Shown here one piece after another: positions 1-57,940 of a stretch of 57,940 bases of DNA. Positions within the stretch are counted from its first letter, which is position 1; the number at the start of each line of letters is the position of its first letter. Under the pieces are notes generated by a model, which was not told the origin of the DNA, did not search any database, and was given only the letters and a program-made list of their open reading frames with translations. The stretch is from a virus (lineage: Duplodnaviria > Caudoviricetes), in the IMG/VR virus record IMGVR_UViG_3300031951_000177, positions 1 through 57,940 of that record. One strand, given 5' to 3'. The position numbers and the translations under genes are program-made.

Positions 1-244
1 GCAGCTCCTGGATCAGGTCGTGCGGGTTGCCCTGCACGTCGGTGTAGTTGAGCTGCTGAGGCAGCCACATGCGGCCACCCTCGAACCACGGGATGAGCCT
101 GCGGATGCGGGCGTTCTTCTCCACCGCGCCAGCCACCTCGGTGATCTTGAAACGGTACTGCCGGCGCTCCATCTCCGCCTGGATGTGCGGGATGTCCGCC
201 TGCATGCCGTAGCGCTCGTAGCGCGTCTGCATTGGCTTGTGCTT
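1..244. repeat. Terminal direct repeat, left copy (circular overlap)
   Basis: 1-244 matches 57697-57940 except at 128 (G vs A at 57824) and 233 (T vs C at 57929). Confidence 0.97.
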
Positions 245-1321
245 CTTGTGCAGGGCGAACAGCGCATCGGCGCGCTGCGTCAGCGTCATCCGGTCGATCA
301 CGCCGTCCACGAGGAAAGCATTGCCGTCGTGCGCCAGGCCCACGACCCACATCACGGTGCGGTCGCTGCGCTTGCGCTTGGTGCCTTCCTTGGCCGTCTG
401 CGGGTCACCCGCGGGGTCGACCAGGATGACCTTGTTCATCTTCTTGGGCGCGTTGTTGTAGCGCACGATCCACGAGCGCTTGAACTCCGCACCCTCGGCC
501 GGGCGAGGCTCCTGCTGGTACAACGAGATCCACGAGCGAGGATCCGACTGCGCCTGGCGCACCATCTCGTCGGTGAACCACTCCTTCCACAGGCGGTCAC
601 CTGGCTTGCGTCCCAGCGGGTCGTGGTCGCCAGCGATCATCGGGAGCTTGATGACCGTCCAGCGCTGAGGCTCGCGCTCGAGCAACCGGCCGGCCAGGTC
701 ATCCTCGTGCCAGCGGGTCATGATGACCACGATGCGGCCGTGCGGCTTCAGGCGGGTCAGCAGGTCGTTAGTCCACCAGTCCCAGGTCTTCTCGCGCACG
801 CGCTCGGAGTCCGCGTCCTCGCGGCTGCGCACCGGGTCGTCGACCACGATCAGGTCGCCGCGTCGGCCGGTGATGGATCCGCCCACACCCACCGCGGTGT
901 ACTCGCCGCCGTGGTTCGTGCCCCAGCGGCCAGCGGCCGTGCTGTCGGCGGCCAGCGCCACCTGCGGGAACAGAGCGCGGAACTGCTCGTCGTCCACGCC
1001 GTTGCGCACCCGGCGGCCGAATCGCTCGGCCAGCTCTGCAGTGTGCGAGGCGCCGATCAGGCTGAGCTGCGGGTTGCGGCCCACAAAGTACTCGGGGAAG
1101 TAGACCGATCCGTAGGTGGACTTGGCCGAGCCTGGCGGCATCATCACGAGCAGCCGGTCGATCTCGCCCTTCTCCACCTTGTCCAGGGCTTCGGTCAACA
1201 GGACGTGGTGCTGGGCCAGGCGCATGTCGTCTGGCAGGCGGTAGGCGCAGTAGTGCGAGAACGACTCACGCGCCTTCTTGCGCGCCAGCAGCTCAGCCGC
1301 AGCCTGCGATGGATCAAGCAC
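1..1321 (-). CDS. terL: Terminase large subunit, 5' part (continues across the junction to 57521; about 498 aa in total)
   Basis: Manual translation from GTG 1321: MLDPSQAAAELLARKKARESF..., Walker A MPPGSAKST, GGSITGRRGDLIVVDDP, IMTRWHEDDLAG, LYQQEP, nuclease ILVDPA. Absent from the ORF track because it runs off the window end. Confidence 0.95.
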   Translation of the reverse strand, partial: MLDPSQAAAELLARKKARESFSHYCAYRLPDDMRLAQHHVLLTEALDKVEKGEIDRLLVMMPPGSAKSTYGSVYFPEYFVGRNPQLSLIGASHTAELAERFGRRVRNGVDDEQFRALFPQVALAADSTAAGRWGTNHGGEYTAVGVGGSITGRRGDLIVVDDPVRSREDADSERVREKTWDWWTNDLLTRLKPHGRIVVIMTRWHEDDLAGRLLEREPQRWTVIKLPMIAGDHDPLGRKPGDRLWKEWFTDEMVRQAQSDPRSWISLYQQEPRPAEGAEFKRSWIVRYNNAPKKMNKVILVDPAGDPQTAKEGTKRKRSDRTVMWVVGLAHDGNAFLVDGVIDRMTLTQRADALFALHKKHKPMQTRYERYGMQADIPHIQAEMERRQYRFKITEVAGAVEKNARIRRLIPWFEGGRMWLPQQLNYTDVQGNPHDLIQEL

Positions 1322-1790
1322 CTGCCGCCCCCTTCACCACGCCTCTGGAAGCGATCTCCATGAGCTGATCGTCGGTCAAGGCCACCATCTTGACGGGCCC
1401 GCCGTCCTTGCCGGTCAGCTCGACCTTGGACTTGTCGCCGTAGTCGCGGTGGTTGATCTTGGCCGCCACCTTCAGGTTGGCGTCGATCGCCACCCGCAGG
1501 CCGGCCGCATCGCCCAGCATTCCAGCCTCGCGGGCGTAGTCCACCGCCGCCTCGACTAGCGTGTGCGAGCGGTGGATGTGAATGTCGGCGTAGGCTTCCC
1601 GGGTGTCGGGGTTGTTCAGCAGGATGTCGCGCAGGCGGTTGCTGCTGATCTTGAACGGCATCGACTCGGCGATCAGGCGCATAGATTCACCCGCCATGTA
1701 GCGCTCGAAGATGTCGTCAGCCATGGCCAGCACCTGGCGCTTGACTTCTTCACGTTCCTCGGCGATTCGTGCGTATTCAGCTTTGTCCAC
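1314..1790 (-). CDS. terS: Terminase small subunit (start uncertain; GTG 1790 preferred)
   Basis: Directly upstream of and overlapping terL; HTH-like IFERYMAGESMRLIA; typical C-terminal YGDKSKVELTGKDGGPV. Confidence 0.85.
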   Translation of the reverse strand: MDKAEYARIAEEREEVKRQVLAMADDIFERYMAGESMRLIAESMPFKISSNRLRDILLNNPDTREAYADIHIHRSHTLVEAAVDYAREAGMLGDAAGLRVAIDANLKVAAKINHRDYGDKSKVELTGKDGGPVKMVALTDDQLMEIASRGVVKGAAGA

Positions 1791-1864
1791 GGCATTCAGG
1801 TTGAACCCGGGCAAGCATCCAGCAGTGGGAGACGAGGTCACTGCGATCAGCCCGCCCGGGCTCA

Positions 1865-1893
1865 GAAAACAAAAAGCCGGCTCGAGGCCGGCT
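1865..1893 (-). terminator. Intrinsic terminator in the terS leader
   Basis: Minus strand AGCCGGC-CTCGA-GCCGGCT followed by TTTTGTTTT. Confidence 0.7.
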
Positions 1894-1901
1894 GGATTTG
1901 G

Positions 1902-1950
1902 AGACACTTACCCGGGGCGGAATATACATCGACCCCTACATCAAGGTCAA
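1902..1950 (-). promoter_or_regulatory. Late promoter 1 (upstream of terS)
   Basis: TTGACC(1950-1945)-18 nt-TATATT(1926-1921)-6 nt-CGGGTAAGTGTCT; same layout at 51.0 kb. Confidence 0.7.
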
Positions 1951-2384
1951 TCGGTCGTCAAGTCAATGCGCTCCAGGCCATTCCTCGTGGCGTTGGCCAG
2001 GTACTTCAGCGCCACGATCATGGTGCGCCTGCGGCTGGGAAAGCCCCAGATCTTCATCAGGTAGACCAGGTCGGCGTAGCCGTCGTTGCTCACGTCCAGC
2101 GTGAAGATGCGCTCGCTGTTGGCAGTGCGATGCTTGAGCTGGCGATCGCGGTTGGTCAGCGGCAGCTTGGCCTTCTCGAGCGGGTCGGCGAACTCCACCG
2201 CCAGCGCACGGGCGATGAGGTGCGGGCTCTTGATCAGCCCGCGAGTAACGGCACGCGGGATACGCAGGGGCTCTCCAGCTCCCAGCGTCCGATCCAGACC
2301 TGGCGCGTCGTGCTTGGGTGCATTGGGCTGTTGTCGATGTTTCGCTTGCATGTTTCGCACTCCTTGCGGCCCGAGCCTGCGCAT
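1947..2384 (-). CDS. Hypothetical protein (true start probably downstream of 2384)
   Basis: C-terminal half is protein-like (IFTLDVSNDGYADLVYLMKIWGFPSRRRTMIVALKYLA), possibly a small DNA-binding fold; 5' part overlaps the neighbouring gene. Confidence 0.5.
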   Translation of the reverse strand: MRRLGPQGVRNMQAKHRQQPNAPKHDAPGLDRTLGAGEPLRIPRAVTRGLIKSPHLIARALAVEFADPLEKAKLPLTNRDRQLKHRTANSERIFTLDVSNDGYADLVYLMKIWGFPSRRRTMIVALKYLANATRNGLERIDLTTD

Positions 2385-2434
2385 CGTGCGAAGTCGGGCG
2401 GTGAGAACTTGTAGAGGTTGCTGGCCGTGATCAT
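2234..2434 (-). CDS. Small Cys-rich hypothetical protein
   Basis: MITASNLYKFSPPDFARCAGSGRKECETCKR; ATGA coupling to the upstream gene. Confidence 0.65.
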   Translation of the reverse strand: MITASNLYKFSPPDFARCAGSGRKECETCKRNIDNSPMHPSTTRQVWIGRWELESPCVSRVPLLAG

Positions 2435-2619
2435 GCCTGGCCTTTCAGCCAGCGCTCGATCGCCCTGGCGAAGTGGTGATGAAAGCCGCCGTTCTGGTGC
2501 CACAGATTGGCGATGACCTCGTCGGTCAGCGTGCGCTCGGGCTTGGGCGGTGCTGGCTCGCACTCGCACTTGCCCTCGATGTACGGGCTCCAGCAGGTGC
2601 CGCAGACGGTTCTGCTCAT
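2431..2619 (-). CDS. Small hypothetical protein (CxxC)
   Basis: MSRTVCGTCWSPYIEGKCEC...LTDEVI; ATGA overlaps on both sides. Confidence 0.7.
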   Translation of the reverse strand: MSRTVCGTCWSPYIEGKCECEPAPPKPERTLTDEVIANLWHQNGGFHHHFARAIERWLKGQA

Positions 2620-2801
2620 GCTGCTGCCCTCGCCTTCTCGGTGCAGCTCGCGCAGCGCCACAACTTCAGCCGGCTGTACACCGACCCGCCCTTGATCTCC
2701 CGCGGCTGATCGCAGGTCGCGCACTTCTTGCGGAATGCCATGCCAGGGCCAGAGCCCTTCTGGTTCATCGTCGTGTCTTTGACGTTGCTGTAGATCGTCA
2801 C
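2616..2801 (-). CDS. Small Zn-ribbon protein
   Basis: CATC...CASC; 4-nt overlaps with neighbours. Confidence 0.7.
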   Translation of the reverse strand: MTIYSNVKDTTMNQKGSGPGMAFRKKCATCDQPREIKGGSVYSRLKLWRCASCTEKARAAA

Positions 2802-3097
2802 GTTGCAGTTTCCTTGCTTCTGTCCTTGATCTGTTGCACTCGCTGCCGCGTGACGCCCACAACGGCTGCGATGTACTCAGGCTTGTCACCAGCGGCCAGC
2901 ATGTCCTTGATCACTGCGATGCGGTCGCGTGCGGCCTCGGTGCGCTCGTAGCCTGGCAGCCCTCTCATCACGTTCGATCGAGCGCGCAGCCACAGTGTCC
3001 AGGGAATCTCCATGGTCTTGATGCGGCGGCCGTTGTCCTTCTGGTAGCGGCGCATCCGCAGGCAGCCGTGCTGGCACCTGGTCTCGAGGCACTTCAT
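2798..3097 (-). CDS. HTH DNA-binding protein
   Basis: MKCLETR...; C-terminal PEYIAAVVGVTRQRVQQIK HTH. Confidence 0.7.
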   Translation of the reverse strand: MKCLETRCQHGCLRMRRYQKDNGRRIKTMEIPWTLWLRARSNVMRGLPGYERTEAARDRIAVIKDMLAAGDKPEYIAAVVGVTRQRVQQIKDRSKETAT

Positions 3098-3432
3098 GCT
3101 GGCCTCCAGGTGAACACGCTGTTGGGCAGCGCTGGCGGCTTGAGCCTGGCGCGTGCACGGCGCTGGCGCTCGGCGTTGTTCATCGGCTTGGGCTTGCGTG
3201 CGTCGGGCTTGTTGCCCAGCGCGTAGACCGGGCGCGGGTAGCGCCGGCCGATGCCATCCATTGTCCAGCTCTGGATGTAGACCTGCTTGTGCACGACGGT
3301 CAGGCGCATGGCGGTGAGGAAGCAGGAGATTCGGCGGTAGTCGACGTCGGGGAAGAAGCTGGCCGCCTCGCGCATGGTTAGCGGCCCGCAGCATTCCAGC
3401 ACGCCGCGGATGTTGGCGAAGCTGGGCTTCAT
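3094..3432 (-). CDS. Hypothetical protein (winged-helix-like)
   Basis: 112-aa ORF in the ATGA-coupled chain. Confidence 0.7.
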   Translation of the reverse strand: MKPSFANIRGVLECCGPLTMREAASFFPDVDYRRISCFLTAMRLTVVHKQVYIQSWTMDGIGRRYPRPVYALGNKPDARKPKPMNNAERQRRARARLKPPALPNSVFTWRPA

Positions 3433-3965
3433 GCGTTGCGCTCCTTCAGCTTATCTTCAAGCCATAACACAAGCCCTTCAACGCCGACATGCCGACAGAC
3501 GTGTCTGGCTTTCTCATGCTCCTTCTCCGTCAGCCCTCGCCACTCGCGGCGGGGTGGGTGGGTGAAGAGAGGCCTCCATTCGTACGGGATGTGGTCGCAG
3601 GCTTCCGCTTTGGCTTCATCAATGGTGCGGTAACGGCATGGATACCAACCGCCCCATTCAGTGACCACCCCGTCCTTCATGCGCTTCGCTTGCCGCTCTT
3701 GCCACGCCACCGGCTCCTGCTCCGGCTGGTCCGTCGGCGTACCGATGCTGACATCTCCATTCACCGGATTGATCCACATCCGCCCATGCGTTTCTTGCTC
3801 GACGCGGCGGGCTTGCTCTGCGTAAGGCTGCTCCGGCTGCTCCAGCGCGGCGCGGAGGGCGGTGATGGTTTTCTCGTCGCCTGTAGTCCACCAGGATGGA
3901 GCATCATCCTTCCACCCTTCCAACGCCTTCAACGCCTTCTCGGCTGCGCTTCGCAGGTCACTCAT
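3429..3965 (-). CDS. Mosaic phage hypothetical protein
   Basis: MSDLRSAAEKALKAL...EQEPVAW...PLFTHPPRREWRGLT, a common phage accessory pattern. Confidence 0.75.
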   Translation of the reverse strand: MSDLRSAAEKALKALEGWKDDAPSWWTTGDEKTITALRAALEQPEQPYAEQARRVEQETHGRMWINPVNGDVSIGTPTDQPEQEPVAWQERQAKRMKDGVVTEWGGWYPCRYRTIDEAKAEACDHIPYEWRPLFTHPPRREWRGLTEKEHEKARHVCRHVGVEGLVLWLEDKLKERNA

Positions 3966-4162
3966 CGCATCCACTCCGGCTTCTTGGGCAGCGGTGCCCA
4001 GCCGATGTAGCCTGGCTTGCCGGGCGAGTACTGGCCGTACACCGCAACGCCCCCCTCGGTCAGGAGCTGGACTTTGGCCGACAGCGGGCACGTCTCGAGC
4101 GGCCGCCAGTAGTAGGTCTGGTCCACGGCGGCCGCTTTGTCGCTGGTGATCTTGACGGTCAT
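3962..4162 (-). CDS. Small hypothetical protein (DUF551-like)
   Basis: WRPLETCP...KVQLL...GWAPLP. Confidence 0.7.
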   Translation of the reverse strand: MTVKITSDKAAAVDQTYYWRPLETCPLSAKVQLLTEGGVAVYGQYSPGKPGYIGWAPLPKKPEWMR

Positions 4163-4326
4163 GCGATCAGCAGCCCCACGATCACCAGCACCACGATGGC
4201 CGAGACGGCCAGCGCAAAGAGGCCCAAGGCCTCGAGCTGCTGGTCGTCGCCATCGCGCAGCTCGCACGCCTCAGGCGTAGGGCATGCCTCGCGTCCCTGG
4301 TTGCAGGGGCCATGGCAGTGCTTCAT
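4159..4326 (-). CDS. Small Cys-rich membrane protein
   Basis: Manual translation MKHCHGPCNQGREACPTPEAC...LGLFALAVSAIVVLVIVGLLIA; ATGA overlaps. Confidence 0.7.
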   Translation of the reverse strand: MKHCHGPCNQGREACPTPEACELRDGDDQQLEALGLFALAVSAIVVLVIVGLLIA

Positions 4327-4523
4327 TGCTCAGCTCCCGTCTGAGCCTCGAGCTCGAGCTGCGAGCGCAGGCGGTCAATGCGGGTCTCGTGGTACAGCAC
4401 CATCGCGTTGGCGTAGTCGCGTGCGTCCTGCGCCTCGATCAGGGATCGGCGTGCGTTGTCGAGATCGGTGGCCATGATGGTGGCGGGCGCAGGCTTGCGC
4501 AGCAGGTTGATGAAGGCCTTCAC
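4323..4523 (-). CDS. Small coiled-coil hypothetical protein
   Basis: 66-aa ORF coupled to both neighbours. Confidence 0.7.
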   Translation of the reverse strand: MKAFINLLRKPAPATIMATDLDNARRSLIEAQDARDYANAMVLYHETRIDRLRSQLELEAQTGAEQ

Positions 4524-4663
4524 AGCAGCGCCTCCCCGAAGTTGTCGATCATCTCGGCAACAGCCTGGGCGGGCGTGGGTTTCTTGAACCAGTCGGCCGG
4601 CAGAAGCTGACGGCCATCCTCGTCAAATTGCGGGAATGGCCAATGAGGGTTGAACTCTTTCAT
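4520..4663 (-). CDS. Small hypothetical protein (47 aa)
   Basis: Manual translation MKEFNPHWPFPQFDEDGRQLLPADWFKKP; GGAG RBS upstream. Confidence 0.65.
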   Translation of the reverse strand: MKEFNPHWPFPQFDEDGRQLLPADWFKKPTPAQAVAEMIDNFGEALL

Positions 4664-4698
4664 CGTCGTCTCCGATGCGTGCAACAGCGCACAGTCCG

Positions 4699-4728
4699 AG
4701 TATAAGCAATGTGATGTTTCAACCGCAA
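4699..4728 (-). promoter_or_regulatory. Promoter with operator-like site for the leftward small-gene cluster
   Basis: TTGCGG-18 nt-TATACT with ATCACATTGC in the spacer. Confidence 0.55.
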
Positions 4729-5075
4729 GCCCTGTCGACGTAGTCGGCTAACAGCATGCCGGCGCGCTGCAGCAGCTCGTCGTGGTTCTCGGCGCGCTCG
4801 AGGTGCTTGCGCTTCCACTCCCAGAACTGCCAGCACAGGGCGCTGAACTCTGCCGGGTGCTTGGCCGACAGCCACTCAAGCCCGGCGCGGCAGGCGCGCA
4901 CCTCGAGGCTGCTGTAGCCGTCGGCGTCCTCGGACTGCGCCAGCTCCGGCAGCAGGCGGCGGAACATTGGGCTGACCTCGCCCCAGGTGAGCTCGGTCTG
5001 AGCTCCGCGCCAGTCGTCGCTGACGCAGATGCTCACGAGCTCGCCGATCCAGTCGGGCTGAAGTCTCATCGGCAT
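4719..5075 (-). CDS. Hypothetical protein (position typical of a late-gene regulator)
   Basis: 118-aa helical ORF coupled downstream of rusA. Confidence 0.7.
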   Translation of the reverse strand: MPMRLQPDWIGELVSICVSDDWRGAQTELTWGEVSPMFRRLLPELAQSEDADGYSSLEVRACRAGLEWLSAKHPAEFSALCWQFWEWKRKHLERAENHDELLQRAGMLLADYVDRACG

Positions 5076-5440
5076 GTCATCCGCACGAGAACCTGGCCGC
5101 CCTTGACCGGCTCGCCAACCTCGAACGACAGCCGCCAGTGGCGGTCGTCGACCCCGGTGGCGTCGGCCAGGCCGTCCAGGCCTGCCTTCATGCTGGCCAG
5201 CATGTTGTCCCAGTCCCGGCCGCGGCGATCGGGCGGGAAGAAGGTCAGATCGACCGCCAAGCTCGTTTTGCCGGCCAGGACAGCCCGTACCCCTGCCGCG
5301 GTCGCGATCGCCCGGCAGCGGGTCCTGTAGGCCTTCTTGGCCTTGGCTGCGGTAGCCCAGTGCTGGCGAGCGTTGGGGGAAAGTTTGGGTGAAGGCCAGG
5401 GCAGATCGACTGTCAAAGTTAGTGACTGCTCACCAGGCAT
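5066..5440 (-). CDS. rusA: RusA-like Holliday junction resolvase
   Basis: LPWPSPKLSPNAR...FFPPDRRGRDWDNMLASMKAGLDGLADATGVDD; start uncertain. Confidence 0.85.
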   Translation of the reverse strand: MPGEQSLTLTVDLPWPSPKLSPNARQHWATAAKAKKAYRTRCRAIATAAGVRAVLAGKTSLAVDLTFFPPDRRGRDWDNMLASMKAGLDGLADATGVDDRHWRLSFEVGEPVKGGQVLVRMTCR

Positions 5441-5459
5441 TTCGGTCATCGGCAACCCC

Positions 5460-5800
5460 GATCCGCTCAGCATCCGCAACCTCTTAGAGGGTTGCGGATG
5501 AGCGGATGAAGCCGGCCCGCTTTTCTTCCGCATCTCATCCGCACGGATGAGAACCCGCGTATTTGCTTGCTTTCCAGCGAAGTGCCCACTAACTTAGACG
5601 CTTGACTTGCGGATGAGATGCGGATGAGAACCCCGTGCGGATGACCCCAAAAAACGGTTCTCATCCGCAAGCTAGAATTTTGTTGAGCATTCGCTCGTAA
5701 GTCTATGTCAGCACTCATCTTTTACCTCCAACTACTTCACAACTGTAAATGTCATCCGCAAGGCCCCGTGCGGATGAGAATTGTCGTCCGCGTCAACCTT
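5460..5800. repeat. Iterated TGCGGATGAG(AA) repeats; putative replication origin
   Basis: About 12 copies in both orientations in a non-coding, AT-enriched gap just downstream of the primase-helicase. Confidence 0.75.
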
Positions 5801-5823
5801 AGTTGACACTTTCCGTTTACACC

Positions 5824-7866
5824 TCAGTCAACCGATCTAGACGTTTCCTGCGCCTCGATCGCGAGCTCCGCGGTCATCGAAAGGTGGTCGATCGCCTGCT
5901 CTGTGAGCTCCCATCCGTTCTTGCGATTGGCCCCCTGGACGGCCATTCCGTTGTCCTTCATGGCCTTCATGATGTTGCTCAGCGCCCGTTCGGAGCAGCC
6001 CAGGCTGGCGGCCATTGCGGGTGCTCCTGGCCATCCCTGCTGCATCAGCTTGACCACGTCGATGGCATTGATGGGCTGCCCGTTGATGCGCGAGCCGACC
6101 TTGACCTCGAGCGGGTTGCCGTCGAACTGGATGTAGGCGCCGGTGATCTCGACGTCGCACGAGTCCACCACTCCGAGGCCGATCTGGGTGATCTTGAACC
6201 GCTTGGCCTCTGGCATCTCGGCGTCCTTCATCTTGGTCACCTTGAGCTCCAGGATGCCGCCTGAGCCCTTGACCTGGAACTCCTGGTCCATGGCCGCCTT
6301 GAACGCGCTGGAGCCTCTTGCGCGGTCCATCTCGTGGCCTGAGTGGTGGACGACGAGGTTGTGCGAGTGGAACTCGCGCCTGATTTCGTCCATCGCTTCG
6401 ATGAACCGGTTAGCGTCCTGCTGCTTGTTCTCGTCGCCGTCGCCGAAGTTGCGGGCCAGGGTGTCGATGATGATCAGCGCCGGGATCTGGCCGGTGTCGG
6501 CGATCATGCGTCTGATCTCGGCCATGAGCTTTGCTGGCGCGTCGGGGTCCAGCATCTGCACGGCGTGGTTGGACTTGAAGAGGGGCGTGTCCTTGCCGAT
6601 CTTGATGCCGGTGGCCTTGGACCATGCTGCGAAGCGCCTGGCCAGGCCCTGGTGGCCCTCGCCTGCGATGTAGAACACGGCTCCCTGCTTGACTGGGCAG
6701 CCGAACCATGGCGTGCCTGTGGCCACGCTGCAGGCCATGGACACGGCCACAAAGCTCTTACCGCCGCCTGACGGGCCGTAGAGCATGCCCAGCGCGTCTG
6801 ACTCGACGTAGCCCTCGATGATCCAGTCGATGGGCTTGATGGTGTCCAGCAGCTCGTGCACCGGCGTGAAGAGAGGCTTGTCGGGCAGGATCTCGCCCGT
6901 CTCCTGGTCGATCGCCTGCTGGATCTGCGTCGGCCGAAACTTCTCCTGCGCCGTGCTGACCGACCGCGGGATGTCGTTGTAGCGTGCGAGCCAGCGGTCG
7001 TCCTTTGGTGCCAGGCTGGCGTCCATGAGGCCACGCAGCAGGTTGACGATCGAGCCGCCCTTGGCGCCTGAGGCCACCATCGATGCGGCCACCATGTTCA
7101 GGCTGTCGTGCAGGTTCTCGCCGCGGATGATGTTGGTCGTCAGGATGCGCAGGCGTTCATCCTGCTCGCCCATGTGCATCGACGGTGCAGGTGCCTCATG
7201 CGCATGCTCTGTGCGCAGGGTCTCGAGGTCGATGCCGAAGATGGCAGCGGCGTCTTCGAGCGTGTAGCGTGCCTTGGGGTTCCAGTACTCCACGAAGTGG
7301 TTGAACGGTCCCGAGTCGCGAGGCTTCTGGTTCTGGCCGACTGGCAGGCGGACGTAACGCACTGCGTTGTTGCCCGACTTGTCGGCCTTGATGTAGCCCC
7401 TGTCGGCCATCGCGGTGACGAGCCGGGTGACGAGCTCGAGGTTCGCGCAGTCGGGGTCCTTGGTGTCGAGCAGGATGCCGATCTGTCGCTTGCCTGGGCT
7501 GGTCTCGATGCCCCACGACGGCGTGCCCTGCAGGTTCTCTGGGTCGACGTCGTCGGCCACCAGCGCCAGAAGGCGCGCGAAGTGGCTCTTGCGCCGGTGC
7601 ATGACGCCCTCGATGGGCCTGACTGCGCCTACGCTGAAGTAGGTGTTCTGCCTGCCCCATCCGTCAACGTCGGCCGCATGCAGGGCTGGGTTGTAGGCCT
7701 TGCCTGACCAGTTGGCCTGGTCCGAGTTGGGGTTGCCGATGAACCCGCACACCCATGTAGTCGACCCTCGAGGGGCGCCAGCCAGGACATGCTGCAGGAA
7801 CTCGGAGTTGGTGACGCTCAATCGAGCACCGTCACCATTGTGATTTTCAGAGTTGGACATGACCAC
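5824..7866 (-). CDS. Primase-helicase (RepB-type primase domain + AAA_25/RepA-type helicase + C-terminal HTH)
   Basis: LVADDV, IETSPGKRQ, RYVRLPVGQNQK; Walker A GPSGGGKS, YIAGEG, IIIDTLAR, VVHHSG, RGSSAF. Confidence 0.9.
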   Translation of the reverse strand: MVMSNSENHNGDGARLSVTNSEFLQHVLAGAPRGSTTWVCGFIGNPNSDQANWSGKAYNPALHAADVDGWGRQNTYFSVGAVRPIEGVMHRRKSHFARLLALVADDVDPENLQGTPSWGIETSPGKRQIGILLDTKDPDCANLELVTRLVTAMADRGYIKADKSGNNAVRYVRLPVGQNQKPRDSGPFNHFVEYWNPKARYTLEDAAAIFGIDLETLRTEHAHEAPAPSMHMGEQDERLRILTTNIIRGENLHDSLNMVAASMVASGAKGGSIVNLLRGLMDASLAPKDDRWLARYNDIPRSVSTAQEKFRPTQIQQAIDQETGEILPDKPLFTPVHELLDTIKPIDWIIEGYVESDALGMLYGPSGGGKSFVAVSMACSVATGTPWFGCPVKQGAVFYIAGEGHQGLARRFAAWSKATGIKIGKDTPLFKSNHAVQMLDPDAPAKLMAEIRRMIADTGQIPALIIIDTLARNFGDGDENKQQDANRFIEAMDEIRREFHSHNLVVHHSGHEMDRARGSSAFKAAMDQEFQVKGSGGILELKVTKMKDAEMPEAKRFKITQIGLGVVDSCDVEITGAYIQFDGNPLEVKVGSRINGQPINAIDVVKLMQQGWPGAPAMAASLGCSERALSNIMKAMKDNGMAVQGANRKNGWELTEQAIDHLSMTAELAIEAQETSRSVD

Positions 7867-7921
7867 CTGGGGCCTCCCTGTAGGGGGAAGTGTGCCCGGC
7901 GGCCGAGTAGGGTGCTGCCAT
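7847..7921 (-). CDS. Putative 24-aa leader peptide overlapping the primase start
   Basis: MAAPYSAAGHTSPYREAPGGHVQL*; purine-rich upstream sequence. Confidence 0.3.
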   Translation of the reverse strand: MAAPYSAAGHTSPYREAPGGHVQL

Positions 7922-8012
7922 CTTGTTCTTCCACTGAGAACGCCACACTGTGAAACCTTCGGCAGGCGGGTGTGGGAACCGCTTTTCGGGAGCTACCCTA
8001 GCCGAGGCCCAA
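7895..8012 (-). ncRNA. Putative structured cis-regulatory RNA upstream of the primase
   Basis: CGGC.AGG...CCTGCCG closing stem with two inner hairpins; TAGGGTAGCT can alternatively pair with downstream AGCACCCTA. Confidence 0.45.
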
Positions 8013-8073
8013 TCTTGTCAGATCACCATTGTGATAGCCGCTTGGAAACGATAAGCGGCGCTTGCGCCCGACT

Positions 8074-8274
8074 TCACGCTCGTGATACCTTTTTACCCAG
8101 GATTTCAGGGGAGGCGCGTAGCTTACCCCGAGTGATGTGCTCGATCCTGAGCTGCTGCAAGTGAGGGATGCGGCCGCGCGCTTTCCAGTTGGACAGCGTG
8201 GGCTGGGTCACGCCCAGCTTGGTGGCTGCTGCCACCTGCGTGCCGAAGTGCGCGATGAGGGTGTCGAAGTCCAT
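8074..8274 (-). CDS. cro: Cro-like repressor
   Basis: LIAHFGTQVAAATKLGVTQPTLSNWKARGRIP...IEHITRGKLRA; divergent from the CI-like gene. Confidence 0.88.
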   Translation of the reverse strand: MDFDTLIAHFGTQVAAATKLGVTQPTLSNWKARGRIPHLQQLRIEHITRGKLRASPEILGKKVSRA

Positions 8275-8305
8275 TTCCAGTGGGTTGGTAGTTGCGGATC
8301 GGCAG

Positions 8306-8334
8306 AGTATAGGGCCTGTGATGTTCACAAACAA
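8306..8334 (-). promoter_or_regulatory. cro promoter
   Basis: TTGTTT-17 nt-TATACT with an ATCACA half-site in the spacer. Confidence 0.6.
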
Positions 8335-8378
8335 CAACAGCCGTTGATGATCAACAGGACACCGTCCGTCTTTTGTCT

Positions 8379-8723
8379 ATGACAAACAACTTTGAGCGCC
8401 TAACGATCGGCGATAGGCTGCGCTACCTGATCGAGGTGCGCGGCTACACGCAAGTAGAGCTGGCAGCCAAGATTGGGTTAACCCAAGCCGCCATCTCGAA
8501 CATCGTGACGAATTCAAGCCGCAAACCGAGTGCCCCGACCCTGCTCAAGCTCGCTGCCGCACTGCAAGCCAACCCCGACTGGATCCTGACAGGACAGGGC
8601 CAGCCGTTTGAGATCAACACCATCAGCGCCCAGTCCGAGAAGGACCTCCTGGAGGCGTTCAGGAACATGGACGACCAGGCCAAGGTAGCCCTCCTCGCCG
8701 CGGCCAAGGCGATGGCCAAGTAA
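8379..8723 (+). CDS. CI-like XRE/HTH_3 repressor lacking an S24 autopeptidase domain
   Basis: IGDRLRYL...GYTQVELAAKIGLTQAAISNI...RKPSAPTLLKLAAALQANPDWILTGQG; only 114 aa. Confidence 0.9.
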   Translation: MTNNFERLTIGDRLRYLIEVRGYTQVELAAKIGLTQAAISNIVTNSSRKPSAPTLLKLAAALQANPDWILTGQGQPFEINTISAQSEKDLLEAFRNMDDQAKVALLAAAKAMAK

Positions 8724-8791
8724 CCCCCGGCCTTAGGGCCCCGACAGTATCACAATGCCCATACATTTTTGTCAACCAATCGCCCATGGAC

Positions 8792-8810
8792 TTCACAACT
8801 GTGATGTAAT
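8792..8810 (+). promoter_or_regulatory. Early promoter/operator 1
   Basis: TTCACAACTGTGA followed by the -10-like TGTAAT, identical to the 9.43-kb site; -35 is poor. Confidence 0.65.
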
Positions 8811-8844
8811 CAATCCCGTCAAGAGATCAACACGGAGCAACGAG

Positions 8845-9042
8845 ATGCACCACAACAGCTTCAACTTCGAGTACGCCAACGCCACGTCCGCCGAGCTCAC
8901 CGAGTGGGAAGACGCCGCCCTCGAGCGCGAGTACGACAAGCAGCAACACGAATACGACGAGTACCAGGCGTGGCAAGACGAGCGCTACGAAGAGTCTGTG
9001 CGCAAGTCCTACGAAGCCCGCGGCCTGGCCAACATTTACTGA
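8845..9042 (+). CDS. Small acidic, aromatic-rich early protein
   Basis: GGAG RBS; MHHNSFNFEY...EWEDAALEREYDKQQHEYDEYQAWQDERYEE. Confidence 0.75.
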   Translation: MHHNSFNFEYANATSAELTEWEDAALEREYDKQQHEYDEYQAWQDERYEESVRKSYEARGLANIY

Positions 9043-9055
9043 TAGGAGACCCAGC

Positions 9056-9403
9056 ATGATCACTCCCAGCATCAAAGCCCTGCGCACCATCACTTCCAAC
9101 CTGACTGCTGCGCGCCGCGCAAAAGCCATCCTCAACATGTCTCGAGCAGAACTCGAAGTCCTGCCCGCGGCAGCCGCACGCATCCGCGAGTGCTACAACC
9201 CGCCGAGCACGCCCGACCTGCGCATGACCGTACTCAATGACTTGCTCTGCACTCACGGCGTAGAAGCATTCCGCCTGCGCGACGGCAGCAACGTCATGTA
9301 TCTGAACGCCGGCGACACCTACACGCCGACGATCGTGCGGATGCGCGGCAACTACTACGTCCGCGACTGGGGCTCGATTGCTGAGCGCCACGCAGCAGAG
9401 TGA
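9056..9403 (+). CDS. Early hypothetical protein
   Basis: AGGAG RBS; YLNAGDTYTPTI motif common in phage early proteins. Confidence 0.8.
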   Translation: MITPSIKALRTITSNLTAARRAKAILNMSRAELEVLPAAAARIRECYNPPSTPDLRMTVLNDLLCTHGVEAFRLRDGSNVMYLNAGDTYTPTIVRMRGNYYVRDWGSIAERHAAE

Positions 9404-9406
9404 TGT

Positions 9407-9447
9407 ATCACATTGCTGTTGACAGCACTTCACAACTGTGATGTAAT
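9407..9447 (+). promoter_or_regulatory. Early promoter 2 with two operator sites
   Basis: TTGACA(9419)-17 nt-TGTAAT; operators at 9407 and 9429. Confidence 0.8.
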
Positions 9448-9504
9448 CACTTCGTCAGAGATGACACCGGCCCGGCGGATCCCGGGACGCGACAGGAGTC
9501 CGAC

Positions 9505-9813
9505 ATGACCACAGTTCGATTGATCGTCAAGAACAACGCCCTGTACTTCCCGCACGGCGGCACCGACTTCGACAAGCCCGGCTGCCCTTCCAGCCCCGAG
9601 CTGCCGACGCTGCTGATTCGCCGCTACCCCGCCGGCGACTTCGACACGATCTCGTGGCCGCTGCCACGCGGCAAAGCCAAGCGCGAGAGTGCGCTTAGAA
9701 ACCTTGCCTACGCCCTGTTCGACGAGCGCGAGTGCAATGACCTCTTCCCCTACGACGCCGTGATCGAGCTGCCTGACGGCACCGTGTTCAATTTCGACGA
9801 CCTTGTCCGCTGA
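9505..9813 (+). CDS. Early hypothetical protein
   Basis: AGGAG RBS; typical codon usage. Confidence 0.8.
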   Translation: MTTVRLIVKNNALYFPHGGTDFDKPGCPSSPELPTLLIRRYPAGDFDTISWPLPRGKAKRESALRNLAYALFDERECNDLFPYDAVIELPDGTVFNFDDLVR

Positions 9814-9827
9814 ACGGAGACATCACC

Positions 9828-10217
9828 ATGCCTAAGCAAAACCAATCCATCCGCGCCTACGAGACCTTCACGACCAACCTGAAGAACCTGCCCGACGGCG
9901 AGTACATGACCGAGACCCTGTACAGCGACACCGTCCCCTACAAGGTCGTCGCCCGCACGGCCGCCACCGTCACCCTGCAAGAGGTCCTGGTCGATCGCGA
10001 CCCAGAGTGGAAGCCGGAGATCATTCCCGGCGGCTTCGCTGGCCACTGCACCAACCAAAACGAGCAGACCTGGCTGTACGCCGGCCTGGGCCAGCGCACC
10101 ATTCGCGTCCGCCTCGTCAAGAGCCGCTTCTACGGATCCAGCAAGATGTGGCGCAGCAGCGAAGGCCACGAGTTCATCGCCAACGGCGCACGCCGCAAGT
10201 ACGACTACAACTTCTGA
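9828..10217 (+). CDS. Early hypothetical protein
   Basis: GGAG RBS; YSDTVPYKVV...IIPGGFAGHCTNQ...KYDYNF. Confidence 0.8.
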   Translation: MPKQNQSIRAYETFTTNLKNLPDGEYMTETLYSDTVPYKVVARTAATVTLQEVLVDRDPEWKPEIIPGGFAGHCTNQNEQTWLYAGLGQRTIRVRLVKSRFYGSSKMWRSSEGHEFIANGARRKYDYNF

Positions 10218-10239
10218 AGTATCACAACTGTGATATCAT
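10212..10239 (+). promoter_or_regulatory. Early promoter 3 with palindromic operator
   Basis: ATCACA-AC-TGTGAT at 10221-10234 overlapping -10 TATCAT. Confidence 0.7.
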
Positions 10240-10282
10240 GCAGACCTGGCCCGGCAGTTCCGGGACGTGACCGGAGACCGAG

Positions 10283-10498
10283 ATGACCAACGAACAGTTC
10301 CTCGCCATCGTCGACAGCAACATCGCGATGTTCAAGAAGTACAGCGACGCGAACAGCCGCGCAGTGCTTGAAGAGCTCGTGACCGGACGCGCTGCTGCTG
10401 TCCAGTCCTTCGAGGGCAAGCGTGCCTGGCAAGACGTCCCCTACCGCGTCCGCCAGTTCCGCCAAGTGATGCCCGAGTGGGGCACCCGCGGCACCTGA
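10283..10498 (+). CDS. Early hypothetical protein
   Basis: GGAG RBS; 71 aa. Confidence 0.78.
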   Translation: MTNEQFLAIVDSNIAMFKKYSDANSRAVLEELVTGRAAAVQSFEGKRAWQDVPYRVRQFRQVMPEWGTRGT

Positions 10499-10522
10499 TC
10501 AATCACCAACCGGAGACGACGA

Positions 10523-10822
10523 ATGAGCTACTCAAACCCCATGCACCACGACGCTATGAAGCCCATGCCTGCCAAGTTCCGCAGCGCCTTCGCTGCCTTC
10601 AAGAAGATGGGCGTGCCGGTCTACCAGCACCCCGACGACAGTCGCAACTTCTCGATCGACGCCGAGGCGTCTGACGCCGAGCGGTGGGTCGACTACTACG
10701 GCAACCCGTACCGCGAGGAGCTCGTGTTCGGTGTGCACATCGACCTCGAGCGCGAGCTGCAGAAGCGCGGCCTGTACGCCGAGTGGGTCAACCCCGGCCG
10801 GCTGGCGGTGTACGAGGGCTGA
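10523..10822 (+). CDS. Early hypothetical protein
   Basis: GGAG RBS; 99 aa ending GLYAEWVNPG. Confidence 0.8.
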   Translation: MSYSNPMHHDAMKPMPAKFRSAFAAFKKMGVPVYQHPDDSRNFSIDAEASDAERWVDYYGNPYREELVFGVHIDLERELQKRGLYAEWVNPGRLAVYEG

Positions 10823-10823
10823 C

Positions 10824-11303
10824 ATGAACGAGGCTCTCATCAACGCCATCGAGCTCGCAGCCGTGGCCCACGATGGCCAGGTCGACGGCGCCGGCAGGCC
10901 GTACATCCTGCACTGCCTGGCCGTGCTGCGCACGGTGGCCAAGAAGCTGCCAAACAACATTGACGCCCAGGTGGCCGCTGTGCTGCACGACGTGCTCGAG
11001 GACACCAGCATCAGGGCGCCAAGCCTGCTGATCCACGGCGTCAGCTACCGCGCCGTCAGCCTGATCGAGGCCGTCACCAGGAAGCCCGACGAGGACTACG
11101 AGTCGTTCATCGACCGCGTGGCCGACACGGGCCCTGTCGCGATTGTGATCAAGCTCGCCGACCTCGAGCACAACCTGTCGCGCATCGACGGCCTGCCGGC
11201 TGCACGCCGCGCCAAGCTCGAGCCCCGCTACCAGGCTGCAAAAAAGAAGTTGACCGCTGCACTCAAGTATCACAATGGTGTTGCTCACACTTCACAACTG
11301 TGA
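10824..11303 (+). CDS. HD-domain small alarmone hydrolase (RelA/SpoT hydrolase or Mesh1-like)
   Basis: AHDGQVDGAGRPYILHCLAV, AAVLHDVLEDT, IKLADLEHN. Confidence 0.88.
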   Translation: MNEALINAIELAAVAHDGQVDGAGRPYILHCLAVLRTVAKKLPNNIDAQVAAVLHDVLEDTSIRAPSLLIHGVSYRAVSLIEAVTRKPDEDYESFIDRVADTGPVAIVIKLADLEHNLSRIDGLPAARRAKLEPRYQAAKKKLTAALKYHNGVAHTSQL

Positions 11304-11309
11304 TGAAAT
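11269..11309 (+). promoter_or_regulatory. Early promoter 4 with two operator sites
   Basis: TTGCTC(11281)-17 nt-TGAAAT; operators at 11269 and 11291. Confidence 0.7.
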
Positions 11310-11373
11310 CTCTCTTGTCGACGGAGCAGTCGACACCGACCCGGCGGCACCGGGCGCTCCAGAAGGACGCAAC

Positions 11374-11580
11374 ATGAAGCTGGCAATCCTGATCAAGTCT
11401 GTGTACGGCAACACGCTGTACTACCCCTTCAACGACGCAGCCCGCGCACTCGCCGGTATCGCCGGCAAGAAGACGTTCTCGGCGAAAGACCTGCAGATCG
11501 CCTACACGCAGCTCGGCTTCGAGATCGACTACGTCGACGCCGCGTCCTTCCTGAAGCCTGAGCTGCTGCTCGCAGCCTGA
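11374..11580 (+). CDS. Early hypothetical protein
   Basis: AAGGA RBS; IKSVYGNTLYYP...LAGIAGKKTF. Confidence 0.8.
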   Translation: MKLAILIKSVYGNTLYYPFNDAARALAGIAGKKTFSAKDLQIAYTQLGFEIDYVDAASFLKPELLLAA

Positions 11581-11593
11581 TCGGAGACCCACC

Positions 11594-11773
11594 ATGAACC
11601 TCGCAAACGTAGTGATGATCGCCGAGGGCGCAATGCCCGCTGACAGCGAAGAGCAGTACATCGAAGCCTGGCAGCAACTGATCGACACCGGCCTGTGCTG
11701 GAGGCTGCAAGGCTTCTTCGGCCGCACGGCCCAGCACCTGATCGAGCAAGGCATCTGCAGCCCCGCCAACTAA
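11594..11773 (+). CDS. Early hypothetical protein (59 aa)
   Basis: Manual translation ...AWQQLIDTGLCWRLQGFFGRTAQHLIEQG; GGAG RBS. Confidence 0.8.
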   Translation: MNLANVVMIAEGAMPADSEEQYIEAWQQLIDTGLCWRLQGFFGRTAQHLIEQGICSPAN

Positions 11774-11785
11774 GGAGACCACACC

Positions 11786-12217
11786 ATGTCCGCATACCTC
11801 GTACCCGACTACCACATCAACGCGCTCGTGAGCTGGGCCGCCGGCAAGCACGGCTCCAACGCCGTCAGCTACTGGTGGGGCAACAAGCATCGCGAAGTCC
11901 GCAACGACGCAGCCCGCGTCGCATCGGTGCTCTTCGCCGAAAACGTGCGCAGCGTCAACAGCCGCTACAAAGAGCACGACCCGGCGCACGGCTTCAAGTT
12001 CAAGCCGGTGCCAAACATGCTGAACCCGATCGACGTCATCAAGGCCTGCCACGGTTACAGCTATCAGGCCTGCGAAACCGAAGACTGGGAACAGTCCGAG
12101 GCCTTTGCGATCATCAAGGGCATCGAGCGCTCAGCGATTCGTTCGCTGCCCGGCTACGAAGACAGCAACGCCTGGTGCATCAGCGGCCCCAATTTCAACC
12201 TGAAGGAGACAGCATGA
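11786..12217 (+). CDS. Early hypothetical protein
   Basis: AAGGAG RBS; ENVRSVNSRY...YSYQACE. Confidence 0.82.
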   Translation: MSAYLVPDYHINALVSWAAGKHGSNAVSYWWGNKHREVRNDAARVASVLFAENVRSVNSRYKEHDPAHGFKFKPVPNMLNPIDVIKACHGYSYQACETEDWEQSEAFAIIKGIERSAIRSLPGYEDSNAWCISGPNFNLKETA

Positions 12218-12420
12218 ACAAGCTCAACATCAAGGCCACCAGCATGCACGTCATGCACGGCCACCCGCTGGACCGCCGCGGCTGCTACGTCGACGTCACG
12301 CTGCACCTCAGCGACGACCAGATCAAGGACGCGCTGTACGAGCTCATCAGTTCGCTGCGGCTTTCAGAGGTCGAGCACATGCTGCGCAACGAGTTCCCAG
12401 ACCTGTTCGAAACCGCTTGA
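12214..12420 (+). CDS. Early hypothetical protein
   Basis: AAGGAG RBS, ATGA overlap; MNKLNIKATSMHV. Confidence 0.75.
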   Translation: MNKLNIKATSMHVMHGHPLDRRGCYVDVTLHLSDDQIKDALYELISSLRLSEVEHMLRNEFPDLFETA

Positions 12421-12444
12421 CCAGCATCACAATGCTGATAAACT
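12417..12444 (+). promoter_or_regulatory. Promoter 5 with operator (recombination/replication operon)
   Basis: TTGACC-16 nt-TAAACT with ATCACAATGCTGAT at 12426. Confidence 0.65.
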
Positions 12445-12489
12445 TCTAACCGAGACGCACGTTTTTTAACCACTCCGAAAGGACGCATC

Positions 12490-12873
12490 ATGCAAACAAT
12501 CTCCCTGTCCGAGCTCATCGCAGCTCGCATCGCCGCCAAGCGCATCGAAGACGAGGCCATCGCTGAGCGCCGGCTGATCGACAAGCAGATCGCCGACATG
12601 CTGAAGGACCCGGCCAAGCCCGAAGGCTCCATCAGCCAGCGCACCGAGGGCTGCAAGGTCACCGTGACCTACAAGATCGACCGCAAGGTCGACACCGACG
12701 CGCTGACCAAGGCCTGGGACACCCTGTCCGCCGCGACCACCAACGCCTTCAAGTGGAAGGCCGACGTGTCGGTCTCCGAGCTGCGCAAGCTCGCCCCTGC
12801 TGACGCTGCCGCTGCAGCCGTGTTCATCACCAGCAAGGAAGGCTCCCCTTCGATCACGATCGAAGCGGTCTGA
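12490..12873 (+). CDS. Hypothetical protein of the recombination module
   Basis: AAGGA RBS; 127 aa; directly upstream of the AAA_24 gene. Confidence 0.82.
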   Translation: MQTISLSELIAARIAAKRIEDEAIAERRLIDKQIADMLKDPAKPEGSISQRTEGCKVTVTYKIDRKVDTDALTKAWDTLSAATTNAFKWKADVSVSELRKLAPADAAAAAVFITSKEGSPSITIEAV

Positions 12874-12928
12874 TCTCTTCCCCGGGCAATATCACATTGC
12901 CCATTTTTTCCCACTGCCTGGAGACGAC

Positions 12929-13621
12929 ATGGCAATCACCCTTACTTCCACCAAAGACAGCGCCGCGCTTAACGGCCTGAAGTTCCTGGTCCACGGCCCC
13001 GCGGGCGCCGGCAAGACCTCGCTCTGCGCCACGACGGGCGAGCCCACTGTGATCATCAGCGCCGAGTCCGGCCTGCTGTCACTGCGTGGCGTCGACATCC
13101 CGGTCATCGAGGTCAAGACCCTGGACCAGCTCTACGAGGCCTACGACTTCGTGACCAACACCGAGCAGGGCCAGGCCTTCAAGTGGATCTGCCTGGACTC
13201 CATCTCGGAGATCGCCGAGGTGGTGCTCAACCACGAGAAGAAGGTCGCGAAGGATCCACGCCAGGCCTACGGCGCGCTGGCCGAGAAGATGACGGATCTG
13301 ATCCGCGCCTTCCGCGACCTGCCCGGCCGCAACGTGTACTTCTCCTGCAAGCAGGAGCGCGCCAAGGACGAGCAGTCGGGCGCGATGCTGTACTACCCCG
13401 CCATGCCCGGCAACATGCTCAAGCAAGGCGTGGGGTACTTCTTTGACTTCGTGTTCGCCCTGCGCATCGAGAAGGATGCGGACGGCAACCCGACCCGCTG
13501 GCTGCAGACCAGCCGCGACTACAACTTTGAGGCCAAGGACCGCTCCGGCAGCCTCGAGATGTTCGAGTCCCCCGACCTGTCGGCGATCGCCGCCAAGGTC
13601 ATCTCCACCACCGCCAAGTAA
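12929..13621 (+). CDS. AAA_24 / Sak4-like single-strand annealing ATPase
   Basis: GPAGAGKT, ISAESGLLS, LDSISEIAE, AKDRSG; upstream of an SSB gene. Confidence 0.88.
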   Translation: MAITLTSTKDSAALNGLKFLVHGPAGAGKTSLCATTGEPTVIISAESGLLSLRGVDIPVIEVKTLDQLYEAYDFVTNTEQGQAFKWICLDSISEIAEVVLNHEKKVAKDPRQAYGALAEKMTDLIRAFRDLPGRNVYFSCKQERAKDEQSGAMLYYPAMPGNMLKQGVGYFFDFVFALRIEKDADGNPTRWLQTSRDYNFEAKDRSGSLEMFESPDLSAIAAKVISTTAK

Positions 13622-13641
13622 CTCCTGAAAGGACACCCATC

Positions 13642-14145
13642 ATGGCGCAATTTGAGTTCAACACCGACAGCGTGCAGAAGCGCGAAAACAGCTACGAGCT
13701 GCTGCCCGCGGGCTGGTACACCGCGCAGGTCACCGAGTCGGAGATCGTGCCCCTGAAGTCTGGCAACGGCCAGGCCCTGAAGCTCACCATCGAGGTACTG
13801 CAGGACGGCTATCGCGGCCGCAAGGTGTGGGCCCGCCTGAACGTGCGGCACACCAACCAGGTGGCCGAGCAGATCGGTCAGCAGCAACTGCGCGAGCTCT
13901 GCGAGTCCATCGGCCTGGCGCGCTTCCGCGACACGAGCGAGCTGCACAACAAGCCGATGCAGATCAAGGTCAAGATTCGCAAGGACGAGTCCGGCCAGTA
14001 CGAGGACCAGAACGACGTCAACGGCTTCAAGCCCGCGGCCGGTGGCGCAGCCCCCATGACTGCCGCCGCACCTCGTCCCGCTGCACCTGCAGCCAACGCA
14101 CCCGCAGCCGGCGCCACGCCCCCGTGGCAGAAGCGCGCTGCCTGA
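13642..14145 (+). CDS. DUF669-type single-stranded DNA-binding protein
   Basis: YELLPAGWYTAQV...GRKVWARLN...; Ala/Pro tail ending PPW. Confidence 0.85.
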   Translation: MAQFEFNTDSVQKRENSYELLPAGWYTAQVTESEIVPLKSGNGQALKLTIEVLQDGYRGRKVWARLNVRHTNQVAEQIGQQQLRELCESIGLARFRDTSELHNKPMQIKVKIRKDESGQYEDQNDVNGFKPAAGGAAPMTAAAPRPAAPAANAPAAGATPPWQKRAA

Positions 14146-14169
14146 TTCCCGCAACAACAGGAGAAGCCT

Positions 14170-14346
14170 GTGAATGAAGTGACTGTGACCCTACCGATCG
14201 ACTCGATCAACGCCGCCCTGGTGGCGTTGTCGAAGTTCCCCTATGACCAGGCCCAGCCGCACATCGACATGATCAAGTCCCGTGTCGATGCGGTGATCAA
14301 GGCCGCGCAAGACGCTCAACCCGCTGAAGGAGAAACGCAGCAATGA
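14170..14346 (+). CDS. Small hypothetical protein (58 aa)
   Basis: AGGAG RBS + GTG; INAALVALSKFPYDQAQPHIDMIK; ATGA coupling to the next gene. Confidence 0.72.
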   Translation: MNEVTVTLPIDSINAALVALSKFPYDQAQPHIDMIKSRVDAVIKAAQDAQPAEGETQQ

Positions 14347-14543
14347 CCACCCGTATCTACGCCGTCGAAGGCCCGCAGGGCTTCCACCTCGTGGAGGCCG
14401 GCACCAAGGTCGGCGCACTGCGCCACGTCGCCGAGAAGCACTTCACCGTCTCGGTGGCCAACCAGAAGACCCTGGTGGCCGCCATGAAGGACGGCGTGCA
14501 GATCGAGACGGCAGGCGCCGACGAGGGCCAGGCTACGTCCTGA
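14343..14543 (+). CDS. Small hypothetical protein
   Basis: AAGGAG RBS; 66 aa. Confidence 0.78.
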   Translation: MTTRIYAVEGPQGFHLVEAGTKVGALRHVAEKHFTVSVANQKTLVAAMKDGVQIETAGADEGQATS

Positions 14544-14647
14544 TCCGTGTGGGCCCGCAAGGGCCTGCAGCGGTGAGGGCCCGCCTCTGGGAGATCCCGG
14601 GGGAGGCCACGGGTCCTCACCCCTGCAACGACACAAGGAGTGTCCCC

Positions 14648-15706
14648 ATGGCCACAGTGCCCGAACCCATGCACACCACCGCCGAGATGATCTACCGGGC
14701 CTACGAGTCCGACGCAGACGACGGCCACCGCCCGCACCTGGGCGCATCCCTGATCGGCCACGCTTGCGAGCGCTACCTGTGGCTGACCTTCCGCTGGGCC
14801 GGATCGAAGAAGCATTCAGGCCGGATGCTGCGCCTGTTCAAGGCCGGCAATGACTTCGAGCCGCGCATCGTGGCCGAGCTGCGCCGCATCGGAGTCGAGG
14901 TCCACGATGTTGCGCCGGACGGTAAGCAGTGGCGCGTGTCGAGCGTCGGCGGCCACTTCGCTGGCCACATGGACGGCGCCGCACGGGGCTTCCCCGAGGC
15001 GCCCAAGGCGTGGTCGGTAGTCGAGTTCAAGACGCACAACGCGAAGTCGTTTGCGGCCCTCTTGAAGGAGGGCGTGCAGAAGTCCAAGCCCCAGCACTAC
15101 GCGCAGATGCAGACCTACATGGGCGAGACCGGCATGGTCCGCGCCATGTACATCGCGGAGAACAAGGACACCAGCGAGCTCTACGCTGAGTGGGTCCACT
15201 TCGACGAGGTCGAGTTCGCCAGGCTGAAGGCTCGCGCCGAGCGCGTGATCACTGCGGCCGAGCCGCCGCTGCGCTGCTCGAACGACCCGAGCTGGTACGT
15301 CTGCAAGATGTGCGACTTCTACTCTCTGTGCCACGGCGAGGAGGCGCCCGACGTCAACTGCCGCACCTGCGCGCACAGCACTCCCGTGGTCGATGGCGAG
15401 GACGGCAAGTGGAACTGCCGCGAGTTTGGCGAGGTGGGCCTGATCGCACAGCGCGAGTCGCACCAGTGCCGCACGCACCGGTACATCCCCATCCTGCTCG
15501 AGCGCTTTGCGACGCAGAAGGACTATGTCAATGGTGATGTCGTGTACGAGCACGAGCACGGCACGCTTGCCAACGGCCAGGGCGACGGCGCGCTGAGCTC
15601 GCTGGAGATCAAGGCCTGCGAGCAGAAGGTCATGCTCGTCGATGCCTCGCGCGTGAAGGGTGCGCTGCAGGCTCAAGGTGTCACCACAGCGAGGGTCGTC
15701 GCATGA
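14648..15706 (+). CDS. PD-(D/E)XK Cas4/RecB-like exonuclease
   Basis: RPHLGASLIGHACERYLW, GHMDG, VEFKTHN, HYAQMQTYM, CKMCDF, NCRTC; AAGGAG RBS. Confidence 0.88.
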   Translation: MATVPEPMHTTAEMIYRAYESDADDGHRPHLGASLIGHACERYLWLTFRWAGSKKHSGRMLRLFKAGNDFEPRIVAELRRIGVEVHDVAPDGKQWRVSSVGGHFAGHMDGAARGFPEAPKAWSVVEFKTHNAKSFAALLKEGVQKSKPQHYAQMQTYMGETGMVRAMYIAENKDTSELYAEWVHFDEVEFARLKARAERVITAAEPPLRCSNDPSWYVCKMCDFYSLCHGEEAPDVNCRTCAHSTPVVDGEDGKWNCREFGEVGLIAQRESHQCRTHRYIPILLERFATQKDYVNGDVVYEHEHGTLANGQGDGALSSLEIKACEQKVMLVDASRVKGALQAQGVTTARVVA

Positions 15707-16299
15707 TCAAAGCAATCGACACCAGATACAAGGGATATTTGTTTCGATCCAGGCTTGAGGCGCGGTGGGCCGTTTTCTTTGACCAAATGGGTTGGTCTTG
15801 GGATTACGAACCAGAAGGGTTTGAACTCGGCGGCACACAGTACCTCCCAGACTTCAAGGTTGCGATTCCTCGTGGCGACCACACTTGGTTTGAAGTCAAG
15901 CCGCGGGAAACTGAAATCGACCCCAAATTCGATGCGTTTTTCAAACTGCTGACCAAAGAAACCATCTGGGGCAACGCGGCCCAACTCCTGCGCGGCGACC
16001 CCGTCGACCACCTTGAGCGCATTGCTCGAAGTAATCAACTGATGTGCCTTGGATGCGGCACTGTGATCAAGGGTGGATACAGCGCGTGCGGTGGCGGCGA
16101 GGTATGTTGCTATTGCGATTTCTGCGACTTCACCGGCCATACTGGCGACAAATATCAAGGGCTTTGCGCACCGTACACCTATCACAAGGGCAGCCTTTGC
16201 TTCTGTACGCTCGACATTGACGCGGCGCATAGGCGCCTGAGAGCCGCCGCGGTTGCTGCCCGTTCGGCAAGGTTTGAGTTTGGCGGAGTTAGCGCATGA
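15703..16299 (+). CDS. PD-(D/E)XK-type endonuclease (lower-GC insert)
   Basis: FRSRLEARWAVFFD...YEPEGF...YLPDF...WFEVKP. Confidence 0.8.
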   Translation: MIKAIDTRYKGYLFRSRLEARWAVFFDQMGWSWDYEPEGFELGGTQYLPDFKVAIPRGDHTWFEVKPRETEIDPKFDAFFKLLTKETIWGNAAQLLRGDPVDHLERIARSNQLMCLGCGTVIKGGYSACGGGEVCCYCDFCDFTGHTGDKYQGLCAPYTYHKGSLCFCTLDIDAAHRRLRAAAVAARSARFEFGGVSA

Positions 16300-17906
16300 A
16301 CCTTCGCCCCTACCAAGCCCGCGCTCTGGACGAGCTCTGGGAGTGGTTCAGCCGGCACGAGGGCGGCAACCCCATCGTCGAGGCGTGCGTCGGCGCCGGC
16401 AAGAGCCTGATGATCGCAGCCCTGGCGCAGCGCGCTGACGCCCAGTACCCGGGCACCAGGGTGCTGGTGCTGGTCCACCAGAAAGAGCTGCTCGAGCAGA
16501 ACATCGAGAAGCTGCTCAAGATCTGGCCGACCGCGAACGTGGGCCTGTACTCGGCGGCCATCGGCAAGAAGCAGATGGGCCGGCAGCTCACCTACGCCAC
16601 GATCGGAAGTATCTACAAGCAGGCGCACCGCCTCGGCCGCATCGACATCGTGCTGGCCGACGAGTGCCACCTGATCAACCCGAAGCAGGCCGGCATGTGG
16701 CGCTCCTTCATCAGCGACCTGGCCCGCTACAACCCACACACCCGCGTGATCGGCTGGACCGGAACGCCATTCCGCGGCAACGGCGTGTGGCTGACCGCAG
16801 GCGACGACGCGCTGTTCACCAACATCGCCACCCGCGTGACGATGAAGGAGCTCCTCGAGCTCAAGTTCCTGTCGCCCCTGGTGCCGGCCCCGACCGTGGC
16901 CCGGGTGGACGCACGAGACGTGCGGATGTCGGGCGATGACTACGTCGTCAGCGAGCTGGCCAAGGTCACCGACAAGCCCGGCCTCGTCGAGGCCACCTGC
17001 AAGGAGATCGTCGAGCTCGCACGCGACCGCAAGCGGTGGCTGGTGTTCGCCGTGACGATCGAGCACGCCGAGCACGTCAGGGACGCGCTACAGCGCCGCG
17101 GAGTGACGGCTGAGGTAGTGAGTGCGGAGACACCAAAACAAGAGCGTGCAGCCCTGATTGCGGCCTTCCGCGGGGGCAGGATCCGCTGCCTGGTGAACGT
17201 GGCCGTGCTGACCACCGGCTTCGACGTGCCCGAGGTGGACTTCATCGCCCTGCTGCGCGCCACCAAGAGCCCGGTGCTGTACGTCCAAATCGCCGGCCGC
17301 GGGATGCGGATCGTCGACGGGAAGACCGACTGCCTGTGGGCGGACTTCACCGACACCACGATCGAGATGGGCCCGGTCGATGAGGTCAAGGGCCGCATGC
17401 CCAGCACCAAAGGCAAGGGCGAGGCGCCCAGCAAGTTGTGCCCCGAGTGCGGCAGCAAGAACCTGGCGGCCGCGACGCAGTGCGTTGATTGCGGGTTCAA
17501 GTTCCCGGAGCCCGAGCGCATCAAGCACGGCGATCAGGCCTCGAGCGCGGCCATCCTCAGCAGCCAGGCCAAGACGATGATGGAGATGGTGCCCGTCACC
17601 GACGTGCGCTACCGCCTGCACCACAAGGAGGGCGGCACCGAGAGCCTGCGCGTGGAGTACTACGACGGCTTCCAGCGCGTGGCCTCTGAGTGGGTGTGCC
17701 TCAGTCACGACGGCTACGCACGCAAGAAAGCCGAGGCCTGGTGGGCCATGCGAGCCAAGATCGACGCCGTCCCCCACGACACCGAGGAAGCCCTCGAGTG
17801 GCTGGAGTACGACGACCAGATCCTGCGCAGGCCCGCGGCCGTGATCGTCAACCGGGCCGGGCAGTACCCGACCATCGTGTCCCACCAGTGGGACCAGCCA
17901 GCATGA
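16296..17906 (+). CDS. SF2 DExH helicase with Zn ribbon (RadD/YejH-like)
   Basis: LRPYQ, GAGKS, DECH, TGTP, LTTGFD, QIAGRGMR, CPEC...CVDC. Confidence 0.93.
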   Translation: MNLRPYQARALDELWEWFSRHEGGNPIVEACVGAGKSLMIAALAQRADAQYPGTRVLVLVHQKELLEQNIEKLLKIWPTANVGLYSAAIGKKQMGRQLTYATIGSIYKQAHRLGRIDIVLADECHLINPKQAGMWRSFISDLARYNPHTRVIGWTGTPFRGNGVWLTAGDDALFTNIATRVTMKELLELKFLSPLVPAPTVARVDARDVRMSGDDYVVSELAKVTDKPGLVEATCKEIVELARDRKRWLVFAVTIEHAEHVRDALQRRGVTAEVVSAETPKQERAALIAAFRGGRIRCLVNVAVLTTGFDVPEVDFIALLRATKSPVLYVQIAGRGMRIVDGKTDCLWADFTDTTIEMGPVDEVKGRMPSTKGKGEAPSKLCPECGSKNLAAATQCVDCGFKFPEPERIKHGDQASSAAILSSQAKTMMEMVPVTDVRYRLHHKEGGTESLRVEYYDGFQRVASEWVCLSHDGYARKKAEAWWAMRAKIDAVPHDTEEALEWLEYDDQILRRPAAVIVNRAGQYPTIVSHQWDQPA

Positions 17907-18097
17907 CCAAGACCGAGCTGAACATCCGCCTCGAGCTTCACGGCCGCGAGCTGCAGCGCCTGCAGTCGATCAAGATCAACTGTCAGAGCTGCGATCACTA
18001 CGCACGCTCTATGTGCCTCAAATTCCAGGCCCCGCCGCCCCCCGAGGTCGTCGCTCAAGGATGCGACGAGTGGACCTACGACTTCATCCCCTTCTGA
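17903..18097 (+). CDS. Small Cys-rich hypothetical protein
   Basis: MTKTEL...CQSC...C...GCDEW...IPF; ATGA overlap. Confidence 0.75.
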   Translation: MTKTELNIRLELHGRELQRLQSIKINCQSCDHYARSMCLKFQAPPPPEVVAQGCDEWTYDFIPF

Positions 18098-18099
18098 GC

Positions 18100-18351
18100 A
18101 TGAACGCAAACGACACCCAAGTGGCCGGCGACCACTACAAGCGCCAAACCATCCAGCCATGGGACTACATCGCGGCCAATGGCCTCGGCTTCTTCGAGGG
18201 CAACGTCGTGAAGTACGTCACCCGCTGGCGCGACAAGGCCGGCGTGGAAGACCTGCGCAAGGCCAGGCACTACCTCGACAAACTCATTGAGTTGGAGACC
18301 AAAGACGCCCATCACCCAGCGGGCAGCATCAATGCTGGGCGCAACCCCTGA
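18100..18351 (+). CDS. DUF3310 protein (T7 gp1.7 nucleotide-kinase-like)
   Basis: QVAGDHYK...IQPWDYI...GNVVKYVTRWRDKAGVEDLRKARHY. Confidence 0.85.
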   Translation: MNANDTQVAGDHYKRQTIQPWDYIAANGLGFFEGNVVKYVTRWRDKAGVEDLRKARHYLDKLIELETKDAHHPAGSINAGRNP

Positions 18352-18374
18352 AAGTTAGAAGTAAAGGAAGCACC

Positions 18375-18752
18375 ATGTTCAACGTCACATCACCCCGCAC
18401 AGACGACGCGGGCATCGAGCAACTGATCCAAACCAAGGGCAAAACCGCTGCGCGCATCACGCCTGCGGACATCGAGGACAACATCGCCAGCGAGCACTAC
18501 TTCACTGCCTCGGATGGATGCTACGGGCGCAATCCAGCGGACGTTCAGCATCACGAGGGGCCGCTGAGTCTGCTGACCTTCTGCGTCCTCGTGCTGCGCA
18601 ACGGCTTCACCGTCACGGGAGAGTCGGCCTGCGCCAGCCCTGAGAACTTCGATGCCGACATCGGCCGCAAGGTGGCCCGGCAGAACGCGGTCAACAAGAT
18701 CTGGCCGCTGATGGGTTACGAGCTCAAGTCCAAGCTGTCGGAGGCCGCATGA
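18375..18752 (+). CDS. Phage N4 gp49/Sf6 gp66 family protein (candidate nucleotide-signal sponge)
   Basis: LTFCVLVLRNGFTVTGESACASPENFDADIGRKVARQNAVNKIWPLMGYEL. Confidence 0.88.
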   Translation: MFNVTSPRTDDAGIEQLIQTKGKTAARITPADIEDNIASEHYFTASDGCYGRNPADVQHHEGPLSLLTFCVLVLRNGFTVTGESACASPENFDADIGRKVARQNAVNKIWPLMGYELKSKLSEAA

Positions 18753-19075
18753 GCGCCACCTACGCCATCGCAAACGTCCAGCATGCCCTTCAGGCGCTGA
18801 AGGAGAAGATCCCATCCGACCAGTGGGGCGAGACCCCGCTGCCCGTCATCGCCGCGCCAGGCTGGTGGATGGAGGAGGTCAGGAAGGAGATGGGCGTCGC
18901 GCCCGGCTTTGAGCCTGGCGAGATCCACGGCTGCCACGTCACCAGGATGGATACGTTGGCAGAACCAATGCTGCTTGATCACGATGGAAAGATGTACGCG
19001 ATCTTGCCCCAGTGGCTGAGAGCTAGCACATCCTCGAAGCTGGAGGTCGAAGATGGATCTGGCCAGATTGACTGA
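18749..19075 (+). CDS. Hypothetical protein
   Basis: GGAGG RBS, ATGA overlap. Confidence 0.75.
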   Translation: MSATYAIANVQHALQALKEKIPSDQWGETPLPVIAAPGWWMEEVRKEMGVAPGFEPGEIHGCHVTRMDTLAEPMLLDHDGKMYAILPQWLRASTSSKLEVEDGSGQID

Positions 19076-19559
19076 GCTGCTGAGCTACGACCCACAGACC
19101 GGCGCGTTCACTTGGAAAGTGACCGTCGGGAAAGGAGTGGCAGGCACAGTTGCTGGGTCAGTCCGCCAGAACAGATCCTGCAGTCACTATCGCAGCATCG
19201 ACATCGGGATCGGCGGGAAGAACTACAGAGCTCACCGCCTTGCATGGCTATTCGTCCATGGATCGCTGCCCGATGTTGAGGTCGACCACATCGACGGCGA
19301 TGGGACAAACAACAGGATTGAAAACCTGAGGCTGGCCACCCACAAGCAAAACGGAGAGAACACAAAGCGCAGGCGAGACAACGTGTCTGGCCGGCGTGGC
19401 GTGTCACTCCACAAAGCAACAGGTCTGTGGAGGGCTCGCGTGTCTCATCATGGAAAGGAGACATGCGAGTACTTCAAGACATTCAATGACGCAGCGGAGG
19501 CCGTTGACGCCATGAGGCGCAGCGCCTACACGCACTACCATGGAAGAGATTTAGCATGA
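19053..19559 (+). CDS. HNH homing endonuclease (HNH + AP2-like)
   Basis: LSYDPQTG, AHRLAW, VDHIDGDGTNNRIENLRLAT, GVSLHKATGLWRAR. Confidence 0.92.
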   Translation: MDLARLTELLSYDPQTGAFTWKVTVGKGVAGTVAGSVRQNRSCSHYRSIDIGIGGKNYRAHRLAWLFVHGSLPDVEVDHIDGDGTNNRIENLRLATHKQNGENTKRRRDNVSGRRGVSLHKATGLWRARVSHHGKETCEYFKTFNDAAEAVDAMRRSAYTHYHGRDLA

Positions 19560-19873
19560 ACCGCAACAGCTACCGCGAGCTCGAGCTCCAGGTCGTGCGC
19601 TGGGCCGAGGCCAGGCGCATCATCCCGAACGCCAAGCCACAGGCTCAGCTCAACAAGGCTCTCGAGGAGCTGGCCGAGCTGTTCAAAGCGGAGAGCCAGG
19701 GCAACATGCCTGGCGTCAAGGACGGCGTCGGCGACGTCGTCGTCTGCCTGATCAACTACTGCGCGCTCAAGGACATCGACCTCGTCGACTGCCTGGCCCT
19801 GGCCTACGAAGAGATCAAGGACCGCCGCGGCACGCTGATGCCCGACGGCACGTTCGTCAAGGAGGCGGCATGA
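19556..19873 (+). CDS. mazG: MazG-like nucleotide pyrophosphohydrolase
   Basis: WAEARRI...QLNKALEELAEL...KDGVGDVVVCL...AYEEIKDRRG. Confidence 0.87.
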   Translation: MNRNSYRELELQVVRWAEARRIIPNAKPQAQLNKALEELAELFKAESQGNMPGVKDGVGDVVVCLINYCALKDIDLVDCLALAYEEIKDRRGTLMPDGTFVKEAA

Positions 19874-20514
19874 GCTTCGTCTGTCCACTGCCGCCCGAGA
19901 AGGTCTTCGTGCGCGCCGAGTATCTGTACGACCACGACCCGGCCCGGGTCGGCCAGCTCATCGAAGGGATCTGGGTGAGCGTGAAGTCCATCCGCGGCCA
20001 GGCCTTCCGCTTCGAGACCTACCTCCCGGAGTTCGGCGCGCTGTACGACAAGCTGCCCCTGAGCGCGTTCGTGTGGCACGACGTCCTGGAGGAGGATGAC
20101 CAGCTACCGCTGGACGTGCTCCAGATCTGGGACTGCATGAGCTACCACATCGAGGTCATCGACAAGCCTTTCCTCAAGGGCTTGCGCGCTGAGTTCTTCG
20201 GCAAGGACAAGCAGCTTCACCAGGGCGAGTTCATGCTGACGATCGACTCGTGCAATCCCGACCCGCGAATCCCCGACTTCGGCTTTGCCGAGACGCCGGA
20301 GGAGCACAAGTCGTTCAACCTGCTGCGCCTGGACAACGGCCAGTTCGCGCTGCAGCCGAACAATCGCTGCAGGTTTTTCGACCCGTCGATCACGCACTCC
20401 AACCTGCGCATGCCGGACTTCAAGGTGTGCACCAGGATCTTCCGCGTCGAGAACACCGCGAAGTGGCGCCTGGGCGACACCGTCACGGTGACCTACGACG
20501 AGCGGGCCGAGTAG
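19870..20514 (+). CDS. Phage hypothetical protein
   Basis: 214 aa; VRAEYLYDH, GALYDKLPLSAF, QIWDC, EHKSFN, GQFALQPNNR. Confidence 0.82.
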   Translation: MSFVCPLPPEKVFVRAEYLYDHDPARVGQLIEGIWVSVKSIRGQAFRFETYLPEFGALYDKLPLSAFVWHDVLEEDDQLPLDVLQIWDCMSYHIEVIDKPFLKGLRAEFFGKDKQLHQGEFMLTIDSCNPDPRIPDFGFAETPEEHKSFNLLRLDNGQFALQPNNRCRFFDPSITHSNLRMPDFKVCTRIFRVENTAKWRLGDTVTVTYDERAE

Positions 20515-20515
20515 G

Positions 20516-23500
20516 TCAGTCTCGCTCCTCGCCGTCAATCGTGAGACCGGCCCTGAGCCGGTCTCTCTTTTCCTGCTGCAGCTCGATCTGGCGCTCGGCA
20601 TTCTCCGAGCTGATCGCGCCCTTGTTTTCCAAGCGGCGGATGCTGCGGATGCTGGCCTCGATGTCCCGGATGAGCTTGTTCTCCTGCGACTGCCGGATCT
20701 TCTCAGACAGCTCCAGGTCGATGGGCCTGGCCTTGATGCCGACGGTCTGCATGGCAGAGTAGGCAAGCGACACCGGCTGGCCCTGCTTGTCCACGCCGGT
20801 GTACTCGGCGATGCCAAGGTCCAGGGGTTTGCCCACTTGGTTGGCGATCACGTTCATCGCCCGCTCGAAGTGATTGTTGCCCACCGCGACCGCGGGAGAG
20901 AACTGCTTCCACGCCCAGTCGGCGCGCTTGGCCGCGGCCTCCGCGTCGGTGTCTGCAGCGGTCACGATGTCCTTGCCTCGGAACGTGTCCTTGTTGGCCA
21001 GCATCGCGTAGGCGGTGGTCAGGATCGGGTTGTTCGGCGTGATGGGTGCGATCAGCGGCACGCCGCCGGCGTTGTTGACCGCGTCGAACAGGTCGCCGCC
21101 CGGGAAGATCCGGCTCACGTCCAGGAACACGGGCAGGCCCGTCGCCTCGTCCATGCCCAGGCGGATGGACTTGTAGGTCCCCAGCGTCAGGCTGGCGCCC
21201 TTCATCCACTCAGGCAGGTTCTTGCGCTCGTCGGCCTCCAGGGCCTTGGCCTGGGCCGCAAAGTCCTCGTCAGTGAAGCGGCGCTTGATCAGCTCCCACC
21301 ACTCCTCGTCCTCGCCCGCCCCTGCGGCGATCGCGTACATGGCCGCGTTGATCGTGTACAGCGCCGCGGCCGGGGCAGCGTACCGCCAGGGGTAAGTCAG
21401 CGCCGTCTCGGCCATCGCCGGGATCGCCTTGTAGGTGTAGGCAAAGAACGGCAGGGCGAAGTCTCGGATGCGCCTGGCGTTCTTCGGCAGGTCGTCGTAG
21501 GTGAAGATGAACTTCTGGGCGTAGTCGACAGACTCCGCCGGTGTCAGGCCCTTCGTGCGCGCCTCGCGATAGATCAGGTAGCGGAAGAACAGATCCTCGG
21601 CCTCGTAGGCCTTGCCCATGGGCTTGCGCAGCCAGAACGACAGCGCATTCCACACGCCCTCCACCGCCTTGCCCGTCGGGCTCTCCGTCTTGGCGGCCAG
21701 CACCTTGAGCTGGTCCGGCAGGAGTTGGGTCATCTCGGCCTGGGTCATGGTGCCCAGCCACAGGCCGGCGTCCTTCGCCTCCTGCAGCATCGGCGCGTTC
21801 TTCACGATGTCGCGAGTGGTGGCGATGTACTTGTTGGCGTCCCAGTAGGACACGCCAGCGAAGTGCGCCATGGTCACGTTGGACATGATGTTGTTGGCGT
21901 GGCTGACCGGGTTGAGCACGGTCTTGCCTTCCTTCCACATGCTCATGCCTTTGAGGTACATCTTCAGCACCTCGCTCTGCATCGAGTCGTCGAAGGCAGT
22001 CAGGTGATCCAGTACCTCTTGGGGAACCCACATGCCGGCCAGCTTGCCGTACCGCTTGGCGTAGGTGTCCTCGACGTTGGTGCGCGGCACCTGCACGAAG
22101 CCTTCCTTCTCCTTCTTGCTGGCCACGGTGTCGGCGATGTTCTCGTACAGCCGGCCCAGCGAGATGTCGCGCTGGCTCTTGTTGTAGCCCATGACGAACC
22201 GGAACATGGAGTCCCGGATCTCGCCCATGTCGTCGCGCTCCTGGCGGGTGTAGTCGCGCCAGACCGTGATCTCGGTGTCGGTGTCGGGGTTGAAGTTAGG
22301 GTCGCGCTCCTCCCAGCCCTCGGCCAGCCAGGACTCGAGCTCCTCGACGGGGATGGTCTGGAACAGGCCACGGCCCTTCAGGCTGGAGCCGCCGATGCCC
22401 TGCATGGTCTTCTTGCGGCCAAGCAGCGCCTTGGCCGCCTTGACCCACCCATTGGCCTCGCTCTTGAGCTTGGACTCGTAGAAGCGCGGCAGGTACTTGC
22501 CGTCCCACCGGCCGGCCGCCTCGGGCGTCAGCATGCCCAGGCGCACCAGCTCCGCCGTCTGCTCGGACATGATCGACTGCATGCTGGCCGCCAGCTCGAG
22601 CACGCGCTTGGGCGGCTTGGCGCCACGCTTGAGCTCGCCCTCGATGACGTCGCTGATCATCTCGCGCTCTTGCTGCGGCAGCTCCTGCAGCTTGGTGGCC
22701 ACGTCCACCGTCAGCTCCTGGGCCTTGGAGATCTCCATCTTCATCTGCCGCATGGCACGCGACAGGTCAGTGCTGATGGGCTTGAGCGCCATCTTGTCTA
22801 GCACCAGGTTGGCCACGTCGGCCGCGTAGCGGTAGGCCTTGGCGCCGGCACCGAAGGTGAAGTTGCCCAGGTCGTCGCGTCCCAGGAACCAGGACTGCTT
22901 GCTGCGCGATCCAGCGCGCTGGCTGTAGCGGATGTCGGGGTTCTCGGGGTCAAACTCACCGCTGTTGCCGATGGCGGACTTAATCTGGTTCGATGAGAAG
23001 ACGCCGAGGTTCTTTATCTCTTCGTCCTCCTGAAGCTCCTGAACGTAGAACCCGTCGAAGTTGTTCTTCTTGATCCACTCAATCGCCTCTGGGCTCTCGA
23101 TCACGCGGTAGTCGCCGGCGTGGATCATCTCGAGGATGTCGCTTGCACCAGACGCCTCGTCTGGTGCGTCCTCGGCCAATTGCACGGCACTGGGCGGCTT
23201 AAAGCCAATGCTCTTGAGGTGATCGGCAAGAGCCTGCCTGTGCTCCTTGATTTCGTAGTCGAATGGGTTCTCTGCCTTGACGTAGACGGGGATGACGTTG
23301 AGCCCCTGGAAGAGGTCAGGTCCCCCCATCAGATCTGGCGAGAACGGCACACCAGGGAAGCGCTTGCCGAAGATCTTGGGCTTGGCAATGTCCTCGGCCG
23401 CATCGGGGTCGGGTGACACATAGATCGCTCCGCCAACTCCGATTCTGAACACGCCACCCTCGAGCGGGTTGTCGGTGGCGTGGTACATCACCTTTGGCTT

Positions 23501-23971
23501 CTTCGACCCATCGCTGAAGGGGAACTTGGTTGGCGTTCCACCCGACTCAAGCTCGGCAATCCTTTCGCGCGCCTTCTCGTTTTCTATTTTCAATGAGGCA
23601 ATCAAAGACTTTTGCTTCTCGATCTTGGGCCCCCACCAGTCGGCGCGATCGGGATCCTCCTTGAACCGCTCCTCATAGTCCTTCAGCTCGTTTTCGGCAT
23701 ACGGCAAGGAATCCATCTCGCGCTTGAGACTTGCAATCTCCAAGGCGCGGGCCTGATCAATAGTCCTTCCTGGCTTCTCAAGCACCTTGCTGTTGCCGAA
23801 CCATCGCTTGAACTTGGGCGTCTCAGTCTGAGCACGTCGGCTGAACATCGGGCCGCCCGCGCCCTCGATTGCATCCACACCGTTCAAGGCGAGGAAGGCC
23901 TTCATCTCGGCCATCCCCTTGATGGTGACCTCGCCTCCCGCGGTCTTGAACGTGTAGGTGCAATCAGCCAT
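20516..23971 (-). CDS. Large polyvalent ejection-type protein 2 (about 1151 aa) with an ADP-ribosyltransferase-like (ART-PolyVal) module
   Basis: AGGAG RBS + ATG 23971 (MADCTY). TPKFKRWFGNSKV...VMYHAT...IYVSPDP...VIPVYVKAENPFD...FDGF...VFSSNQIKSAIGNSGEFDPENPDIRYS, then a helical C-terminal region typical of podovirus injected proteins. Confidence 0.85.
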   Translation of the reverse strand: MADCTYTFKTAGGEVTIKGMAEMKAFLALNGVDAIEGAGGPMFSRRAQTETPKFKRWFGNSKVLEKPGRTIDQARALEIASLKREMDSLPYAENELKDYEERFKEDPDRADWWGPKIEKQKSLIASLKIENEKARERIAELESGGTPTKFPFSDGSKKPKVMYHATDNPLEGGVFRIGVGGAIYVSPDPDAAEDIAKPKIFGKRFPGVPFSPDLMGGPDLFQGLNVIPVYVKAENPFDYEIKEHRQALADHLKSIGFKPPSAVQLAEDAPDEASGASDILEMIHAGDYRVIESPEAIEWIKKNNFDGFYVQELQEDEEIKNLGVFSSNQIKSAIGNSGEFDPENPDIRYSQRAGSRSKQSWFLGRDDLGNFTFGAGAKAYRYAADVANLVLDKMALKPISTDLSRAMRQMKMEISKAQELTVDVATKLQELPQQEREMISDVIEGELKRGAKPPKRVLELAASMQSIMSEQTAELVRLGMLTPEAAGRWDGKYLPRFYESKLKSEANGWVKAAKALLGRKKTMQGIGGSSLKGRGLFQTIPVEELESWLAEGWEERDPNFNPDTDTEITVWRDYTRQERDDMGEIRDSMFRFVMGYNKSQRDISLGRLYENIADTVASKKEKEGFVQVPRTNVEDTYAKRYGKLAGMWVPQEVLDHLTAFDDSMQSEVLKMYLKGMSMWKEGKTVLNPVSHANNIMSNVTMAHFAGVSYWDANKYIATTRDIVKNAPMLQEAKDAGLWLGTMTQAEMTQLLPDQLKVLAAKTESPTGKAVEGVWNALSFWLRKPMGKAYEAEDLFFRYLIYREARTKGLTPAESVDYAQKFIFTYDDLPKNARRIRDFALPFFAYTYKAIPAMAETALTYPWRYAAPAAALYTINAAMYAIAAGAGEDEEWWELIKRRFTDEDFAAQAKALEADERKNLPEWMKGASLTLGTYKSIRLGMDEATGLPVFLDVSRIFPGGDLFDAVNNAGGVPLIAPITPNNPILTTAYAMLANKDTFRGKDIVTAADTDAEAAAKRADWAWKQFSPAVAVGNNHFERAMNVIANQVGKPLDLGIAEYTGVDKQGQPVSLAYSAMQTVGIKARPIDLELSEKIRQSQENKLIRDIEASIRSIRRLENKGAISSENAERQIELQQEKRDRLRAGLTIDGEERD

Positions 23972-24455
23972 TGCCCAGCTCCTGGTCAATCAGCAGCATG
24001 CCTGCCTTGTCGCCGCTCACCAGCCCCAGGCGCGCCAGTAGGTCGCCGTACTCGCCGACGCTCTTGCGCTGAACTTCGAGGAACTGCAGCAGGAACTGCT
24101 GGGTCGTCACGCACTTGCACTCGCGATACCACTTCTCGTAGTCGCGCATGAGCTGCAGCTCGGTCTCGTAGCCCAGTTCGATGGCGTCGACGATGTCGGT
24201 GGCCACCTCGGTGCAAGCCTCAAGCGCCGGCACCTTCGCGCTGGTGCCGCGGTCGTTCATGTAGTCGGCAATGAGCTGGTAGTGCTTGAGCTCGTCAGAG
24301 CTCTCGCCGGCAAAGAACTTCTGCGTGCCGAAGAACCCGACGCGCTGCATCTGGTTGGCGACGTGCTTGTACAGGTGCGAGGCGTAGAGCTCAGCGTGGA
24401 CCGCCTTGTTCAGCATGTCCTCGGTGGGCTTGTCGAGCAGATTGGAAACAGGCAT
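23964..24455 (-). CDS. Ferritin-like protein
   Basis: 163 aa; ELYASHLY, ESSDELKH, YMNDRG, YETELQL, EVQRKSVGEYGD match ferritin ferroxidase helices; GAGG RBS. Confidence 0.9.
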   Translation of the reverse strand: MPVSNLLDKPTEDMLNKAVHAELYASHLYKHVANQMQRVGFFGTQKFFAGESSDELKHYQLIADYMNDRGTSAKVPALEACTEVATDIVDAIELGYETELQLMRDYEKWYRECKCVTTQQFLLQFLEVQRKSVGEYGDLLARLGLVSGDKAGMLLIDQELGNG

Positions 24456-24464
24456 TGTGATACC

Positions 24465-27400
24465 TCACTTGCAGTTGATCTTCACCAGGCCGGCGTCGTC
24501 GAGCCGCTCCAGGATGTCCATGAACTCTTGGTCGATGCGGCGGATTGTCTCAGCCATCGGGTGCGCGTCAACCCGCTCGAGCGCACGCACGCGCCCCAGG
24601 CCTCGGGCGTCTTGCAGATCGCGGAACAGGCCGGCCACTTCCTTGTCCTCAGCACGGGCGCGCTGACTGAATGCGGGCGCATCCTGCCAGCCCTGCGGCG
24701 ACGAGGTCGGCTTGTAGTAGGTGCCGATCCAGCCCATCAGGTTGACGTCGGTCTTGACCGTGCGCGCAGAGATCATCTCCGCCAGCTTGGGCCACACCCC
24801 AGGCCAAGACACGAAGTTGCCATTGAGCTTGACGTCAGCCTTAGGATCTCCAGCCTTGCGACCAGTCAGCGCCTGCTTGGCCAGGCCGGGGTCCAGGTAC
24901 AGCAGGTTGCCGTCGTTGATGCGTTTCATCAGCACCTGCTCGTTCGGCTTGCCGCCGGAGATCGACACGCCCTTGGCGTAGATCGACATCACCGCGCCGG
25001 TCGGATCGGTGTTGTCCACCGACACCTTGATCGGGACGATCAGCGCGCCCTTGTCGCTGGTGATCGGCAGCACCAGCTCGAACTCGCGGGGGTTGCCGTC
25101 CTTCGACTTCAGCACCATGGCCGGGCGGTAGATGCCCTCGATGAGCTGCTTGGGCGTGATGTCGGGAAGCTCGTCCGCGTGTCCTTTTTCTGCCTTGGTC
25201 CTGATGAAGACCTTGTTCACGATGCTGGTGGCGATGTCGAAGTCCTGCGTGCGAGCGCCCAGCATGTTGAGCACATGGGGCAGCCGGCCGATGGTGAGCT
25301 TCGGCAACTGGCGTCCCTGCTGCGCCTCGCGGATGTAGCGCTGCAAGTTGATCGAGGCGCCCTCGATCTCTTTGTTCAGGGCGCTCTGCGGCGACACCTT
25401 CGGCAGTTGACGGTTGCTGAATGCTGGCGCTTCAGCTCGAAGCTCGCGAGCCAGCTCGCCGCGGTACATGACCTTGTCGGACTGCCACACCGGGTTGCCA
25501 GCCAGGCGCTCGTAGACGTCCGGCATGCCGCGAGAGATGAGCTCCGCCCAACGCTTGCCGGACACCTGCCCGGCCGGCAGCATCTTGTTGGCTGAGATCT
25601 TCTCAGCGTCGCTCAGCACTCGCTCACGGGCCGGTGCAACAGCCTCGCCTGCCATGCGGCTGCGAGCGCCGAGCTGCTCGACGGGCACCGCATGCCGACC
25701 CAGCAGCACTGCATTGCCTGACGGCCCGGCGTCGCGCACCATGTAGCCGTCGAAGCCTGCGTCGATGACGGCCGACTCGAAGTCGTTGAAGGACTCGTTG
25801 TCGCGGCGCAGACGCAGCGTGTCCTCGTCGACGTCGTACAGGTTCTGCAGATTGACGCGGTGAGCCTGGCCCCCCACGCCGGCCTCAGGATTGATGCCGG
25901 TGCCGCGATCGATGTAGAAGTTGATGCGCTGCTTCAGGCGCGGATCTGCGCCCTGCAAGCGCGTCATCTCGGCACCGCGCAGGCCGGTGCCATACATCAC
26001 GCTGTCGAGGGTCGTGCGGGGCTGGGTGCTGTAGTGATAGCCGACCGCGGAGGCGGCGCCCTCTCGAGGGGTGCCGTAGGAAGGGGTTACCGCTTGAACG
26101 TCTTGCGGCCCCACTCCTCGATCGCGTCCACCGCCGGCTGCATCGGATCCGCCTCGGTTGCTGAACTGGATTCGGCCGGGGTCTCCCCACTGGTACTTTT
26201 CGGCGAACTGCTCGAAGACTCGCTGGACCCGAGGCGCGAGAACACTTCTGGCCCAGTCGAGAACATCGGATCGTCCCGCGGCACTAATCCTTTGTATGTA
26301 GCCTTGCCCATTCGGGTTTACCTCCCAGTCATTGGTTGGCATGTCGCCGCTGGAGGCGAACACGCGATAGTCGAAGTCCGGCAGCACCCCCTCCGCGACC
26401 TTCACGATCTCTGATTGGAGTACGTCATTTGTGATGATACCGAAGTTCACGGCCCTAATACCAGTGGGAGAACTGATCAGCGCAAACTGGTTCTGCCAGT
26501 TGACCTTGCCGTTGTCGTCCATCCACTTGCCGATTGCCGCCTCGAGATCTCGCGTTTCTACCGGGTTCAGTGCCCGGCCGATGTCGATGTCCAGGCCGTT
26601 GGACTGGCGCTTCGTGCCGGCGTAGAAAGGACGGTGCCAGCCCACCCCCTCCTGCCTGGCCACCAGGCCGGCCACGGACGCATAGACGTTGAGCAGCTCG
26701 GCCTGTGCCGGGTCGACGTTGCTCTTGCCCGCATCGCCTCCGGCCGGCGCCATAGCCACGCGCTTCTGCGTGCTGGGTGACACCTCGCCCTGCCACACGC
26801 CCGGGCGCATCAGGTCGCTGGGCTCCGTCAGAAGGCCGAGCATTACGGCCAGCATGTCGCTGCCGTTCTCGTCGTAGAAGGCCCGCTGCACGGCCTGATG
26901 GAACTCCACCTGCTGGGCATACGGTGCGGTGTGGATCCCCTCTAGAACGCCCGTGCTGCGGCCTGGCCGAGCCTCGAACGAAAGCTGACCGACGTGACGT
27001 CCGACTCCATCAGCAAAGTCGAACTTGGCCTGCTCGGTATCCTCCTTGGTGGGCACATGCTCCGTCGCATGCTTGAGCCAGTTGTCGCGGTGCTTCTGCG
27101 CGTCGATGATGACGCGGACCTTCTTGCCCTTCGCGTCGCGCTCAAACCTGATCCAGCCATTCTTTTCGCTGCTGGCCTCAGTCCTCTCCTTGACGCCTTT
27201 GTTCTCCATGCGGGCCTTCATCGCGACCCAGATGGCGGCCTGCACTTGCTGCGGCTCCCATCCCATCTCCTGCGCAATGCGGTTGGTCTCGTTCTCCATG
27301 AAGGCGTACTGCGTCGGCGTGGGTGCGTCGTTGGCGTACTCGGCCGCACGCATCATCCACATGTCGATCGTCGCGCCCTGCTTGCCGGCAGTGCTGGTGT

Positions 27401-30400
27401 CGATCTCGCGCAGCAGGTTGAAGAAGAAGTTGCCCGTCTTCTCGCCAGACCAGAAGGCGTCAACGTCGGCCATTGCCTGAGTCGCCTTCTTGTCCTGCAC
27501 CCCGGTCTTGACGCTGATCGGCTGGCCAGCCTTGTACTGTGCCCAGGCTCGCAGCGCAAACGTCGAGTTACTGTCGACACGCGCCTGCGGGCTGTAGATG
27601 GCCAGCAGGGCAACGAACTTGCGCGCCTCCTGCACGTTGCCGCCAGTCATGCGCAAGATCGCCAGGCTGCTGTTCTCGTACCAGTAGCGACCGCGCTCGC
27701 CCTCTTTGGTCAACTTGAGAAGGATGGCGCGCAGCTCACCAATCTTTTCAGGGGTGTTGTACTTTTCGGGTGCGCCGACGTACTTTCCGTCCCGCATTGG
27801 CAGCTCGTCGAGCACAACGCCAGCCCGGCTGTATGCCGTCTTGCGGCCCTCAAGCGCAGCCCTCACACGCGGTGCGGCCGACGTGGTGAACACAATTCCG
27901 TCTTTGGTGTTGCGACCCTTCACGTCATCAGGGATGCTGGCGCGGATAGCCTCGTGGCTTCCATAGACCATGATCGTCCCGTCCCGCATAGTGCGGACAT
28001 CAAAGTCACCCACGCGCTCGGTGCCCTCGCGGGGCTTTAACTCTTGTGAAGTTTTTGATACACTTGACTCGTCAGGAGATCCTATGAAAGTCCCCTCTTC
28101 CTTCCCAGCCGGCTGCGAGTTCGTTGCCTCGTTCTCCGGCGACGAGTTCGTCAAGTTCCCCGACGGCAAGCTCTTCAAGCTCGCCGACTCCGGCGAAGAG
28201 CTCGTGCCAGCCAGCTCGCTGCCTGCACGCGGCGCGCCGATGTCGGAGGCTGCCTTCCTGTCCTGCGCCGAGGGCTGCCGCAAGTTCGCCGCCGAGAAAG
28301 CTGCGTCGTAAAGACCACGCATCGCGTCGTAGATCTCGCCGCGCAGCGGTGAACCCTCAGGCTGCTCACGGGCGGCCTCGTACAACTTGTGGCCCTGGCC
28401 ATCCTTGGCGGCCAGCATGGCGGGCGTATTGATCTGGATCTCACCCACCGTGCCGTTGGGCATTCTGATGTTGATCAGCACGTCGGCATAGCCGCCGAAC
28501 TTTTGGCGGTCTGACGACTCCACCCCCTCGCCAGTCACGCCAGCACCGGCGCGGTCCTTGATGCGGACCACGTCGAACTCCTTGCGGATCTCGTCGATGA
28601 TCGCGGGCGCGTCGGCGTAGCTGTCGACCACGATGGTCGAGCGCAGCAGGTCCTTGATGTTGTCGACCTGGTAGTTCTCCTCAAGCGCCAGCTTCTCGGC
28701 CGCACGCTTGATGCCCTTGATGGGCGCCAGCATCTGGCCGGTGGCGCCGGTGCGCGCTGCGATGTTCAGGATCTTCTGGTCGTACTCCGGCTTGACCTGC
28801 TCGGCCGCTTCCATCCTGGGCTTCAGCAAGATCTCTGCGCGCAGGCGATCCTGCGGCGAAACGGAGACTGGCTGCCGCTCCTTGAAGTACTTCTCGACGA
28901 ACCCGTCGGCCGCCGCCACTGTCTCTGCCGGCACCGACTCGGACAGCAGCGAAGCCATGTCGCGCTGATTGTTGAAGTTGTCGGCCTTCGGGTTGTAGTC
29001 GCTGACCTTCACAGGCTCGCGGGCCCGGCCGCTGAACATGAACTCGGACTTCTGTCCGTAGGTTGGGTTCTTGGCCAGCACCAGGGGGCCGATTTGGATG
29101 ACCTCCTGCGCAGCGACGACGGGCTCCATCGTGGAGCGGTCGTAGAAGTAGCTGTGCCGCTCGGGGTCCATGCCGACCTGGATCCAGGACTTGGAGTTGA
29201 GAGCAGCCTGCGCAAACGCGACCGCCTGCTTCTCGGTCATCTGTTTCCACTTGCCCTCGATGCGAGCGAACGGAGACTTAGCCGAGTCGCCCTTGGCGAT
29301 CTCAAGCGCCTTCTCCTGCTCGCGAGGGGTCATCGCAAACTCGGCATCGGTCACGGCCGACACGTTTCCGTACAAGGTCTTCTTGTCCTTGTTGGCCGGG
29401 TGGATCGAGTTGACCCACACGCCGTGGTCCTTGTACGCCGGAATATCCAGGCGCAGCCCCACGCGCTCGCCGTTGGTCAGCTCTTTGTCGGCGATGCCGT
29501 AGCGCGGCAGCTTGGCCGACGTCAGGGCGCGCTCGGCGTCAGCCTGAGTTGCAGGCTCAGGCACGAACGAATACGGCGCCACGGGCTTGTATTCGTCCAC
29601 CATGCGGGCGTAGTCCTCGCGAGTGATCGCGCCTTGGGACAGCTTGTTCGCCCCCTCGGTCAGCTCCGGCACCCGCTTGGTCACGTCCTTGAAGTCCATG
29701 CTCAGGCGGTTGACGGCAACGCGCTGAGACGCCATGGCCATGCCCTCGAGCTGCACGTCGGGCTGCAGGCCCTGCGCCTTCATCGCGTCGGCGTAGGCGG
29801 TCGTCAACAGGTCGCGAGCCTTCGCGACGTCGGAGATGTACTTGTTGACGAAGTCCTCGCCGTACTGCTTCTTCGCGCCGGTGATGATGTCGCCGAGCTT
29901 GGCGATGATGGTCTTGGCCACCTCGCCAAACTCCTTGTTGCCCATCTTCGTGCGCAGCTCTTGCCAGAAGTCCTCGCGCTTGCTGATGGCCTGCACCATC
30001 ATGGCCGGGGCCTCCTCCTCGAACTTGTCCGGCGTGTAGCTGAACTCGTCGAGGAACTTGTCCTTGCGGTCCTGGCGGAACAGATCCAGCAGCGCGGTGT
30101 TCAGGCTTTTGCGCTGAGCCTCCGGCAGGCCGTGATAGGCCTCGTGCACCGTGATGGCCAGGGGCGCATCGTCCGCATCGTCGGCGACGAACAGGTGCTT
30201 GCCGCCGACGCTGTTGATCATGCCGTTGGGCAGAGCGCCTGCACCGGTCTCCTGGTGGACTACCGTCAAGGTCTTGCCCATCAGGCGCGCCACCGCACTG
30301 GCCAGGCGCTGCGAGTCGTTCAGGTCGGTCGACTTGACCGGCGAGAACGTGACGCCGAGCTGCTGGTCGAGCTGCTTGTTGAGCGAGCTCAGCTCTCGCA

Positions 30401-32675
30401 GCGGCGCCGTGGGCGCGAGCTTCAGTCCGGCACGTTCAGTATCAGACAGTTCAACCGGGGCGCCGGTTGCGGCGGGGATGCCACCAGCGCCGCTTTGTGC
30501 GGCACCTGCCATTTGGCCTGCTGGTGTTGCTCCTTGCGTTTGGCCTTGCTGGGCTTGAGGGGTTTGCGTGCCAAGGTTGGTCTCCTTTTGGTATCCGACA
30601 ATCTGAAAGCGCCCGTTGCCCATGGGCTCGACACGCCAGTCGTGAGTCTGCCTGGTGTCGATGACCGTGCTGGCAGTGGCCATCGCCTGCTGAGCGTCCT
30701 GCTCGTTTGCATAGCCAGTCTTTGCGCGGCCAGTCCAAGTCAGCGGCTCACCGCCTACGGCTACGCCGGCAGGCTGTTGGCCGGCCGCACCTCCAGCAGG
30801 TACAGCCTGTCGATCATTGACTCCAGGGATCGCGAGAGCTCCGCCTCCGTACCCGGTGGCACCTGCAGCGCCAGGTCCTGCAGCTCCCATGCTTCCGTCA
30901 ATGAGACCGCCCCCTGCCTCACCCCCTGCTCCAGCCAATCCTCCAGGTAAGCCTGTTGTGCCGACATTCGCGCCTCCCATGCGCAGCTTGTCCAGACCGA
31001 ACTGCTCCTCGGTCGACGGGTTGATCTCGGGCAGGATAGGAGCCGCGTTCGGCAGCGGCACCTCGATGTCCACCAGGCCGGCCTGCTTGGTCGGCGCGTT
31101 GGGCGGGGTGAAGTTCTTGACGGTCGCGGCGGGTGAGATCAGGTTTGAGGTGCCGGCTTCCGTGCGCAGCATGTCAATGCTGATAGCTTGCGATGCCTCT
31201 GGCCCAAGGTTCTCAAACGCACGCCCAGCCGAGTCGATCTCCCGCGCAATCTGGCGCTCAGGTTCGTAGTAGCCGGTCGCTGCGGCGGCAACCTGAGGCG
31301 CGCTCATCAGCTTGCCCGTCACGCCGCCAACAACTCCGGCCTCGGCCAGGCCCTTGGTCAGCTCAATGTCCTTGCCCTGGAAGTACTTGTCGAGCACGTT
31401 GCCGCCGAACTGCGCAGCCACTTCTTCGATCGCGTTGGTCAGCCCGTTGGCAGTGATTGCACCGCCGGCCTGCAGAGCGCGCTGGCCAGCCACCGCCAGC
31501 ACCGTGTTGGCCTTGGCCGGAGACATCCCCTTGAGCACGTCGCCGACTTTGTCGAACACACCAAGCGGCAGCTTCTCGGATATGTACTCCACCCCGCCCT
31601 TGGCGAGAGCCACGCGGGAGTCGTCGCCTTGAGCGAAGCTCTGGCCAGCCGCCGTGCCTGCCATGCCAGGCAGCAAAGCTGCGCGCAGCGGCGGCACAAA
31701 CGCAGCCAGCAGAGACTGCGCGATCTGCGGCGAGTTGGCGGCGAGCTTCGACATCAACCACGGCGCAAACTCTTGGCGCGCAATGGCCTCGTCCATCTCT
31801 TGCTTGCCAACCTTTGGCATGAAGTCGCTGGCAGACTTGGCCAGGTACTCAGTGCCAAATGCGGTGGGAACAGGGGGGAGATCTTGCATTCCCAGTGCGC
31901 GCAGCACCGGGTTGATGGCAGTCTTGTTGAAGGCGTCTGCGGCGACCGAGGGGATGTTGATCACGCCGCTGATCAAGCCCGCGGAGCCGGCAGCAATGGA
32001 ACCCAGCAGCGGATTCTCTTCGGCAAACTTGCGGCGCCCTTCGGATTCCGCCATTTGGCTGGTAACGCCACTGATCTCGTCTACGCGCAGACCCTCATCG
32101 GCCACGCGCACGCCCTGCGCCAGCATGCGGCGGTCGGCGATCTGCTTAGCCGAGCGGCCATCCATGATGTCGCCAAAGCCAGGAGTGACATCAGGAATTG
32201 AGACGGGCGACGCTGCGCCGGCACCAAGCCTGGGCGGCGGGACATTGCCGGGTCCACGCGGAGCATCCAGCAATCTTTGAGCTCGCCCCTCCTGGTCCAA
32301 GCTGATGCGCTTGTTTTCTGCCTGCGCCTCAGACAGGATCTGACGCGCCGCCCGGCCCAGCACATCTGTGCGATTGTCGGCCAGGGTAGTCAACAGGCGC
32401 ATGCGATCTTCAGGCGCGGCCTTGCCGATGATGTCGCGCCGAACGCCGGCCACATAGTCCTGGTTCAGCATCGGATCGAACCCGGGCGTGCGAGGCACTT
32501 CGCCAGGCTGATCCATCACGCTGCGGATCAGCGGCCCGCCGGTAGGCGCGCCCTGCATGGCCGTGGCCATGTCGGAGTAGTCCGTCGCATCGGCGGACTC
32601 CACCTCCTCAATCGGGATGAAGCGGAAGGCTTTCTGCTCTTCCTTCTCGAACTCGGAGATGGGTACGAATCGCAT
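24465..32675 (-). CDS. Giant polyvalent ejection-type protein 1 (about 2736 aa): metallopeptidase, RelA/SpoT-like synthetase, HhH-glycosylase-like, ART-like and MuF-C/PBECR nuclease-like modules
   Basis: HEAYH (about 30140); IKGIKRAAEK...DLLRSTIVV...GYADV...EIQINT...HKLYE (about 28330-28830); YWYE...AIYSPQ...TIDMWMMR...QVQAAIW (about 27220-27700); YHYS...FYI...GFDGY (about 25700-26045); IGRLPHVL...H...IYRPAMVLKS...SIYAK (about 24870-25310). Confidence 0.9.
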   Translation of the reverse strand: MRFVPISEFEKEEQKAFRFIPIEEVESADATDYSDMATAMQGAPTGGPLIRSVMDQPGEVPRTPGFDPMLNQDYVAGVRRDIIGKAAPEDRMRLLTTLADNRTDVLGRAARQILSEAQAENKRISLDQEGRAQRLLDAPRGPGNVPPPRLGAGAASPVSIPDVTPGFGDIMDGRSAKQIADRRMLAQGVRVADEGLRVDEISGVTSQMAESEGRRKFAEENPLLGSIAAGSAGLISGVINIPSVAADAFNKTAINPVLRALGMQDLPPVPTAFGTEYLAKSASDFMPKVGKQEMDEAIARQEFAPWLMSKLAANSPQIAQSLLAAFVPPLRAALLPGMAGTAAGQSFAQGDDSRVALAKGGVEYISEKLPLGVFDKVGDVLKGMSPAKANTVLAVAGQRALQAGGAITANGLTNAIEEVAAQFGGNVLDKYFQGKDIELTKGLAEAGVVGGVTGKLMSAPQVAAAATGYYEPERQIAREIDSAGRAFENLGPEASQAISIDMLRTEAGTSNLISPAATVKNFTPPNAPTKQAGLVDIEVPLPNAAPILPEINPSTEEQFGLDKLRMGGANVGTTGLPGGLAGAGGEAGGGLIDGSMGAAGPGAAGATGYGGGALAIPGVNDRQAVPAGGAAGQQPAGVAVGGEPLTWTGRAKTGYANEQDAQQAMATASTVIDTRQTHDWRVEPMGNGRFQIVGYQKETNLGTQTPQAQQGQTQGATPAGQMAGAAQSGAGGIPAATGAPVELSDTERAGLKLAPTAPLRELSSLNKQLDQQLGVTFSPVKSTDLNDSQRLASAVARLMGKTLTVVHQETGAGALPNGMINSVGGKHLFVADDADDAPLAITVHEAYHGLPEAQRKSLNTALLDLFRQDRKDKFLDEFSYTPDKFEEEAPAMMVQAISKREDFWQELRTKMGNKEFGEVAKTIIAKLGDIITGAKKQYGEDFVNKYISDVAKARDLLTTAYADAMKAQGLQPDVQLEGMAMASQRVAVNRLSMDFKDVTKRVPELTEGANKLSQGAITREDYARMVDEYKPVAPYSFVPEPATQADAERALTSAKLPRYGIADKELTNGERVGLRLDIPAYKDHGVWVNSIHPANKDKKTLYGNVSAVTDAEFAMTPREQEKALEIAKGDSAKSPFARIEGKWKQMTEKQAVAFAQAALNSKSWIQVGMDPERHSYFYDRSTMEPVVAAQEVIQIGPLVLAKNPTYGQKSEFMFSGRAREPVKVSDYNPKADNFNNQRDMASLLSESVPAETVAAADGFVEKYFKERQPVSVSPQDRLRAEILLKPRMEAAEQVKPEYDQKILNIAARTGATGQMLAPIKGIKRAAEKLALEENYQVDNIKDLLRSTIVVDSYADAPAIIDEIRKEFDVVRIKDRAGAGVTGEGVESSDRQKFGGYADVLINIRMPNGTVGEIQINTPAMLAAKDGQGHKLYEAAREQPEGSPLRGEIYDAMRGLYDAAFSAANLRQPSAQDRKAASDIGAPRAGSELAGTSSSPESASLKSLPSGNLTNSSPENEATNSQPAGKEEGTFIGSPDESSVSKTSQELKPREGTERVGDFDVRTMRDGTIMVYGSHEAIRASIPDDVKGRNTKDGIVFTTSAAPRVRAALEGRKTAYSRAGVVLDELPMRDGKYVGAPEKYNTPEKIGELRAILLKLTKEGERGRYWYENSSLAILRMTGGNVQEARKFVALLAIYSPQARVDSNSTFALRAWAQYKAGQPISVKTGVQDKKATQAMADVDAFWSGEKTGNFFFNLLREIDTSTAGKQGATIDMWMMRAAEYANDAPTPTQYAFMENETNRIAQEMGWEPQQVQAAIWVAMKARMENKGVKERTEASSEKNGWIRFERDAKGKKVRVIIDAQKHRDNWLKHATEHVPTKEDTEQAKFDFADGVGRHVGQLSFEARPGRSTGVLEGIHTAPYAQQVEFHQAVQRAFYDENGSDMLAVMLGLLTEPSDLMRPGVWQGEVSPSTQKRVAMAPAGGDAGKSNVDPAQAELLNVYASVAGLVARQEGVGWHRPFYAGTKRQSNGLDIDIGRALNPVETRDLEAAIGKWMDDNGKVNWQNQFALISSPTGIRAVNFGIITNDVLQSEIVKVAEGVLPDFDYRVFASSGDMPTNDWEVNPNGQGYIQRISAAGRSDVLDWARSVLAPRVQRVFEQFAEKYQWGDPGRIQFSNRGGSDAAGGGRDRGVGPQDVQAVTPSYGTPREGAASAVGYHYSTQPRTTLDSVMYGTGLRGAEMTRLQGADPRLKQRINFYIDRGTGINPEAGVGGQAHRVNLQNLYDVDEDTLRLRRDNESFNDFESAVIDAGFDGYMVRDAGPSGNAVLLGRHAVPVEQLGARSRMAGEAVAPARERVLSDAEKISANKMLPAGQVSGKRWAELISRGMPDVYERLAGNPVWQSDKVMYRGELARELRAEAPAFSNRQLPKVSPQSALNKEIEGASINLQRYIREAQQGRQLPKLTIGRLPHVLNMLGARTQDFDIATSIVNKVFIRTKAEKGHADELPDITPKQLIEGIYRPAMVLKSKDGNPREFELVLPITSDKGALIVPIKVSVDNTDPTGAVMSIYAKGVSISGGKPNEQVLMKRINDGNLLYLDPGLAKQALTGRKAGDPKADVKLNGNFVSWPGVWPKLAEMISARTVKTDVNLMGWIGTYYKPTSSPQGWQDAPAFSQRARAEDKEVAGLFRDLQDARGLGRVRALERVDAHPMAETIRRIDQEFMDILERLDDAGLVKINCK
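26087..26311 (-). CDS. Candidate nested gene (+1 frame) inside giant protein 1
   Basis: GGAGGT-7 nt-ATG; 74 aa MGKATYKGLVPRDDPMFSTGPEVF...AVDAIEEWGRKTFKR; host-frame codon usage is locally atypical. Confidence 0.5.
   Translation of the reverse strand: MGKATYKGLVPRDDPMFSTGPEVFSRLGSSESSSSSPKSTSGETPAESSSATEADPMQPAVDAIEEWGRKTFKR
28036..28078 (+). promoter_or_regulatory. Internal antisense promoter and RBS
   Basis: TTTAAC(28036)-17 nt-TACACT(28059), AGGAG(28074), in an AT-rich patch inside a GC-rich gene. Confidence 0.65.
28084..28311 (+). CDS. Candidate nested antisense gene (75 aa) next to the RelA/SpoT module; putative immunity protein
   Basis: Promoter + AGGAG + ATG; MKVPSSFPAGCEFVASFSGDEFVKFPDGKLFKLADSGEELVP...; the host frame here is a Ser-rich low-complexity linker. 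Confidence 0.65.
   Translation: MKVPSSFPAGCEFVASFSGDEFVKFPDGKLFKLADSGEELVPASSLPARGAPMSEAAFLSCAEGCRKFAAEKAAS
30422..30574 (-). CDS. Weak candidate nested gene (+1 frame, basic, 50 aa)
   Basis: AAGGAG-7 nt-TTG; MARKPLKPSKAKRKEQHQQAKWQVPHK. Confidence 0.3.
   Translation of the reverse strand: MARKPLKPSKAKRKEQHQQAKWQVPHKAALVASPPQPAPRLNCLILNVPD
30761..30967 (-). CDS. Candidate nested gene (+1 frame, acidic helical, 68 aa)
   Basis: GGAGG-5 nt-ATG; MSAQQAYLEDWLEQGVRQGAVSLTEAWELQDL...; GC3 bias shifts to this frame while the host frame uses TTA/GGA/GCA codons. Confidence 0.62.
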   Translation of the reverse strand: MSAQQAYLEDWLEQGVRQGAVSLTEAWELQDLALQVPPGTEAELSRSLESMIDRLYLLEVRPANSLPA

Positions 32676-32677
32676 GC

Positions 32678-33862
32678 TTACTTCCCGACGTAGCCGATGA
32701 CCTTGCCGCTCTTGTCCTTCACTTCCCAACCCCGACCAGACACAAGCGCGCCGATCGAGGAGCCGGCCGGGGCGCCCTGCACTTGGGCGATTTGCGGCGG
32801 ACTCTTGGCGTCAGAGGGGGCCGGGGCCGCTGGAGCCGCCGCGGGAGCGCCGCTGGATTCTCCACTACCAGGCCGCTTGAACTGCTTCATCGCCGCATTC
32901 AATTCCGTCAGCTCGTTCAGGAACGGCTGAATCTCTTCAAGCCTTGTCTTGGCCTTTGCGTCACCGGCTTCAGCACGCTTGCGCAGGGATGCGAGCGAGG
33001 CGTTGACCTCGTTCTTGGTGACCCCAAGGGTCAGCGCAATGTCGTCCTTGCTGGCGTTGATCTGACGTTGAATGTCCGCGGTGGTCGCTGGCTTCTTGTT
33101 CGGGTCAGAAGGGTTCGCCGAGCGCTCAGCGCGTCTTTCACGGGTGCGCGCATCTGCCTCCATGATGCCCAGGCGGCGATCGGTCTGATCGCCTCGACGG
33201 CGGCCCTCATCTGCGCGCTGCCTGTTCCCTTCTTCGATCAGGTCCAGCCGGCGATTTGTCGCGGCCTGCTCAGCGGCGCGCTGCTTCTCTCTGTTCTCCT
33301 CGGCCACCTCGCGCAGCGTGTCCGCCTTGGCCTTCGTGTAGGCATCGAGCACAGACGAGTGCGCACCCATTCCCATGGCCGCGGTCACGCGGTCCTCGGC
33401 AGCGATCATCCGCGGGTCGCGGGTCGACTCTGCTGCACCCTCGATCAGGCCTGACTTGCGGTAGCTCTCGCGCAGCGCCGGATCCTTGCGGATCAGGTCG
33501 AGCATCTGCTCCTTGCTGAGCGCGATGTCACCCTCCTCGCCGGCCTTGGCAGACATCTCACCCAGCTTGGTGGCGTCAGAGTCCATGCGCGCAGTGCGGC
33601 GCTCGGTCCCCATCTGCGTGGCGCGCTGCTCGACCTGCGCGGTTTCAGCAGTCACGCGCTGCTTCAGCGTCTCGGCCTTCTTCTCCTCGCGCTCGGCGCG
33701 GATCCTGTCAGCCTCCTCGGCCCGCTTGATGGCGTTGGCCTCGCGCCGCTCCTCGTCCTCGCGCCTGCGCTGGTCCTCGATGTCCTTCAGCATGTAGCTG
33801 CCAAAGGTGGTCCCGGCATCTGCGATGCCTTTGCCGATCCCGGCCCAGATCAGTCCGCTCAT
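32678..33862 (-). CDS. Putative ejection/internal virion protein (charged coiled coil)
   Basis: 394 aa; position between the pilot-like genes and the giant protein. Confidence 0.8.
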   Translation of the reverse strand: MSGLIWAGIGKGIADAGTTFGSYMLKDIEDQRRREDEERREANAIKRAEEADRIRAEREEKKAETLKQRVTAETAQVEQRATQMGTERRTARMDSDATKLGEMSAKAGEEGDIALSKEQMLDLIRKDPALRESYRKSGLIEGAAESTRDPRMIAAEDRVTAAMGMGAHSSVLDAYTKAKADTLREVAEENREKQRAAEQAATNRRLDLIEEGNRQRADEGRRRGDQTDRRLGIMEADARTRERRAERSANPSDPNKKPATTADIQRQINASKDDIALTLGVTKNEVNASLASLRKRAEAGDAKAKTRLEEIQPFLNELTELNAAMKQFKRPGSGESSGAPAAAPAAPAPSDAKSPPQIAQVQGAPAGSSIGALVSGRGWEVKDKSGKVIGYVGK

Positions 33863-34434
33863 GCTGGCATCTCCTCCGGCGCCTGCTCCTCGCCGGCCGC
33901 CATGCGGTTGAACTCCTCAGGGTCGACCTGGTCCATGGCCTGCTGCAGTTGCGTCGTGTCCACGCCCTGCTCGCCCAGGAAGCGCAGGATCATCTGCTTC
34001 AGGGCCATCGCCACGTCGGACGGCTGCAGAGGGACGTTGGCCGCCTCGGCGATCTCAGCCACCTCCTCAAGCACGAAGGTCGCAAAGGCGGCCAGCATCT
34101 CGTCAGGCACCGCGCCGTTCGTCTTCTCGTCGGTGATGGTGATGATCTCGTAGGCGGTGTTGGCCAGCGCCTCTACCGGGTCACGCGCAGTCTTGATGGA
34201 CTTCGCGATGTCCTTGGCTGCCTTGTTCTTGTACAGGGCCTCCATGGCGAACTGAGCGGCCTGCTGGTACCCAGGGTCCGACTCGGGGTCAACGCCCTCT
34301 TCTGCGGGCTCCTGGCCCTCCTGCTGGGCTTGCATATCCTGCGGCCCTGGAGCTGGCGTGGTGACGGGCGGCTGCTGCATTGCGTCGTCGACTTCCGACG
34401 ACGGCGCCATCTGGTCTTTGATCAGTCCTGCCAT
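33859..34434 (-). CDS. Acidic hypothetical protein of the ejection module
   Basis: AAGGA RBS + MAGLIKDQ; ATGA coupling. Confidence 0.8.
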   Translation of the reverse strand: MAGLIKDQMAPSSEVDDAMQQPPVTTPAPGPQDMQAQQEGQEPAEEGVDPESDPGYQQAAQFAMEALYKNKAAKDIAKSIKTARDPVEALANTAYEIITITDEKTNGAVPDEMLAAFATFVLEEVAEIAEAANVPLQPSDVAMALKQMILRFLGEQGVDTTQLQQAMDQVDPEEFNRMAAGEEQAPEEMPA

Positions 34435-34445
34435 GATGATTCCTT

Positions 34446-35120
34446 TCAGGCGCGGCGGGGCCACAGGCTGGTGCCGACGTTGCGGTTGTAAGCGGCGAGC
34501 TTGTCCTCTTCCTTCTGATCCATCCGCTCTTGCTGCTTCTGCGCGCCGTAGCCCTGCATGGCGCCGCCGATGAGCTGAGTGCCGCCGCTGATCAAAGCGG
34601 GCGCGGTGTATTGGCTGGACATTACCTTGGCCAGCAGGCCGGAGCCGCCAGCGGGCGTGACTGGCGGCATGCCTGCTGGAGCAGGCAGTGACATCGGCGC
34701 GCCACCAGTGGCCTGCGTGATCGCAGCCTGCGCCGGGGACACGATTGATTGCGGGGCCATGGACATGCCTGGCGTTGCGGCCGGAGTTGCAAGCGCCGCC
34801 GGGGCCGATCCGGCAGTCCCCATAAAACCTTCAGACAGCGCAGTTCCGGCGCCACTGAAACTGCCTTTCGTGAGCGCGGTAAACGCATTGCCAATTCCTG
34901 TTGCAGCACTACTTAAACCTGAGCTCATCCCAGACAAGAACGATGTACTGGTGCCGATGGTGTTAAGGCCTCCCATCAGCGCAGCACCACCAAAGTAAAC
35001 AGCCGCCGCTGTGAGCAGCACCTTGCCCACCTTGGACTTCGCCACCTTCTTCACGACGTTGGTCACGCCCTTGACGACCTTGCTGACTGCACGGCCGATA
35101 CCCTTGACAACCTTGCTCAT
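34446..35120 (-). CDS. Putative ejection protein (Gly/Ala-rich, membrane-interacting)
   Basis: Amphipathic basic N-terminus MSKVVKGIGRAVSKVVKGV, hydrophobic segment, Gly-rich. Confidence 0.8.
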   Translation of the reverse strand: MSKVVKGIGRAVSKVVKGVTNVVKKVAKSKVGKVLLTAAAVYFGGAALMGGLNTIGTSTSFLSGMSSGLSSAATGIGNAFTALTKGSFSGAGTALSEGFMGTAGSAPAALATPAATPGMSMAPQSIVSPAQAAITQATGGAPMSLPAPAGMPPVTPAGGSGLLAKVMSSQYTAPALISGGTQLIGGAMQGYGAQKQQERMDQKEEDKLAAYNRNVGTSLWPRRA

Positions 35121-35560
35121 AGAGCGCTCCTTACATACGTCATGTTGATCGACTTGCGACCGAAGCCCAGGCGCTTGAGAAAGCGCACCATCCGCAGGTC
35201 GACGTTGGGCTCAAGCTCAAGCACCGCCACCTTGATGCCCGATCGCGACTTCACCCACCTGGCGAGCTCGCGCAGCAGGGCCGCGCCAGCACCAGGCTTG
35301 CGCGTGTAGTACAGCAGCACCGAGCACTGCAGGCCTCGATACCAAAACGACTTCTGCGTCATCGCCGCCACCGCGGCCACCACGTTGCCCGCCTCGTCCT
35401 CGGCCACCCACATGAAGTGCGCCGGGTTCAAGCACTGCATGGCCATCTCGCGCATCGCCTCGCGGTCCACAGTGACCGGCAGCGGATCGCGCATGACCGA
35501 CTCCACCGCGATGTCCACGATCGCGATGATGTCGCGGTAGGTTGCCTTGCGGGAAATCAT
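35117..35560 (-). CDS. GNAT-fold acetyltransferase-like protein
   Basis: RKATYRDI...WVAEDEAGNVVA...GAGAALLREL...FLKRLGF. Confidence 0.8.
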   Translation of the reverse strand: MISRKATYRDIIAIVDIAVESVMRDPLPVTVDREAMREMAMQCLNPAHFMWVAEDEAGNVVAAVAAMTQKSFWYRGLQCSVLLYYTRKPGAGAALLRELARWVKSRSGIKVAVLELEPNVDLRMVRFLKRLGFGRKSINMTYVRSAL

Positions 35561-35568
35561 TTAGGTCA

Positions 35569-38466
35569 TTAATTTCTGCTAAGCCAAGAGTCGATGTCAA
35601 TCCCGCCCGTATAGCCACCGTTGTCGGCCATCCATCTGATGTCATCAACAGAAATGCCCGCCTCTCTAAGCTGGTCGGGCGACATCGGTGTGTTGTTGTT
35701 CGGGCTATTGCCATTGAAGTAATCAATCTTCCTCTGCCAAGACAACTCGTTCCAGTTGGATGGAAGAGTCCATCCGATTTTTTTGGCCGACTCCTGAGCG
35801 GTAGGCGCTGGAGTCGGCGCGGGAGTCGGCGCAGGCGTGGGCGCTGGAGTCGGAGCAGGCGTCGGGGCTGGAGTAGGCGCAGGCGTTGGCGCAGGGGTTG
35901 GCGCAGGGGTGGGAGCCGGCGTGATGACGTCGTTGATGATCTTGATTCTGTCGGGCGCAGTAACGGCGGGAAGCGTTGTCTTGTAAAAAGAAGACGCCCA
36001 CTGAAGTGTGCTGTTGCTGTTCGCAATCACGTTGTCGACGGCCCGCGACTTAGGGCTCGACGGACTCATGCCGGACGGAATAGATGCGCCGGCAGTAAGA
36101 GCTACATATTTCCCTGAACTGTCAATGTAGCCGTCAGGCGTAGTGCTCAAATTTGGGTCGGCAAGAATGTTGTTGATCTGATTGCTTGTGTTGGAAACGA
36201 TGTTCGCAGCAAAGGCAGATGACACATTTGCCTGGTTAATGGTGTTCTGAAGATTGACCATTGCCGTCTGCTGGGACCGGTCAAGCTGGTTCTGCGTGGA
36301 CTGAAAATTCTGATTTGCAGTTTGGAGCGAAAGCTGAGAATTTTGAGAAAGCGTTTGAACGCTAAGTTGCTGGGCGCGATCAAGGCTTGATTGCGCGGAC
36401 TGAAAGTTCTGCTGCGCGATCTGCAAGTCTTTTTGAGCCGCAATGCTCTTATCTGAAAGAGCGATTTGCTGAGCGCGATCGAGAGCCGCCTGCGCAGACT
36501 GGAAAGTTTGTTGGGCGGTCTGCAAGGTCGCCTGCTGAGTGCGGTCAAGGGCTGCCTCGGCCGCTTGAAATACTTGCTGAGCGTCTTGAAGATTTTTCTG
36601 AGCAGCAATGCTCTTGTCGGTCAAAGCCACCTGTTGAGCGCGGTCGAGGGCGGCCTGGGCCTCTTGGAACTTCTGCTGCGCAGTCTGCATGCTGAGCTGC
36701 TGAGTTCGATCAAGCGCAGACTCGCCCTTCTCAAACTCTTGCCTAGACTTTTCCAGTGCCTGCTGAGCCGTAATGTTTTTGTCGGCCAACATGATCTGTT
36801 GGGCGCGATCCTTCTCAGCTTGGCTTGCTTGGAAAGCCTGGGACTCTTTGGCCAACGACACGGCCTGGGCCCGATCAAGACCTGCTTGCTCAGACTGGAA
36901 CGCTTGCCTAGAAACTTCCAGCGCCTGCTGAGCCGAGATGTTCTTGTCGGCCAGCATGATTTGAACTGCCCGGTCTCTTTCGGACTGCGTAGCCTGAAAG
37001 CTCTGGGCGGCGTTCTGCAAGCTGAATTGCTGCGCACGGTCTAGCGCAGACTCGCCCTTCTGGAAGTCCTGACGCGACCTCTCAAGGGCTTGGTTTGCAG
37101 ATATGTTCTTGTCGGTCAGCATGAGCTGTTGCGCACGATCCAGCTCAGACTGGTTAGCCTGGAAGGAACGATTGGCGGCCGCAAGGTCTGAGGCTGCCGT
37201 CCGGTCCAGACCAGCCTGCACCGCCTGGAACTCCTGCTGCGCCTGCTGCAGTGCCTGCTGAGCAGTAATACTCTTGTCCGCCAGCATGACCTGCTGAGCG
37301 CGGTCCATGGACGCTTGGTCAGCCTGGAATAGCTGTTGAGCCTTGGCCAGATCCATGGCCTGCTTGCGATCCAGGCCGGCCTGCTCAGACTGGAATGCCT
37401 GTCGCGACATCTCAAGCGCCTGATTGGCCGTGATGCTTTTGTCAGCCAGCATGATCTGCTGAGCGCGGTCGAGCTCAGACTGGCTGGCCTGGAACTTCTG
37501 CGACTCCAGCGCCAACGAGCGAGCTTGCTCGCGATCCAGTCCGGCCTGCGCTGCCTGGAACTCTTGACGAGAAATTTCCAAAGCCTGGTTTGCGCTGATC
37601 GTCCTGTCGGTCAGCATGATCTGTTGAGCTCGATCGAGCTCCGACTGCGTGGCCTGGAACCTCTGAGCCTCCGCAGCCAAAGATGCCTGCTGGTCGCGAT
37701 TGAGCTGGTTCTGCGTCGAGGTGAAAGCCTGCTCGCTTTCCTGCAGCGCCTTCTGGTTGATGCGATCCAGCTCTGCCTCAGCAGACTGGAACTTCTGACG
37801 GGCGAGCTCAAGCGCTTGCTGAGCCTCAATGGACTTGTCAGCAAGCGAAGTCTGCAGCGCACGGTCAAGCTCAGACTGAGCCGCATTGAACCTCTGGGTT
37901 GCCAGCGTCTGCTCAGCGCTAAACGCCTGGCCACCCAGGCGCTCGCTGGTGGCGAACCTTCGGCCAGTTTCGTTTTCGGCAGCGGTGAACTCTTGCTCGC
38001 CCCTTTGCAGGCCGAACTTGTTCTGCTCTTCGACGTTGAACATGCCGCCTTCGTTGACGTACCTTTGATTGGTCAACGCTTGGTTGCTGTAGGTCTGAGC
38101 GTCCTGCTGAGCGATTGGCGTGATGCGATCGATCATGGCCGCCACACCCGCGCCCTGCGCCATGGAGCTGTTCACCAGCCCGCGCTGGTTCATGTTCTGC
38201 ATGGCCAGCGTGCGGGCCCGCTGCATCAGCGGGTTGTCCTTGGCCAGCAGGCTCTCTACTTGACCTGCCGCGGTCTCGGTCTGGCGGTTGACTTCGCGCT
38301 GCTGCGCGGTGAACTGCGCAGCCTGCGTCATGGGTGACGGCGCGGGAGAAGGCGACGAGGCAGACTGGCCAGAAGTTGAGTTACCCATGGCGCCGCCGAC
38401 AAGCCCAGTACTCGATCCTGCAGACTGCTGAGTGTCGAAGGGATTGTTGGTGACCGTGGTTGCCAT
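35569..38466 (-). CDS. Long Gln-rich repeat coiled-coil protein (putative DNA-ejection pilot/tube)
   Basis: RGLVNSSMA...PIAQQDA N-terminus; alternating 33/22-aa repeats; (PTPA)n linker. Confidence 0.85.
35800..35920 (-). repeat. Degenerate 12-bp tandem repeat encoding (PAPT)n
   Basis: About 10 PTPA units with synonymous variation. Confidence 0.9.
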
Positions 38467-38477
38467 GAGAAGCCCTC

Positions 38478-38570
38478 AAACGAAAATGGCCCGCCAAGGC
38501 GAGCCAGTGCGATCACTGCAGACGCAGTGACCCGCAGAAGATTGTAGGTGAAAAACCAGCATTGTGATAG
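38478..38570 (-). promoter_or_regulatory. Late promoter 3 with leader hairpin and terminator-like hairpin
   Basis: Operator at the -35 position; TACAAT(38546-38541)-6 nt-CGGGTCACTGC; TCACTGC/GCAGTGA stem; TGGCTCGCC-TT-GGCGGGCCA-TTTTCGTTT. Confidence 0.6.
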
Positions 38571-38572
38571 TC

Positions 38573-39094
38573 CTAGCCGGTGGCCGCCGCGTCGCTCAGA
38601 AACAGCGCACGCTCGTCCTTGCGCCGACGCACCAGGCCAGGCAGCTCGCGGCCGCCACCTTTGGTCCACATCATGAACGCCTCGGCAGCGCCATCGAACT
38701 CGCCGCGGTTGTTGCGGATGCGGATCTGAGACCGCTGGTAGTTGCCTAGACCAGCGTTGAACGCAAAAGAGACCACAGCGTCAAATGCGCCCTGACGACC
38801 AGCCAGATTAGGAGACAGTCGAAGAGCGCCACGCTCAAAATTTGCGACGTCCTGGCTAAAGAGATTCTCGATCTCGTCCTTCGTCCAGACACGGTTGTCC
38901 TCCGGGCGCAGCGGGTAGTCCTTGCGGATCATTCCCTGGTAGTCCCCGACGCGGGCCACAGGCAACCGGATCTGATCCTGGTACAGCACATGGCCGTAGC
39001 CAATGGTCCAGATGTGCGCCGGGCACAAGTACGGCCTCGACCGATACCCCTCGTACCGGTGCATCAGGTCAGCGCCGCGCTTGCTCAGTTTCAC
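38573..39094 (-). CDS. Endolysin, GH24 lysozyme
   Basis: YEGYRSRPYLCPAHIWTIGYGH, FDAVVSFAFNAG, WTKGGGRELPGLVRRRKDE. Confidence 0.93.
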   Translation of the reverse strand: MKLSKRGADLMHRYEGYRSRPYLCPAHIWTIGYGHVLYQDQIRLPVARVGDYQGMIRKDYPLRPEDNRVWTKDEIENLFSQDVANFERGALRLSPNLAGRQGAFDAVVSFAFNAGLGNYQRSQIRIRNNRGEFDGAAEAFMMWTKGGGRELPGLVRRRKDERALFLSDAAATG

Positions 39095-39594
39095 TTCTTG
39101 CCCCAGGAGCGAGTGCCGAACCAAAAACCGATGATCCCGCCCAGCATGGCCATCTCGTCGTCGCTGAAGATGACGGTAGTCACGCGGATCAGGTCGTTGA
39201 TGTTGGTGATCAAGCCCTGCTGGTTAAAGGCGTACCAGGCGATGGCAGCGTTGATGGCCACCAGCTCAAGGATGAAGATGTAGGTGACTGTCGGGCGCAC
39301 GGTGCCGACGTAGTTGGCCACCCAGCGCGATGCGCGATCGAGCACCTTCTCGTCGTGCCTGAGCGCCGCCTCGGTCATCTGCGCCTCGGTCTGCATCGCA
39401 ACCTGCTCAGTGCGAATCTCCTCCATCCGAGCCTGGGCAGCAAAGCCCTGCGCGGCCAGTTGCAGCTCGCGCTCGGTCTGCACCCGGGCGAGCTCCAGCT
39501 CGTGCCGCTGGTCGGCCTTGTTCTGGAAGTACTCCAGCAGCTTGGGCAGGCCGCTAATGAGCAAGCCGCCGAGGGTTGAGAGTAGGGACAGCAT
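39091..39594 (-). CDS. Putative holin-like membrane protein
   Basis: Hydrophobic segments; VRPTVTY...IIGFWFGTRS; coupled to the lysozyme gene. Confidence 0.75.
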   Translation of the reverse strand: MLSLLSTLGGLLISGLPKLLEYFQNKADQRHELELARVQTERELQLAAQGFAAQARMEEIRTEQVAMQTEAQMTEAALRHDEKVLDRASRWVANYVGTVRPTVTYIFILELVAINAAIAWYAFNQQGLITNINDLIRVTTVIFSDDEMAMLGGIIGFWFGTRSWGKK

Positions 39595-39869
39595 TACTTG
39601 GCTCCTTTCGCCATTCTTTCGCGCTCTTCAAGCAGCCGCACTTTGACCTGAAGCTCGTTGATGTGCGCCATCAACTGCTCCTTCAGGAGCGCACGCTTCT
39701 CTGCGGACAGAGGGCTGTCAGTGGGCACGCCGGTAGAAGTGATGAGCGCAGGCATGTTGCCTTCGATTTTGGTCAGTCGCTCAGAGAAGGAGTTGACCTG
39801 CCCAAGCAGCCACGCCAGCGCGGCGACCACAATCGGTATGACGGCCTTGAGTGTGTCTGCCCAGGTCAT
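39594..39869 (-). CDS. Small membrane + coiled-coil protein (lysis region)
   Basis: MTWADTLKAVIPIVVAALAWLLG; AGGA RBS. Confidence 0.72.
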   Translation of the reverse strand: MTWADTLKAVIPIVVAALAWLLGQVNSFSERLTKIEGNMPALITSTGVPTDSPLSAEKRALLKEQLMAHINELQVKVRLLEERERMAKGAK

Positions 39870-39871
39870 AG

Positions 39872-40225
39872 CTACTTCCTGGCCTCCTGCTTGATGTGCT
39901 CCCAGGCTGCGACGCACAGGAACACCACCACGGCCCACAGGCCAGCCGCGGTGACCTTGGAGACGGCGTCGCTCTTGGTCTTCTCCCACCAGCTTGCGTT
40001 GGCGATCTGACGCTCATGCGCCAGGCGGTGGCCGTGCGGATCACCGCCCGGGAAAGCGTCATTGAAGGCCTGGCGCAGCGTGGCGAACTGCTTGTCCATA
40101 TGCAGGGTCAGGTGCTGCTCATGCGTCGTCAGCGCCTTGCTCACCGCATCCTGAATCATCAGCGCCACCTTGTCCTCAGTCAGCGCCGCTTGCCGCCTCT
40201 CGGGGCCGCTGTACTCCGTCATCAA
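39872..40225 (-). CDS. Small membrane protein (lysis region)
   Basis: YSGPERR N-terminus, AFPGGDPHGHR, C-terminal TM segment. Confidence 0.75.
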   Translation of the reverse strand: MMTEYSGPERRQAALTEDKVALMIQDAVSKALTTHEQHLTLHMDKQFATLRQAFNDAFPGGDPHGHRLAHERQIANASWWEKTKSDAVSKVTAAGLWAVVVFLCVAAWEHIKQEARK

Positions 40226-40231
40226 AACACC

Positions 40232-40972
40232 TCAGCAGTTGAGAGCCCCACCAGCACCACCCGGTGCGCCAGCGCCGCCAGCACCACCCGTGGCCAACGA
40301 ATTGCCCGGCACGCCCGAGGCGGCCAGGCTGGGCGACGAGACGGCGTAGCCGCCCGCAGCACCAGCAGACCCAGCAGCGCCTGCACCAGCCGAGCAAGTG
40401 CGCGTCAACGTACCAGCACCGATCACGCCGTCACGGCCCACCGAGTTCGTGGTCGTCTGGTTGGCGGTGGTGGTGTTGTTGGTCGTTGTCGTGGTCGTCG
40501 TGGTTGTCGGCTGCGGGATGTTGCCGGCCACCTGAGCCAGTGCGTTGTACGAGCCGAGGAAGATGTCGCGATTAGCCTGCGACTGCGCGACGGCCACGTT
40601 GCCATTCACCTGCGACTGCTTGTACGCCATCACCGGGGCGATCCAGGGGGTGACCAAGCTGTTGGTGACCTGCAGCACCTGCAGCACGCGGTCGACCGGC
40701 GACGGGGCTGGAGCGATGGGCGCGGCAGGGGCCTGTACGGCGGCGGAGCCAGGCTGCTGCATCAGCGAGAACATCGCTGCAACCTTGGCTGCGTCGCCGC
40801 CCGCGTTGCCCATCGTCGCAATGGCCGTGTACCGAGCCTTGTCAGCTTCGGCACGGGCCACCGCCACCGCTTGGTCGGCCCGGGTGCGGGCCTCGATGGC
40901 GTCGTAGTAGGCCTTGTCAGTGGCGCAGGCAGTCAAGCCCAGCGCCATCAGTGAGCACAGCGCGGCTCTCAT
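40232..40972 (-). CDS. Lipoprotein with Thr-rich and Gly-rich tail
   Basis: Signal peptide with lipobox LTAC. Confidence 0.78.
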   Translation of the reverse strand: MRAALCSLMALGLTACATDKAYYDAIEARTRADQAVAVARAEADKARYTAIATMGNAGGDAAKVAAMFSLMQQPGSAAVQAPAAPIAPAPSPVDRVLQVLQVTNSLVTPWIAPVMAYKQSQVNGNVAVAQSQANRDIFLGSYNALAQVAGNIPQPTTTTTTTTTNNTTTANQTTTNSVGRDGVIGAGTLTRTCSAGAGAAGSAGAAGGYAVSSPSLAASGVPGNSLATGGAGGAGAPGGAGGALNC

Positions 40973-41280
40973 CACGCACCCCAAGGCACGCCTGAGGCCG
41001 CCGTCGGGTTCTTCTGCGCATCGATTTGCCCTTGCACTGCGGCCTCATACGCAGCGACTTGGTTGGCACCCATCTCGTCCTTCACCCAACCAACGACGAT
41101 GGCTTCGGTGAGTTGGTCGTAGGGAATGAACGTCGGATCGTTGTGATCCTTGTGGGGCAGGCTGATCGTGCCGTAGACAGAGCCTGTGGCTGCGCCGTCG
41201 GTCTTTGATACACGCCAGTGGGCAGTGGTCACGCAACCGTCAGGCAGCGTGCTGTCCAGATTTGAGATAGTCCAGTTCAT
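40972..41280 (-). CDS. Tail-fibre-associated small protein
   Basis: MNWTISNLD...TAHWRV...FIPYDQLTE...GVPW; AAGGA RBS; follows the tail fibre gene. Confidence 0.8.
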   Translation of the reverse strand: MNWTISNLDSTLPDGCVTTAHWRVSKTDGAATGSVYGTISLPHKDHNDPTFIPYDQLTEAIVVGWVKDEMGANQVAAYEAAVQGQIDAQKNPTAASGVPWGA

Positions 41281-41297
41281 GGTTGTCCTTTCAGGGG

Positions 41298-44114
41298 TTA
41301 GGCTTCAAGCGCCGCGACACGGGCGCGGAGGGATTGGAGTTCAGCGACGATGTTGGCAATGAACTCGGCAGAGCCGTACTCCATCGCTTGCATCACGGGC
41401 TTACCGTCTGCGTCTACCGCGTCTTTTTCACCAACCACGGTGCTGGGACTGACTTTTTGAACCTCATGCGCGATGAAGCCAACACCCTTGCTGCCATCAG
41501 TCTTCCAATTCCATGTCTTGGGCTGGAGCGCGTCAATGAACGCGCCGGAGTTCGCCAGAGGTTGTTGGTTGTCTTTGAGTCGGTAGTCGGAGGAAGTGCT
41601 AAACGTTGTCGTGGTCCCGGTTGTAGAAACACTACCTACGTTGCCATTTCCGTTGCGAAAAACAATGTGGTTTGTAGCGGTTGTGACATTTGTTTCTGTG
41701 TTCAGAATTGTTGCGCCACCGGCTTTATAAAAATTGCTGCCGCCGTTTGGTGTGGTCTGCGTCCCCACCAGCAAATCACCCCCGCTCGTGATGCGGGCGC
41801 GTTCGGTGTTGTTGGTGCCAAAAGACAAGAACCCGTTACCGATATTCCACAAATACGAGTTTTCTGATATCTGTCCAAGATTCAGGTAGTAGCTCGCATC
41901 TGACGTATCCCAAATGCCCAGAATCGGTGCAGCAGACGCCTGAATAGTCATGCCAGTGCCGCTGCCACTCAGCCCCGTAACTTTGTTCGTCGTGCCGCCA
42001 AGGGCAAGGTTCCCACTCGCATCCAGCGTCATTGCCTGCGTGAAGCTGATCGCGTTGCCTGCGGTGCCGCCTGCTGACACATACCAAGCGTGAGCGCTAC
42101 CGGCATTTGCGCCGGTCATTTCGTATCTAGCAGCGCCGACGGAGCTTGCTGCGTAAATCCAGTTGGTGCCGTTGTCGTAAGCACCATGAACAAGCGCCGA
42201 GCTAGTGCTCCCAGTAGCGTTGGTAAACAGCGCACCGCCCCCGAGGTAGCCTATTTGAATTGCTCTGCGCGATGCCGCAGTGCTCCACGCACTCGGCGTC
42301 ACCCCCAGGCCGAGGTTGCCGGAGGAGTCGAGACGCATGCGTTCGGTGCTGTTTGTCCAAAACAGCATTGGGTAAGCGCCACCAGAAAATAAATTTGCTG
42401 AATAGGCTGGCGCTGAAAAATACGTACCCGCTGAATTTTCACGACCTATATAAAGATCGCCTCCAGTGTTTTGCAAGAACAACACTACTTCATTTGTGCC
42501 TGTGCTTGAAGTGATGTTTTGTTTTGCATTGGCTGCGACTACCGACAATCTGTTGGTTGGCGAACTCGTCCCAATCCCCAGACCTGTGGAGGTCAGGCGC
42601 ATTTGTTCGGAGCCGCCAGCAAACCACCTTTGAAAAGTCGTAGCAGAAGAACCAAAAAAAATAGGAATTGCTGGAAGGCCACCAGCGCCGTTTCCAATAT
42701 ATAAGCCGGAACCATCTTCGCCAATCAGCATCTCGCCAGTTGGCCCAATAAGGTAACTTGCGCTTCCACCATCAAAAGTTAAGGTGTTGCTGCCGTTAAA
42801 CGTCAGCGCACTCCCGCTCGTCAGCACCTTGCTGCCGTTGAGATAGGTCACGCCGTTGGCGGTGAGGCTCGCAGCCGTCGTCGAAATGCCCAAGCCAGGC
42901 AGGCGCAGTGACGTGTTGGAGCTGTTGCCGATCGTGATCTCGTTGCTCACGCCGGCCGCAGACGCTGCAGCGTTGTAGCCGATGATGATGTTGTTCGACC
43001 CGGTCGTCAGGTCGTTGGTGCCGCTGTACCCGGCCTGGTAGCCGAGGGCAGTGTTGTTGGCTCCCGAGGTCACCGCCGCCAGTGCGTAGTAGCCCACCGC
43101 AGCGTTGTTGCTGCTGCCGGTGGTGGTCAGCAGGGCAGACGTGCCAATGGCCACGTTGTTCGCACCGCTGGCGTTGTCCGTGCCGGCGGTCACGCCGATG
43201 TAGACGTTGCTCCCGCCCGTAGTGACGTTGTCGCCGGCCTGGACGCCCACGGCGACGTTGCTGCTGCTTGTGGCGCTGTCCAGTGCCCTGTAGCCCACCG
43301 CAGTGTTGTTGGCGCCGGTGGTGTTGGCCCTCAGGGCCTCGAAGCCGAAAGCGGTGTTGCGGATGCCCGTGGTGGTGGTAGCTGCGCTGCCGCCAACCGC
43401 CGTCAGCCACGGCGTGGCCGTCTGCACAATGATCGGACCCCAGGAGCTGCTGGTGCCGTTGGTCGTCAGGAACTTGCCAGCGTTGCCGGTCTGTGACGGC
43501 AGAACCTTGGTCTCTGCCAAGGACGTGATCCACGCCGGGTTCGCGTAACTGCCAATCGTGTAGACGCCATTGGTGACGGTGTCGGCGTTGCCCGTCAGGG
43601 CGCCGACGAACGACGTCGACGTCACCGAGGTCAGGCCGGCCAGCGTCGTGGCCGTGGCACCCAGGCTGATGCTGGTAGAGCCCACCGTCAGCGAGCTGTT
43701 GGTTAGGCTGGCGTTGCCGATGTTGCTCAGCGTGTTCGACGATCCGCTGATGGTCTTGTTGGTCAGCGTCTGCGCAACATCAAGACCCGCAATGGTCATG
43801 TTCGCATCGGGCACCGTCAGCACGCGGGTCGCGCCGGCAGTGATGCCGCTGGCCTCAAATCGGAACTTGCGTGTGCTGTCGGCGTTGTCTTCCACCACCA
43901 GGTTCGTGTCGGTGATGGTCAGCGGTGGCAGCACGCTGACGGCCTCCAGCGCCGTGCCAGAGGAGTTGACCGTGACGAGCTTGGTCGCATTGCCCGACAG
44001 AGTCGGCAGCTTGTCGAAACCAGTCGAGATCGAAGCAAGCTCGGCCCGCATGGAGGCCGAAGTTGCCGGCGCGCCGGTCGCGGGGAATGCTCCGCCGTTG
44101 TAGTACGGGTTCAT
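41298..44114 (-). CDS. Tail fibre with C-terminal S74 intramolecular chaperone
   Basis: NTAxGxxAL repeats, ERMRLDSSGNLGLG-type repeats, TSSDYRLKDN...GFIAHEVQ...ELQSLRARVAALE. Confidence 0.92.
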   Translation of the reverse strand: MNPYYNGGAFPATGAPATSASMRAELASISTGFDKLPTLSGNATKLVTVNSSGTALEAVSVLPPLTITDTNLVVEDNADSTRKFRFEASGITAGATRVLTVPDANMTIAGLDVAQTLTNKTISGSSNTLSNIGNASLTNSSLTVGSTSISLGATATTLAGLTSVTSTSFVGALTGNADTVTNGVYTIGSYANPAWITSLAETKVLPSQTGNAGKFLTTNGTSSSWGPIIVQTATPWLTAVGGSAATTTTGIRNTAFGFEALRANTTGANNTAVGYRALDSATSSSNVAVGVQAGDNVTTGGSNVYIGVTAGTDNASGANNVAIGTSALLTTTGSSNNAAVGYYALAAVTSGANNTALGYQAGYSGTNDLTTGSNNIIIGYNAAASAAGVSNEITIGNSSNTSLRLPGLGISTTAASLTANGVTYLNGSKVLTSGSALTFNGSNTLTFDGGSASYLIGPTGEMLIGEDGSGLYIGNGAGGLPAIPIFFGSSATTFQRWFAGGSEQMRLTSTGLGIGTSSPTNRLSVVAANAKQNITSSTGTNEVVLFLQNTGGDLYIGRENSAGTYFSAPAYSANLFSGGAYPMLFWTNSTERMRLDSSGNLGLGVTPSAWSTAASRRAIQIGYLGGGALFTNATGSTSSALVHGAYDNGTNWIYAASSVGAARYEMTGANAGSAHAWYVSAGGTAGNAISFTQAMTLDASGNLALGGTTNKVTGLSGSGTGMTIQASAAPILGIWDTSDASYYLNLGQISENSYLWNIGNGFLSFGTNNTERARITSGGDLLVGTQTTPNGGSNFYKAGGATILNTETNVTTATNHIVFRNGNGNVGSVSTTGTTTTFSTSSDYRLKDNQQPLANSGAFIDALQPKTWNWKTDGSKGVGFIAHEVQKVSPSTVVGEKDAVDADGKPVMQAMEYGSAEFIANIVAELQSLRARVAALEA

Positions 44115-44647
44115 AGCGTTGAATCCTCAAATCTGTTCTGTTTGCGAAGGTTTTCCGCCGCAGTGGTTATTCGCAGATTATTTTCTACATGGAGTCCAGC
44201 GACGTTTTTTCCGCGAAGCGGGATGATGTGATCGACATGATGTTGCACCCCCGTCAGGGTGGTGAGCAGTCGAGCTTCGGCGTAAATGCGCGCAATAGCC
44301 TGCTTGTTGGCCCAGAGGGGAACAGACTTCGACTGAGTGCGGCGAGGGTTTGCGGAGCGCCACACAGACATGTAGTCGTTCAGCTCTTTTCTGTTTCTTG
44401 CTCTCCACGCCGCCGATGATGCTTTTCCGGTTTCGCTTGAGGCATGCTTTGCTTTGCTGACAGCGGATCTCTCTTGGTTCTCAATGTTCCACTTGCGCGA
44501 CAGCTTGACGCCGCATGGTTTGCATCTGTTGGACAGTCCAGTGCTGCGAGAAGGGATGACGTAGAAGTTCTCCTTCTCAAGTAGCTGCGAGCACGCACCG
44601 CACCAGTACAAGCCGAGGTCAGGACGAGACTTCCGCGCTGATCTCAT
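44111..44647 (-). CDS. HNH endonuclease
   Basis: CGAC...CKPC, PLWAN, HHVDHIIPLRGKNVAGLHVENNLRITTAAENLRKQN. Confidence 0.9.
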   Translation of the reverse strand: MRSARKSRPDLGLYWCGACSQLLEKENFYVIPSRSTGLSNRCKPCGVKLSRKWNIENQERSAVSKAKHASSETGKASSAAWRARNRKELNDYMSVWRSANPRRTQSKSVPLWANKQAIARIYAEARLLTTLTGVQHHVDHIIPLRGKNVAGLHVENNLRITTAAENLRKQNRFEDSTL

Positions 44648-46701
44648 CGAAGTCCTCTGCGCATGCTGTAGTGAAGAATGATCGAGTTGATCGTGAACGG
44701 CGCGTAGTAGTCCGAGCTACACGCGATCTGCACGGCGATGTTCTCGCCCGTGCCAACCACCTCGACCTCAGACGGCGCAAGCGTGCGGCCGTCCCAAACG
44801 AAACTGTCCCAGTTGACGTTGTCCCAGAAGCTCGCCGCCAGGTTCGTCGAGTAGGACTCCTGCAGGCCCTGCGGCACCTGCGTCGAGGCGTAGGCCAGGG
44901 AGTAGTTGAACGAGAACTCAGCGTAGGCAGTGCCGTCGACCTCGAGAGATGCTCGGCGCCAGCGCTTGAGAATCCGCGGGGACTTTGCAAAAGCGTAGGT
45001 CAGGATGATCGACGCGCCGATCTCGTCACCATCGAACGAGGTGCCCACGTCCAGCCGGTACACGCGCCCGTCGGTTGATCCAAAGAACGCCGTCTCGGAT
45101 CCATCAGGGTCTTCCCCGTCGCACATGCAGGTCACGGCGTCAGGGAACTCCACAGGCATCGAGCCCATGTACTTGCCGTTGAACAGGGTCGCGTAGATGC
45201 CGGACCCGTCGCTGAAGAAGACGCGGTACTGCGACTTCTCCCGGTTCACGCCCGAGGCGGTCACCTTGTTGCGGCGCTGCTGCACGAACGGGCGGATGTT
45301 CAGCGTCAGGGCCGAGGCATCGAAGTTGCCGTAGTTCAGCGTCGTCTTCAGGTTCATGATCCCCCGGTCGTCGAACGCAAAGCTCGACACCAGGTTCTGT
45401 GCGCTGTACGGCTTGGCCCCTGTGCCCACGTTGTAGGACACCAGGTTCCAGTCGGCGGAGCTCGTGCCGTACAGCATGAAGGTGTTGTCATCGGCGTAGA
45501 TCGCCATGGCGCCCGTTGACTGGTCGCCAGGCAACACGAGGAACGACGTCACGCTGTCGATCAGAGCGATCTCGCCAGCGCCAAAGATCGGACTCCACAC
45601 ATACGGGTCGCCGATGGCCGAGTGCTGCACCGAGCTGCCAAAGCTAAGGAACAAGTGGCTCTTGTGAAACGCGATGTGGTTCGGCCTGTCGTCCGCCATG
45701 CCGGTGCTGATCGGCACATAGACCTGCTGCACGAAGTCGAACTCGAAGGCCCTGTTGACGCCGTCGCAGCCGTACAGCCTGGTCGTGTTGACGTTGCCAC
45801 CAAAGTTGGCCACCACCGTCTCCACACGTCCATTGGGCAGGGCCGTAATGGCCGTCTGAGCCCCGCCCGCGTGCGCGTGGGTGGTAGACCCTATCCGAAG
45901 GTTTTCGCCGGCCTGGAACGTGCCGGTGACCGAGGCAAAGATCAGCCGGCCTGCGGCGTCGTTGCCGGACCAGGATCCCGACTCGAGCACCACTCGCTTG
46001 ATGGTGGCCGTTGCGCCACTGGTCTGCCCGGTGATCGTGTTGCCGTCGACCAGGGCGATCGTGCCATTGATGAACGACATCTCGAAGCCGTAGGGCACGG
46101 CCGTCCACCCAGACACAGAGGACTTGTACATGGCCAGCGCAGTGCCGCCGGCGTTGTCACGCCAGGCATACACCACGCCGCTGTAGTAGGCCACGCCACG
46201 GATCGGGCCCGAGCCTGGCACCGCGCCAATGTCGGCCCGGTAGACGTCGGCCGCAAGGTTCAAGTACTGCGCCGACTGCTGCGATGTCAGCGGCGTGGCA
46301 GGCCCCAGCGCAGTCACAGTGCCCTGGCCAACACCCCCGACGTTGATCGTCTCGCCGGCCGTGAACGTGCCGGTGGCTTTGGTGTAGGCGACGGTCGATC
46401 CGCTGACCAGGAACACGACACCAGTCGCGCCAGAGGTGGCGCCGGTGATGGTGTTGCCAGCCGCAATAGAGCCAGTGATGGCGGCGGTCAGGGTGCTGTA
46501 GATCGCGTCCGATGGGCTGGGCCTGCCGTCGAACCGCTCGTAGCCGGCGATGCGCGTGTAGCCGCCGGTGATGGAGCACTCGAAGTTGACCGCAGTGCGC
46601 GCCACGCCGGGTGGCAGCGACAACAATGGCGTGACCAGGTCAAGGCCGCCACCAAGGGTGATGAGCTCGTACTGGACCTTGGGAAGCTGAGCCTGTTGCA
46701 T
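44644..46701 (-). CDS. Tail nozzle / DNA stabilisation protein
   Basis: 685-aa beta-rich protein, GGLDLVTP N-terminus; follows the adaptor gene in podovirus order. Confidence 0.78.
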   Translation of the reverse strand: MQQAQLPKVQYELITLGGGLDLVTPLLSLPPGVARTAVNFECSITGGYTRIAGYERFDGRPSPSDAIYSTLTAAITGSIAAGNTITGATSGATGVVFLVSGSTVAYTKATGTFTAGETINVGGVGQGTVTALGPATPLTSQQSAQYLNLAADVYRADIGAVPGSGPIRGVAYYSGVVYAWRDNAGGTALAMYKSSVSGWTAVPYGFEMSFINGTIALVDGNTITGQTSGATATIKRVVLESGSWSGNDAAGRLIFASVTGTFQAGENLRIGSTTHAHAGGAQTAITALPNGRVETVVANFGGNVNTTRLYGCDGVNRAFEFDFVQQVYVPISTGMADDRPNHIAFHKSHLFLSFGSSVQHSAIGDPYVWSPIFGAGEIALIDSVTSFLVLPGDQSTGAMAIYADDNTFMLYGTSSADWNLVSYNVGTGAKPYSAQNLVSSFAFDDRGIMNLKTTLNYGNFDASALTLNIRPFVQQRRNKVTASGVNREKSQYRVFFSDGSGIYATLFNGKYMGSMPVEFPDAVTCMCDGEDPDGSETAFFGSTDGRVYRLDVGTSFDGDEIGASIILTYAFAKSPRILKRWRRASLEVDGTAYAEFSFNYSLAYASTQVPQGLQESYSTNLAASFWDNVNWDSFVWDGRTLAPSEVEVVGTGENIAVQIACSSDYYAPFTINSIILHYSMRRGLR

Positions 46702-46709
46702 GTTGCGAC

Positions 46710-47405
46710 TTAAGCCAGCGGGTTCCCCAGATACAGCTCAGGGAGCTGCTCTCGCTCAAGCTGATTCATCAGCCGGCTGAACTCGGTGTTGCCCTTGCTC
46801 AGCACCTCGGGCGCAGCCTCGAACAGGCCGTAGAACTGCATCGCCTTGTAGACGATGGCCAGGTGCAGGTGCTCAGGCATGGCAGGCACATCAGCGTCCG
46901 CAGTCATTGACGTCGGCAGAACCTGGTACTCACCGCTGATCAAGTACACGTCGTCGGGGATCTGGCCCAGCATGACGGCCTTGCCGTTGGGCTTGATCGC
47001 AAAAACCACGGGCCGGCCGTTGACCTGCACGTTGAAGCGGTAGGTGTTGCGGAAGACCTGGTACTCCCATTCCACCAGCCACTGCTCGTCCTGCACCCCG
47101 ATGCTCTTCTTCTGGCAGCGGAAGGTGTCCTTCCACCAATACCGAAGGTCGGTCATCAGCGTGCTGGTGACTGTGTTCGTAACAGTCGCCGGCAGATAGT
47201 CACCAGTGCTGGCGACTGTCTCAAACGTGAACGGCTCGCGCATCCAGTTCCAGTTGTCGTGCATGCCCTGAATCTCGACCCATGCGTCGTTGGTCCAGTT
47301 CACGAGCTTCTGGTACATGCCTGTCTGACCCAGAACAGAGGCGGGGCCGCCACCGGCGACACCGCACTCGACGGCCAGACGTTGCGCGAGCTGCAGGTAG
47401 TTCAT
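46710..47405 (-). CDS. Head-tail adaptor
   Basis: MNYLQLAQRL...WNWMR...PDDVY...MPEHLHLAIVYKA; position. Confidence 0.78.
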   Translation of the reverse strand: MNYLQLAQRLAVECGVAGGGPASVLGQTGMYQKLVNWTNDAWVEIQGMHDNWNWMREPFTFETVASTGDYLPATVTNTVTSTLMTDLRYWWKDTFRCQKKSIGVQDEQWLVEWEYQVFRNTYRFNVQVNGRPVVFAIKPNGKAVMLGQIPDDVYLISGEYQVLPTSMTADADVPAMPEHLHLAIVYKAMQFYGLFEAAPEVLSKGNTEFSRLMNQLEREQLPELYLGNPLA

Positions 47406-47408
47406 CTA

Positions 47409-47894
47409 TCAGACCGGCTGCGACAACAGCTTCTTGAGCCAGGGCACACCCATCCGAGGGTTCGGGTCGTGCATGACCTGGAAGGGGTAGGTCAATGACA
47501 GCACGTTCTCCTCTTGGAAGCCCATGCTGCCGTCCTGATTGACGATCTTGCGCTGGCGCACACGCGACTGCTTGGCATTGGCCAGTACAGCAATGTGATA
47601 CCTGCGCAGCTTGGCGGTGTCGCCTCGGACCACCATGCGGTAGTCGCCGTTGACGTTGACCTCGACGAAGCTGGGCTCGTTCTCGTTGCCCGGCTCGTTG
47701 AAGTGAACCTCAAGCTCGTCTCGCATGAAGGACTCTTCGTCAAGCTGGTCGGCGCGGATGACACGATCGGTGTCGATCTCGATCCCGCCTGGCGCTGAGG
47801 CCTCGGCCGCGGGCGTGACCCGGTTGACGATGTCCACGTCCTCGGACGCGACGGACTTGCTGCGTTCGTAGCTGTTGACGGTGCGACTGGTCAT
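47409..47894 (-). CDS. Hypothetical virion assembly protein
   Basis: GGAG RBS; VEVNVNG; between the capsid and adaptor genes. Confidence 0.78.
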   Translation of the reverse strand: MTSRTVNSYERSKSVASEDVDIVNRVTPAAEASAPGGIEIDTDRVIRADQLDEESFMRDELEVHFNEPGNENEPSFVEVNVNGDYRMVVRGDTAKLRRYHIAVLANAKQSRVRQRKIVNQDGSMGFQEENVLSLTYPFQVMHDPNPRMGVPWLKKLLSQPV

Positions 47895-47915
47895 GGTGAA
47901 GTCTCCTAGTGTTCA

Positions 47916-47947
47916 GGGGTGGGGGCCACCCGAAGGTGACCCCCTGC
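47916..47947 (-). other. Stable UUCG hairpin (no U tract)
   Basis: GGGGGTCACC-TTCG-GGTGGCCCCC. Confidence 0.6.
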
Positions 47948-47951
47948 CGAC

Positions 47952-48467
47952 TTAGGCAGTCAGCGGGTTAGCCGGCACGGTGGCCAGGTTGTAGAAGGTG
48001 TCCGTCACGCCGGACGCCGACAGGTCGGTCGAGCCGGGAGTGAAGGTCGTGCCAGCCGTCAGCGCGATGCGCAGAGCGGCGACCGGGCACACGCCGGCGG
48101 GGGCGTCGGGGAACATCAGAGCCACGCGGCCAGCAGCCAGCTCGGCAGAGTCCACGATCGGGCCCGGGACGATCGACACAGCGCCGCTCGTATCCAGGCA
48201 GATCAGGTAGTTCCGCGTGGAGCCGTTGACGCCACCCGTGAAGCCGCCGTTGACGTTCTGGATACCGCCGGCAGCCGCCTGGTAAACCGACGGGCCGCTA
48301 TAGCTGATCGCGATGTTGTCGGTCGCGCTCTTGCTGTAGAACCGGCCGTCGATCACGAAGGTGACCGTGTTGGCGTTCTGGATGGTGTTGGCGTTGGTGC
48401 CTTCGGCCCAGCCGCCGCTCGACAGACCGGCGGTAAAGCCGGAAGAGAGGGAGAGATTGTCAGACAT
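47952..48467 (-). CDS. Putative capsid decoration/structural protein
   Basis: 171 aa, Gly/Thr/Ala-rich; downstream of the capsid gene. Confidence 0.75.
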   Translation of the reverse strand: MSDNLSLSSGFTAGLSSGGWAEGTNANTIQNANTVTFVIDGRFYSKSATDNIAISYSGPSVYQAAAGGIQNVNGGFTGGVNGSTRNYLICLDTSGAVSIVPGPIVDSAELAAGRVALMFPDAPAGVCPVAALRIALTAGTTFTPGSTDLSASGVTDTFYNLATVPANPLTA

Positions 48468-48481
48468 GGTCAGAGTTCCTT

Positions 48482-48667
48482 TCAGTCAGTGACGATCGCA
48501 GCCACGGTGGCCGCGTAGTTTGTGTCGCCAACGCCCGTGTCGGCATCCAGCTTGGCCGCTACGGCCTGCAGGGCGTCGACCACGGCCGCCAGCAGGATCG
48601 CCAGTTCTTGACGATCGCCGGGGCCAGCGAGGGCGTTGACACGTTGCTTGACAGATTCGATTGGCAT
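48482..48667 (-). CDS. Small virion-associated protein
   Basis: AAGGA RBS; AKLDADTGVGDTNY. Confidence 0.75.
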   Translation of the reverse strand: MPIESVKQRVNALAGPGDRQELAILLAAVVDALQAVAAKLDADTGVGDTNYAATVAAIVTD

Positions 48668-48684
48668 ATCGGTTCCTTTTGGTT

Positions 48685-48706
48685 CGCTAGGGCTTGCGCC
48701 CTAGCG
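48685..48706 (-). other. GCAA-tetraloop hairpin after the capsid gene
   Basis: CGCTAGGGC-GCAA-GCCCTAGCG. Confidence 0.6.
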
Positions 48707-48711
48707 TGTCA

Positions 48712-49743
48712 TCACAGAGCCGAGCAGGCGGACTCGATCCGCACCATCCAGTTCTCGTTCAGTCGCACCGCGTTCTTGTAGAAGTTGGCGCCGACATAAC
48801 CGAACTGGCCCATAGGATTGGCGTGCGTGATCTGCTTTGCAGGCAAGTAGATCGGCTGGATCGCGCCCATGCCCTTCAGAGCGACCTGACCCCAGGCTTC
48901 CTGAGCAACCACCATGATGGGGTAGACGTCAGCCGTGGTGCCGGAGGTGCCACCGTTGGACAGGAAGGTGCCCGCAGTGATCGAACCGCCGGCCGACAGG
49001 AACGGCTTGAAGTACGGCGAGGTGATGATGCGGAAACGCTCCACCGTGCCGACCTCACGCTCGTGCGTGGGCTTCTGCTGACCGTAGCGAGCCACGGGCA
49101 CGAAGTTGGCCAGGTTACGGAAGTCGGCTTCCATGTCGGTGTGGATGAACACCAGGTAGCCAGGCTCGACGGCGGTCGTGCCGAAGTTGACCGAAGAGGC
49201 CAGCTTCTCGGTCACGAGCTGAGCGTGCGCAGCCTCGAGCTGACGGGCAGCCTGACGCAGCTTGTTCAGCGTGATGCCGGTGTTCACCGAGGCGCGGGCA
49301 GAGCCGTTGGCGTACACGACGTTCGTGCCACCGCGGACCACACCGTAGGAGATCAGCTCCTCGATGCTGGCCATGTGCTCGCCCACCAGCTTGACCATGT
49401 CGCCGGGGATGTCGTCCTCGTACATGGCTTCAGCCTTGGAGCTGAGCTTCATCAGCACGCCGTACTGCTGCACGGTCACCTGCACGTCCTGGTAGGCGAT
49501 GGTGCGAGCACCAGGGGTCACGCCTTCTTGCAGCAGGTAGTTGCTGGCGGTGATGCTCGGGGCACCGTTGGAGCCGGCGTCGATCGGCAGAGCGCGACGG
49601 AACACGACCGTGTCGGTCTTGTTCTGGGGGATCTGCTTCTGCGAGCCGAAGGTGCTCAGCACCTTGATGGGCATGGCGTGCTTGAGCATCTCGCGCTCCG
49701 CCATGATGAGGTTCCGGGAAGGAACAAGGGAATAGGTCTGCAT
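48712..49743 (-). CDS. Major capsid protein (N4-gp56-like family)
   Basis: IPQNKTDTVVFRR, LQEGVTP, QQYG, FVPVARYG, EVGTVERFR, NPMGQFGYVG. Confidence 0.9.
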   Translation of the reverse strand: MQTYSLVPSRNLIMAEREMLKHAMPIKVLSTFGSQKQIPQNKTDTVVFRRALPIDAGSNGAPSITASNYLLQEGVTPGARTIAYQDVQVTVQQYGVLMKLSSKAEAMYEDDIPGDMVKLVGEHMASIEELISYGVVRGGTNVVYANGSARASVNTGITLNKLRQAARQLEAAHAQLVTEKLASSVNFGTTAVEPGYLVFIHTDMEADFRNLANFVPVARYGQQKPTHEREVGTVERFRIITSPYFKPFLSAGGSITAGTFLSNGGTSGTTADVYPIMVVAQEAWGQVALKGMGAIQPIYLPAKQITHANPMGQFGYVGANFYKNAVRLNENWMVRIESACSAL

Positions 49744-49749
49744 GATGGG

Positions 49750-50637
49750 TTACCTTTTCTGTCGATCAAGTTCGTCCAAGTAGCGCCAGTACTCGTCGGG
49801 CGTCATGTCCTCCACGGCCTTCTGACGCACGTTGGCGCCGGATCTGCCGGAAGGAATCGCCGCCGCCGAATTCAGGCGCTGCGTCCTTTGAGTCGAGGCT
49901 GAGCTCGTGGCTTCGGTGTGCAGGTCCAGCAGGCGCACAGCGTCTTGCGGGCTGTCGCTCGCCGCAAGCATCTGAACTTCCCGCGGCTGACGCTGCAGCC
50001 ATCCCATGAACTCAGTCGTCCGTACTCGGTCTTGCCAGCCAGGATGTCGGACTTCGACGGCCATCTCAGATCGCAGGCGCTGCATCTCTTGCGGGGTCAC
50101 CCCTGCTTGAGCTGGCTGCTGTTGCTGCGCCAGGCGCTGCTCCAGCGAACTCAGCCGCTCGTTCAGAGCGGACTCCATCGCCTCCGCGAACTCGGGGTAG
50201 TCCGACTTCAGCCTGGCCATCGCCTCCGGGTTGCGCTGCGCGTCGCGAATTTCCGTCGCGGTTGGCGCGTCGCCGCCTTTGGCAGAGACCTGCTGGGCCG
50301 TCTGAAGCTGCTGCTTCAGTTGACTACCGAGTCCACCGATGTGGCCTTCGGCATTCCTCAAACGCTGCGTGACCTGAGACAACATCGTCTCGAGGCCAGC
50401 GATCTTGTCCAGCAGGACTTGGTCACCCGTTGGCGCCGCGGCGTCACCTCCCTTGGTTGCGTCGGCCGGATCAGCATTGTGATTTGCGGCGGGCGCGGGG
50501 TCGGTGGATGCGGAAGCGGGTGCGTCGTTTGCAGGAGGCTCGGCATCAGCGGCCGGCGCACGGCCGGACTCTTCTGCATCGAGCTGTTCCCAGATCTTTT
50601 GCGCGTCTTCCTGACTTGCTGTTCCTTGTACTTGCAT
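49750..50637 (-). CDS. Scaffolding protein
   Basis: Helical and acidic; directly upstream of the capsid gene. Confidence 0.78.
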   Translation of the reverse strand: MQVQGTASQEDAQKIWEQLDAEESGRAPAADAEPPANDAPASASTDPAPAANHNADPADATKGGDAAAPTGDQVLLDKIAGLETMLSQVTQRLRNAEGHIGGLGSQLKQQLQTAQQVSAKGGDAPTATEIRDAQRNPEAMARLKSDYPEFAEAMESALNERLSSLEQRLAQQQQPAQAGVTPQEMQRLRSEMAVEVRHPGWQDRVRTTEFMGWLQRQPREVQMLAASDSPQDAVRLLDLHTEATSSASTQRTQRLNSAAAIPSGRSGANVRQKAVEDMTPDEYWRYLDELDRQKR

Positions 50638-50663
50638 GTTGATGTCGTCTCACTTCGGTGTGG

Positions 50664-50906
50664 TCACTCAGGACCTTGTTCGTCGACGCCGCTCAATTCG
50701 TCGGGGTCGACTGCGGGACTCAGGCTGGCCCTTTCGGCCAGGCTGAGAATTCGTTTCAGCTCACCGATCCCACCGCGGATCAGGGCTGTTTTCTCTGCGC
50801 TGAAGGATGGTGAGTCGTTCAGCTCACGCAGCTCCTGGAGTCTTTCCTCCAAGGTCTGCGTCAGCCGCTTCCACGTCGTGCTGCGGAAGTCCTCAGCTTT
50901 CAGCAA
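50664..50906 (-). CDS. Small head-module protein
   Basis: GGAG RBS + TTG; TWKRL...TALIRGGIGELKRIL. Confidence 0.75.
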   Translation of the reverse strand: MLKAEDFRSTTWKRLTQTLEERLQELRELNDSPSFSAEKTALIRGGIGELKRILSLAERASLSPAVDPDELSGVDEQGPE

Positions 50907-50916
50907 TCAGAGCTCC

Positions 50917-50948
50917 AAACAAAAAACGGCGCCCTTTTGGGGCGCCGC
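50917..50948 (-). terminator. Intrinsic terminator in the head-operon leader
   Basis: CGGCGCCC-CAAAA-GGGCGCCG followed by TTTTTTGTTT. Confidence 0.75.
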
Positions 50949-50983
50949 TCAAACTTCTCAAGGAGAGTAGGTCAGCGCTGCAA

Positions 50984-51032
50984 AGACACTGACCCGGGCC
51001 GAAATATACATCATTGAAATACCGGGAGGCAA
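50984..51032 (-). promoter_or_regulatory. Late promoter 2 (upstream of scaffold/capsid genes)
   Basis: TTGCCT(51032-51027)-18 nt-TATATT(51008-51003)-6 nt-CGGGTCAGTGTCT. Confidence 0.7.
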
Positions 51033-51035
51033 GCC

Positions 51036-51188
51036 TCATCGCGACATCATCCTGCCCATGTTCACGATGAAGCCGCCGGACTGCACGCTGCCAGCACCCG
51101 GCGCGGCTGCCGTGGAGATGCCCTGCACAGCCACCACCGGGGGCGTGAAGCCGATCCCCTGCACTGCGATGGCAAACGGGTTCAGCAT
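51036..51188 (-). CDS. Small hypothetical protein (50 aa)
   Basis: Manual translation MLNPFAIAVQGIGFTPPVVAVQGI...MGRMMSR; TGATG coupling. Confidence 0.65.
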   Translation of the reverse strand: MLNPFAIAVQGIGFTPPVVAVQGISTAAAPGAGSVQSGGFIVNMGRMMSR

Positions 51189-53218
51189 CAGACCCTCGTC
51201 ACCGTGGTCGTCGAGCCGACGGTGGCCATCGTCTGGCTGATGGCGCCTGCGCTGCGCGCCAGGGGCGTGACCACGAGGTCAGAGCCCAGGCCGTGCAGCA
51301 GGGCGATCTCGTCGATCATCGTGCCCGGGTCCGCACCCACCGCAGTGGGCGAGGCGGTCGTCGAGACTGTCACCGTGTCGTCGACCTGCGTGATGGTCTG
51401 GCTCAAGCCGCCCGCAGAGCGTGAGCTTGGGCCGACGGTCAGCGGCTGCGGCGCCAGGCCCTGCAGCAGCCACACGCGGTACAGGTTGCGCGCCTGGGCC
51501 TTGGTGATGACGTAGGTGTCGAACTCTACCGACGGGCTGTAGAAGATGCTGGTGTTGGTGACCAGCGACGGGGCGATGACGTTTGAGGGCGTGACCGTCG
51601 GCGCGTAGAAGATCTGCGTGCTGAAGGTGTTTGGCCCAACGTAGCCGGGCGAGACGTAGCCGTCGTCGACGTAGCCCTGCGGCAGCAGCGTGACCGGGCC
51701 AGGCGTGACCGTGGCGCCGTAGAAGGTCTGCGTGTTGGTGACCAGGCCCGGCTGCAGCGTCTGGCCTGGCGCAGCCTGGTTGACGGTCGGCGCGTAGAAC
51801 GTCTGCTCGTTGGTGATTAGGCTCGGCGACAGCGCGTAGGTGGCCGCGACCGTGGGCGCGTAGAACGCTTGGTCGTTGGTGTAGAGCGAGGGCTGCAGCG
51901 TGACCGGACCACGTCCCACCGTCGGGGCAAAGAACGTCTGGGAGTTGCCGTACAGGTCCGGCAGCAGCGGTTGCGGAGCGCCGCTTTGCGTTACGACCGC
52001 AGAGTAGAAGGTCTGTTCGTTGTCGTACTTCGCAGGCGTCAGCGTGACGCTGGTGGTGACCGTGGCCGCGTAGAACGTCTGGTCGTTGCTGTACAGGCCA
52101 GGCGTCAGCGCGTAAGTGGCCGCGACCGTTGGGCCGTAGAACGTCTGGTCGTTGTCGTACCGGGCGGGGGTGAGCGCGTAGGAGGCAGCCACCGCCGGGC
52201 TGAAGAACTCCTGCGTGTTCGTGTAAAGCGCAGGCGTCAGCGTCCTGGTGGCTGTGACAGTGGGCGCGAAGAACTCTTGCGCGTTGGTGTACAGCGCCGG
52301 GGTCAGCGTCTGCGTGCCACCGCTCTGCGTGACGTCCGCGCTGTAGAACACCTGGTCGTTGGTGTACAGCGCCGGAGTCAGGTCGTAGGTGGCGCTGACC
52401 GTCGGGCTGTGGAACGTCTGGTCGTTGGTGTACAGGCTCGGCGTGAGCGTCTGCGCTGCACCGCTTTGCGTGACATCCGGGCTGAAGAACGTCTGCGTGT
52501 TTGTGAACAGCGCAGGCGTCAGCGTCTGCGTCGCGGCCTGACGCAAAGCCAACGTCAGCGCGGTCCAAGAGTCCGCCGCGTTGGCCGTGCCGCCCGTCCA
52601 AGCCGCTGGGTCGTATGGGCCAGATACCCAGTCGAACGAGCCAATGCCGACCATCGCGTCGTTGGTATCGACGCTGGTCGCGGTTCTGAAGTTGGCAAGG
52701 CCAGTTCCAACAAAGACCGCGCCTGTACCTGCAGCAGCGCCGCCAGCAACAATAATCTCCGAGCCCGCTGTTGTCGGAGTTATGGCGGGAGGATTAGGTC
52801 TGCCAGTGCCTGTACCTGTGGCTGTGGTCGCAGCAACATCAAGCGGGGTGGTGCTGTCAACGCCGCGCCAGACATGCACGGCCATCGCGCCAGCGTCTTG
52901 TGCGTTGAGCGTGGGGCCAAAAGTTACCGTCGCGTCAGCAGCAGTTAAGCGCTTATATGCGACCCGCAGATTGCTGTCGTACGTCGTGCCGTTAGAGTAA
53001 AGCTCCGTGGCAATCAGCGTGTAGGCAACCGCGCTGGGGTCTTGGATAACCAGCGTTCTGTCAGCCGCAGAGCCTGTCGCAAAGACCGCAATAACGATGT
53101 CGCCAGCAGCGGCAGATGCGGCAATGCCGCCTGTCAGCGCTGTCAGGCTGATCGTGCTGTTGCCGGAAGTTGCTCCGGCTTTGGTTGCGGTATTACCGCC
53201 GACGTACTGAATAGCCAT
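51188..53218 (-). CDS. Repeat-rich fibre-like structural protein
   Basis: Globular N-terminal domain + 14 LTPxLYxNxQxFYxPTV repeats + duplicated C-terminal unit. Confidence 0.82.
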   Translation of the reverse strand: MAIQYVGGNTATKAGATSGNSTISLTALTGGIAASAAAGDIVIAVFATGSAADRTLVIQDPSAVAYTLIATELYSNGTTYDSNLRVAYKRLTAADATVTFGPTLNAQDAGAMAVHVWRGVDSTTPLDVAATTATGTGTGRPNPPAITPTTAGSEIIVAGGAAAGTGAVFVGTGLANFRTATSVDTNDAMVGIGSFDWVSGPYDPAAWTGGTANAADSWTALTLALRQAATQTLTPALFTNTQTFFSPDVTQSGAAQTLTPSLYTNDQTFHSPTVSATYDLTPALYTNDQVFYSADVTQSGGTQTLTPALYTNAQEFFAPTVTATRTLTPALYTNTQEFFSPAVAASYALTPARYDNDQTFYGPTVAATYALTPGLYSNDQTFYAATVTTSVTLTPAKYDNEQTFYSAVVTQSGAPQPLLPDLYGNSQTFFAPTVGRGPVTLQPSLYTNDQAFYAPTVAATYALSPSLITNEQTFYAPTVNQAAPGQTLQPGLVTNTQTFYGATVTPGPVTLLPQGYVDDGYVSPGYVGPNTFSTQIFYAPTVTPSNVIAPSLVTNTSIFYSPSVEFDTYVITKAQARNLYRVWLLQGLAPQPLTVGPSSRSAGGLSQTITQVDDTVTVSTTASPTAVGADPGTMIDEIALLHGLGSDLVVTPLARSAGAISQTMATVGSTTTVTRV

Positions 53219-53409
53219 CAGGGCACCTCAGTCAGTCCCCACAGGTCCATCACGTCCTGTGGCAGCGGTTGATCGGTCCCGATATCCAGCACCCCGGCGC
53301 CATACTCCCCCGACAACACCTCGTACCCGCGAGCATTCAAGTCATCGCGTATGGCGATGAAGATGTCGAAGTAGTCGTCGTCGGTGCAGGGCTTGGCGTA
53401 TCGAGCCAT
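53218..53409 (-). CDS. Small acidic protein
   Basis: AAGG RBS; TGATG coupling. Confidence 0.7.
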   Translation of the reverse strand: MARYAKPCTDDDYFDIFIAIRDDLNARGYEVLSGEYGAGVLDIGTDQPLPQDVMDLWGLTEVP

Positions 53410-53418
53410 GAGGCACCT

Positions 53419-54024
53419 TTATGTGAACGGCGGCGTGTACGACGGTGTGCCGAACTTGCTGACCCGGTAGTAGAAGTCGACGCCAAATAGGTACGCCGTG
53501 TCTGGGAACGTGTCTGCGCCGTTGGTTGCATCTCGGAAGAACCGGATGATGAACCGCTGGTTCGGTGCGACAGCAGATCCTGGGTAGGGAGCGCTCACCG
53601 CCTGCTTGTGCGCCCACGCTACACCGCCGGCGGGAGCAGAGACGTAGAAGAATTGGGTGTCACCGAACACGCCATCAATGGCCGCCGTCGTGAACTCGAA
53701 CCCCCACCGCACGTTACCTGCCGCGGTGCTGGCCCCGGGCGACCAGTGGATGGCGGCGTAGAGGTCTGTTCCTGGTGCCCACTCCAGCGGTACGTCCCAG
53801 TTCAAGAACGCCTCTTCCATCGCCGTCCCAGAAAAACTGAGAACGAACGTGCCGCCCTTGAAGTCCACAAGCTGAGCCGGGTTGCCCAAGCCGTCGCGCA
53901 GCGTGGGCTCCAAGCCGTCCATCTGCCAGGCCTCATTGGTGCGCCCGGCCAGGTCGGTGAAGTTGCCGTCGAGCTCAGTCCATGTGAGAGCTGAGCCCTT
54001 GCCGGCCCTGGTGACGATCGTCAT
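53419..54024 (-). CDS. Putative fibre/appendage structural protein
   Basis: MTIVTRAGKGSALTWTELDGNF N-terminal motif seen in virion fibre proteins. Confidence 0.78.
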   Translation of the reverse strand: MTIVTRAGKGSALTWTELDGNFTDLAGRTNEAWQMDGLEPTLRDGLGNPAQLVDFKGGTFVLSFSGTAMEEAFLNWDVPLEWAPGTDLYAAIHWSPGASTAAGNVRWGFEFTTAAIDGVFGDTQFFYVSAPAGGVAWAHKQAVSAPYPGSAVAPNQRFIIRFFRDATNGADTFPDTAYLFGVDFYYRVSKFGTPSYTPPFT

Positions 54025-54038
54025 GGGTTACCCCCGCG

Positions 54039-54440
54039 TCAGAGCTGGAAGATCCCAGACGCATTCCAGGTGATCGTGATGTCGCCGCCGTTCGGCGTGA
54101 CCGGCAGACCCGTCACACCGGTGTCGATGTAGGCCACCAGGCGCGAGGTGCCTGCGGTGCCGGTGTCGATGTAGATCACCAGAGCCTCGGCGCTGTTGCC
54201 AGTCACCGCGGTGTAGGTCACGTTGTCGCCGTCGAACAAACCGTTGGTCACCGTGGTGTTGGCAATGGTCTGAGCGGTGCCAACCACGCCAGTCAGCGAG
54301 GTCAGGAACTGGTGCGCAGCGCTGTAGGTGTAGGTGCCGGTGTCGACCAATGCGACCTTGACCGTCAGGTCATTGAGGTCGATGTTGGTGTCGCCATCAA
54401 GCAGGGCCTGCTTGTACAGGGGGTAGATTGCATTGGCCAT
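54039..54440 (-). CDS. Virion structural protein
   Basis: MANAIY...KVALVD...LVAYID...TPNGGDITITWNASGIF; AAGGAG RBS. Confidence 0.82.
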   Translation of the reverse strand: MANAIYPLYKQALLDGDTNIDLNDLTVKVALVDTGTYTYSAAHQFLTSLTGVVGTAQTIANTTVTNGLFDGDNVTYTAVTGNSAEALVIYIDTGTAGTSRLVAYIDTGVTGLPVTPNGGDITITWNASGIFQL

Positions 54441-54450
54441 GGTTGACTCC

Positions 54451-54990
54451 TTAGATCATGGACTTGAGGGCGGCGATCTTCTGCTCGTACTCGACGCGCA
54501 GCTTCTCGGCAGCAGCCTGCAGGTTGCGGGCGCTGGCCAGCTCGCTGTCGGCCTGTGCTTCGCGCTGGTCCAGCTCGCCGGCGCGCTTGACGTTGGCCGC
54601 GGCAACAGACTCGACCTTGGCCTTGTCGTTGGCCAGCGCCTCGCGCTCTTTGGCCATCCAGTTGTCGAACTTTTCGCGCTCGGCCTTTGCCGCAGCGCGC
54701 ACGGCATCGGCGTCGGCAGACGCCTGAGCAGCGCGTGCAGACTCCTCGCGTGCTTTGGCCAGCGCAGCGTTGGCATCGGCCGCAGCAAGCTGCGCCACCG
54801 AGTTGGTAGCGTCGGCCTCGGCCTTCGCCTCGCGAGCTGCTGCAGCCTCAGCGGCCGCCGCATCCTGCGCAGACTTGATCTGGTCGAGCACGGCTTTCAG
54901 CTTGCTCGGGTCCTTGGCCATCTCGAGGAAGGCCAGGAGGTTTGCCGCAGTGTCAACCGCCACGGCCGAAGGGGTGATGTTGATGTTCAT
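54451..54990 (-). CDS. Ala-rich coiled-coil protein
   Basis: GGAG RBS; 179 aa. Confidence 0.78.
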   Translation of the reverse strand: MNINITPSAVAVDTAANLLAFLEMAKDPSKLKAVLDQIKSAQDAAAAEAAAAREAKAEADATNSVAQLAAADANAALAKAREESARAAQASADADAVRAAAKAEREKFDNWMAKEREALANDKAKVESVAAANVKRAGELDQREAQADSELASARNLQAAAEKLRVEYEQKIAALKSMI

Positions 54991-55000
54991 GAGAGCTCCG

Positions 55001-55303
55001 TTAGGTAGTGGAAATGACCGCGATCTTCAGGCCGGGGCGAACGCCCAGGTACTCGGTGCCCCCGGCGCCGATTCTCATCGACGTGGAAGCAGCCGTGGGG
55101 TTTGAGCCGATGGCGACGCGGCATGCCACATCGGCGTGGAGACGAACGAAACGAGTCGTGTCGGAGAACGCAGCCGACTGGGCTGACGTGCCACCGATCA
55201 CAACCTGCTGGTTCACCAGCGCAGGCTCCTGGCCAGCGGGCACCAGATGCCCACGGCCGGCAGCCGTCAGCTCCTGGTACTCGGTGATGTCCAGTATTGC
55301 CAT
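55001..55303 (-). CDS. Small beta-rich structural protein
   Basis: GAGG RBS; SAQSAAF...VRL...GSNPTA. Confidence 0.8.
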   Translation of the reverse strand: MAILDITEYQELTAAGRGHLVPAGQEPALVNQQVVIGGTSAQSAAFSDTTRFVRLHADVACRVAIGSNPTAASTSMRIGAGGTEYLGVRPGLKIAVISTT

Positions 55304-55312
55304 TGTGATACC

Positions 55313-57511
55313 TCAGATGCCGGCGCCCGTGTTGACACGCAGCGCAGCCTCCGCGTTGAAGATCTGACGCTGGTTGTCGATCTTCAGTGCCTCGAGGCGC
55401 TCCTTCGCGGCGATCTGCTCGCGAGTGAGCTGAGCGTCCTGGCCGAGCTTGGTCAGCGCCAGGTCGCGCTCGATGCCGGCCTCGGTCATCGCGATCTCGT
55501 ACTCGGCCTGCTCGCGCTGGCGGTTGTACTCGGTCTGCTGGGCCTGCTGAGCGCGGACCTCCTTGTTGTCCGCGATCTTGGCCATGTCGACCTCGGCCTT
55601 GATCTGAGCGGCCGCGATGCGAGGATCTTGCGGCGCGCCCATCTGGGCCTGAGCCTCGGCCTCTTGCTTGACCTGGTCCTCGGGCTTGAGCAGCTCCTCG
55701 GGGTTGACCTTGAACGCCTTAAGGATGGCCTTGAGCTCCTCGCGCTCCTTGAGGTGCGGGATGTAGCGCGGGTTGTTCGTGATGTTGGCCAGGTTCAACA
55801 GCGCCTGATTCTGGATGTCGCGCTCGATCAGCGCGGTGGATCCGCGGGCGTCGATCTCGTAGTCGCCCTTGATGGCCGGGTCTGGATCGTTGGCCATCTT
55901 CCAGTCGTAGTACCGACCGATGTGCGGCCTGGTGATCGTGTCGTCGTACAGCTTCACGCGCTGGCGCAGCACGGCGTTGGCGTTGTTGTACAGCATGACC
56001 ATGCCGCCGACGGTCTCGGGCGCACTGCCCTGCTCTCCGCCCATGATCTGGGGCATGCTGGACTCGGTGTCGGCGAACTGCATGGCAGCCTGCGCGATGG
56101 CCAGCAACTCCTCGAGGTGCGAATTGAACTCGAACACCGTCATGGCCGCACGCACGTCGTCGAGCTCGTCCTTGGCCAGCCAGACCTTGTTGGGCGTGAT
56201 CTCGTAGCTGCCGTTCTGCGGAATCACCATGCCCTTCTTGATGACGATCTGGCCGCCCAGCGAGGTGCGTCCGTTGTCCATCACTTGGCGCCAGGCGCTG
56301 TTGACCACGCGCTGCTGGTGCTCGAGCTCGTCGGGCAGGCCGTAGCCGAACGGGCTGTCGTCGGATTTGCGCCAGCAGTAGACGTCCACCGGCAGCGTGC
56401 GGTCCACAACCCACGACTCCATCGCACCCACGACCTTGTCGTTGACGATCACGAGCACGCCGAAGTCCACGTCGGTCAGCGGATCCTGCGTGCGGCTCGA
56501 GAGCATCTCCATCTCTTCGGGCTCGATCTCACCGTGGTACGTCCACATCTCGTAGGCGTCCTCGTTGATCATGTCGCGGATGATCCGTCCCTCGGCCACG
56601 CGCAGCTTCTGCGGCGGCGAGCGCAGCACCTCGCGGATGGCCTCCTCGTCGTAGCCTGGCAGGCCCACGAGCTGGCGCAGTTGCTTGCGGGTGACCATGC
56701 GACGCATGAAGAACCCGCGGCCGGCCTGGTGGTCGTTGCCGCAGCTCGGATCGAAGAAGCAGTCCCACGGGTCCATGCGCATGCTGGCCGGGACGATCGA
56801 CTCGTTGATCTGCAGCACCTGCGTGCCGCCAGCCTGCGGCAGCCAGACCTTGCTGGTCTGCCGGGCCGGGAACGGGCCGTACATGACCATCGTGCCCAGG
56901 CGCACGGCATCCTCGATGCCCTTGCGGCTCTCGCCGTTGTACTTGCACTCGGTCAGGCTGTCGTCGATCGAGCGCTCCATGGCCTCGGCCGCCTGCTTGG
57001 CGGCCTCCATGATGGCGTTGGCTTCCTCGTTGGCCGTGAAGCCGGTGGGCTGGCCAGTGGCCGGGTCGACGGTCTGGGCGTTGTTGCCCATCATGTCGGC
57101 CAGCTCAGGCAATGGCGTGGGACGGATGCCCCAGTTGCGGTCGTCCACGGGGAACAGGATCTCGCACATGCGCGCCACGGCCTGGTCGACCTTCGGGCGC
57201 ACGATGTTGATCACCACGCGAGAGCGCGTACCGTCCACCGCCTTGCGCGCCGGCGGGCCGTTGCGCAGGGTGTTCTCGAACTCGCCGGTGCTGTTGGTGT
57301 GCTCACCGAAGTAGAGCTGCGCGTTCCTGCGCCAGCGGCGCTCGACGTCGGTGTTGGTGGCGCGTGACTGCACCCACTGGTCGCGCATCTTGGCGAAGAC
57401 GGCGTACAGGCGCTCGATCTCGCCCTTCTGGCGGCCTTCAAACTCTTCCTGGGTCAGCACCTCGTCGCCGACCATGTAGGCGACTTCGGGCGGTAGATCT
57501 TTGGGGTCCAT
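55313..57511 (-). CDS. Portal protein
   Basis: 732 aa directly after terL; INIVRPKV, DPWDCFFDP, FGYGLP, ETVGGM, coiled-coil barrel tail. Confidence 0.9.
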   Translation of the reverse strand: MDPKDLPPEVAYMVGDEVLTQEEFEGRQKGEIERLYAVFAKMRDQWVQSRATNTDVERRWRRNAQLYFGEHTNSTGEFENTLRNGPPARKAVDGTRSRVVINIVRPKVDQAVARMCEILFPVDDRNWGIRPTPLPELADMMGNNAQTVDPATGQPTGFTANEEANAIMEAAKQAAEAMERSIDDSLTECKYNGESRKGIEDAVRLGTMVMYGPFPARQTSKVWLPQAGGTQVLQINESIVPASMRMDPWDCFFDPSCGNDHQAGRGFFMRRMVTRKQLRQLVGLPGYDEEAIREVLRSPPQKLRVAEGRIIRDMINEDAYEMWTYHGEIEPEEMEMLSSRTQDPLTDVDFGVLVIVNDKVVGAMESWVVDRTLPVDVYCWRKSDDSPFGYGLPDELEHQQRVVNSAWRQVMDNGRTSLGGQIVIKKGMVIPQNGSYEITPNKVWLAKDELDDVRAAMTVFEFNSHLEELLAIAQAAMQFADTESSMPQIMGGEQGSAPETVGGMVMLYNNANAVLRQRVKLYDDTITRPHIGRYYDWKMANDPDPAIKGDYEIDARGSTALIERDIQNQALLNLANITNNPRYIPHLKEREELKAILKAFKVNPEELLKPEDQVKQEAEAQAQMGAPQDPRIAAAQIKAEVDMAKIADNKEVRAQQAQQTEYNRQREQAEYEIAMTEAGIERDLALTKLGQDAQLTREQIAAKERLEALKIDNQRQIFNAEAALRVNTGAGI

Positions 57512-57520
57512 GGTGATCCT

Positions 57521-57940
57521 TTAGTAGCCGGTCACTTCGTCGAGGACCTGCCACGCAGCCTCAGCGCCTCGGGGCACTTCCCACTCTTCCTCTTCGTCCG
57601 GCCACGGCAGAGTCAGCGAAGGCTCGTCGATGCGGGCCAGGCAGTCCATGCCGTCGTCGAATCGACCCACCGGGAAGGTGGCGTACTCGACCTCGAGCAG
57701 CTCCTGGATCAGGTCGTGCGGGTTGCCCTGCACGTCGGTGTAGTTGAGCTGCTGAGGCAGCCACATGCGGCCACCCTCGAACCACGGGATGAGCCTGCGG
57801 ATGCGGGCGTTCTTCTCCACCGCACCAGCCACCTCGGTGATCTTGAAACGGTACTGCCGGCGCTCCATCTCCGCCTGGATGTGCGGGATGTCCGCCTGCA
57901 TGCCGTAGCGCTCGTAGCGCGTCTGCATCGGCTTGTGCTT
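57521..57940 (-). CDS. terL: Terminase large subunit, 3' part (nuclease domain)
   Basis: EKNARIRRLIPWFEGG...FPVGRFDDGMDCLA; in frame with 1-1321 across the overlap. Confidence 0.95.
   Translation of the reverse strand, partial: KHKPMQTRYERYGMQADIPHIQAEMERRQYRFKITEVAGAVEKNARIRRLIPWFEGGRMWLPQQLNYTDVQGNPHDLIQELLEVEYATFPVGRFDDGMDCLARIDEPSLTLPWPDEEEEWEVPRGAEAAWQVLDEVTGY
57697..57940. repeat. Terminal direct repeat, right copy
   Basis: Matches 1-244 with two substitutions. Confidence 0.97.

Follow-up and report, generated by a model that had tools for sequence, protein, structure and literature searches.

Polyvalent proteins are thought to be a main phage and plasmid route for anti-defence and takeover enzymes. 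Such proteins of phages and conjugative elements were described in Iyer 2017 (PMC5512222), in the covered part of which self-processing by an MPTase is proposed, a HEXXXH variant is noted and processing of DdrB of phage P1 is treated. That part names no cleavage or joint motif and does not mention boundaries, shuffling or linkers, and in Jamet 2017 (PMC5576092) the terms cleavage, junction and recombination are absent. According to the covered part of a preprint (10.64898/2026.04.10.717836), gp47 of phage phi24B, a polyvalent protein of 2811 aa, was found in virions by mass spectrometry. No description of a [FY]S.R joint motif was found in the searchable literature. The four-residue joint described here bears on where polyvalent proteins may be cut and on the rapid turnover of their domain sets.

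Short peptides mark the boundaries of exchangeable or separable parts in other systems as well. In polymorphic toxins, VENN (CdiA) and PxxxxDPxGL (Rhs) demarcate the constant part from exchangeable toxin modules. In viral polyproteins a protease of the same chain, for example picornavirus 3C, cleaves at a short site that recurs along the chain, and in phage T4 the capsid-targeting leaders of internal proteins and Alt are removed by the head protease.

Two multi-effector proteins at the end of the structural block

The window, which is the whole stretch of DNA that was analysed (57.9 kb), is a complete podovirus-like phage genome, and both of its polyvalent (multi-effector) proteins are encoded where the structural gene block ends. 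The span 20516-32675 holds three open reading frames, all on the minus strand: gene A, a ferritin-like gene and gene B (Table 1). Genes A and B close a minus-strand block that also holds portal-like, capsid and tail-fibre genes, and the gene upstream of A ends at 32678. Relatives of gene A were collected from 38 IMG/VR loci, which are numbered with L below. Residue numbers follow the 2754-aa reading of gene A (P0001) and the 1157-aa reading of gene B (P0002). The preliminary description had treated the region as one polyvalent payload; the modules are indeed those of polyvalent proteins, but they are divided between two proteins with the ferritin-like gene between them, which stands in the same place in 22 related loci.

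Gene A consists of a constant N-terminus of ~740 residues, a zincin-like HExxH domain, an array of unrelated modules (module 3, a RelA/SpoT-like module, a small domain with DUF7178, an alpha/beta domain and a MuF_C-like module) and a conserved tail. Gene B consists of a leader of ~48 aa, an ART-PolyVal module and an LPD38-like C-terminal part of ~800 aa. Both chains combine at least two unrelated effector or enzyme domains, and PF18760 in B, above its cutoff, is a signature domain of the PolyVal/LPD kind; LPD38 is weak in B itself (E 0.021) and reaches 1e-23 in the B-type relatives L002 and L039. Of the domains that the preliminary description listed for phage polyvalent proteins (zincin, ART, RelA/SpoT and nuclease), HExxH, ART and RelA/SpoT-like domains were recovered, but no nuclease domain was found in A or B. 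As far as the covered part of Iyer 2017 goes, the proteins described there likewise carry many unrelated effector domains per chain and are encoded beside virion genes. Signature domains are shared too (ART-PolyVal, LPD38, MuF_C, a RelA/SpoT-type module and a zincin-like MPTase), and the HEXXXH variant occurs in relatives of the present locus. The locus differs in that its peptidase matches no Pfam model.

Table 1. Features of genes A and B and of the gene between them, by descending position
Feature	Position	Strand	Remarks
Gene A	24465-32675/32729	-	giant polyvalent protein of virion type; 2736 aa (ATG 32675) or 2754 aa (TTG 32729)
Zincin-like HExxH domain	29763-30455	-	A 759-989; HEAYH 30132-30146
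MASQR	first base 29732 (29721-29735)	-	peptidase-adjacent joint; A-S-x-R variant, Ser codon TCT; pLDDT < 50
Module 3	29037-29717	-	A 1005-1231; moves as a unit
MFSGR	FSGR 29025-29036	-	F, S and R kept, x variable (FSGR, FSAR, FSNR in relatives); one break
RelA/SpoT-like nucleotidyltransferase module	28230-29021	-	A 1237-1500; PF04607 E 1.2e-4, below Pfam gathering score
Small beta-rich domain	27834-28031	-	A 1567-1632; opens next module; AF2 strands and helices, pLDDT about 85
AYSR	YSR 27825-27833	-	variant without x; pLDDT dip (model residues 71-80); one break
DUF7178 module	26166-27821	-	A 1637-2188; PF23802 9e-15; AF2 pLDDT mostly 85-95
QFSNR	FSNR 26154-26165	-	F is last well-modelled residue; then 32-residue linker, pLDDT < 50
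Alpha/beta domain and helices	25431-26066	-	A 2222-2433
AFSNR	FSNR 25410-25421	-	A 2437; in pLDDT < 50 segment, model residues 876-892
MuF_C-like module	24672-25406	-	A 2442-2686; PF18819 E 3.9e-5, below gathering score
AFSQR	FSQR 24660-24671	-	ART-module insertion point in L006, L004, L008
C-terminal tail of A	24468-24656	-	A 2692-2754; conserved, C-terminal whatever module comes before
Ferritin-like gene	23964-24455	-	between A and B; PF00210, 1.7e-19
Gene B	20516-23971/23989	-	1151 aa (ATG 23971) or 1157 aa (TTG 23989)
MFSRR	FSRR 23834-23845	-	joint after B leader
ART-PolyVal module	22928-23830	-	B 54-354; PF18760 7.1e-11, 43.5 bits vs cutoff 31.2
RYSQR	YSQR 22916-22927	-	end of widely conserved ART tail 'NPDIR[FY]S.R'; 6 breaks from 6 relatives

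Module 3 has no Pfam match; the second gene of L017 aligns to residues 1002-1244 of A, and tblastn matches to the module lie in Roseobacter phages CRP-207 and CRP-9. Behind the RelA/SpoT-like module, which travels separately in L017, a Ser/Pro/Glu-rich stretch extends to about A 1565, and homology blocks begin at A 1520-1580 at 22 breakpoints. The DUF7178 module is the most widely shared; Foldseek paired it with AGOG-type 8-oxoguanine DNA glycosylases at a probability of 0.96-0.99 but an E of only 0.09-0.25. Its order with respect to the alpha/beta domain differs in relatives, and tblastn with residues 2214-2366 matched phage zth2-2 and Limnohabitans phage DC33. The end of the MuF_C-like module, 'W.DAP[AS]FS.R', is found again in unrelated polyvalent proteins. 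In gene B, the ART-PolyVal module is missing, replaced or relocated in relatives, and the leader with its motif (residues 2-53/60) is the sole part that open reading frames of L002, L003, L038 and L039 have in common with B; it is also retained in those of L004-L008 and L011.

Against isolated phages, gene A gave no megablast match and only single-module tblastn matches, in 7 records, and MuF_C plus tail gave none. Matches to the ART module among isolates were confined to Caulobacter Rauchvirus phages and one Tunturiibacter phage. These searches thus turned up no cultured close relative in which the proteins could be tested directly.

The motif as a joint between modules

All eight [FY]S-x-R-like motifs of the preliminary description were found on the minus strand where it had placed them, HEAYH lies ahead of the array as it had proposed, and seven of the eight use TWC-AGY codons, the exception being MASQR (GCG-TCT). 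Two depart from the consensus: an A-S-x-R at 29732 and a Y-S-R, lacking x, at 27833 (each position being that of the first base of the A or Y codon). At the latter site, 20 of 25 distinct homologues have [FY]SR (AYSR 18, TYSR 1, AFSR 1) and the other five have TYGR (4) or AYTR (1). At the former, Ser is encoded by TCN in 12 of 12 distinct relatives, and a [VP]MAS[NQ]R-like joint after 'QGL.PD', followed by unrelated modules, is kept in many of the 80 representatives of the peptidase domain family. More distant relatives have degenerate joints such as ISFSKQ, IDFSDQ and ISIAPK. AF2 models place low-confidence linkers or dips beside confident folds at MASQR, AYSR, QFSNR and AFSNR. The form h-[F/Y]-S-x-R ends each module; as modelled, the ordered fold runs up to the aromatic residue, and a flexible linker begins with S-x-R.

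The motif is more frequent in these proteins than their composition predicts. Strict [FY]S.R occurs 6 times in A plus B (3911 aa), whereas residue shuffles give 0.79 +/- 0.89 and 2 in 5000 of them get to 6. The looser [FY]S.?R occurs 7 times against 1.55 (8 of 5000 reach 7) and the loosest form, [FYA]S.?R, 9 times against 4.75 (242 of 5000 reach 9); the 18 other translated minus-strand genes (6924 aa) contain one strict match. In 120 ART-PolyVal proteins, [FY]S.R occurs 148 times against 42.4 +/- 6.2 expected, with about half of the contexts being the ART tail 'DIR[FY]S.R', and control patterns were flat ([FY]T.R 40 vs 40.6; [LI]S.R 70 vs 69.7; the reversed pattern 31 vs 43). When all patterns of the form 'ab.c' were scanned without bias, FS.R ranked third; conserved positions within domains, such as HEAYH for HE.Y, are the apparent source of the other leading patterns. 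A motif dependent on the ART module, such as an Arg target for ADP-ribosylation, was considered and rejected because L005, L007 and L011 keep joints without an ART module in the sampled A- or B-type genes.

The serine codons carry a further signal. The two Ser codon classes, AGY and TCN, cannot be interconverted without losing Ser. Of the Ser codons in A and B, 40% are AGY, which gives AGY at seven of the eight motifs P = 0.009; in the wider set, 26 of 34 context clusters use an AGY codon for Ser, with 41% AGY in the background (P = 2.8e-5). F/Y, S and R are kept while x varies, and the Arg codons are mixed (CGC 19, CGA 7, CGG 6, AGA 1, CGT 1). The kept residues and the frozen Ser codon class point to protein-level selection and common descent of the motif.

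A recombination joint was one of the two roles first suggested for the motif, and the relatives bear it out: homology between them starts and stops at the motif, and module swap points coincide with it, with crossovers inside its codons. Of 74 motifs, 53 have a homology break within +/-8 aa, as do 19% of random positions; in an independent set, 78 of 97 motifs have one within 8 residues, the random figure there being 36%. These counts include related sequences and so overstate independence. The Arg is the commonest end point of upstream homology blocks, and -4 to +1 is where downstream ones most frequently begin. In the window, relatives show a break at seven of the eight motifs, with 6 breaks from 5 relatives at MASQR and 10 from 10 relatives at QFSNR (A 2185-2195); AFSNR (A 2437) showed none among the sampled relatives. 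The ART module of gene B is 94.8% identical to one in gene A of L006, and in this recent move between B and A both crossovers fall inside TTC-AGY-NNN-CGN-GC. Module order is permuted in L015, L017, L024, L025 and L033, and L009 carries a different module that likewise closes with FSNR, followed by the same sequence downstream.

The converse, that every boundary carries the motif, holds only in part. Breaks do occur at the motifs, but the boundaries at about A 1520-1580 and 2340-2384 carry none; motif-free breakpoint clusters lie at A 1520-1580, 2200-2230 and 2340-2384, and of 579 breakpoint clusters, 532 have no motif within 10 aa. Among related phages, modules have been deleted, inserted, replaced or put in a new order by crossovers that fall within the motif codons, and the motif is very probably a module-delimiting swap joint under protein-level selection. 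A conserved peptide at the place where variable modules swap is also what demarcates polymorphic toxins, whose short motifs likewise coincide with recombination breakpoints. Here, in contrast, the peptide is repeated along a multi-module array instead of standing once before a C-terminal toxin, delivery would be by virion and not by a secretion system, and no immunity gene was identified, the gene between A and B being ferritin-like. The resemblance is one of mechanism only, with no sequence relation.

A candidate peptidase for the joint

The other role first suggested, cleavage, directs attention to the HExxH domain. H862, E863, H866 and E905/E906 do not vary across 20 aligned homologues, the EE at A 905-906 (30012-30017) being the probable third zinc ligand, which agrees with the gluzincin type of ligand set. 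The AF2 model of the domain is confident (pLDDT 86.5, pTM 0.83). The top VIA-align rows are zincins and LF-like proteins at low Z, below the trust level of the tool (Certhrax 5.3, anthrax LF 5.2, PPEP-2 5.2, PPEP-3 5.0, lugdulysin 4.1, ArdC 3.9, thermolysin 3.8). Foldseek returned no match at E <= 1e-3, hmmscan of A 701-1004 no Pfam peptidase model at E <= 1, and a PDB sequence search with the domain nothing below E 0.75.

Among 1.84 billion proteins, the peptidase domain family comprises only 80 representative clusters. Their representatives contain 100 motifs against 35.4 +/- 5.8 expected, with 4 in the 51,117 aa upstream of the peptidase domain and 93 in the 113,457 aa downstream, and the first joint directly follows the domain. 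HExxH or HExxxH is present in all 29 A-type relatives. In 120 proteins with another, 'STFLHExxH' module, [FY]S.R is not enriched (44 vs 57.1 +/- 7.5) and ART tails end in 'NP.IL.Q'; the tail classes R[FY]S.[RK] (46 proteins) and TKA.GG (17) are exclusive, with no protein having both, although phage lineage confounds this link between motif and peptidase type and the L.Q pattern was picked with the data in view. Caulobacter phage RapA, of the STFLHE type, contains no [FY]S.[RK]. A short motif repeated in inter-domain linkers, as in a protease-processed polyprotein, is present in A and B. When the peptidase (residues 20-252, alignment A2) was modelled in complex with a joint peptide of 43 residues (A 2180-2222), the score was 0.01, the mark being 0.32, a result that weighs neither for nor against a complex.

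There is about an even chance that the motif is the cleavage site of the zincin-like peptidase. The reading gains strength from the location of the motif in predicted flexible linkers, downstream of HExxH, and from its co-variation with the peptidase family. A zincin of the window type would recognise and cut the motif, releasing the individual effectors either inside the capsid or once the strings had been ejected into the host, and by analogy with T4 might also remove the leader of B. That the motif is swap joint and cleavage site of this peptidase at once could, in our estimate, equally well prove right or wrong. Such a joint can be read from sequence, agrees with module exchange down to the codon and goes with a single peptidase family. 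It supplies a concrete candidate site and enzyme for cleavage, exact module boundaries for expression and assay of effectors, and a rule for mining effector cassettes in metagenomes. More tentatively, tailed phages may have a polyprotein-processing code in which each cargo-borne zincin family reads its own joint of 4-6 residues (R[FY]SxR here, TKAxGG and (I/L)LxQ in other systems) and cuts injected effector strings, the joints doubling as in-frame splice points for trading effectors across lineages. If such a code holds, the motif predicts mature effector boundaries and which peptidase matures them.

The candidate arrangement shares with picornavirus 3C polyproteins a protease in cis, a repeated linker motif and 'dialects' that go with the protease type; it differs in belonging to a dsDNA tailed phage, in carrying accessory effectors and not replication proteins, and in that cleavage is only predicted. 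With T4 Alt and P1 DdrB, the latter as treated in the covered part of Iyer 2017, it shares an ADP-ribosyltransferase cargo with a short N-terminal leader and then a conserved site (B 1-53). Unlike in T4, the candidate protease sits within the cargo. No head-protease family was recognised among the four portal-to-capsid genes and six other structural-block open reading frames (E <= 0.01), and the capsid, scaffold-position and portal proteins contain no strict motif. A head-protease site was rejected for this phage on these two grounds, although a remote head protease could have escaped recognition.

Alternative explanations of the motif

The motif could instead be a short linear motif that functions uncut, either as a domain cap (aromatic anchor and basic linker start) or as a repeated docking or threading tag that binds portal, core or scaffold during packaging or the ejection channel. 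Its protein-level conservation and its position at the fold/linker boundary, with a confidently modelled F and an S-x-R that is not, agree with an uncut role, and a repeated tag would likewise be confined to the cargo part. N4 vRNAP and ArdC, with similar peptidase domains, are reported in the covered part of Iyer 2017 (PMC5512222) to be transferred full-length, and the covered part of the phi24B preprint reports no processing of gp47. A general cap, however, should neither change 'dialect' on the same ART family nor vanish from strings with a different peptidase-like module. For a tag, no docking partner is known, and the motif is absent from the N-terminal ~740 residues, the likelier structural anchor. 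Taken together, we regard an uncut motif as unlikely, though worth weighing.

Cutting at the motif by something other than the HExxH domain is a good deal less probable. The agent would be a host protease, another phage protease, or the serine itself through an N-to-O acyl shift, as Nup98 cleaves itself at a His-Phe-Ser site. Ser is the most strictly kept residue, with its codon class frozen, gene B has motifs and no peptidase, and the HExxH string occurs in only 26 of 120 ART-PolyVal proteins. Self-cleavage, however, needs a dedicated upstream fold and the upstream folds here are unrelated; no head-protease family was detected, the head proteins lack the motif, and the motif tracks the peptidase family.

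A DNA-level joint that acts through microhomology, with no role in the protein, would explain crossovers inside the motif codons and the skewed Ser codon class. It is very improbable: joints in the genome share just 8-11 identical bases, the residues stay the same where the x and Arg codons change, F and Y stand in for each other, and the peptide persists in distant lineages with different DNA. A genome-wide DNA site was rejected, as the DNA pattern is not enriched (13 vs 8.05; 8 of 100 shuffles reach 13).

Equally hard to credit is an artefact of chance or ascertainment, with the motif as no more than a tail inherited within a few domain families (ART-PolyVal, MuF_C, DUF7178) and breaks simply following domain ends: the share of the ART tail among the contexts and the likelihood of a break at any domain end are what it would predict, but these four residues stand at the ends of at least seven unrelated modules and of the leader, a variant form also follows the peptidase domain, the same ART family ends differently in other systems, and the breaks peak within the four residues, not merely near them.

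Genes and modules of the effector region

The window is an entire IMG/VR virus record (57,940 bp; completeness rating 100%) with a podovirus-like structural block on its minus strand, and its capsid protein has at most 42% identity to the nearest isolates. Genes A and B, with a ferritin-like gene between them, are placed at the end of this block. The preliminary description had treated 20516..32675 as one payload, a span that resolves into these three genes. The proteins encoded by A and B belong to the known polyvalent class, to which they add new members; their residues are numbered here on the longer, TTG-initiated readings (P0001 and P0002). The constant part of A (residues 1-740) matches no Pfam model, and the remaining ~800 aa of B match LPD38 weakly in the window and strongly (1e-23) in B-type relatives.

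Features of the structural block and of the A and B proteins
Feature	Nucleotides	Strand	Residues	Match
Portal/adaptor-like gene	55313-57511	-
Major head protein	48712-49743	-		phrog_1357, 4.3e-55
SU10-type adaptor	46710-47405	-		PF24175, 1.4e-12
Tail fibre	41298-44114	-
Gene A	24465-32675 (ATG) or 32729 (TTG)	-
HExxH domain			A 759-989
Module 3, no assigned function			A 1005-1231
RelA/SpoT-like module			A 1237-1500	E 1.2e-4
Small domain	27834-28031	-	A 1567-1632
DUF7178 module	26166-27821	-	A 1637-2188	9e-15
Alpha/beta domain and helices			A 2222-2433
MuF_C-like module			A 2442-2686	3.9e-5
C-terminal tail, closing the protein			A 2692-2754
Ferritin-like gene	23964-24455	-		PF00210, 1.7e-19
Gene B	20516-23971 (ATG) or 23989 (TTG)	-
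Leader			B 1-48
ART-PolyVal			B 54-354	43.5 bits (cutoff 31.2)

The ferritin-like gene holds the same position between A and B in 22 related loci (identity 62-95%); virion cargo, iron handling and immunity are candidate roles. A gene on the opposite strand, 19870-20514 (+), abuts the end of gene B and matches phrog_3704 (annotated ferredoxin; 9.2e-88), which brings the iron-related accessory genes around A and B to two. The AF2 model of the DUF7178 module matched AGOG-type 8-oxoguanine DNA glycosylases (1xqo, 3n0u) in Foldseek with probability 0.96-0.99 over 211-230 columns, with TM 0.42-0.49 and E of only 0.09-0.25; this model-based likeness is a lead towards a DNA-base-directed enzyme. In all relatives the DUF7178 module begins with the small beta-rich domain 'G.F.V....DG...V.GD...IR...P', and the replacement module of locus L009 begins with a related one; the domain may serve as a general 'head' for modules.

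A conserved joint at module ends and in-frame exchange

All eight motifs of the preliminary description were found where it had placed them, seven of them with TWC-AGY codons, the exception being MASQR (GCG-TCT). Strict [FY]S.R occurs six times in A and B against 0.79 expected from shuffles (at least six in 2 of 5000 shuffles), and once in 18 other minus-strand genes (6924 aa). MASQR, an A-S-x-R variant, and AYSR, a variant lacking x, are each conserved independently: the former is the local version of a '[VP]MAS[NQ]R'-like site following 'QGL.PD' at the peptidase-domain end in many of 80 representative homologues, and [FY]SR is retained at the AYSR position in 20 of 25 distinct homologues. 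The sole strict match outside A and B, 'HYSMRRGLR', is found in a structural-block protein of 685 aa (44644-46701, -), at a distance of eight residues from its C-terminus.

Two AF2 models place four motifs within, or right at, stretches or dips of low confidence that adjoin confident folds. MASQR falls within A 994-1010 (pLDDT < 50), AYSR within a dip at model residues 71-80 (mean 55) and AFSNR inside model residues 876-892 (pLDDT < 50), while the F of QFSNR ends a block of mean pLDDT 85 that is followed by 32 residues below 50. Beside AFSQR, the MuF_C part gave a poor model, for which a shallow alignment is the probable cause.

Alignments of the window with 38 related loci from an IMG/VR scan break in A at ~1000-1007, 1244, 1627, 2185-2195 and 2686-2704, and in B at 53-60 and 344-362. 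One or more breaks fall within -10..+13 residues of seven of the eight motifs, AFSNR being the exception among the relatives sampled. In 37 non-redundant large proteins drawn from 51, a break lies within 8 residues on either side of 53 of 74 motifs, compared with 19% of random positions, and break density is maximal at offsets 0-4. An independent set of 80 representatives at 50% identity, sharing the peptidase domain, gave breaks at 78 of 97 motifs versus 36% of random positions; here the Arg is the most common end point of upstream blocks, and -4 to +1 the most common start of downstream ones. Because the sequences are related, these counts do not represent independent events. No motif accompanies the groups of breaks at A 1520-1580, 2200-2230 and 2340-2384, and of 579 breakpoint clusters only 47 have a motif within 10 aa (13.3 expected).

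Several individual rearrangements can be named. The ART module is absent from the B homologues of loci L005, L007 and L011 and replaced in L002, L003, L038 and L039; in L006 (94.8% identity), L004 and L008 it occupies the AFSQR joint of gene A. The A 2212-2384 module stands ahead of the DUF7178 module in L015, L017, L024, L025 and L033, and in L009 a different module ends '...GVQFSNR' ahead of the same downstream sequence. Both DNA crossovers of the L006 ART move fall inside TTC-AGY-NNN-CGN-GC, the codons of the motif, which supports the earlier proposal of a recombination joint. The analysis shows that modules end in a conserved joint and are exchanged there in frame; we read the motif as the C-terminal end of a module, followed by a variable linker and then the next module.

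Between the same joints, B-type or neighbouring genes hold a Zeta-toxin kinase (L033:15381-19256; 1.3e-14) and RelA/SpoT-like plus Phage_L5_gp82-like modules (L017:13184-15553).

Selection on the peptide and descent of the joints

F/Y, S and R are retained despite variation in x and in the codon for Arg, joints within the window genome have just 8-11 identical bases in common, and the DNA pattern of the motif is not enriched genome-wide (13 versus 8.05); selection therefore acts on the peptide. Ser is encoded by AGY in 26 of 34 context clusters, where the background is 41% (P = 2.8e-5), and most of the eight clusters with TCN are interior, chance-like contexts. At the peptidase-adjacent site Ser is TCN in the window and in 12 of 12 relatives. 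AGY and TCN cannot be interconverted by single steps without loss of Ser, which implies that this residue is essential. From the same constraint we infer that joints of the array arose from each other via recombination rather than being re-invented, and that the peptidase-adjacent site belongs to a separate, older lineage.

The HExxH domain and its association with the joint

HEAYH was confirmed at 30132-30146. Its H, E, H and an EE are invariant across 20 homologues, and the AF2 model of the domain is confident (pLDDT 86.5, pTM 0.83). The best structural neighbours are zincins (LF, Z 5.2; PPEP-2, 5.2; PPEP-3, 5.0; ArdC, 3.9; thermolysin, 3.8). Since Z reaches only ~5 and a Foldseek search returned nothing significant, we call the domain zincin-like by motif and regard the zincin fold as putative.

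Self-processing of polyvalent proteins is proposed in general terms by Iyer et al. (PMC5512222). In our own reading, the zincin-like domain of the window type would recognise h-[F/Y/A]-S-x-R and cut the strings, in the head or after ejection, first at its own C-terminus, and a cut at MFSRR would take the leader off B. The structural-block genes examined include no head protease family and the motif is absent from head proteins, which leaves the peptidase carried in the cargo as the sole candidate enzyme. According to the same paper, N4 vRNAP and ArdC travel uncleaved, which keeps a non-proteolytic role of the motif alive. The main texts of openly searchable papers yielded no description of the joint motif, its codon-level exchange role or its association with a peptidase family.

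The joint motif co-varies with the peptidase family, and this co-variation, although confounded by phage lineage, is the best indirect case for relating the motif to a protease site. In 120 ART-PolyVal proteins from a large collection, [FY]S.R occurs 148 times versus 42.4 +/- 6.2 expected, with three control patterns flat. About half of these contexts are the ART tail 'NPDIR[FY]S.R'; the others end other modules ('W.DAP[AS]FS.R', 'GG.P[ML]FS.R') or precede the ART start 'T.TP.FK.WFG.SKV'. In the 80 proteins with the window-type peptidase domain the count is 100 versus 35.4 +/- 5.8; the 51,117 aa that precede the domain hold 4 motifs, and the 113,457 aa that follow it hold 93. As a control, 120 giant proteins (P0203-P0322; 306,407 aa) with a different peptidase-like module, 'STFLHExxH' (PF18834 in precomputed annotation), showed no [FY]S.R enrichment (44 versus 57.1 +/- 7.5); FS.R is depleted four-fold (9 versus 33.9 +/- 5.4) but YS.R is not (35 versus 23). 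The 2039-aa polyvalent protein of Caulobacter phage RapA, an isolate of this type, has zero [FY]S.[RK]. ART tails of this class end 'NP.IL.Q', and [ILV]L.Q[GASPQ], a pattern picked post hoc, occurs 219 times versus 68.3 expected (27 versus 41.4 in the window-type set), part of the 219 being a domain-internal conserved site. Judging from this pattern, (I/L)L.Q may take the place of the joint in STFLHExxH proteins.

ART tail classes are mutually exclusive, with R[FY]S.[RK] in 46 proteins, TKA.GG in 17 and both in 0, and FS.R is enriched only in the former (121 versus 18.1; TKA.GG class, 1 versus 3.5). This third tail, 'YD....DITKA.GG', is carried by P0031, P0037, P0059, P0068 and 13 other proteins of the collection, never together with R[FY]S.R, and occurs in up to three copies per protein (24 versus 0.4 expected).

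Follow-up and report, generated by a model that had tools for sequence, protein, structure and literature searches.

Gene organisation of the junction

The window, the whole stretch of 57,940 nucleotides that was analysed, is the complete genome (~58 kb) of an uncultured freshwater podophage. In its late operon a ferritin gene is found between the genes of two giant polyvalent proteins; these three genes and all features given below lie on the minus strand. The upstream gene (giant 1, 24465..32729) encodes a putatively ejected polyvalent protein of 2,754 aa if read from a TTG, ending in ...LVKINCK; the start is probably the ATG at 32675, which gives 2,736 aa. A spacer of 9 nt (24456..24464; 8-17 nt in relatives) leads to the ferritin gene (23964..24455; 163 aa), and a Shine-Dalgarno-like GAGG spans the stop codon of giant 1. 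The downstream gene (giant 2, 20516..23971; 1,151 aa from the ATG at 23971, starting MADC...) is the final gene of the operon, and its ATG and the ferritin stop codon overlap by 8 nt, ATGGCTGA. An earlier note on this DNA had described a 163-aa ferritin gene 9 bp after giant 1 and overlapping the start of giant 2, as well as the termini ...KINCK and MADC..., and all of this is confirmed. The GC3 of the ferritin gene (0.89) is similar to that of its neighbours. Upstream lies a block (32678..38466) of genes for a GNAT acetyltransferase and for four cysteine-free proteins of 965, 224, 201 and 394 aa, which are probably internal or ejection proteins.

The flanking giants qualify as polyvalent proteins, large phage proteins in which several unrelated domains of the effector type are joined. 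In Pfam, giant 1 matches DUF7178 (52.5 bits) and, below threshold only, RelA_SpoT and MuF_C, while giant 2 matches ART-PolyVal with 43.5 bits (cut-off 31.2). The ART-PolyVal, MuF_C-like and RelA/SpoT-like domains are those of the polyvalent proteins of Iyer et al. 2017 (PMC5512222), in whose searchable text the term 'ferritin' has 0 occurrences. The relatives that carry the same junction show InPase, ART-PolyVal, NUDIX, LPD1, LPD3, ddrB-ParB and helicase-methylase domains. No Pfam family matched the cysteine-bearing ends of the two giants, described below as the tail and head modules, and all Pfam matches of the giants lie elsewhere.

The ferritin

The 163-aa gene product is a true ferritin. 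It matches PF00210 (ferritin-like domain) over residues 13-143 with 70.6 bits (cut-off 24.5, E = 1.7e-19), and its AF2 model (pLDDT 94.2) has five helices (9-39, 42-68, 88-112, 116-145 and 150-161). In the model a bundle of four helices, in which a long loop joins B to C, is followed by a short fifth helix, as in the 24-subunit Ftn type, and Foldseek gives TM scores of 0.91-0.94 to the ferritins of A. fulgidus (1S3Q) and T. maritima (1VLG) and to E. coli FtnA (1EUM), or 0.89-0.94 if SynFtn (5OUW) is included. Residues E22, Y29, E55, H58, E99 and Q129 are invariant across 36 relatives (59-94% identical to the ferritin of the window) and align with the ligand positions of 1S3Q; this set of Glu, Tyr, Glu-x-x-His, Glu and Gln we take to be the intrasubunit di-iron ferroxidase ligands, which the earlier note had rightly listed as retained. 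Sequence and model together predict a working iron-oxidising and iron-storing protein, and that it is functional appears very probable.

The same note had observed that the fourth helix lacks the glutamates of bacterial site C and resembles animal-type helices. The first part stands, the second does not. The EQVEEE of helix D in A. fulgidus ferritin aligns to VQRKSV here so that, as judged by alignment and by the residue numbering which we assume for the site C glutamates on helix D of bacterial FtnA, the loss of the third-site glutamates is real. An animal-type (H-chain-like) ferritin was rejected, since the helix D-E segment alone finds SynFtn in 9 of 10 PDB matches, the tenth being an unrelated nanobody binder; the best matches of the whole protein are archaeal or bacterial ferritins. 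Also rejected were the bacterial FtnA subclass (VQRKSV for EQVEEE, and 33.5 bits against the NF007638 cut-off of 178), the 12-subunit mini-ferritin Dps (all 60 of the 60 best PDB sequence matches are named ferritin, and the fifth helix is present) and an encapsulin cargo ferritin (the chain ends two residues past helix E, and the 36 relatives have no extension).

Compared with the prokaryotic non-haem ferritins of known structure (1S3Q, 1VLG, 1EUM, 5OUW), the fold, the intrasubunit di-iron ligand set and the approximate length are shared. The differences are the low identity of only 20-24%, the presence of R, K and S in helix D where the others have the acidic residues of the third site, and the location of the gene, which is phage-encoded and within head or ejection-protein operons. 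Among 185,579 species genomes, this type of ferritin is present only in five short MAG contigs, four of which carry the same phage junction. We know of no canonical ferritin within phage morphogenesis or ejection modules.

A conserved three-part unit

The junction is a conserved unit of three parts, a cysteine-tipped tail module, the ferritin and a cysteine-bearing head module. The tail module (24468..24641) consists of the C-terminal 58 aa of giant 1 (EVAGLF...LVKINCK), is probably helical and has F6, G14, L44, I55, N56 and C57 invariant in the 42 sequences of alignment A3. The head module (23846..23971) consists of the N-terminal 42 aa of giant 2 (MADCTYTF...GAGGPM), with M1, C4, G13, G19 and L27 invariant in the 32 sequences of alignment A2. 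The unit is bounded by an FSQR motif upstream of the tail module (24660..24671) and an FSRR motif downstream of the head module (23834..23845). Upstream of FSQR relatives diverge, yet their tail modules remain 97-98% identical, and directly past FSRR they diverge again; the block between the motifs is conserved, with variable cargo domains outside on both sides. Giant 1 carries FS.R motifs at residues 1232, 2189, 2437 and 2687. If they were protease sites, the two modules would be cut from their cargo, and this would count against the clasp proposed below.

The linkage of the three parts was determined by four scans, all of IMG/VR, in which contigs overlap. Ferritin searches found 69 loci, 63 of which have a long upstream frame ending in ...INC(K/D) 8-17 nt before the ferritin; among the remaining six, three have no upstream DNA, two hold fewer than 100 codons and one ends in ...TNCKTL. 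Ferritin is directly downstream in 60 of 60 loci found with the tail module and directly upstream in 48 of 49 found with the head module, the 49th having no upstream DNA. With a ferritin profile, the cysteine tail is present in 72 of 80 loci, the other eight being five lambda-like loci and three without upstream DNA. Four variants of the tail, INC(K/D), IKC, ...NK.C(L/V/M) and ...VCP, keep the junction. No ferritin found is less than 50% identical, and the linkage might for this reason have been inherited vertically in a single clade of phages.

Lone cysteines of the giants

The penultimate residue of giant 1 is its single cysteine, and Cys4 is the single cysteine of giant 2. In relatives, about 120 distinct giants (186,134 aa) were surveyed. 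The 61 downstream giants (88,898 aa) have one cysteine apiece, and the 59 upstream giants (97,236 aa) all have the terminal one; the only other cysteines of the latter are 12 near the beginning of the stop-to-stop frame (its first 23 codons or fewer), which probably precede the start codon. Within the window, 2 cysteines are found in the six putative internal proteins (5,671 aa) as against 73 in the other 23 proteins (7,811 aa; Poisson P = 1.4e-20).

There is a precedent for such a pair in cyanophage A4, in which a solved disulfide joins the ejection proteins gp27 (Cys1715) and gp26 (Cys5) (PMC12002296). In the A-4L record gp27 ends in ...NPCQF and the adjacent gp26 starts with MSKHC. Both systems consist of adjacent genes for giant internal proteins, putative ones in the window, the upstream protein having its cysteine 2-3 residues from the C-terminus and the downstream protein having Cys4 or Cys5. 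In distinction to the window, A4 has no ferritin gene between gp27 and gp26, and its ejection proteins are not polyvalent enzyme arrays. Profiles A3 and A2, searched against the PDB with E up to 10, retrieved no phage protein, and showed no detectable similarity to the termini of A4 gp27 and gp26. The suggestion of the earlier note that the terminal cysteines might re-link the giants thus has strong indirect support from their being the sole cysteines, from their invariance in relatives and from the A4 disulfide, the link itself being inferred. On these grounds of sequence and analogy we consider it probable that the giants are clasped to each other by an inter-chain disulfide of their lone cysteines.

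Ferritin and the phage head

In the five lambda-like loci the ferritin gene lies in the head module, where it has the portal gene (phrog_21) on one side and the gene for the scaffold or protease (phrog_53) on the other. These ferritins are 57-61% identical and have no cysteine modules alongside. As the same ferritin clade adjoins the portal gene there, ferritin does not depend on the clasp, and the gene order suggests that its association with the head is independent of it; it may be linked to the cysteines only by coincidence, given that lambda-like loci keep ferritin without a clasp. The gene has a fixed position across many uncultured freshwater phages and turns up again in unrelated lambda-like phages, next to the portal gene. 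That ferritin acts in or at the head is a tentative reading, to which we give a little less than even chances.

Such a gene could also be an auxiliary metabolic gene, whose product would be a free cytoplasmic ferritin buffering iron or limiting oxidative damage late in infection, with no link to the virion or the cysteines and placed where it is for no other reason than that an insert between two late genes is tolerated. This is a possible but rather unlikely explanation. The ferritin is full-length and self-sufficient, with no extra domain, the lambda-like phages have it without the clasp modules, and passages of PMC8008677 read phage Dps and Mn-catalase genes in this way. However, in both contexts the gene is found among genes for procapsid-internal proteins and not among metabolic or early genes, three reciprocal scans show an almost absolute linkage to the modules, and ferritin (59-94% identity) is more conserved than the flanking tail and head modules (35-98% and 29-90%).

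Other phage-borne members of the ferritin superfamily include, according to passages in the respective sources, the Dps and Mn-catalase genes of 'Gratiaviridae' phages (PMC8008677) and a ferritin-like protein detected in particles of megaphage G (PMC12484599), the latter also hinting at a place of such proteins in the head. As far as these passages describe them, they are of the Dps or catalase type, whereas the protein of the window is a canonical ferritin whose ferroxidase centre lies within the subunit and which has, unlike them, a fixed site between ejected giants.

Encapsulin nanocompartments, in which an HK97-fold shell is encoded together with ferritin-superfamily cargo, offer an analogy to a phage head with ferritin. 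Their cargo carries a terminal targeting peptide, which the ferritin of the window lacks; it has no extension able to serve as a packaging signal.

Origin of the junction

According to the earlier note, the segment from AFSQR to MFSRR is a motif-bounded cassette that split one ancestral protein. That the block is a motif-bounded unit, flanked on either side by variable cargo, is borne out, but no split ancestral protein is supported. In the full form of this model a mobile cassette of tail module, ferritin and head module would have interrupted a single giant gene, and the cysteine-tipped ends would re-join the halves, which we regard as unlikely. In its favour, the FS.R motif that bounds the block also bounds other modules, and MW202426, the nearest relative by capsid protein (42% identity), has one cysteine-free giant of 3,145 aa and no ferritin. 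Furthermore, one relative (L130) has a homing-type HNH gene inside the junction, so that the site accepts mobile DNA.

The tail-module profile, run against 1.84 billion proteins, gave 230 matches, of which 150 were listed. In these 150 the module is never internal and never more than 13 residues from the C-terminus (139 end exactly at it, four end 1-3 residues short and seven have a 13-aa extension), and relatives with fused giants and no ferritin, the form by which the earlier note proposed to check the split, are absent from the 150 listed of the 230. A search for an unsplit orthologue of the two giants found none; the MW202426 giant is not one, because it matches the window-type giants over 44 aa only. 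Finally, cargo is shuffled on both sides among close relatives, and 'two halves of one protein' has for this reason no fixed meaning. An insertion splitting one ancestral protein is, as far as the sequences go, unsupported.

A model for the junction

The late operon ends in two giant modular polyvalent proteins of the type which is packed in the head and ejected. The tail module of giant 1 most likely docks with the head module of giant 2, and the lone cysteine pair would form an inter-chain disulfide, by which the end of one giant is tied to the start of the other in the oxidised virion. By analogy to A4 gp27 and gp26, the reducing cytoplasm would cut this disulfide again. Through translational coupling ferritin would be made in step with the giants and, at or in the assembling head, would probably keep in check the reactions of iron and peroxide near the DNA and the single thiols. 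Taken as a whole, clasped giants with a working ferritin linked to the head are the explanation we favour, though by no great measure of certainty.

Ferritin iron can be reduced by thiols, and the ferroxidase reaction can release peroxide. A ferritin supplying the oxidant, either this peroxide or the ferric iron of the core, could bring about the disulfide of the clasp, inside the head or close to it, and its role would be comparable to that of the sulfhydryl oxidases of large DNA viruses of eukaryotes. A cytoplasmic disulfide does need an oxidant, ferritin is made between the translation of one cysteine-bearing end and that of the other, and its linkage to the modules is tight. We nevertheless hold such a helper to be improbable, as the A4 disulfide forms though no ferritin gene is present between gp27 and gp26, ferritin is kept in lambda-like phages without any clasp, and air oxidation after lysis would suffice. 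Equally doubtful is the more elaborate proposal of a head-packed ferritin as a store of iron and oxidant, by which the clasp that chains the ejected giants and can be switched by redox would be closed or protected. If it were true, the capsids of some phages would at the same time be encapsulin-like compartments loaded with ferritin, and the phage itself would bring the means of making a structural disulfide.

Ferritin subunits might instead be packed and injected with the giants, seizing iron or blunting an iron- or radical-dependent response of the host. The operon does encode ejected polyvalent proteins with domains of the counter-defence type (ART, NUDIX, InPase, helicase-methylase). This seems improbable to us, for the ferritin has no packaging or ejection signal, an assembled 24-subunit cage could not pass through the tail channel and be ejected, and the protein holds 3 cysteines, unlike the cysteine-free ejected proteins. 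A split intein or other protein-splicing junction, to which the Asn-Cys end of giant 1 and the cysteine-led, beta-like start of giant 2 might point, was rejected and has next to no probability, since the Asn varies in the wider family (INC, IKC, IVC, IEC), the order of the pieces is reversed relative to a split intein and neither giant has a Pfam Hint or intein match.

In the favoured model of clasped giants with a head-linked ferritin, the sole-cysteine ends and the ferritin mean that consecutive ejected proteins would be chained and then released by the redox state. The model bears on whether phage particles carry or need iron chemistry, and on phage-bound iron in natural waters; it suggests an unexpected role of iron chemistry in the building of virus heads. 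The tail and head modules could serve as a natural redox-reversible protein-joining pair. The two ends may also be weakly matched in charge: the residue before the head cysteine is acidic in 19 of the 39 pairs with a ...CK tail versus 1 of the 21 with a ...CD tail (Fisher P = 0.0005, with relatedness among the pairs ignored).

Organisation of the late operon

At 57,940 bases, the window spans a complete virus record, with its late genes on the minus strand. They include the genes for portal/adaptor (55313-57511), major head protein (48712-49743), SU10-type adaptor (46710-47405), tail fibre (41298-44114) and endolysin (38573-39124). The last three genes of the operon encode giant 1 (24465-32729; 2,754 amino acids from a TTG, 2,736 from an ATG at 32675, which is the likely start), a ferritin (23964-24455; 163 amino acids) and giant 2 (20516-23971; 1,151 amino acids from an ATG), the two giants being polyvalent and putatively ejected proteins. 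The ORFs re-derived on the window agree with the coordinates and end sequences (...KINCK for giant 1, MADC... for giant 2) of the earlier note. The giant 1 stop is separated from the ferritin ATG by 9 nt, with a GAGG run spanning the stop, and the giant 2 ATG overlaps the ferritin stop by 8 nt (ATGGCTGA), so that giant 1, ferritin and giant 2 would be read as one translationally coupled unit. A scan for promoters and terminators around the junction gave nothing exceeding chance.

Four other genes of the window deserve mention. Convergent on giant 2, the product of 19870-20514 (plus strand) matches phrog_3704, labelled 'ferredoxin', with E = 9e-88; this label looks unreliable, since the protein has neither a Pfam match nor an obvious iron-sulfur cysteine motif. 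Near the endolysin gene, a 250 amino acid ORF (40232-40984, minus strand) begins like a lipoprotein (...LGLTAC) and closes with a tail rich in glycine, the last residues of which are ...ALNC; it has no family match and may be a spanin-like lysis protein. An endonuclease VII/HNH-like gene (44111-44647, minus strand; phrog_1035, phrog_26577) is found within the tail gene block, flanked by the gene for a 685 amino acid protein and the tail fibre gene, and a GNAT acetyltransferase gene (35117-35560, minus strand) lies amid the genes for cysteine-free putative internal proteins.

Identity of the ferritin

The 163 amino acid ORF is a real ferritin, as had been proposed from the sequence. It matches Pfam PF00210 with 70.6 bits (cut-off 24.5), its AlphaFold2 model (36 relatives as input; pLDDT 94.2) has four long helices and a short fifth, and the di-iron ligands E22, Y29, E55, H58, E99 and Q129 are invariant in 36 sequences 59-94% identical to it, the signature of selection for catalysis. 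Among solved structures it is closest in sequence to the A. fulgidus ferritin (E = 1.5e-11) and to other proteins named ferritin; in Foldseek the model reaches TM 0.91-0.94 against archaeal, Thermotoga and E. coli ferritins, and the NCBIfam FtnA equivalog gives 33.5 bits, far under 178. With a GC3 of 0.89 the gene resembles its neighbours and is therefore not a recent arrival. The ferritin is very probably functional. The earlier observation was confirmed, including the absence from helix D of the acidic third-iron-site residues of bacterial ferritins (archaeal EQVEEE aligned to VQRKSV), apart from its remark that this helix resembles animal-type ferritins: helix D-E alone matches only SynFtn entries (nine of ten hits).

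Conservation of the junction

The ferritin is flanked by a tail module, the last 58 amino acids of giant 1, and a head module, the start of giant 2. IMG/VR was searched with the ferritin, the tail module, the head module and a ferritin profile; all counts come from this one collection, so that the contigs of the four scans overlap. The ferritin search gave 69 loci (54-94% identity). In 63 of them the upstream long frame ends ...INC(K/D) 8-17 nt before the ferritin; three of the other six have no upstream DNA, two too little, and one ends ...TNCKTL. The giant downstream of the ferritin starts M..C(T)Y.F. Ferritin follows the tail module directly in 60/60 tail-module loci and directly precedes the head module in 48 of 49, the remaining locus beginning at the contig end. 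Among the 80 ferritin-profile loci, 72 have the Cys tail, three no upstream DNA, and five are lambda-like. Invariant residues are F6, G14, L44, I55, N56 and C57 in the alignment of 42 tail modules (58 amino acids), which we read from the sequence as helical, and M1, C4, G13, G19 and L27 in that of 32 head modules. No IMG/VR locus was found for the tail variant P0238.

The fixed block extends from 23834 to 24671, in the order FSQR, tail module, ferritin, head module, FSRR, with shuffled cargo outside both edges. In close relatives, those with a ferritin 93-94% identical, sequence divergence sets in exactly where the FS.R motifs stand on either side. The motif recurs four times in giant 1, more often than in 99% of shuffled sequences, and two times in giant 2. 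The term 'motif-bounded cassette' thus describes the block fairly. One locus (L130) carries a gene for a 163 amino acid HNH/AP2-type homing endonuclease (4912-5403, plus strand) that separates its ferritin from the Cys-headed giant 2; the rest of its junction is intact, and its giant 1 has a helicase-methylase array and ends ...VDIKC.

Ferritin in lambda-like phages and its possible role

In the five lambda-like loci (L189:2183-7748, L211:2312-7451, L184, L173, L212) a ferritin 57-61% identical to that of the window lies in a lambda-like head module, downstream of a lambda-type large terminase, directly behind the portal gene (phrog_21) and before scaffold-like and head-protease (phrog_53) genes. 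None of the five has the Cys modules. The ferritin is therefore autonomous, and its neighbours in two unrelated phage types are genes for products of the procapsid interior. In a quick tree the lambda-like ferritins group as a single clade, nested inside the junction-type ones; the outgroup is very distant, and the rooting and the direction of transfer are tentative.

The ferritin may be a working head-associated accessory protein, made together with the giants; its action at or in the head is proposed tentatively. Particles of megaphage G have been found to contain a ferritin-like protein (PMC12484599). That it is a cytoplasmic iron or oxidative-stress gene only is rather unlikely, given its place among procapsid-interior genes; phages with genes for Dps and Mn-catalase are known (PMC8008677). 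The word ferritin does not occur in the polyvalent-protein survey (PMC5512222). No printed account was found of a canonical ferritin within head or ejection modules, or of the cysteine-tipped tail and head modules, and no paper of the phage-ferritin literature (polyvalent, crAss-like, podophage ejection, virion-associated) was found to describe this arrangement; subscription journals or supplements might still contain such a description.

Origin of the two giants

The earlier note had also proposed that the cassette split one ancestral gene, with fused relatives as the check. No fused homologue was found, so that within the reach of the searches made this check goes against a split-gene origin. 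A tail-module profile run against 1.84 billion representative proteins gave 230 hits; among the 150 listed the module reaches the final residue in 139, stops one to three residues short of the C-terminus in four, and stands before a 13 amino acid extension again ending ...C(L/V/M) in seven, and it is never internal to a longer protein. By capsid protein, MW202426 is the nearest relative (42% identity); it has no ferritin and a single giant of 3,145 amino acids, free of cysteine, which shares only a 44 amino acid match with the giants of the window. A split is conceivable but unsupported, and we consider it improbable. Tblastn of the giants gave nothing beyond single-domain matches and tblastn of the tail module no hits; among cultured phages, megablast gave no match to the 12-kb region. 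With the ferritin, tblastn gave three hits only (22-25%), all in unverified faecal contigs, one of which (MT836766) has no giant ORFs and a bacterial look.

Judged by their domains, the bearers of the tail module are typical ejected polyvalent giants: an SLT or glucosaminidase domain stands at the N-terminus, and the cargo includes InPase, ART-PolyVal, NUDIX and helicase-methylase. Ejection proteins that breach the cell wall likewise begin with one of these two domains. In the giant 1 relatives P0179, P0180, P0235, P0242, P0244, P0256 and P0200, from other phages, this domain lies at about residues 35-170; P0244 also has a LAGLIDADG domain.

Lone cysteines and a possible disulfide clasp

The sole cysteine of giant 1 is its penultimate residue and that of giant 2 is Cys4, and the four other putative internal proteins, encoded upstream, are cysteine-free. 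Together these six have 2 cysteines in 5,671 amino acids, versus 73 in 7,811 for another 23 window proteins (Poisson P = 1.4e-20). In the relatives, 61 distinct downstream giants (88,898 amino acids) have one cysteine apiece, and 59 distinct upstream giants (97,236 amino acids) have the terminal one; the only other 12 cysteines of the latter fall within the first 23 codons at most of the stop-to-stop frame and probably precede the start codon. The tail reads I[N/K/V/E]C in the wider family, keeping the cysteine and not the asparagine, which rules out an intein-like junction.

We consider it rather probable that the tail and head modules join the two ejected giants by a redox-switchable disulfide clasp. 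Of 39 distinct pairs with a ...CK tail, 19 have an acidic residue before the head cysteine, versus 1 of 21 with ...CD (P = 0.0005, shared ancestry not corrected for), a weak hint of direct tail-head contact. Complex prediction of ferritin, tail module and head module, the last as partner, scored 0.53, 0.54 and 0.53; the controls scored 0.00 twice with the partner replaced and 0.56 with the ferritin replaced, a pattern that speaks neither for nor against any binding.

A comparable arrangement is described for cyanophage A4, where cryo-EM of the pre-ejectosome places the C-terminal helix of gp27 inside gp26, fixed by a gp27 Cys1715-gp26 Cys5 disulfide (PMC12002296). In the A-4L record gp27 ends ...NPCQF and the adjacent gp26 starts MSKHC, so that, as in giants 1 and 2, a cysteine near one C-terminus faces one near the next N-terminus; in A4, however, no gene intervenes. 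The modules of the window have no sequence similarity to the A4 ends, and the claim is therefore that the clasp would work like that of A4, not that it is homologous. That the ferritin provides the oxidant for the clasp is very unlikely, and that it is itself ejected even less likely.

Distribution and hosts

In 185,579 species genomes this ferritin clade occurs only on five short MAG contigs, four of them with the same phage junction, and it is in effect phage-specific. Freshwater proteobacterial hosts, likely Burkholderiales, are indicated by the MAG labels (Burkholderiales, Rhodoferax, Methylobacter and others), by a tblastn match of the giants, at the level of one domain, to a Limnohabitans phage, and by the G+C of 63%. 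DNA near-identical to 22500-26000 of the window is present in 17 sequencing runs of 12 studies (P4-P15), runs flagged as possible source being excluded; these are labelled freshwater metagenome (2024-2025) or fungus metagenome (2019).

Follow-up and report, generated by a model that had tools for sequence, protein, structure and literature searches.

A conserved antisense gene inside a giant phage virion gene encodes a candidate immunity protein for the adjoining Tas1-like toxin domain

Tas1 is a T6SS toxin, a (p)ppApp synthetase that depletes ATP. Bacteria and phages have few functional genes that are embedded antisense within others, and such genes are disputed. According to the available portions of the respective reports, toxins of the Tas1/Apk family are described with adjacent immunity genes, as in Tas1-Tis1 and FaRel-AT2faRel (PMC11782079) and in Apk2 (PMC12226406, PMC12691689), and the small immunity protein of MuF-Apk2 acts via protein-protein interaction (PMC12226406). 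The window analyzed here, i.e., the entire 57,940-nt stretch of the Caudoviricetes record IMGVR_UViG_3300031951_000177, contains a Tas1-like domain inside a giant virion gene and, on the opposite strand of that same gene, a 75-aa ORF. In the passages, abstracts and listings covered by a literature search, no toxin of this kind was described with an immunity gene that is antisense or embedded; the architecture is new, a published report of it not having been found. We consider that the 75-aa antisense gene is probably the immunity gene of the adjoining Tas1-like toxin domain, housed in a disordered linker of a giant polyvalent protein.

The giant gene (24465..32729, minus strand) is part of the late structural operon and encodes a polyvalent virion protein, whose length is 2754 aa with TTG as the start codon and 2736 aa if the first ATG is used. 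Its domains comprise DUF7178, a weak MuF_C match and the Tas1-like module, and its neighbors encode a major head protein, a tail fibre, a terminase and an ART-PolyVal protein, with a portal-like/head-tail adaptor protein at 55313-57511. In the relative L014, an LPD23 domain is present. Judging from the sequence, the protein fits the class of large polyvalent proteins, being multi-domain, combining effector with LPD-type domains (LPD23 in the relative) and lying in a structural operon. The module itself (28290..28958, minus strand; residues 1258-1480 from TTG) had been described in a sequence-only reading of the window as RelA/SpoT-like, an assignment that can now be sharpened: when its profile (A3) was compared with the PDB, Tas1 (6ox6_A) was the sole significant match (E = 9.7e-17, in two stretches within profile positions 51-221), and the housekeeping GTP pyrophosphokinase 3l9d reached an E value of 0.54 only. 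The Pfam RelA_SpoT model (PF04607) scored 18.1 bits in the window, below its cutoff of 27, and of the 10 relatives scanned, 5 have a sub-threshold match in the corresponding position; the cutoff is a matter of detecting a divergent branch, not of function. An alignment of 18 module sequences has 26 invariant columns, among them K81, R85, K89, D103, R106, G156, Y157, D159, E173, N177, H190, Y193, and E194, which align with identical Tas1 residues and some of which are candidates for the acidic catalytic and basic phosphate-binding residues of a synthetase. A search with the module against 50,697 GenBank phage records returned Bordetella phage PHB04 only, at 27% identity. By profile and alignment, the module is specifically Tas1-like, a putative (p)ppApp synthetase toxin of RelA/SpoT fold.

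The embedded antisense gene (28084..28311, plus strand; 75 aa plus stop), whose translation contains FVASFSGDEFVKFPDGKLFKLADSGEEL, is predicted to fold into five beta-strands followed by a C-terminal helix and is a candidate for a Tis1-like immunity protein. It is housed in a linker of the host frame (28086..28310, minus strand; residues 1474-1548) that is rich in Ser/Pro/Gly/Asn/Thr and whose translation includes GTSSSPESASLKSLPSGNLTNSSPE. The ORF, its Shine-Dalgarno (SD) sequence, the -10 box, the TTTAAC hexamer, a 9-mer and the AT-rich patch, all described in the sequence-only reading, are each present where it had placed them. The SD sequence AGGAG (28074..28078, plus strand) ends 5 nt 5' of the ATG, and the GC content dips to 0.51-0.54 at 28000-28149, between flanks of about 0.64. 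The -10 hexamer TACACT (28059-28064) is directly preceded by TG at 28056-57 and thus forms an extended -10 element, TGATACACT (TGnTAnnnT; 28056..28064, plus strand), at a conserved spacing to the ATG. This is the conserved promoter element, and not TTTAAC (28036..28041, plus strand; 17-nt spacer to the -10), which had been proposed as the -35 hexamer and is probably not functional: it shows no conservation among relatives of the locus, and a simple sigma-70 scan did not call the TTTAAC/TACACT pair at 28036-28064. The 9-mer TTGTGAAGT (ACTTCACAA on the minus strand) at 28044..28052 on the plus strand, a possible regulator site, had been taken for an operator half-site in the promoter spacer; it is indeed there and occurs five times in the window versus 0.21 expected, but it is retained in L019 only among the relatives examined. 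Its other four copies lie in the early region of the phage, within a repeat of about 21 nt upstream of TTGTGATAC-type -10 boxes. As had been cautioned, the third codon positions of the antisense and host frames coincide, as follows from the coordinates, and long antisense ORFs in this shared-wobble frame are common within the window. Moreover, the composite of -10, SD, ATG and an ORF of at least 50 aa is found twice in the window versus 1.3 times in shuffles. The signals and the ORF are therefore not beyond chance in the window genome alone; they are beyond chance across relatives.

The family of the 75-aa protein comprises 45 protein clusters at E ≤ 1e-3. In 26 distinct loci, the ORF lies wholly inside an opposite-strand host-frame ORF of at least 1000 aa, with both frames open, and 7 of 33 distinct loci carry free-standing copies, a count from which the partial matches L054 and L056 are omitted. 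Of 33 distinct embedded loci, 30 have a TAnnnT hexamer exactly 19 nt 5' of the ATG and 2 others have it at 22 nt (L087 and L090, with no ATG at the HMM start, are omitted from this count), against an in-phase background of 84 in 47,169 positions (0.18%). The first T and the position-4 A of the hexamer coincide with wobble positions of the host frame, and the host amino acids across the box vary (Val/Ile/Leu and Ser/Ile/Thr/Asn). A GGAG/GAGG-type motif is located 4-8 nt 5' of the ATG in 17 of 18 distinct loci, and 11 nt in L036; the G at -9 is invariant in 30 of 30 aligned loci. Altogether, ATG, SD and -10 box are retained in 25 of 25 loci, with small-protein identity down to 36%, and stay conserved amid flanking sequence that has reached saturation. 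One of the free-standing copies (L013) adjoins a tyrosine integrase and a DUF3987 gene, its database entry being an NCBI hypothetical protein. Among the relatives, locus L015/L027 belongs to a prophage of Hydrogenophaga intermedia S1. In a sample of 401 genomes from the order to which G001 belongs, the small family was present in one. Searches with the small protein found no family in Pfam, PHROGs or NCBIfam, no usable match in the ESM Atlas and, by tblastn against the 50,697 GenBank phage records, no match; DNA similarity against the same records likewise gave none. The repeat proteins P0027, P0050 and P0056, whose similarity seems incidental and due to a 'PDG' beta-hairpin motif, were rejected as members and excluded from alignments.

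Several lines of evidence separate a protein-coding gene from a by-product of the overlap. AlphaFold2 folded the antisense frame with a pLDDT of 94.8 and a pTM of 0.82, whereas the host frame over the same bases gave 57.0 and 0.16 with no residue above 70, a comparison made at unequal depth (52 sequences for the antisense frame and 26 for the host frame). Among the embedded copies, mean BLOSUM62 scores are 2.34 for the antisense and 1.90 for the host frame; this conservation favors the antisense frame only slightly, since wobble positions are shared. It is conceivable that no antisense protein is made, and that the conservation stems from a host-frame linker peptide (a processing or docking motif) or from a recombination or regulatory site in the DNA, with ORF, SD and -10 as by-products. 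The host frame is indeed open and in phase in all embedded loci, with indels in multiples of three, its motif PSGN.TNSSP...QP.GN.SG.F is likewise conserved, antisense ORFs in this frame are frequent in GC-rich DNA, and a nucleotide block at 28055..28170, which spans the promoter, the SD and the 5' third of the small gene, is nearly invariant among otherwise diverged phages (alignment, sliding identity) and is a recombination junction. Yet the family has stand-alone copies outside giant genes, the homology of one of which (L013) stops at the ORF borders, and in three stand-alone pairs dN/dS is 0.14, 0.05 and 0.44; the conserved bases of the -10 box fall on wobble positions of the host frame, whose amino acids there vary, and a confident fold is obtained for the antisense protein and none for the host-frame peptide. 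We regard this explanation as extremely unlikely. Very unlikely, too, is that the functional product is an antisense RNA regulating the giant late gene through transcriptional interference or duplex formation, with an ORF translated little or never. The conserved promoter points head-on into the late operon, and no terminator-like site was found directly 3' of the ORF (28084-28311), both of which would suit such an RNA, but the conserved SD and ATG, the protein-like substitutions, the confident fold and the stand-alone homologs would be left unexplained, and an Rfam scan gave no family at threshold (the best, radC, reached 23.2 bits against a gathering score of 40). That the embedded frame is itself under selection is seen from the stand-alone dN/dS together with the confident fold of the antisense frame only. 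That the 75-aa ORF is a genuine protein-coding gene and not a chance frame is thus strongly supported, and the hidden antisense gene with its own promoter proposed in the sequence-only reading is upheld, including the conservation of its start and ribosome-binding site (25 of 25 loci) and purifying selection on its stand-alone homologs (dN/dS 0.05-0.44).

What the protein does has to be judged from its linkage and its fold. In 25 of the 26 embedded loci, the small gene follows directly after the module (which, in the host frame, is directly upstream); the module HMM behind this count was built from 18 of the loci tested, and those 18 match by construction. When the search started from the toxin, the small gene was present in 34 of 56 loci with a module, including every locus with a tblastn E value of at most 9e-32, and in the other 22, which are more distant, no family member is detectable. 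The exceptions to the linkage are L014, where the small gene is embedded after a ParB-like domain, and the seven stand-alone loci, L013 among them; no Tas1-like module was found in the genomes of L014 and L013 examined. In a structural search of 48,161 chains, the predicted small protein was most similar to 6ox6_B, the immunity protein of Tas1, a weak match (Z 4.8, rmsd 3.5 Å, 58 residues aligned at 7% identity) that lies within one unit of the unrelated chains 2jlp_A (4.6) and 7zv6_B (4.1), in a range (Z below 8) that can reflect a mere common arrangement. A second structural comparison, against a set without 6OX6, had Aichivirus 2A as its best row (Z 4.7), and Foldseek against the PDB and BFVD returned nothing at E ≤ 1e-3, with 6OX6 chain B not among the matches. 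The family profile (A2), compared with the PDB at E ≤ 10, gave no 6OX6 chain and thus no sequence similarity to Tis1; this does not exclude a common fold, given that Tis1-like domains were recognized by structure in the available part of PMC11782079. The earlier proposal that immunity is written inside the effector gene therefore gains from the linkage (25/26, 34/56) and from the top fold match, and loses from the weakness of that match (Z 4.8) and from the module-free L013 and L014. An expressed gene could also sit in a sequence-tolerant linker of a late gene as an independent accessory with a host-type promoter, be it a moron, a superinfection-exclusion, an anti-defence or a regulator gene. 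Such a role would account for the copies lacking a Tas1-like module (L014, L013 and six other stand-alone loci), for a promoter that resembles phage early promoters and has the 9-mer in common with them, for the lack of a strong fold match and for the multi-domain forms of the family (P0016, P0038, and L048). It would not account for the tight adjoining of gene and module in all but one of the embedded loci, nor for its presence in all close relatives of the module, and the top fold match is the immunity protein of the very toxin that the module resembles. Furthermore, polymorphic-toxin systems commonly include immunity genes that occur as orphans. We therefore hold an accessory role to be unlikely, and an immunity function for the small protein, suggested by linkage and a weak fold match, to be supported indirectly.

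Some antisense ORFs are also found after distant modules, and these are not counted in the family. Those following the modules of L089/L094, L097 and L099 were considered as a possible remote branch and dismissed (hhalign of A2 against the L099 ORF, probability 1.65%). The unrelated ORFs in L097 and L099 are accompanied by extended -10 and SD signals.

The sequence-only reading had further suggested that the module is shuffled as a self-protecting cassette. This agrees with the mosaic locus L024, in which a downstream part like that of L016 is joined to the cassette of L023. Counted from the ATG, one breakpoint falls in -29..+70, at the conserved promoter/start block, and the other in about +915..+1100; self-protection itself would depend on the proposed immunity. 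Module and small gene move together, with breakpoints at the promoter and 5' end of the small gene. Since toxin domain and immunity gene physically overlap, by the last 22 nt of the small ORF, the two would be transferred jointly, as an in-frame cassette bounded by conserved junctions. Tentatively, and with somewhat less confidence than in the immunity function, this might be generalized: polyvalent effector genes would carry their antidotes antisense in linkers, the disordered stretch behind a toxin domain also coding for a folded immunity protein with its own promoter, making each pair an inseparable, swappable cassette. Free copies, captured by toxin-free chromosomes and islands with an integrase, would serve in host or satellite defence against the injected effector, and other toxin domains may be organized in the same way, as the ORFs in L097 and L099 may indicate.

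Under the immunity hypothesis, host RNA polymerase would transcribe the small gene from its own extended -10 promoter, head-on to and independently of the late operon, and the protein would be translated from the canonical SD and ATG. This small beta-sheet-plus-helix protein would be the cognate immunity (antitoxin) of the neighboring toxin domain, probably binding it as Tis1 binds Tas1 and occluding the pyrophosphate-acceptor site. It may protect the producing or lysogenic cell, and it might switch off the injected effector when expression of phage genes begins. We infer from the evidence above that the gene is transcribed and translated in vivo, that the module is toxic and that the small protein neutralizes it by binding. 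If true, this would widen the known gene architectures of (p)ppApp-synthetase toxins by a new one and would explain how toxic domains can be shuffled within giant phage effectors without death of the producer. As standard gene callers discard such ORFs whenever they lie in an intact giant gene, immunity or antitoxin proteins that pair with internal toxin domains may be systematically missed. Orphan copies in integrative islands would suggest, in addition, that effector immunity can serve as phage defence. With its conserved signals, confident fold, free-standing homologs and a concrete candidate partner, the locus is an unusually testable example of overlapping genes.

In comparison with described systems, the giant protein resembles the large polyvalent proteins (PMC5512222) in being a giant multi-domain protein of the virion module with RelA/SpoT-type and other effector domains, with LPD-type domains in relatives. 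In the available text of that source, the architecture is described without an embedded partner gene, unlike here, and the terms 'antisense', 'overlapping' and 'opposite strand' do not occur. With FaRel-AT2faRel, a toxSAS system, the likeness is in the candidate role: as far as described in the accessible part of PMC11782079, a (pp)pApp-producing enzyme is neutralized by a small structured Tis1-like domain. Its antitoxin has multi-domain forms, and the present family is likewise found fused (P0016, P0038, L048). However, FaRel-AT2faRel is a chromosomal operon of separate, co-oriented genes, whereas here the gene is embedded antisense and the Tis1-like fold is a candidate. The MuF-Apk2 proteins of temperate phages, with IapK and Aph1 for immunity (PMC12226406, PMC5576092, in the parts available), share with this locus a phage-borne, capsid-associated carrier joined to an adenosine 3'-pyrophosphokinase toxin domain. 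There, apk2 is followed by iapK and aph1 (PMC12226406); in the present phage, the toxin domain occupies a central position in the protein, and the candidate immunity gene runs antisense within the linker.

Similar in content is Tas1 (Apk1)-Tis1 (PDB 6OX6; PMC11782079, as far as accessible), where a Tas1-like toxin is likewise genetically linked to a small partner. The partners are of similar size (75 aa here versus 76 residues in the aligned immunity chain), with no detectable sequence similarity. Tas1 forms the C-terminus of a T6SS effector, and the tis1 gene is downstream and co-oriented, whereas the toxin domain described here lies inside a phage virion protein of 2754 aa, and the partner is antisense, wholly within the toxin gene and under its own promoter. 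As regards gene layout, comparable cases are the embedded antisense genes of E. coli O157:H7 and Pseudomonas aeruginosa (PMC9927249, PMC8850804), which also lie wholly inside an opposite-strand gene and have promoter- and RBS-like signals. The abstracts of these two reports name no linked function, and the P. aeruginosa antisense pair is called evolutionarily novel (PMC8850804, in the part available); the gene described here, in contrast, is conserved across phages, with identities down to 36%, has free-standing copies and adjoins a candidate partner.

The window record is a complete-looking virus record of 57,940 bp, in which the late structural operon lies on the minus strand. The operon includes the terminase, whose large-subunit ORF (2-1321, minus strand) runs past the record start; a circularly permuted record is more probable than a truly linear one. 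The operon also encodes a portal-like/head-tail adaptor protein (55313-57511), the major head protein (48712-49743), a tail fibre (41298-44114) and a giant protein of 2,754 aa (24465-32729). With DUF7178, a weak MuF_C match and a sub-threshold RelA_SpoT match at residues 1338-1449, the latter is a virion protein of the large polyvalent type described in PMC5512222. Two genes downstream, after a 163-aa ORF (23964-24455), a 1,157-aa protein with an ART-PolyVal (PF18760) ADP-ribosyltransferase domain is encoded (20516-23989, minus strand), a second polyvalent effector. Within the giant gene, positions 27660-27960, at the start of the next host domain and 130-420 nt upstream of the ATG of the small gene discussed below, are only 58-77% identical to the related locus L016 while both flanks exceed 90%, which is further mosaicism within this gene.

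The giant protein had been described as carrying a RelA/SpoT-like module, and this assignment could be sharpened. A module profile (A3) built from 18 loci had a sole significant match in the PDB, namely Tas1 (E 9.7e-17), the type VI effector of Pseudomonas that synthesises (p)ppApp, with the alignment spanning the conserved K..R...K, D..R.T, GY.D, E.Q.N and GHK.YE motifs, whereas a housekeeping GTP pyrophosphokinase reached only E 0.54; thus, the module is specifically Tas1/Apk-like. In phages with MuF-Apk2 toxins, the toxin gene precedes the immunity genes iapK and aph1 (PMC12226406).

The sequence-only reading had placed next to this module an antisense gene of 75 aa (28084-28311, plus strand), and its features were all found at the given positions: the Ser-rich linker in the host frame, the ORF, the Shine-Dalgarno (SD) sequence AGGAG 5 nt ahead of the ATG, TACACT preceded by TG, TTTAAC 17 nt before that, the 9-mer and a local drop in GC content. 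Its caveat holds as well: codon position 3 is common to the antisense and host frames, so openness and GC3 prove nothing. Long ORFs in the same antisense frame are frequent across the window, and in shuffles of this single genome the composite signal was not rare. Among relatives of the host segment, about 100 nt, from the -10 box across the first third of the small ORF, are nearly invariant in nucleotide sequence, even in a phage whose flanks are ~55% identical at the protein level. The ATG is present in 25 of 25 loci, with small-protein identity down to 36%, and an SD-like GGAG/GAGG stands 4-8 nt upstream in 17 of 18 distinct loci and at 11 nt in the remaining one (L036).

A conserved promoter was examined in 35 embedded loci, 33 of them distinct. 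Of the 33, 30 have TAnnnT exactly 19 nt ahead of the ATG, L020 and L075 have it at 22 nt and L062 lacks it; the background of in-phase TAnnnT is 84 per 47,169 positions. Across the 30 loci, 73% have the T and 83% the G of the TG ahead of the hexamer, 97% share an A as its fourth base and 100% have a G at -9, with almost no information at neighbouring positions. Two hexamer bases, the first T and the A at position 4, fall on host-frame wobble positions, where the host codons are GTA/ATA/TTA and AGT/ATT/ACT/AAT, so that the base is fixed and the amino acid variable; T is found on the strand of the small gene at only 9.5% of host wobble positions in these genes. This is selection acting on the DNA, for a -10 box, and not on the host protein. 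The proposal of an own promoter stands for the -10 box but not for the -35 hexamer TTTAAC, which is not conserved and fails a simple promoter scan, and the promoter is best predicted to be of the extended -10 type.

The 9-mer ACTTCACAA occurs five times in the window against 0.21 expected, at 5734-5742, 8790-8798, 9427-9435 and 11289-11297 on the plus strand and at 28044-28052 on the minus strand. The four early-region copies lie within a repeat of ~21 nt, which reads ATTACATCACAGTTGTGAAGT in the orientation of the minus-strand genes; three of them (8790, 9427, 11289) are followed after 25-35 nt by TTGTGATAC-type extended -10-like boxes, which the extended -10 of the small gene resembles, and the copy at 5734 directly by an SD and ATG. 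The antisense gene's promoter has only the 9-mer in common with the repeat, which probably serves as a site for a phage regulator or as an element of the early promoters.

Searches with the small protein retrieved 11 called proteins and 45 clusters at 50% identity (E<=1e-3), most alignments beginning at residue 1; three repeat-protein clusters among the 45 were regarded as incidental matches. Scans of genomes, viral contigs and metagenome contigs yielded 3, 22 and 19 loci, respectively, and 43 loci (the window plus 42, two partial matches being excluded) were analysed, 33 of them distinct. The family is rare, occurring in one of 401 sampled genomes from the order of genome G001 and in none of 50,697 GenBank phage records. 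AlphaFold2 modelled the antisense protein as five strands and a C-terminal helix (mean pLDDT 94.8, pTM 0.82), versus pLDDT 57.0, pTM 0.16 and no residue above 70 for the host-frame peptide over the same bases, the alignments being unequal in depth (52 versus 26 sequences).

Seven of the 33 distinct loci are free-standing, outside any long opposite-strand ORF. In a Burkholderiales MAG contig (L013), the small gene (6001-6225), which a database gives as an NCBI hypothetical protein, is flanked by a tyrosine integrase gene (4531-5772) and a DUF3987 gene, all three in the same orientation, and homology to the phage loci ends at the ORF borders. The L052 copy (333-557) has a similar setting, and both islands, which we take to be P4-like, would carry it as candidate orphan immunity or defence cargo. 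Two further copies are chromosomal (L038, L044), one follows an LPD38 gene in the same orientation (L043), and one (L048, 1936-2460) is fused to a longer C-terminus. Like L048, the longer proteins P0016 (198 aa) and P0038 (398 aa) carry the small domain at their N-terminus or close to it, followed by a C-terminal extension of unrelated sequence. For stand-alone pairs, dN/dS was 0.14 (14 synonymous, 8 non-synonymous differences), 0.05 (14 and 3) and 0.44. In embedded copies, where the two frames are coupled, the antisense frame is only slightly better conserved (mean BLOSUM62 2.34 versus 1.90, identity 0.50 versus 0.46). Taken together, the conserved block, signals, fold, free-standing copies and dN/dS make it very probable that the small ORF is a real protein-coding gene.

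In 25 of the 26 distinct embedded loci, the host frame encodes the module just upstream, and the small ORF's stop falls within the module's last helix. From the toxin side, the family is found on the opposite strand directly after the module in 34 of 56 module-bearing viral loci, among them the truncated L093 and all loci at tblastn E<=9e-32; the remaining 22 are the least closely related and differ in architecture. The suggested shuffling as a cassette is borne out by the mosaics L024 and L025, which match L016 at 94-100% identity on the promoter-distal side, to about -29, and L023 at 90-99% identity from there to about +1000, covering small gene and module. The junction block is 93-97% identical among all three, and there is a second conserved junction at around +915 to +1100. 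Thus, the toxin domain is exchanged jointly with the small gene. Antisense ORFs of 80-88 aa also trail distant Tas1-like modules (L097 3088-3354, L099 2812-3054, L089/L094 3061-3318, all minus strand), those of L097 and L099 preceded by TGnTAnnnT, GGAGG and ATG; no relation to the small family was detected (hhalign probability 1.65% for L099), and they may be other immunity families with the same layout.

As for function, Foldseek gave no match at E<=1e-3 with the small-protein model, and the family has no sequence similarity to Tis1, the immunity protein of Tas1. In a structure search not based on Foldseek, the best of 48,161 chains was 6ox6_B, the immunity chain of the complex whose chain A is Tas1 (Z 4.8, rmsd 3.5 Å, 58 of 76 residues), a weak match tied with unrelated chains. 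Alone, this resemblance would have little meaning; what lends it weight is that the toxin was identified by a separate route. A role unrelated to the toxin would fit the following cases equally well. In a Gammaproteobacteria MAG contig (L014), the small gene (6001-6261) with its signals is embedded in a 3,028-aa ORF directly after a ParB-like (…DGHH…) domain, in place of the module, with LPD23 downstream, and no Tas1-like module was found in the L014 or L013 genome, both MAGs. This absence also fits orphan immunity genes, and an immunity function is, on balance, the reading we moderately favour.

Under an immunity function, host RNA polymerase would read the extended -10 promoter, so that the supply of small protein would not depend on late transcription. 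By binding the Tas1-like domain of the giant protein, whether newly made or injected, the small protein would stop (p)ppApp synthesis and so spare the ATP of a producing or lysogenic cell. In the literature, no report was found of an immunity-type gene antisense within a toxin gene, and the words "antisense" and "overlapping" do not occur in PMC5512222. Toxin-immunity pairs of this enzyme class and embedded antisense genes are already known; what appears to be new here is an immunity-type gene on the opposite strand within its toxin gene.

Follow-up and report, generated by a model that had tools for sequence, protein, structure and literature searches.

A small acidic three-helix protein probably encoded within the linker of a giant virion-protein gene of a tailed phage

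Small genes lying inside a larger one, on the same strand but in another frame, and provided with a ribosome-binding site and a start of their own, are exemplified in phages by the embedded spanin genes Rz/Rz1 of lambda and by genes B within A and E within D of phiX174. The window analysed here (the whole stretch of 57,940 nucleotides, from an uncultured tailed dsDNA phage) displayed a candidate of the same type. Like Rz1-in-Rz and B-in-A, it lies entirely inside its host gene, on the same strand but in another frame, and has a Shine-Dalgarno sequence and a start of its own. Unlike Rz1, its product would not be a lipoprotein, and the host is a protein of 2736 residues from the structural module rather than a lysis gene. 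A spanin role, as an embedded Rz1-like o-spanin, was considered and rejected: the peptide has no lipobox cysteine and a net charge of -7, and the host gene belongs to a structural module and not to a lysis cassette. The locus further differs from both Rz/Rz1 and phiX174 in that the two genes overlap within a disordered linker between domains and in that the family of the small product is without match in Pfam, PHROGs or NCBIfam.

Other parallels were found in plant and animal viruses. In Apple stem grooving virus, the movement-protein gene lies over a variable polyprotein linker, and diversity amounts to 39 % in the linker vs 4 % in the movement protein (PMC8227390). The present locus likewise appears to place a folded protein over a variable linker joining two domains, with a similar asymmetry of evolution (19 host vs 5 nested amino-acid changes, 16 vs 2 and 26 vs 4 in three of the pairs compared below); Apple stem grooving virus is, however, an RNA plant virus and the overlapping gene has a movement function, whereas the present case concerns a tailed dsDNA phage, in which internal initiation would be of the bacterial type. 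In hepatitis B virus, the polymerase spacer shares its DNA with the preS/S gene, and the modular-origin hypothesis of Pavesi supposes a short gene that once stood between two genes later merged into one protein (both PMC8227390). Here too, the spacer of a multidomain protein overlaps a conserved smaller gene, and the modular-origin scenario may apply; in contrast to the phage, hepatitis B virus infects animals and its overlaps are much longer, and no free-standing or unfused copy of the small gene was seen here.

Among phages, embedded out-of-frame ORFs of mycobacteriophage Patience were detected by mass spectrometry (PMC4324244). Those ORFs are known from peptides and the present gene from sequence, which is conserved over phages of 41-70 % G+C and under purifying selection. 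The polyvalent proteins described from phages and from conjugative elements include, in phages, RelA/SpoT domains fused to MuF (PMC5512222). The host protein resembles them in being a very large multidomain phage protein with RelA/SpoT-like and MuF-related segments, both below the Pfam cut-offs here. A nested gene is apparently not described for polyvalent proteins, at least in the main text of that paper, where the word 'overlapping' occurs 0 times.

The host gene (24465..32675, minus strand; stop codon at 24465-24467) encodes a multidomain protein and adjoins portal, major-head and tail-fibre genes. A match to DUF7178 (Pfam) reached 52.5-55.9 bits against a cut-off of 27, while RelA_SpoT (18-22 bits, cut-off 27) and MuF_C (20-23 bits, cut-off 27.6) stayed below theirs. 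The product is probably a virion-packaged 'polyvalent' protein. Relatives of the giant gene were mosaic, and no cultured phage showed more than 42 % identity to the major head protein of the window. A Gly/Ala-rich linker (30750..30980, minus strand; host residues 566-642) shares its DNA with the nested gene. Directly downstream of it lies a domain of 55 residues (30585..30749, minus strand; host residues 643-697), an HMM of which matched 16 of 21 giant ORFs with a nested gene and none of five relatives without one. Between the window and L026/L039 this domain is 93 % identical, the nested peptide there being only about 44 % identical.

A further downstream host domain carries a HEAYH (HExxH) motif (30132..30146, minus strand), whose H, E and H were invariant among 11 aligned relatives; it also occurs in relatives devoid of the nested gene. 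The preliminary description had spoken of a metallopeptidase module at this place. What that label covers is only this conserved HExxH motif, in a domain that displayed no sequence match in Pfam or PDB. A complex prediction combining the nested protein with host residues 640-1000, which include the 55-residue and HExxH domains, returned a score of 0.00; this gives no verdict and bears neither way.

The nested ORF occupies positions 30761..30967 on the minus strand and consists of an ATG (30967-30965), 68 codons in all and a TAG (30763-30761). Its offset from the host ATG (32675) is 1708, and 1708 mod 3 = 1, i.e. the +1 frame of the giant gene. A Shine-Dalgarno-like GGAGG (30973..30977, minus strand) is separated from the ATG by the five-nucleotide spacer CGCGA. 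The predicted peptide of 68 residues has a pI of 4.13 and, in the sequence of the window, no cysteine, lipobox, signal peptide or hydrophobic N-terminus. Its length alone was unremarkable: the giant gene holds 14 same-strand ORFs of at least 68 residues in alternative frames, the nested one included, and it is the comparison with relatives that decides. GGAGG-N4-8-ATG arrangements were not above chance either (eight in the window vs 10.2 +/- 3.2 expected). RNA structure around the start was no weaker than in the surroundings (59th percentile in the window), and the start region ranked within the weakest-structured 15 % in only eight of 15 lineages.

The preliminary description had reported a GGAGG-5-ATG opening an acidic, helical ORF of 68 residues, a host frame reduced to Gly/Ala filler with atypical codons, and a codon bias moved to the nested frame, for which it proposed a frame-specific GC3 plot over the giant gene. 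The start, the acidity and the helices (the latter by AlphaFold prediction, see below) were found as described, and so was the shift in bias. Host GC3 in 69-codon windows had a median of 0.83 and a first percentile of 0.48, and its gene-wide minimum of 0.42 coincided with the nested ORF. The linker contained 28 Gly and 17 Ala among 77 host residues, and GGA made up 10 of 24 host-frame Gly codons in the overlap vs 8 % in 18 further genes of this phage. All windows of the giant gene were compared by a score of synonymous-codon choice, conditioned on the amino acid. The nested frame scored 0.26, close to true host windows (mean 0.30, sd 0.16), while all other +1 windows remained at or below 0.218; the host frame in the overlap scored -0.35, every other host window being at -0.185 or above. 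That GC3 is high in the nested frame is partly automatic, since nested GC3 equals host GC1 and Gly/Ala codons start with G. Openness and high GC3 alone prove nothing, because any Gly/Ala-rich stretch will, almost of necessity, have a stop-free, G-ending +1 frame.

All 42 contigs carried a homologue of the nested peptide, each time inside a large ORF and in its +1 frame; this count covers those 42 contigs only, most of the 101 family clusters described below lying outside it. L032, whose 30-residue match, at chance level, lies within a same-frame ORF of 726 residues in a Nonomuraea genome, was left out of all counts. In every context retrieved, the family member lay inside a large ORF of the same type. 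The nested peptide was 90-93 % identical in L018, L022 and L023, while their upstream 400 host codons were 29 % identical. In low-GC relatives, the host linker was rich in Glu, Pro and Thr and not in Gly. No match was obtained against 50,697 GenBank phage records, be it by blastn of the region or by tblastn, for which the queries were the nested peptide, the N-terminal host module and a member of the family found in a Roseateles assembly; a related-locus search with the single proteins P0004 and P0028 was likewise without match.

The two frames displayed opposite signs of selection. For the window compared with L022, L024, L013 and L020, dN/dS of the nested frame was 0.10, 0.15, 0.17 and 0.23, respectively, and that of the host frame in the overlap 4.9, 1.9, 1.6 and 2.2; flanking host sequence in its own frame ranged from 0.08 to 0.9. 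Nested values of 0.5-0.9 at the deepest divergences were put down to saturation. In nine pairs, differences fell on nested codon positions 1, 2 and 3 in the numbers 71, 46 and 136 (chi-square p = 8e-12), and host amino-acid changes outnumbered nested ones in all nine. Among 82 sliding windows over host codons 1-1640, fewer than 34 % of differences lay at host position 3 in only four, which overlapped the nested ORF (minimum 15 %), vs 36-81 % in the remaining windows. By the same sliding-window test of codon positions, a second candidate nested gene at 30422-30712 was without selection signature and was rejected. T at nested third positions was never found where it would create a host stop (0 of 235), vs 29 of 898 elsewhere; as the sequences are related, this is modest evidence that the host frame is kept open. 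On the sequences compared, the nested frame bears the selective constraint, and the host linker drifts freely yet stays open.

These results bear on whether the giant ORF is one gene at all. If the overlap were untranslated in the host frame, the small ORF would be an ordinary gene between two others; the low complexity, poor codons and dN/dS above 1 of the host frame would be expected, and in L064, L065, L067 and L068 the large ORF indeed stops 130-505 residues past the nested gene. A host-frame stop within the overlap was nevertheless encountered in none of the 42 contigs, T was avoided at all 235 positions where such a stop would arise, and no conserved start of a downstream gene was noticed. 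A division of the giant ORF was considered very unlikely.

The small protein itself belongs to a diverse, unnamed family of acidic three-helix proteins of about 67 residues. A profile search gathered 101 clusters at E <= 1e-3, of which 26 at E <= 1e-10, and the cluster proteins, nearly all of 59-72 residues, were matched end to end. Net charge was negative in 93 % of 109 members (median -6), and L8, A26, P45 and L57 were nearly invariant. AlphaFold predicted a three-helix bundle with a pLDDT of 86.4 from 13 sequences and 89.6 from 109, all five models reaching at least 86.3. No Pfam family matched, apart from isolated marginal matches in two of 109 members; PHROGs matched none of the 109 and NCBIfam one (E = 0.009). 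Structure-directed searches were equally negative, with 0 matches in a PDB profile search, 0 at E <= 0.001 by Foldseek against PDB (two models) and BFVD, and no usable match in an Atlas structure search. The absence of the family from curated libraries is explained by gene callers, which forbid fully nested genes.

The existence of such a family has to be set against the possibility that no second protein is made, the ORF being a by-product of the Gly-rich linker, an RNA or DNA element, or a shadow ORF of a GC-rich gene. The 14 alternative-frame ORFs, the chance frequency of Shine-Dalgarno and ATG pairs in the window and the automatically open, G-ending +1 frame of GGN/GCN runs would all be accommodated. 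Constraint on the host frame alone, however, predicts that host position 3 is the most variable, and it was the least variable. Moreover, a helical hydrophobic pattern of amino acids was held across 23-93 % identity, the predicted fold is a confident one, and the family is still found at 41 % G+C, with a host linker that is not rich in Gly. We regard this possibility as even more improbable than the previous one.

Least probable of all is a programmed ribosomal frameshift, i.e. a +1 slip in the giant gene giving a short isoform made of the N-terminal module and a 68-residue tail ending at the TAG: the ORF shares its strand with the giant gene and lies in the +1 frame, which in the window and several relatives runs on without a stop for 11-93 codons before the ATG, but in L015, L018, L022 and L023 a stop codon immediately precedes the ATG in the nested frame, the start is at the identical position in 25 of 25 distinct sequences, conservation of the nested frame starts at the Met with no conserved sequence upstream, and 13 of 15 lineages have a Shine-Dalgarno-like purine run at a distance suited to initiation. 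A full GGAGG was found 5-6 nucleotides before the ATG in nine of the 15, and the run was kept although the local host peptide differs among lineages. L062 and L063 displayed no obvious Shine-Dalgarno sequence, and some divergent members apparently start at GTG. With lengths of 58-68 residues in the 25 sequences, the same start throughout and nesting in all 42 contigs, the homologues hold the +1 frame open, in agreement with the preliminary description.

Very probably, then, the nested ORF is a real gene that codes for a protein and lies entirely, in the +1 frame of the same strand, within an interdomain linker of the giant virion-protein gene. The shift in codon bias, the nesting conserved in every contig counted and the selection on the nested frame support the gene within a gene proposed at the outset. 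As judged from sequence, it shows what is expected of an embedded gene, namely location inside another CDS, a start and Shine-Dalgarno sequence of its own, and purifying selection. Ribosomes would start independently at the internal Shine-Dalgarno sequence and ATG on the late structural mRNA, and the small protein would be co-produced with the giant one. Tentatively, their linkage suggests that the nested product might act in trans on the giant protein, either as a chaperone of its assembly or packaging or by inhibiting it, so that it does no harm to the cell in which it is made. Owing to the nesting, the two could then not be separated by the shuffling of giant-gene modules.

The preliminary description called the small gene overprinted, a word that would make it the younger of the two frames, but codon usage gave no age for either. 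In relatives of 41-42 % G+C, the host-frame GC3 of 0.28 was genome-like and the nested-frame GC3 of 0.78 was not; because these relatives reverse which frame looks genome-like, dating by codon bias was rejected as confounded. The small gene is possibly the older one and the linker the overprint, although we would not put this at even odds: two neighbouring genes, one for the N-terminal module and one for effector modules, may have fused by reading across the small gene, the family having since then been nested only, which would lock a trans-acting partner to a giant injected protein despite module shuffling. Such a fusion would be tolerated, since an acidic gene with G/C-ending codons, read in the alternative frame, gives a flexible linker free of stops.

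Embedded same-strand overlapping genes are already known as a type, and the nested gene itself was previously unnamed. Its family comprises at least 101 clusters of sequences, and the phages that carry it range from 41 to 70 % in G+C. The locus presents a clean case of asymmetric dual coding in a tailed dsDNA phage, in which the DNA for the disordered linker of the giant multidomain host protein also encodes a protein predicted to fold; until now, documented examples of this pattern have come mainly from small eukaryotic viruses. Where a low-complexity linker shows odd codon usage, this may serve to flag hidden genes. The nested gene can be abolished by changes that are silent for the host protein, and its function is therefore testable in a cultured relative. 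The locus offers a testable model of how linkers may host new or captured genes, and of how a mosaic virion or effector protein may keep a small factor linked to it.

The nested ORF occupied positions 30967-30761 of the minus strand, in the +1 frame relative to the giant gene. As stated in the preliminary description, it opened with GGAGG, five bases and an ATG (30977-30965, minus strand), from which 68 codons led to a TAG at 30763-30761. Comparison with related sequences showed that this coding frame is conserved and under purifying selection, whereas the linker frame in which it is embedded is tolerant of change. The second base of the nested ATG is at once the third base of host codon Asn570, and nested Trp11 is overlaid by a host Leu codon; synonymous host changes at these two places would abolish the nested start and create a nested stop, respectively. 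The predicted free product has a mass of 7.6 kDa. Its carrier belonged to the structural module of a complete virus record (57,940 bp, 62.9 % G+C), where a portal or adaptor (55313-57511), the major head protein (48712-49743), a tail-fibre-like protein (41298-44114) and the giant ORF (24465-32729) were all encoded on the minus strand. The giant ORF probably starts at the ATG at 32675, giving 2736 aa; in Pfam, DUF7178 was over its cut-off and RelA_SpoT and MuF_C were under theirs. The major head protein displayed at most 42 % identity to any of 50,697 GenBank phage records. A 618-aa antisense ORF opposite the giant gene (29094-30950, plus strand) resembled the shadow ORFs typical of GC-rich genes.

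Selection differed markedly between the two frames. Compared with four related contigs (L022, L024, L013 and L020), the window gave Nei-Gojobori dN/dS values of 0.10, 0.15, 0.17 and 0.23 for the nested frame; the corresponding host-frame values were 4.9, 1.9, 1.6 and 2.2. Both frames neared saturation at the deepest divergences. Over nine pairs, only roughly independent of each other, differences at nested positions 1, 2 and 3 numbered 71, 46 and 136 (p = 8e-12), and amino-acid changes were more numerous in the host frame than in the nested frame in all nine. Flanking host sequence displayed ordinary coding behaviour in its own frame. When codon positions were scanned along host codons 1-1640 in 40-codon windows against eight relatives, the share of differences falling at host position 3 dropped below 34 % (to 15 % at the lowest) only in the four windows overlapping the nested ORF and was 36-81 % in the remaining 78. 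The host frame itself appears to be kept open across the overlap: none of the 235 nested third positions at which a T would create a host stop carried T, versus 29 of 898 other nested third positions, a modest indication as the sequences are related.

Just downstream of the nested gene, two further alternative-frame ORFs (30422-30712, 96 aa, and 30451-30738, 95 aa, both minus strand) overlay the Gln-rich second linker of the host, where host GC3 dipped to ~0.54. A second hidden gene at this place was considered and rejected, 36-51 % of differences falling at host position 3 with no clear nested-frame signature; no other hidden frame, including the +1 ORF 30422-30712, was apparent along host codons 1-1640.

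Composition also changed at the nested ORF. GC1/2/3 was 0.65/0.46/0.81 for the whole host gene and 0.71/0.42/0.83, a genome-typical profile, for the nested frame. The frame-specific GC3 plot proposed in the preliminary description placed the minimum of the host gene (0.42 in 69-codon windows, median 0.83) exactly at the nested ORF. A synonymous-codon score, conditioned on the amino acid and trained on 18 other genes of the phage, reached 0.26 in the nested frame (at most 0.218 in the remaining +1 windows of the gene; mean 0.30 in true host windows) and fell to -0.35 in the host frame of the overlap, where the lowest other host window scored -0.185. The proposed displacement of codon bias to the nested frame was thus borne out, as was the view of the host frame as Gly/Ala filler written in rare codons: its 77-residue stretch across the nested ORF included 28 Gly and 17 Ala, and GGA made up 10 of 24 Gly codons in the overlap versus 8 % genome-wide. 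Three features taken alone did not exceed chance, namely the giant gene's 14 ORFs of 68 aa or more in alternative frames of its own strand, the number of SD-ATG patterns in the window (8 observed versus 10.2 expected), and the openness of the +1 frame, since GGN and GCN codons read in this frame are automatically stop-free and G-ending.

Another 41 contigs, 30 of viral and 11 of metagenomic origin, were recovered by scanning with the host N-terminus, the nested peptide, family alignments and one degenerate pattern. In each of them, as in the window, a large ORF (at least 451 aa) had the small ORF's homologue in its +1 frame, which supports a gene within a gene; carriers ranged from 451 aa (a 1.3-kb contig, open end to end) to 2769 aa. 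The counts exclude a 30-residue match in a Nonomuraea genome (L032), which belonged to an unrelated ORF read in the same frame. Nested ORFs were 58-68 aa long and started at the same aligned position in all 25 distinct sequences. Of 15 lineages, 9 had GGAGG 5-6 nt upstream of the nested ATG and 13 had an SD-like run, despite variation of the host peptide at this position between lineages. Expression as a frameshift product was rejected, because the start was fixed, a nested-frame stop immediately preceded the ATG in four contigs (L015, L018, L022 and L023), and the nested frame 5' of the Met was not conserved across relatives, all of which argues for independent initiation. Ribosomes would initiate internally at the SD on late mRNA and so produce the small protein.

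When 1.84 billion representative proteins were searched with a profile built from 13 nested peptides, 101 clusters matched at E <= 1e-3, 26 of them at E <= 1e-10; nearly all were 59-72 aa long and aligned end to end. Nine of the ten family sequences looked up were found in the collection, mostly from short metagenome contigs and named only 'hypothetical protein', one originating from a Roseateles sp. assembly (WP_327571484.1); among the database proteins, P0006 was identical to the nested ORF of contig L056. Conserved positions followed a helical pattern (L8, L12, A15, V16, E/Q25, A26, W27, D31, L34, P45, L48, R54, L55 and L57), and net charge was negative in 93 % of 109 members (median charge -6, median pI 4.4). 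AlphaFold2 predicted a three-helix bundle with pLDDT 86.4 (13 sequences) or 89.6 (109 sequences). Pfam, PHROGs, NCBIfam, PDB sequences and the Atlas yielded no match to the family, and the predicted fold had no Foldseek match against PDB and BFVD. In the family alignment (A6), 35 of the 109 members had L-P-[LAVI] as their last three residues, in most cases directly after N-x, and most others ended in Q or H; this C-terminus may be a docking motif.

The giant genes were strongly mosaic. Contigs L018, L022 and L023 shared 90-93 % identity with the window in the nested peptide and only 29 % over the 400 host codons upstream. The 55-residue domain directly downstream of the linker (30585-30749, minus strand) was 93 % identical between the window and contigs L026 and L039, while the nested peptide (~44 %) and the HExxH domain (42 %) had diverged much further, which suggests recent exchange of one small module. 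An HMM of the 55-residue domain matched 16 out of 21 giant ORFs with the nested gene and none of five relatives without it (L008-L012). In these five, the N-terminal module retained its 'FGLDKLR' end and was followed by other linkers (for example tandem PALDVTA repeats in L008), so that relatives of the giant protein exist without both linker and nested gene.

The HExxH motif occurred in 20 of the 21 and in all five, and by this distribution the nested gene is not specifically tied to the HExxH domain. The 'metallopeptidase module' named in the preliminary description comes down to a conserved motif in a domain that matched neither Pfam families nor PDB sequences. This domain spans ~250 residues (29676-30400, HEAYH at 30132-30146, minus strand), with H, E and H invariant in 11 relatives, and may represent an undescribed zincin-like domain of giant phage proteins. 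In four divergent relatives (L064, L065, L067 and L068) the large carrier ORF stopped 130-505 residues past the nested gene, which suggests a division of the giant gene in these phages.

In the window phage (63 % G+C) the nested frame looked native and the linker foreign, and the codon-usage criterion for frame age, as set out in PMC8227390, would make the small gene ancestral. The situation was reversed in two contigs of 41-42 % G+C (L070 and L071), where host GC3 was 0.28 (genome-like) and nested GC3 0.78; their linker was rich in Glu, Pro and Thr, not Gly, and the nested family thus persists in low-GC phages. Constant across the G+C range were a G/C-rich host position 1 and a host position 3 set by nested position 2. 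What stays constant is thus the pattern of dual coding as such, and given the reversal, codon usage cannot date either frame. The overlap could have originated either by de novo birth in the linker or by fusion of two genes through reading across a pre-existing small gene.

Same-strand embedded genes are known in phages, such as Rz1 in Rz and those of phiX174. Embedded ORFs of mycobacteriophage Patience were generally not conserved according to their authors (PMC4324244), and examples in PMC8227390 include genes of ASGV and HBV written over polyprotein linkers or spacers. A full-text literature search found no description of a giant phage virion protein whose linker has another gene nested in it; 'overlapping' occurred 0 times in the main text of a polyvalent-protein survey (PMC5512222), whose supplements could list the giant-protein family. 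The nested small protein is well supported as a new gene family. Its obligate linkage to the giant gene tentatively suggests, as one possible and rather doubtful role, action in trans on the giant protein, either as a chaperone or as an inhibitor; nesting would then guarantee that the two are inherited together.
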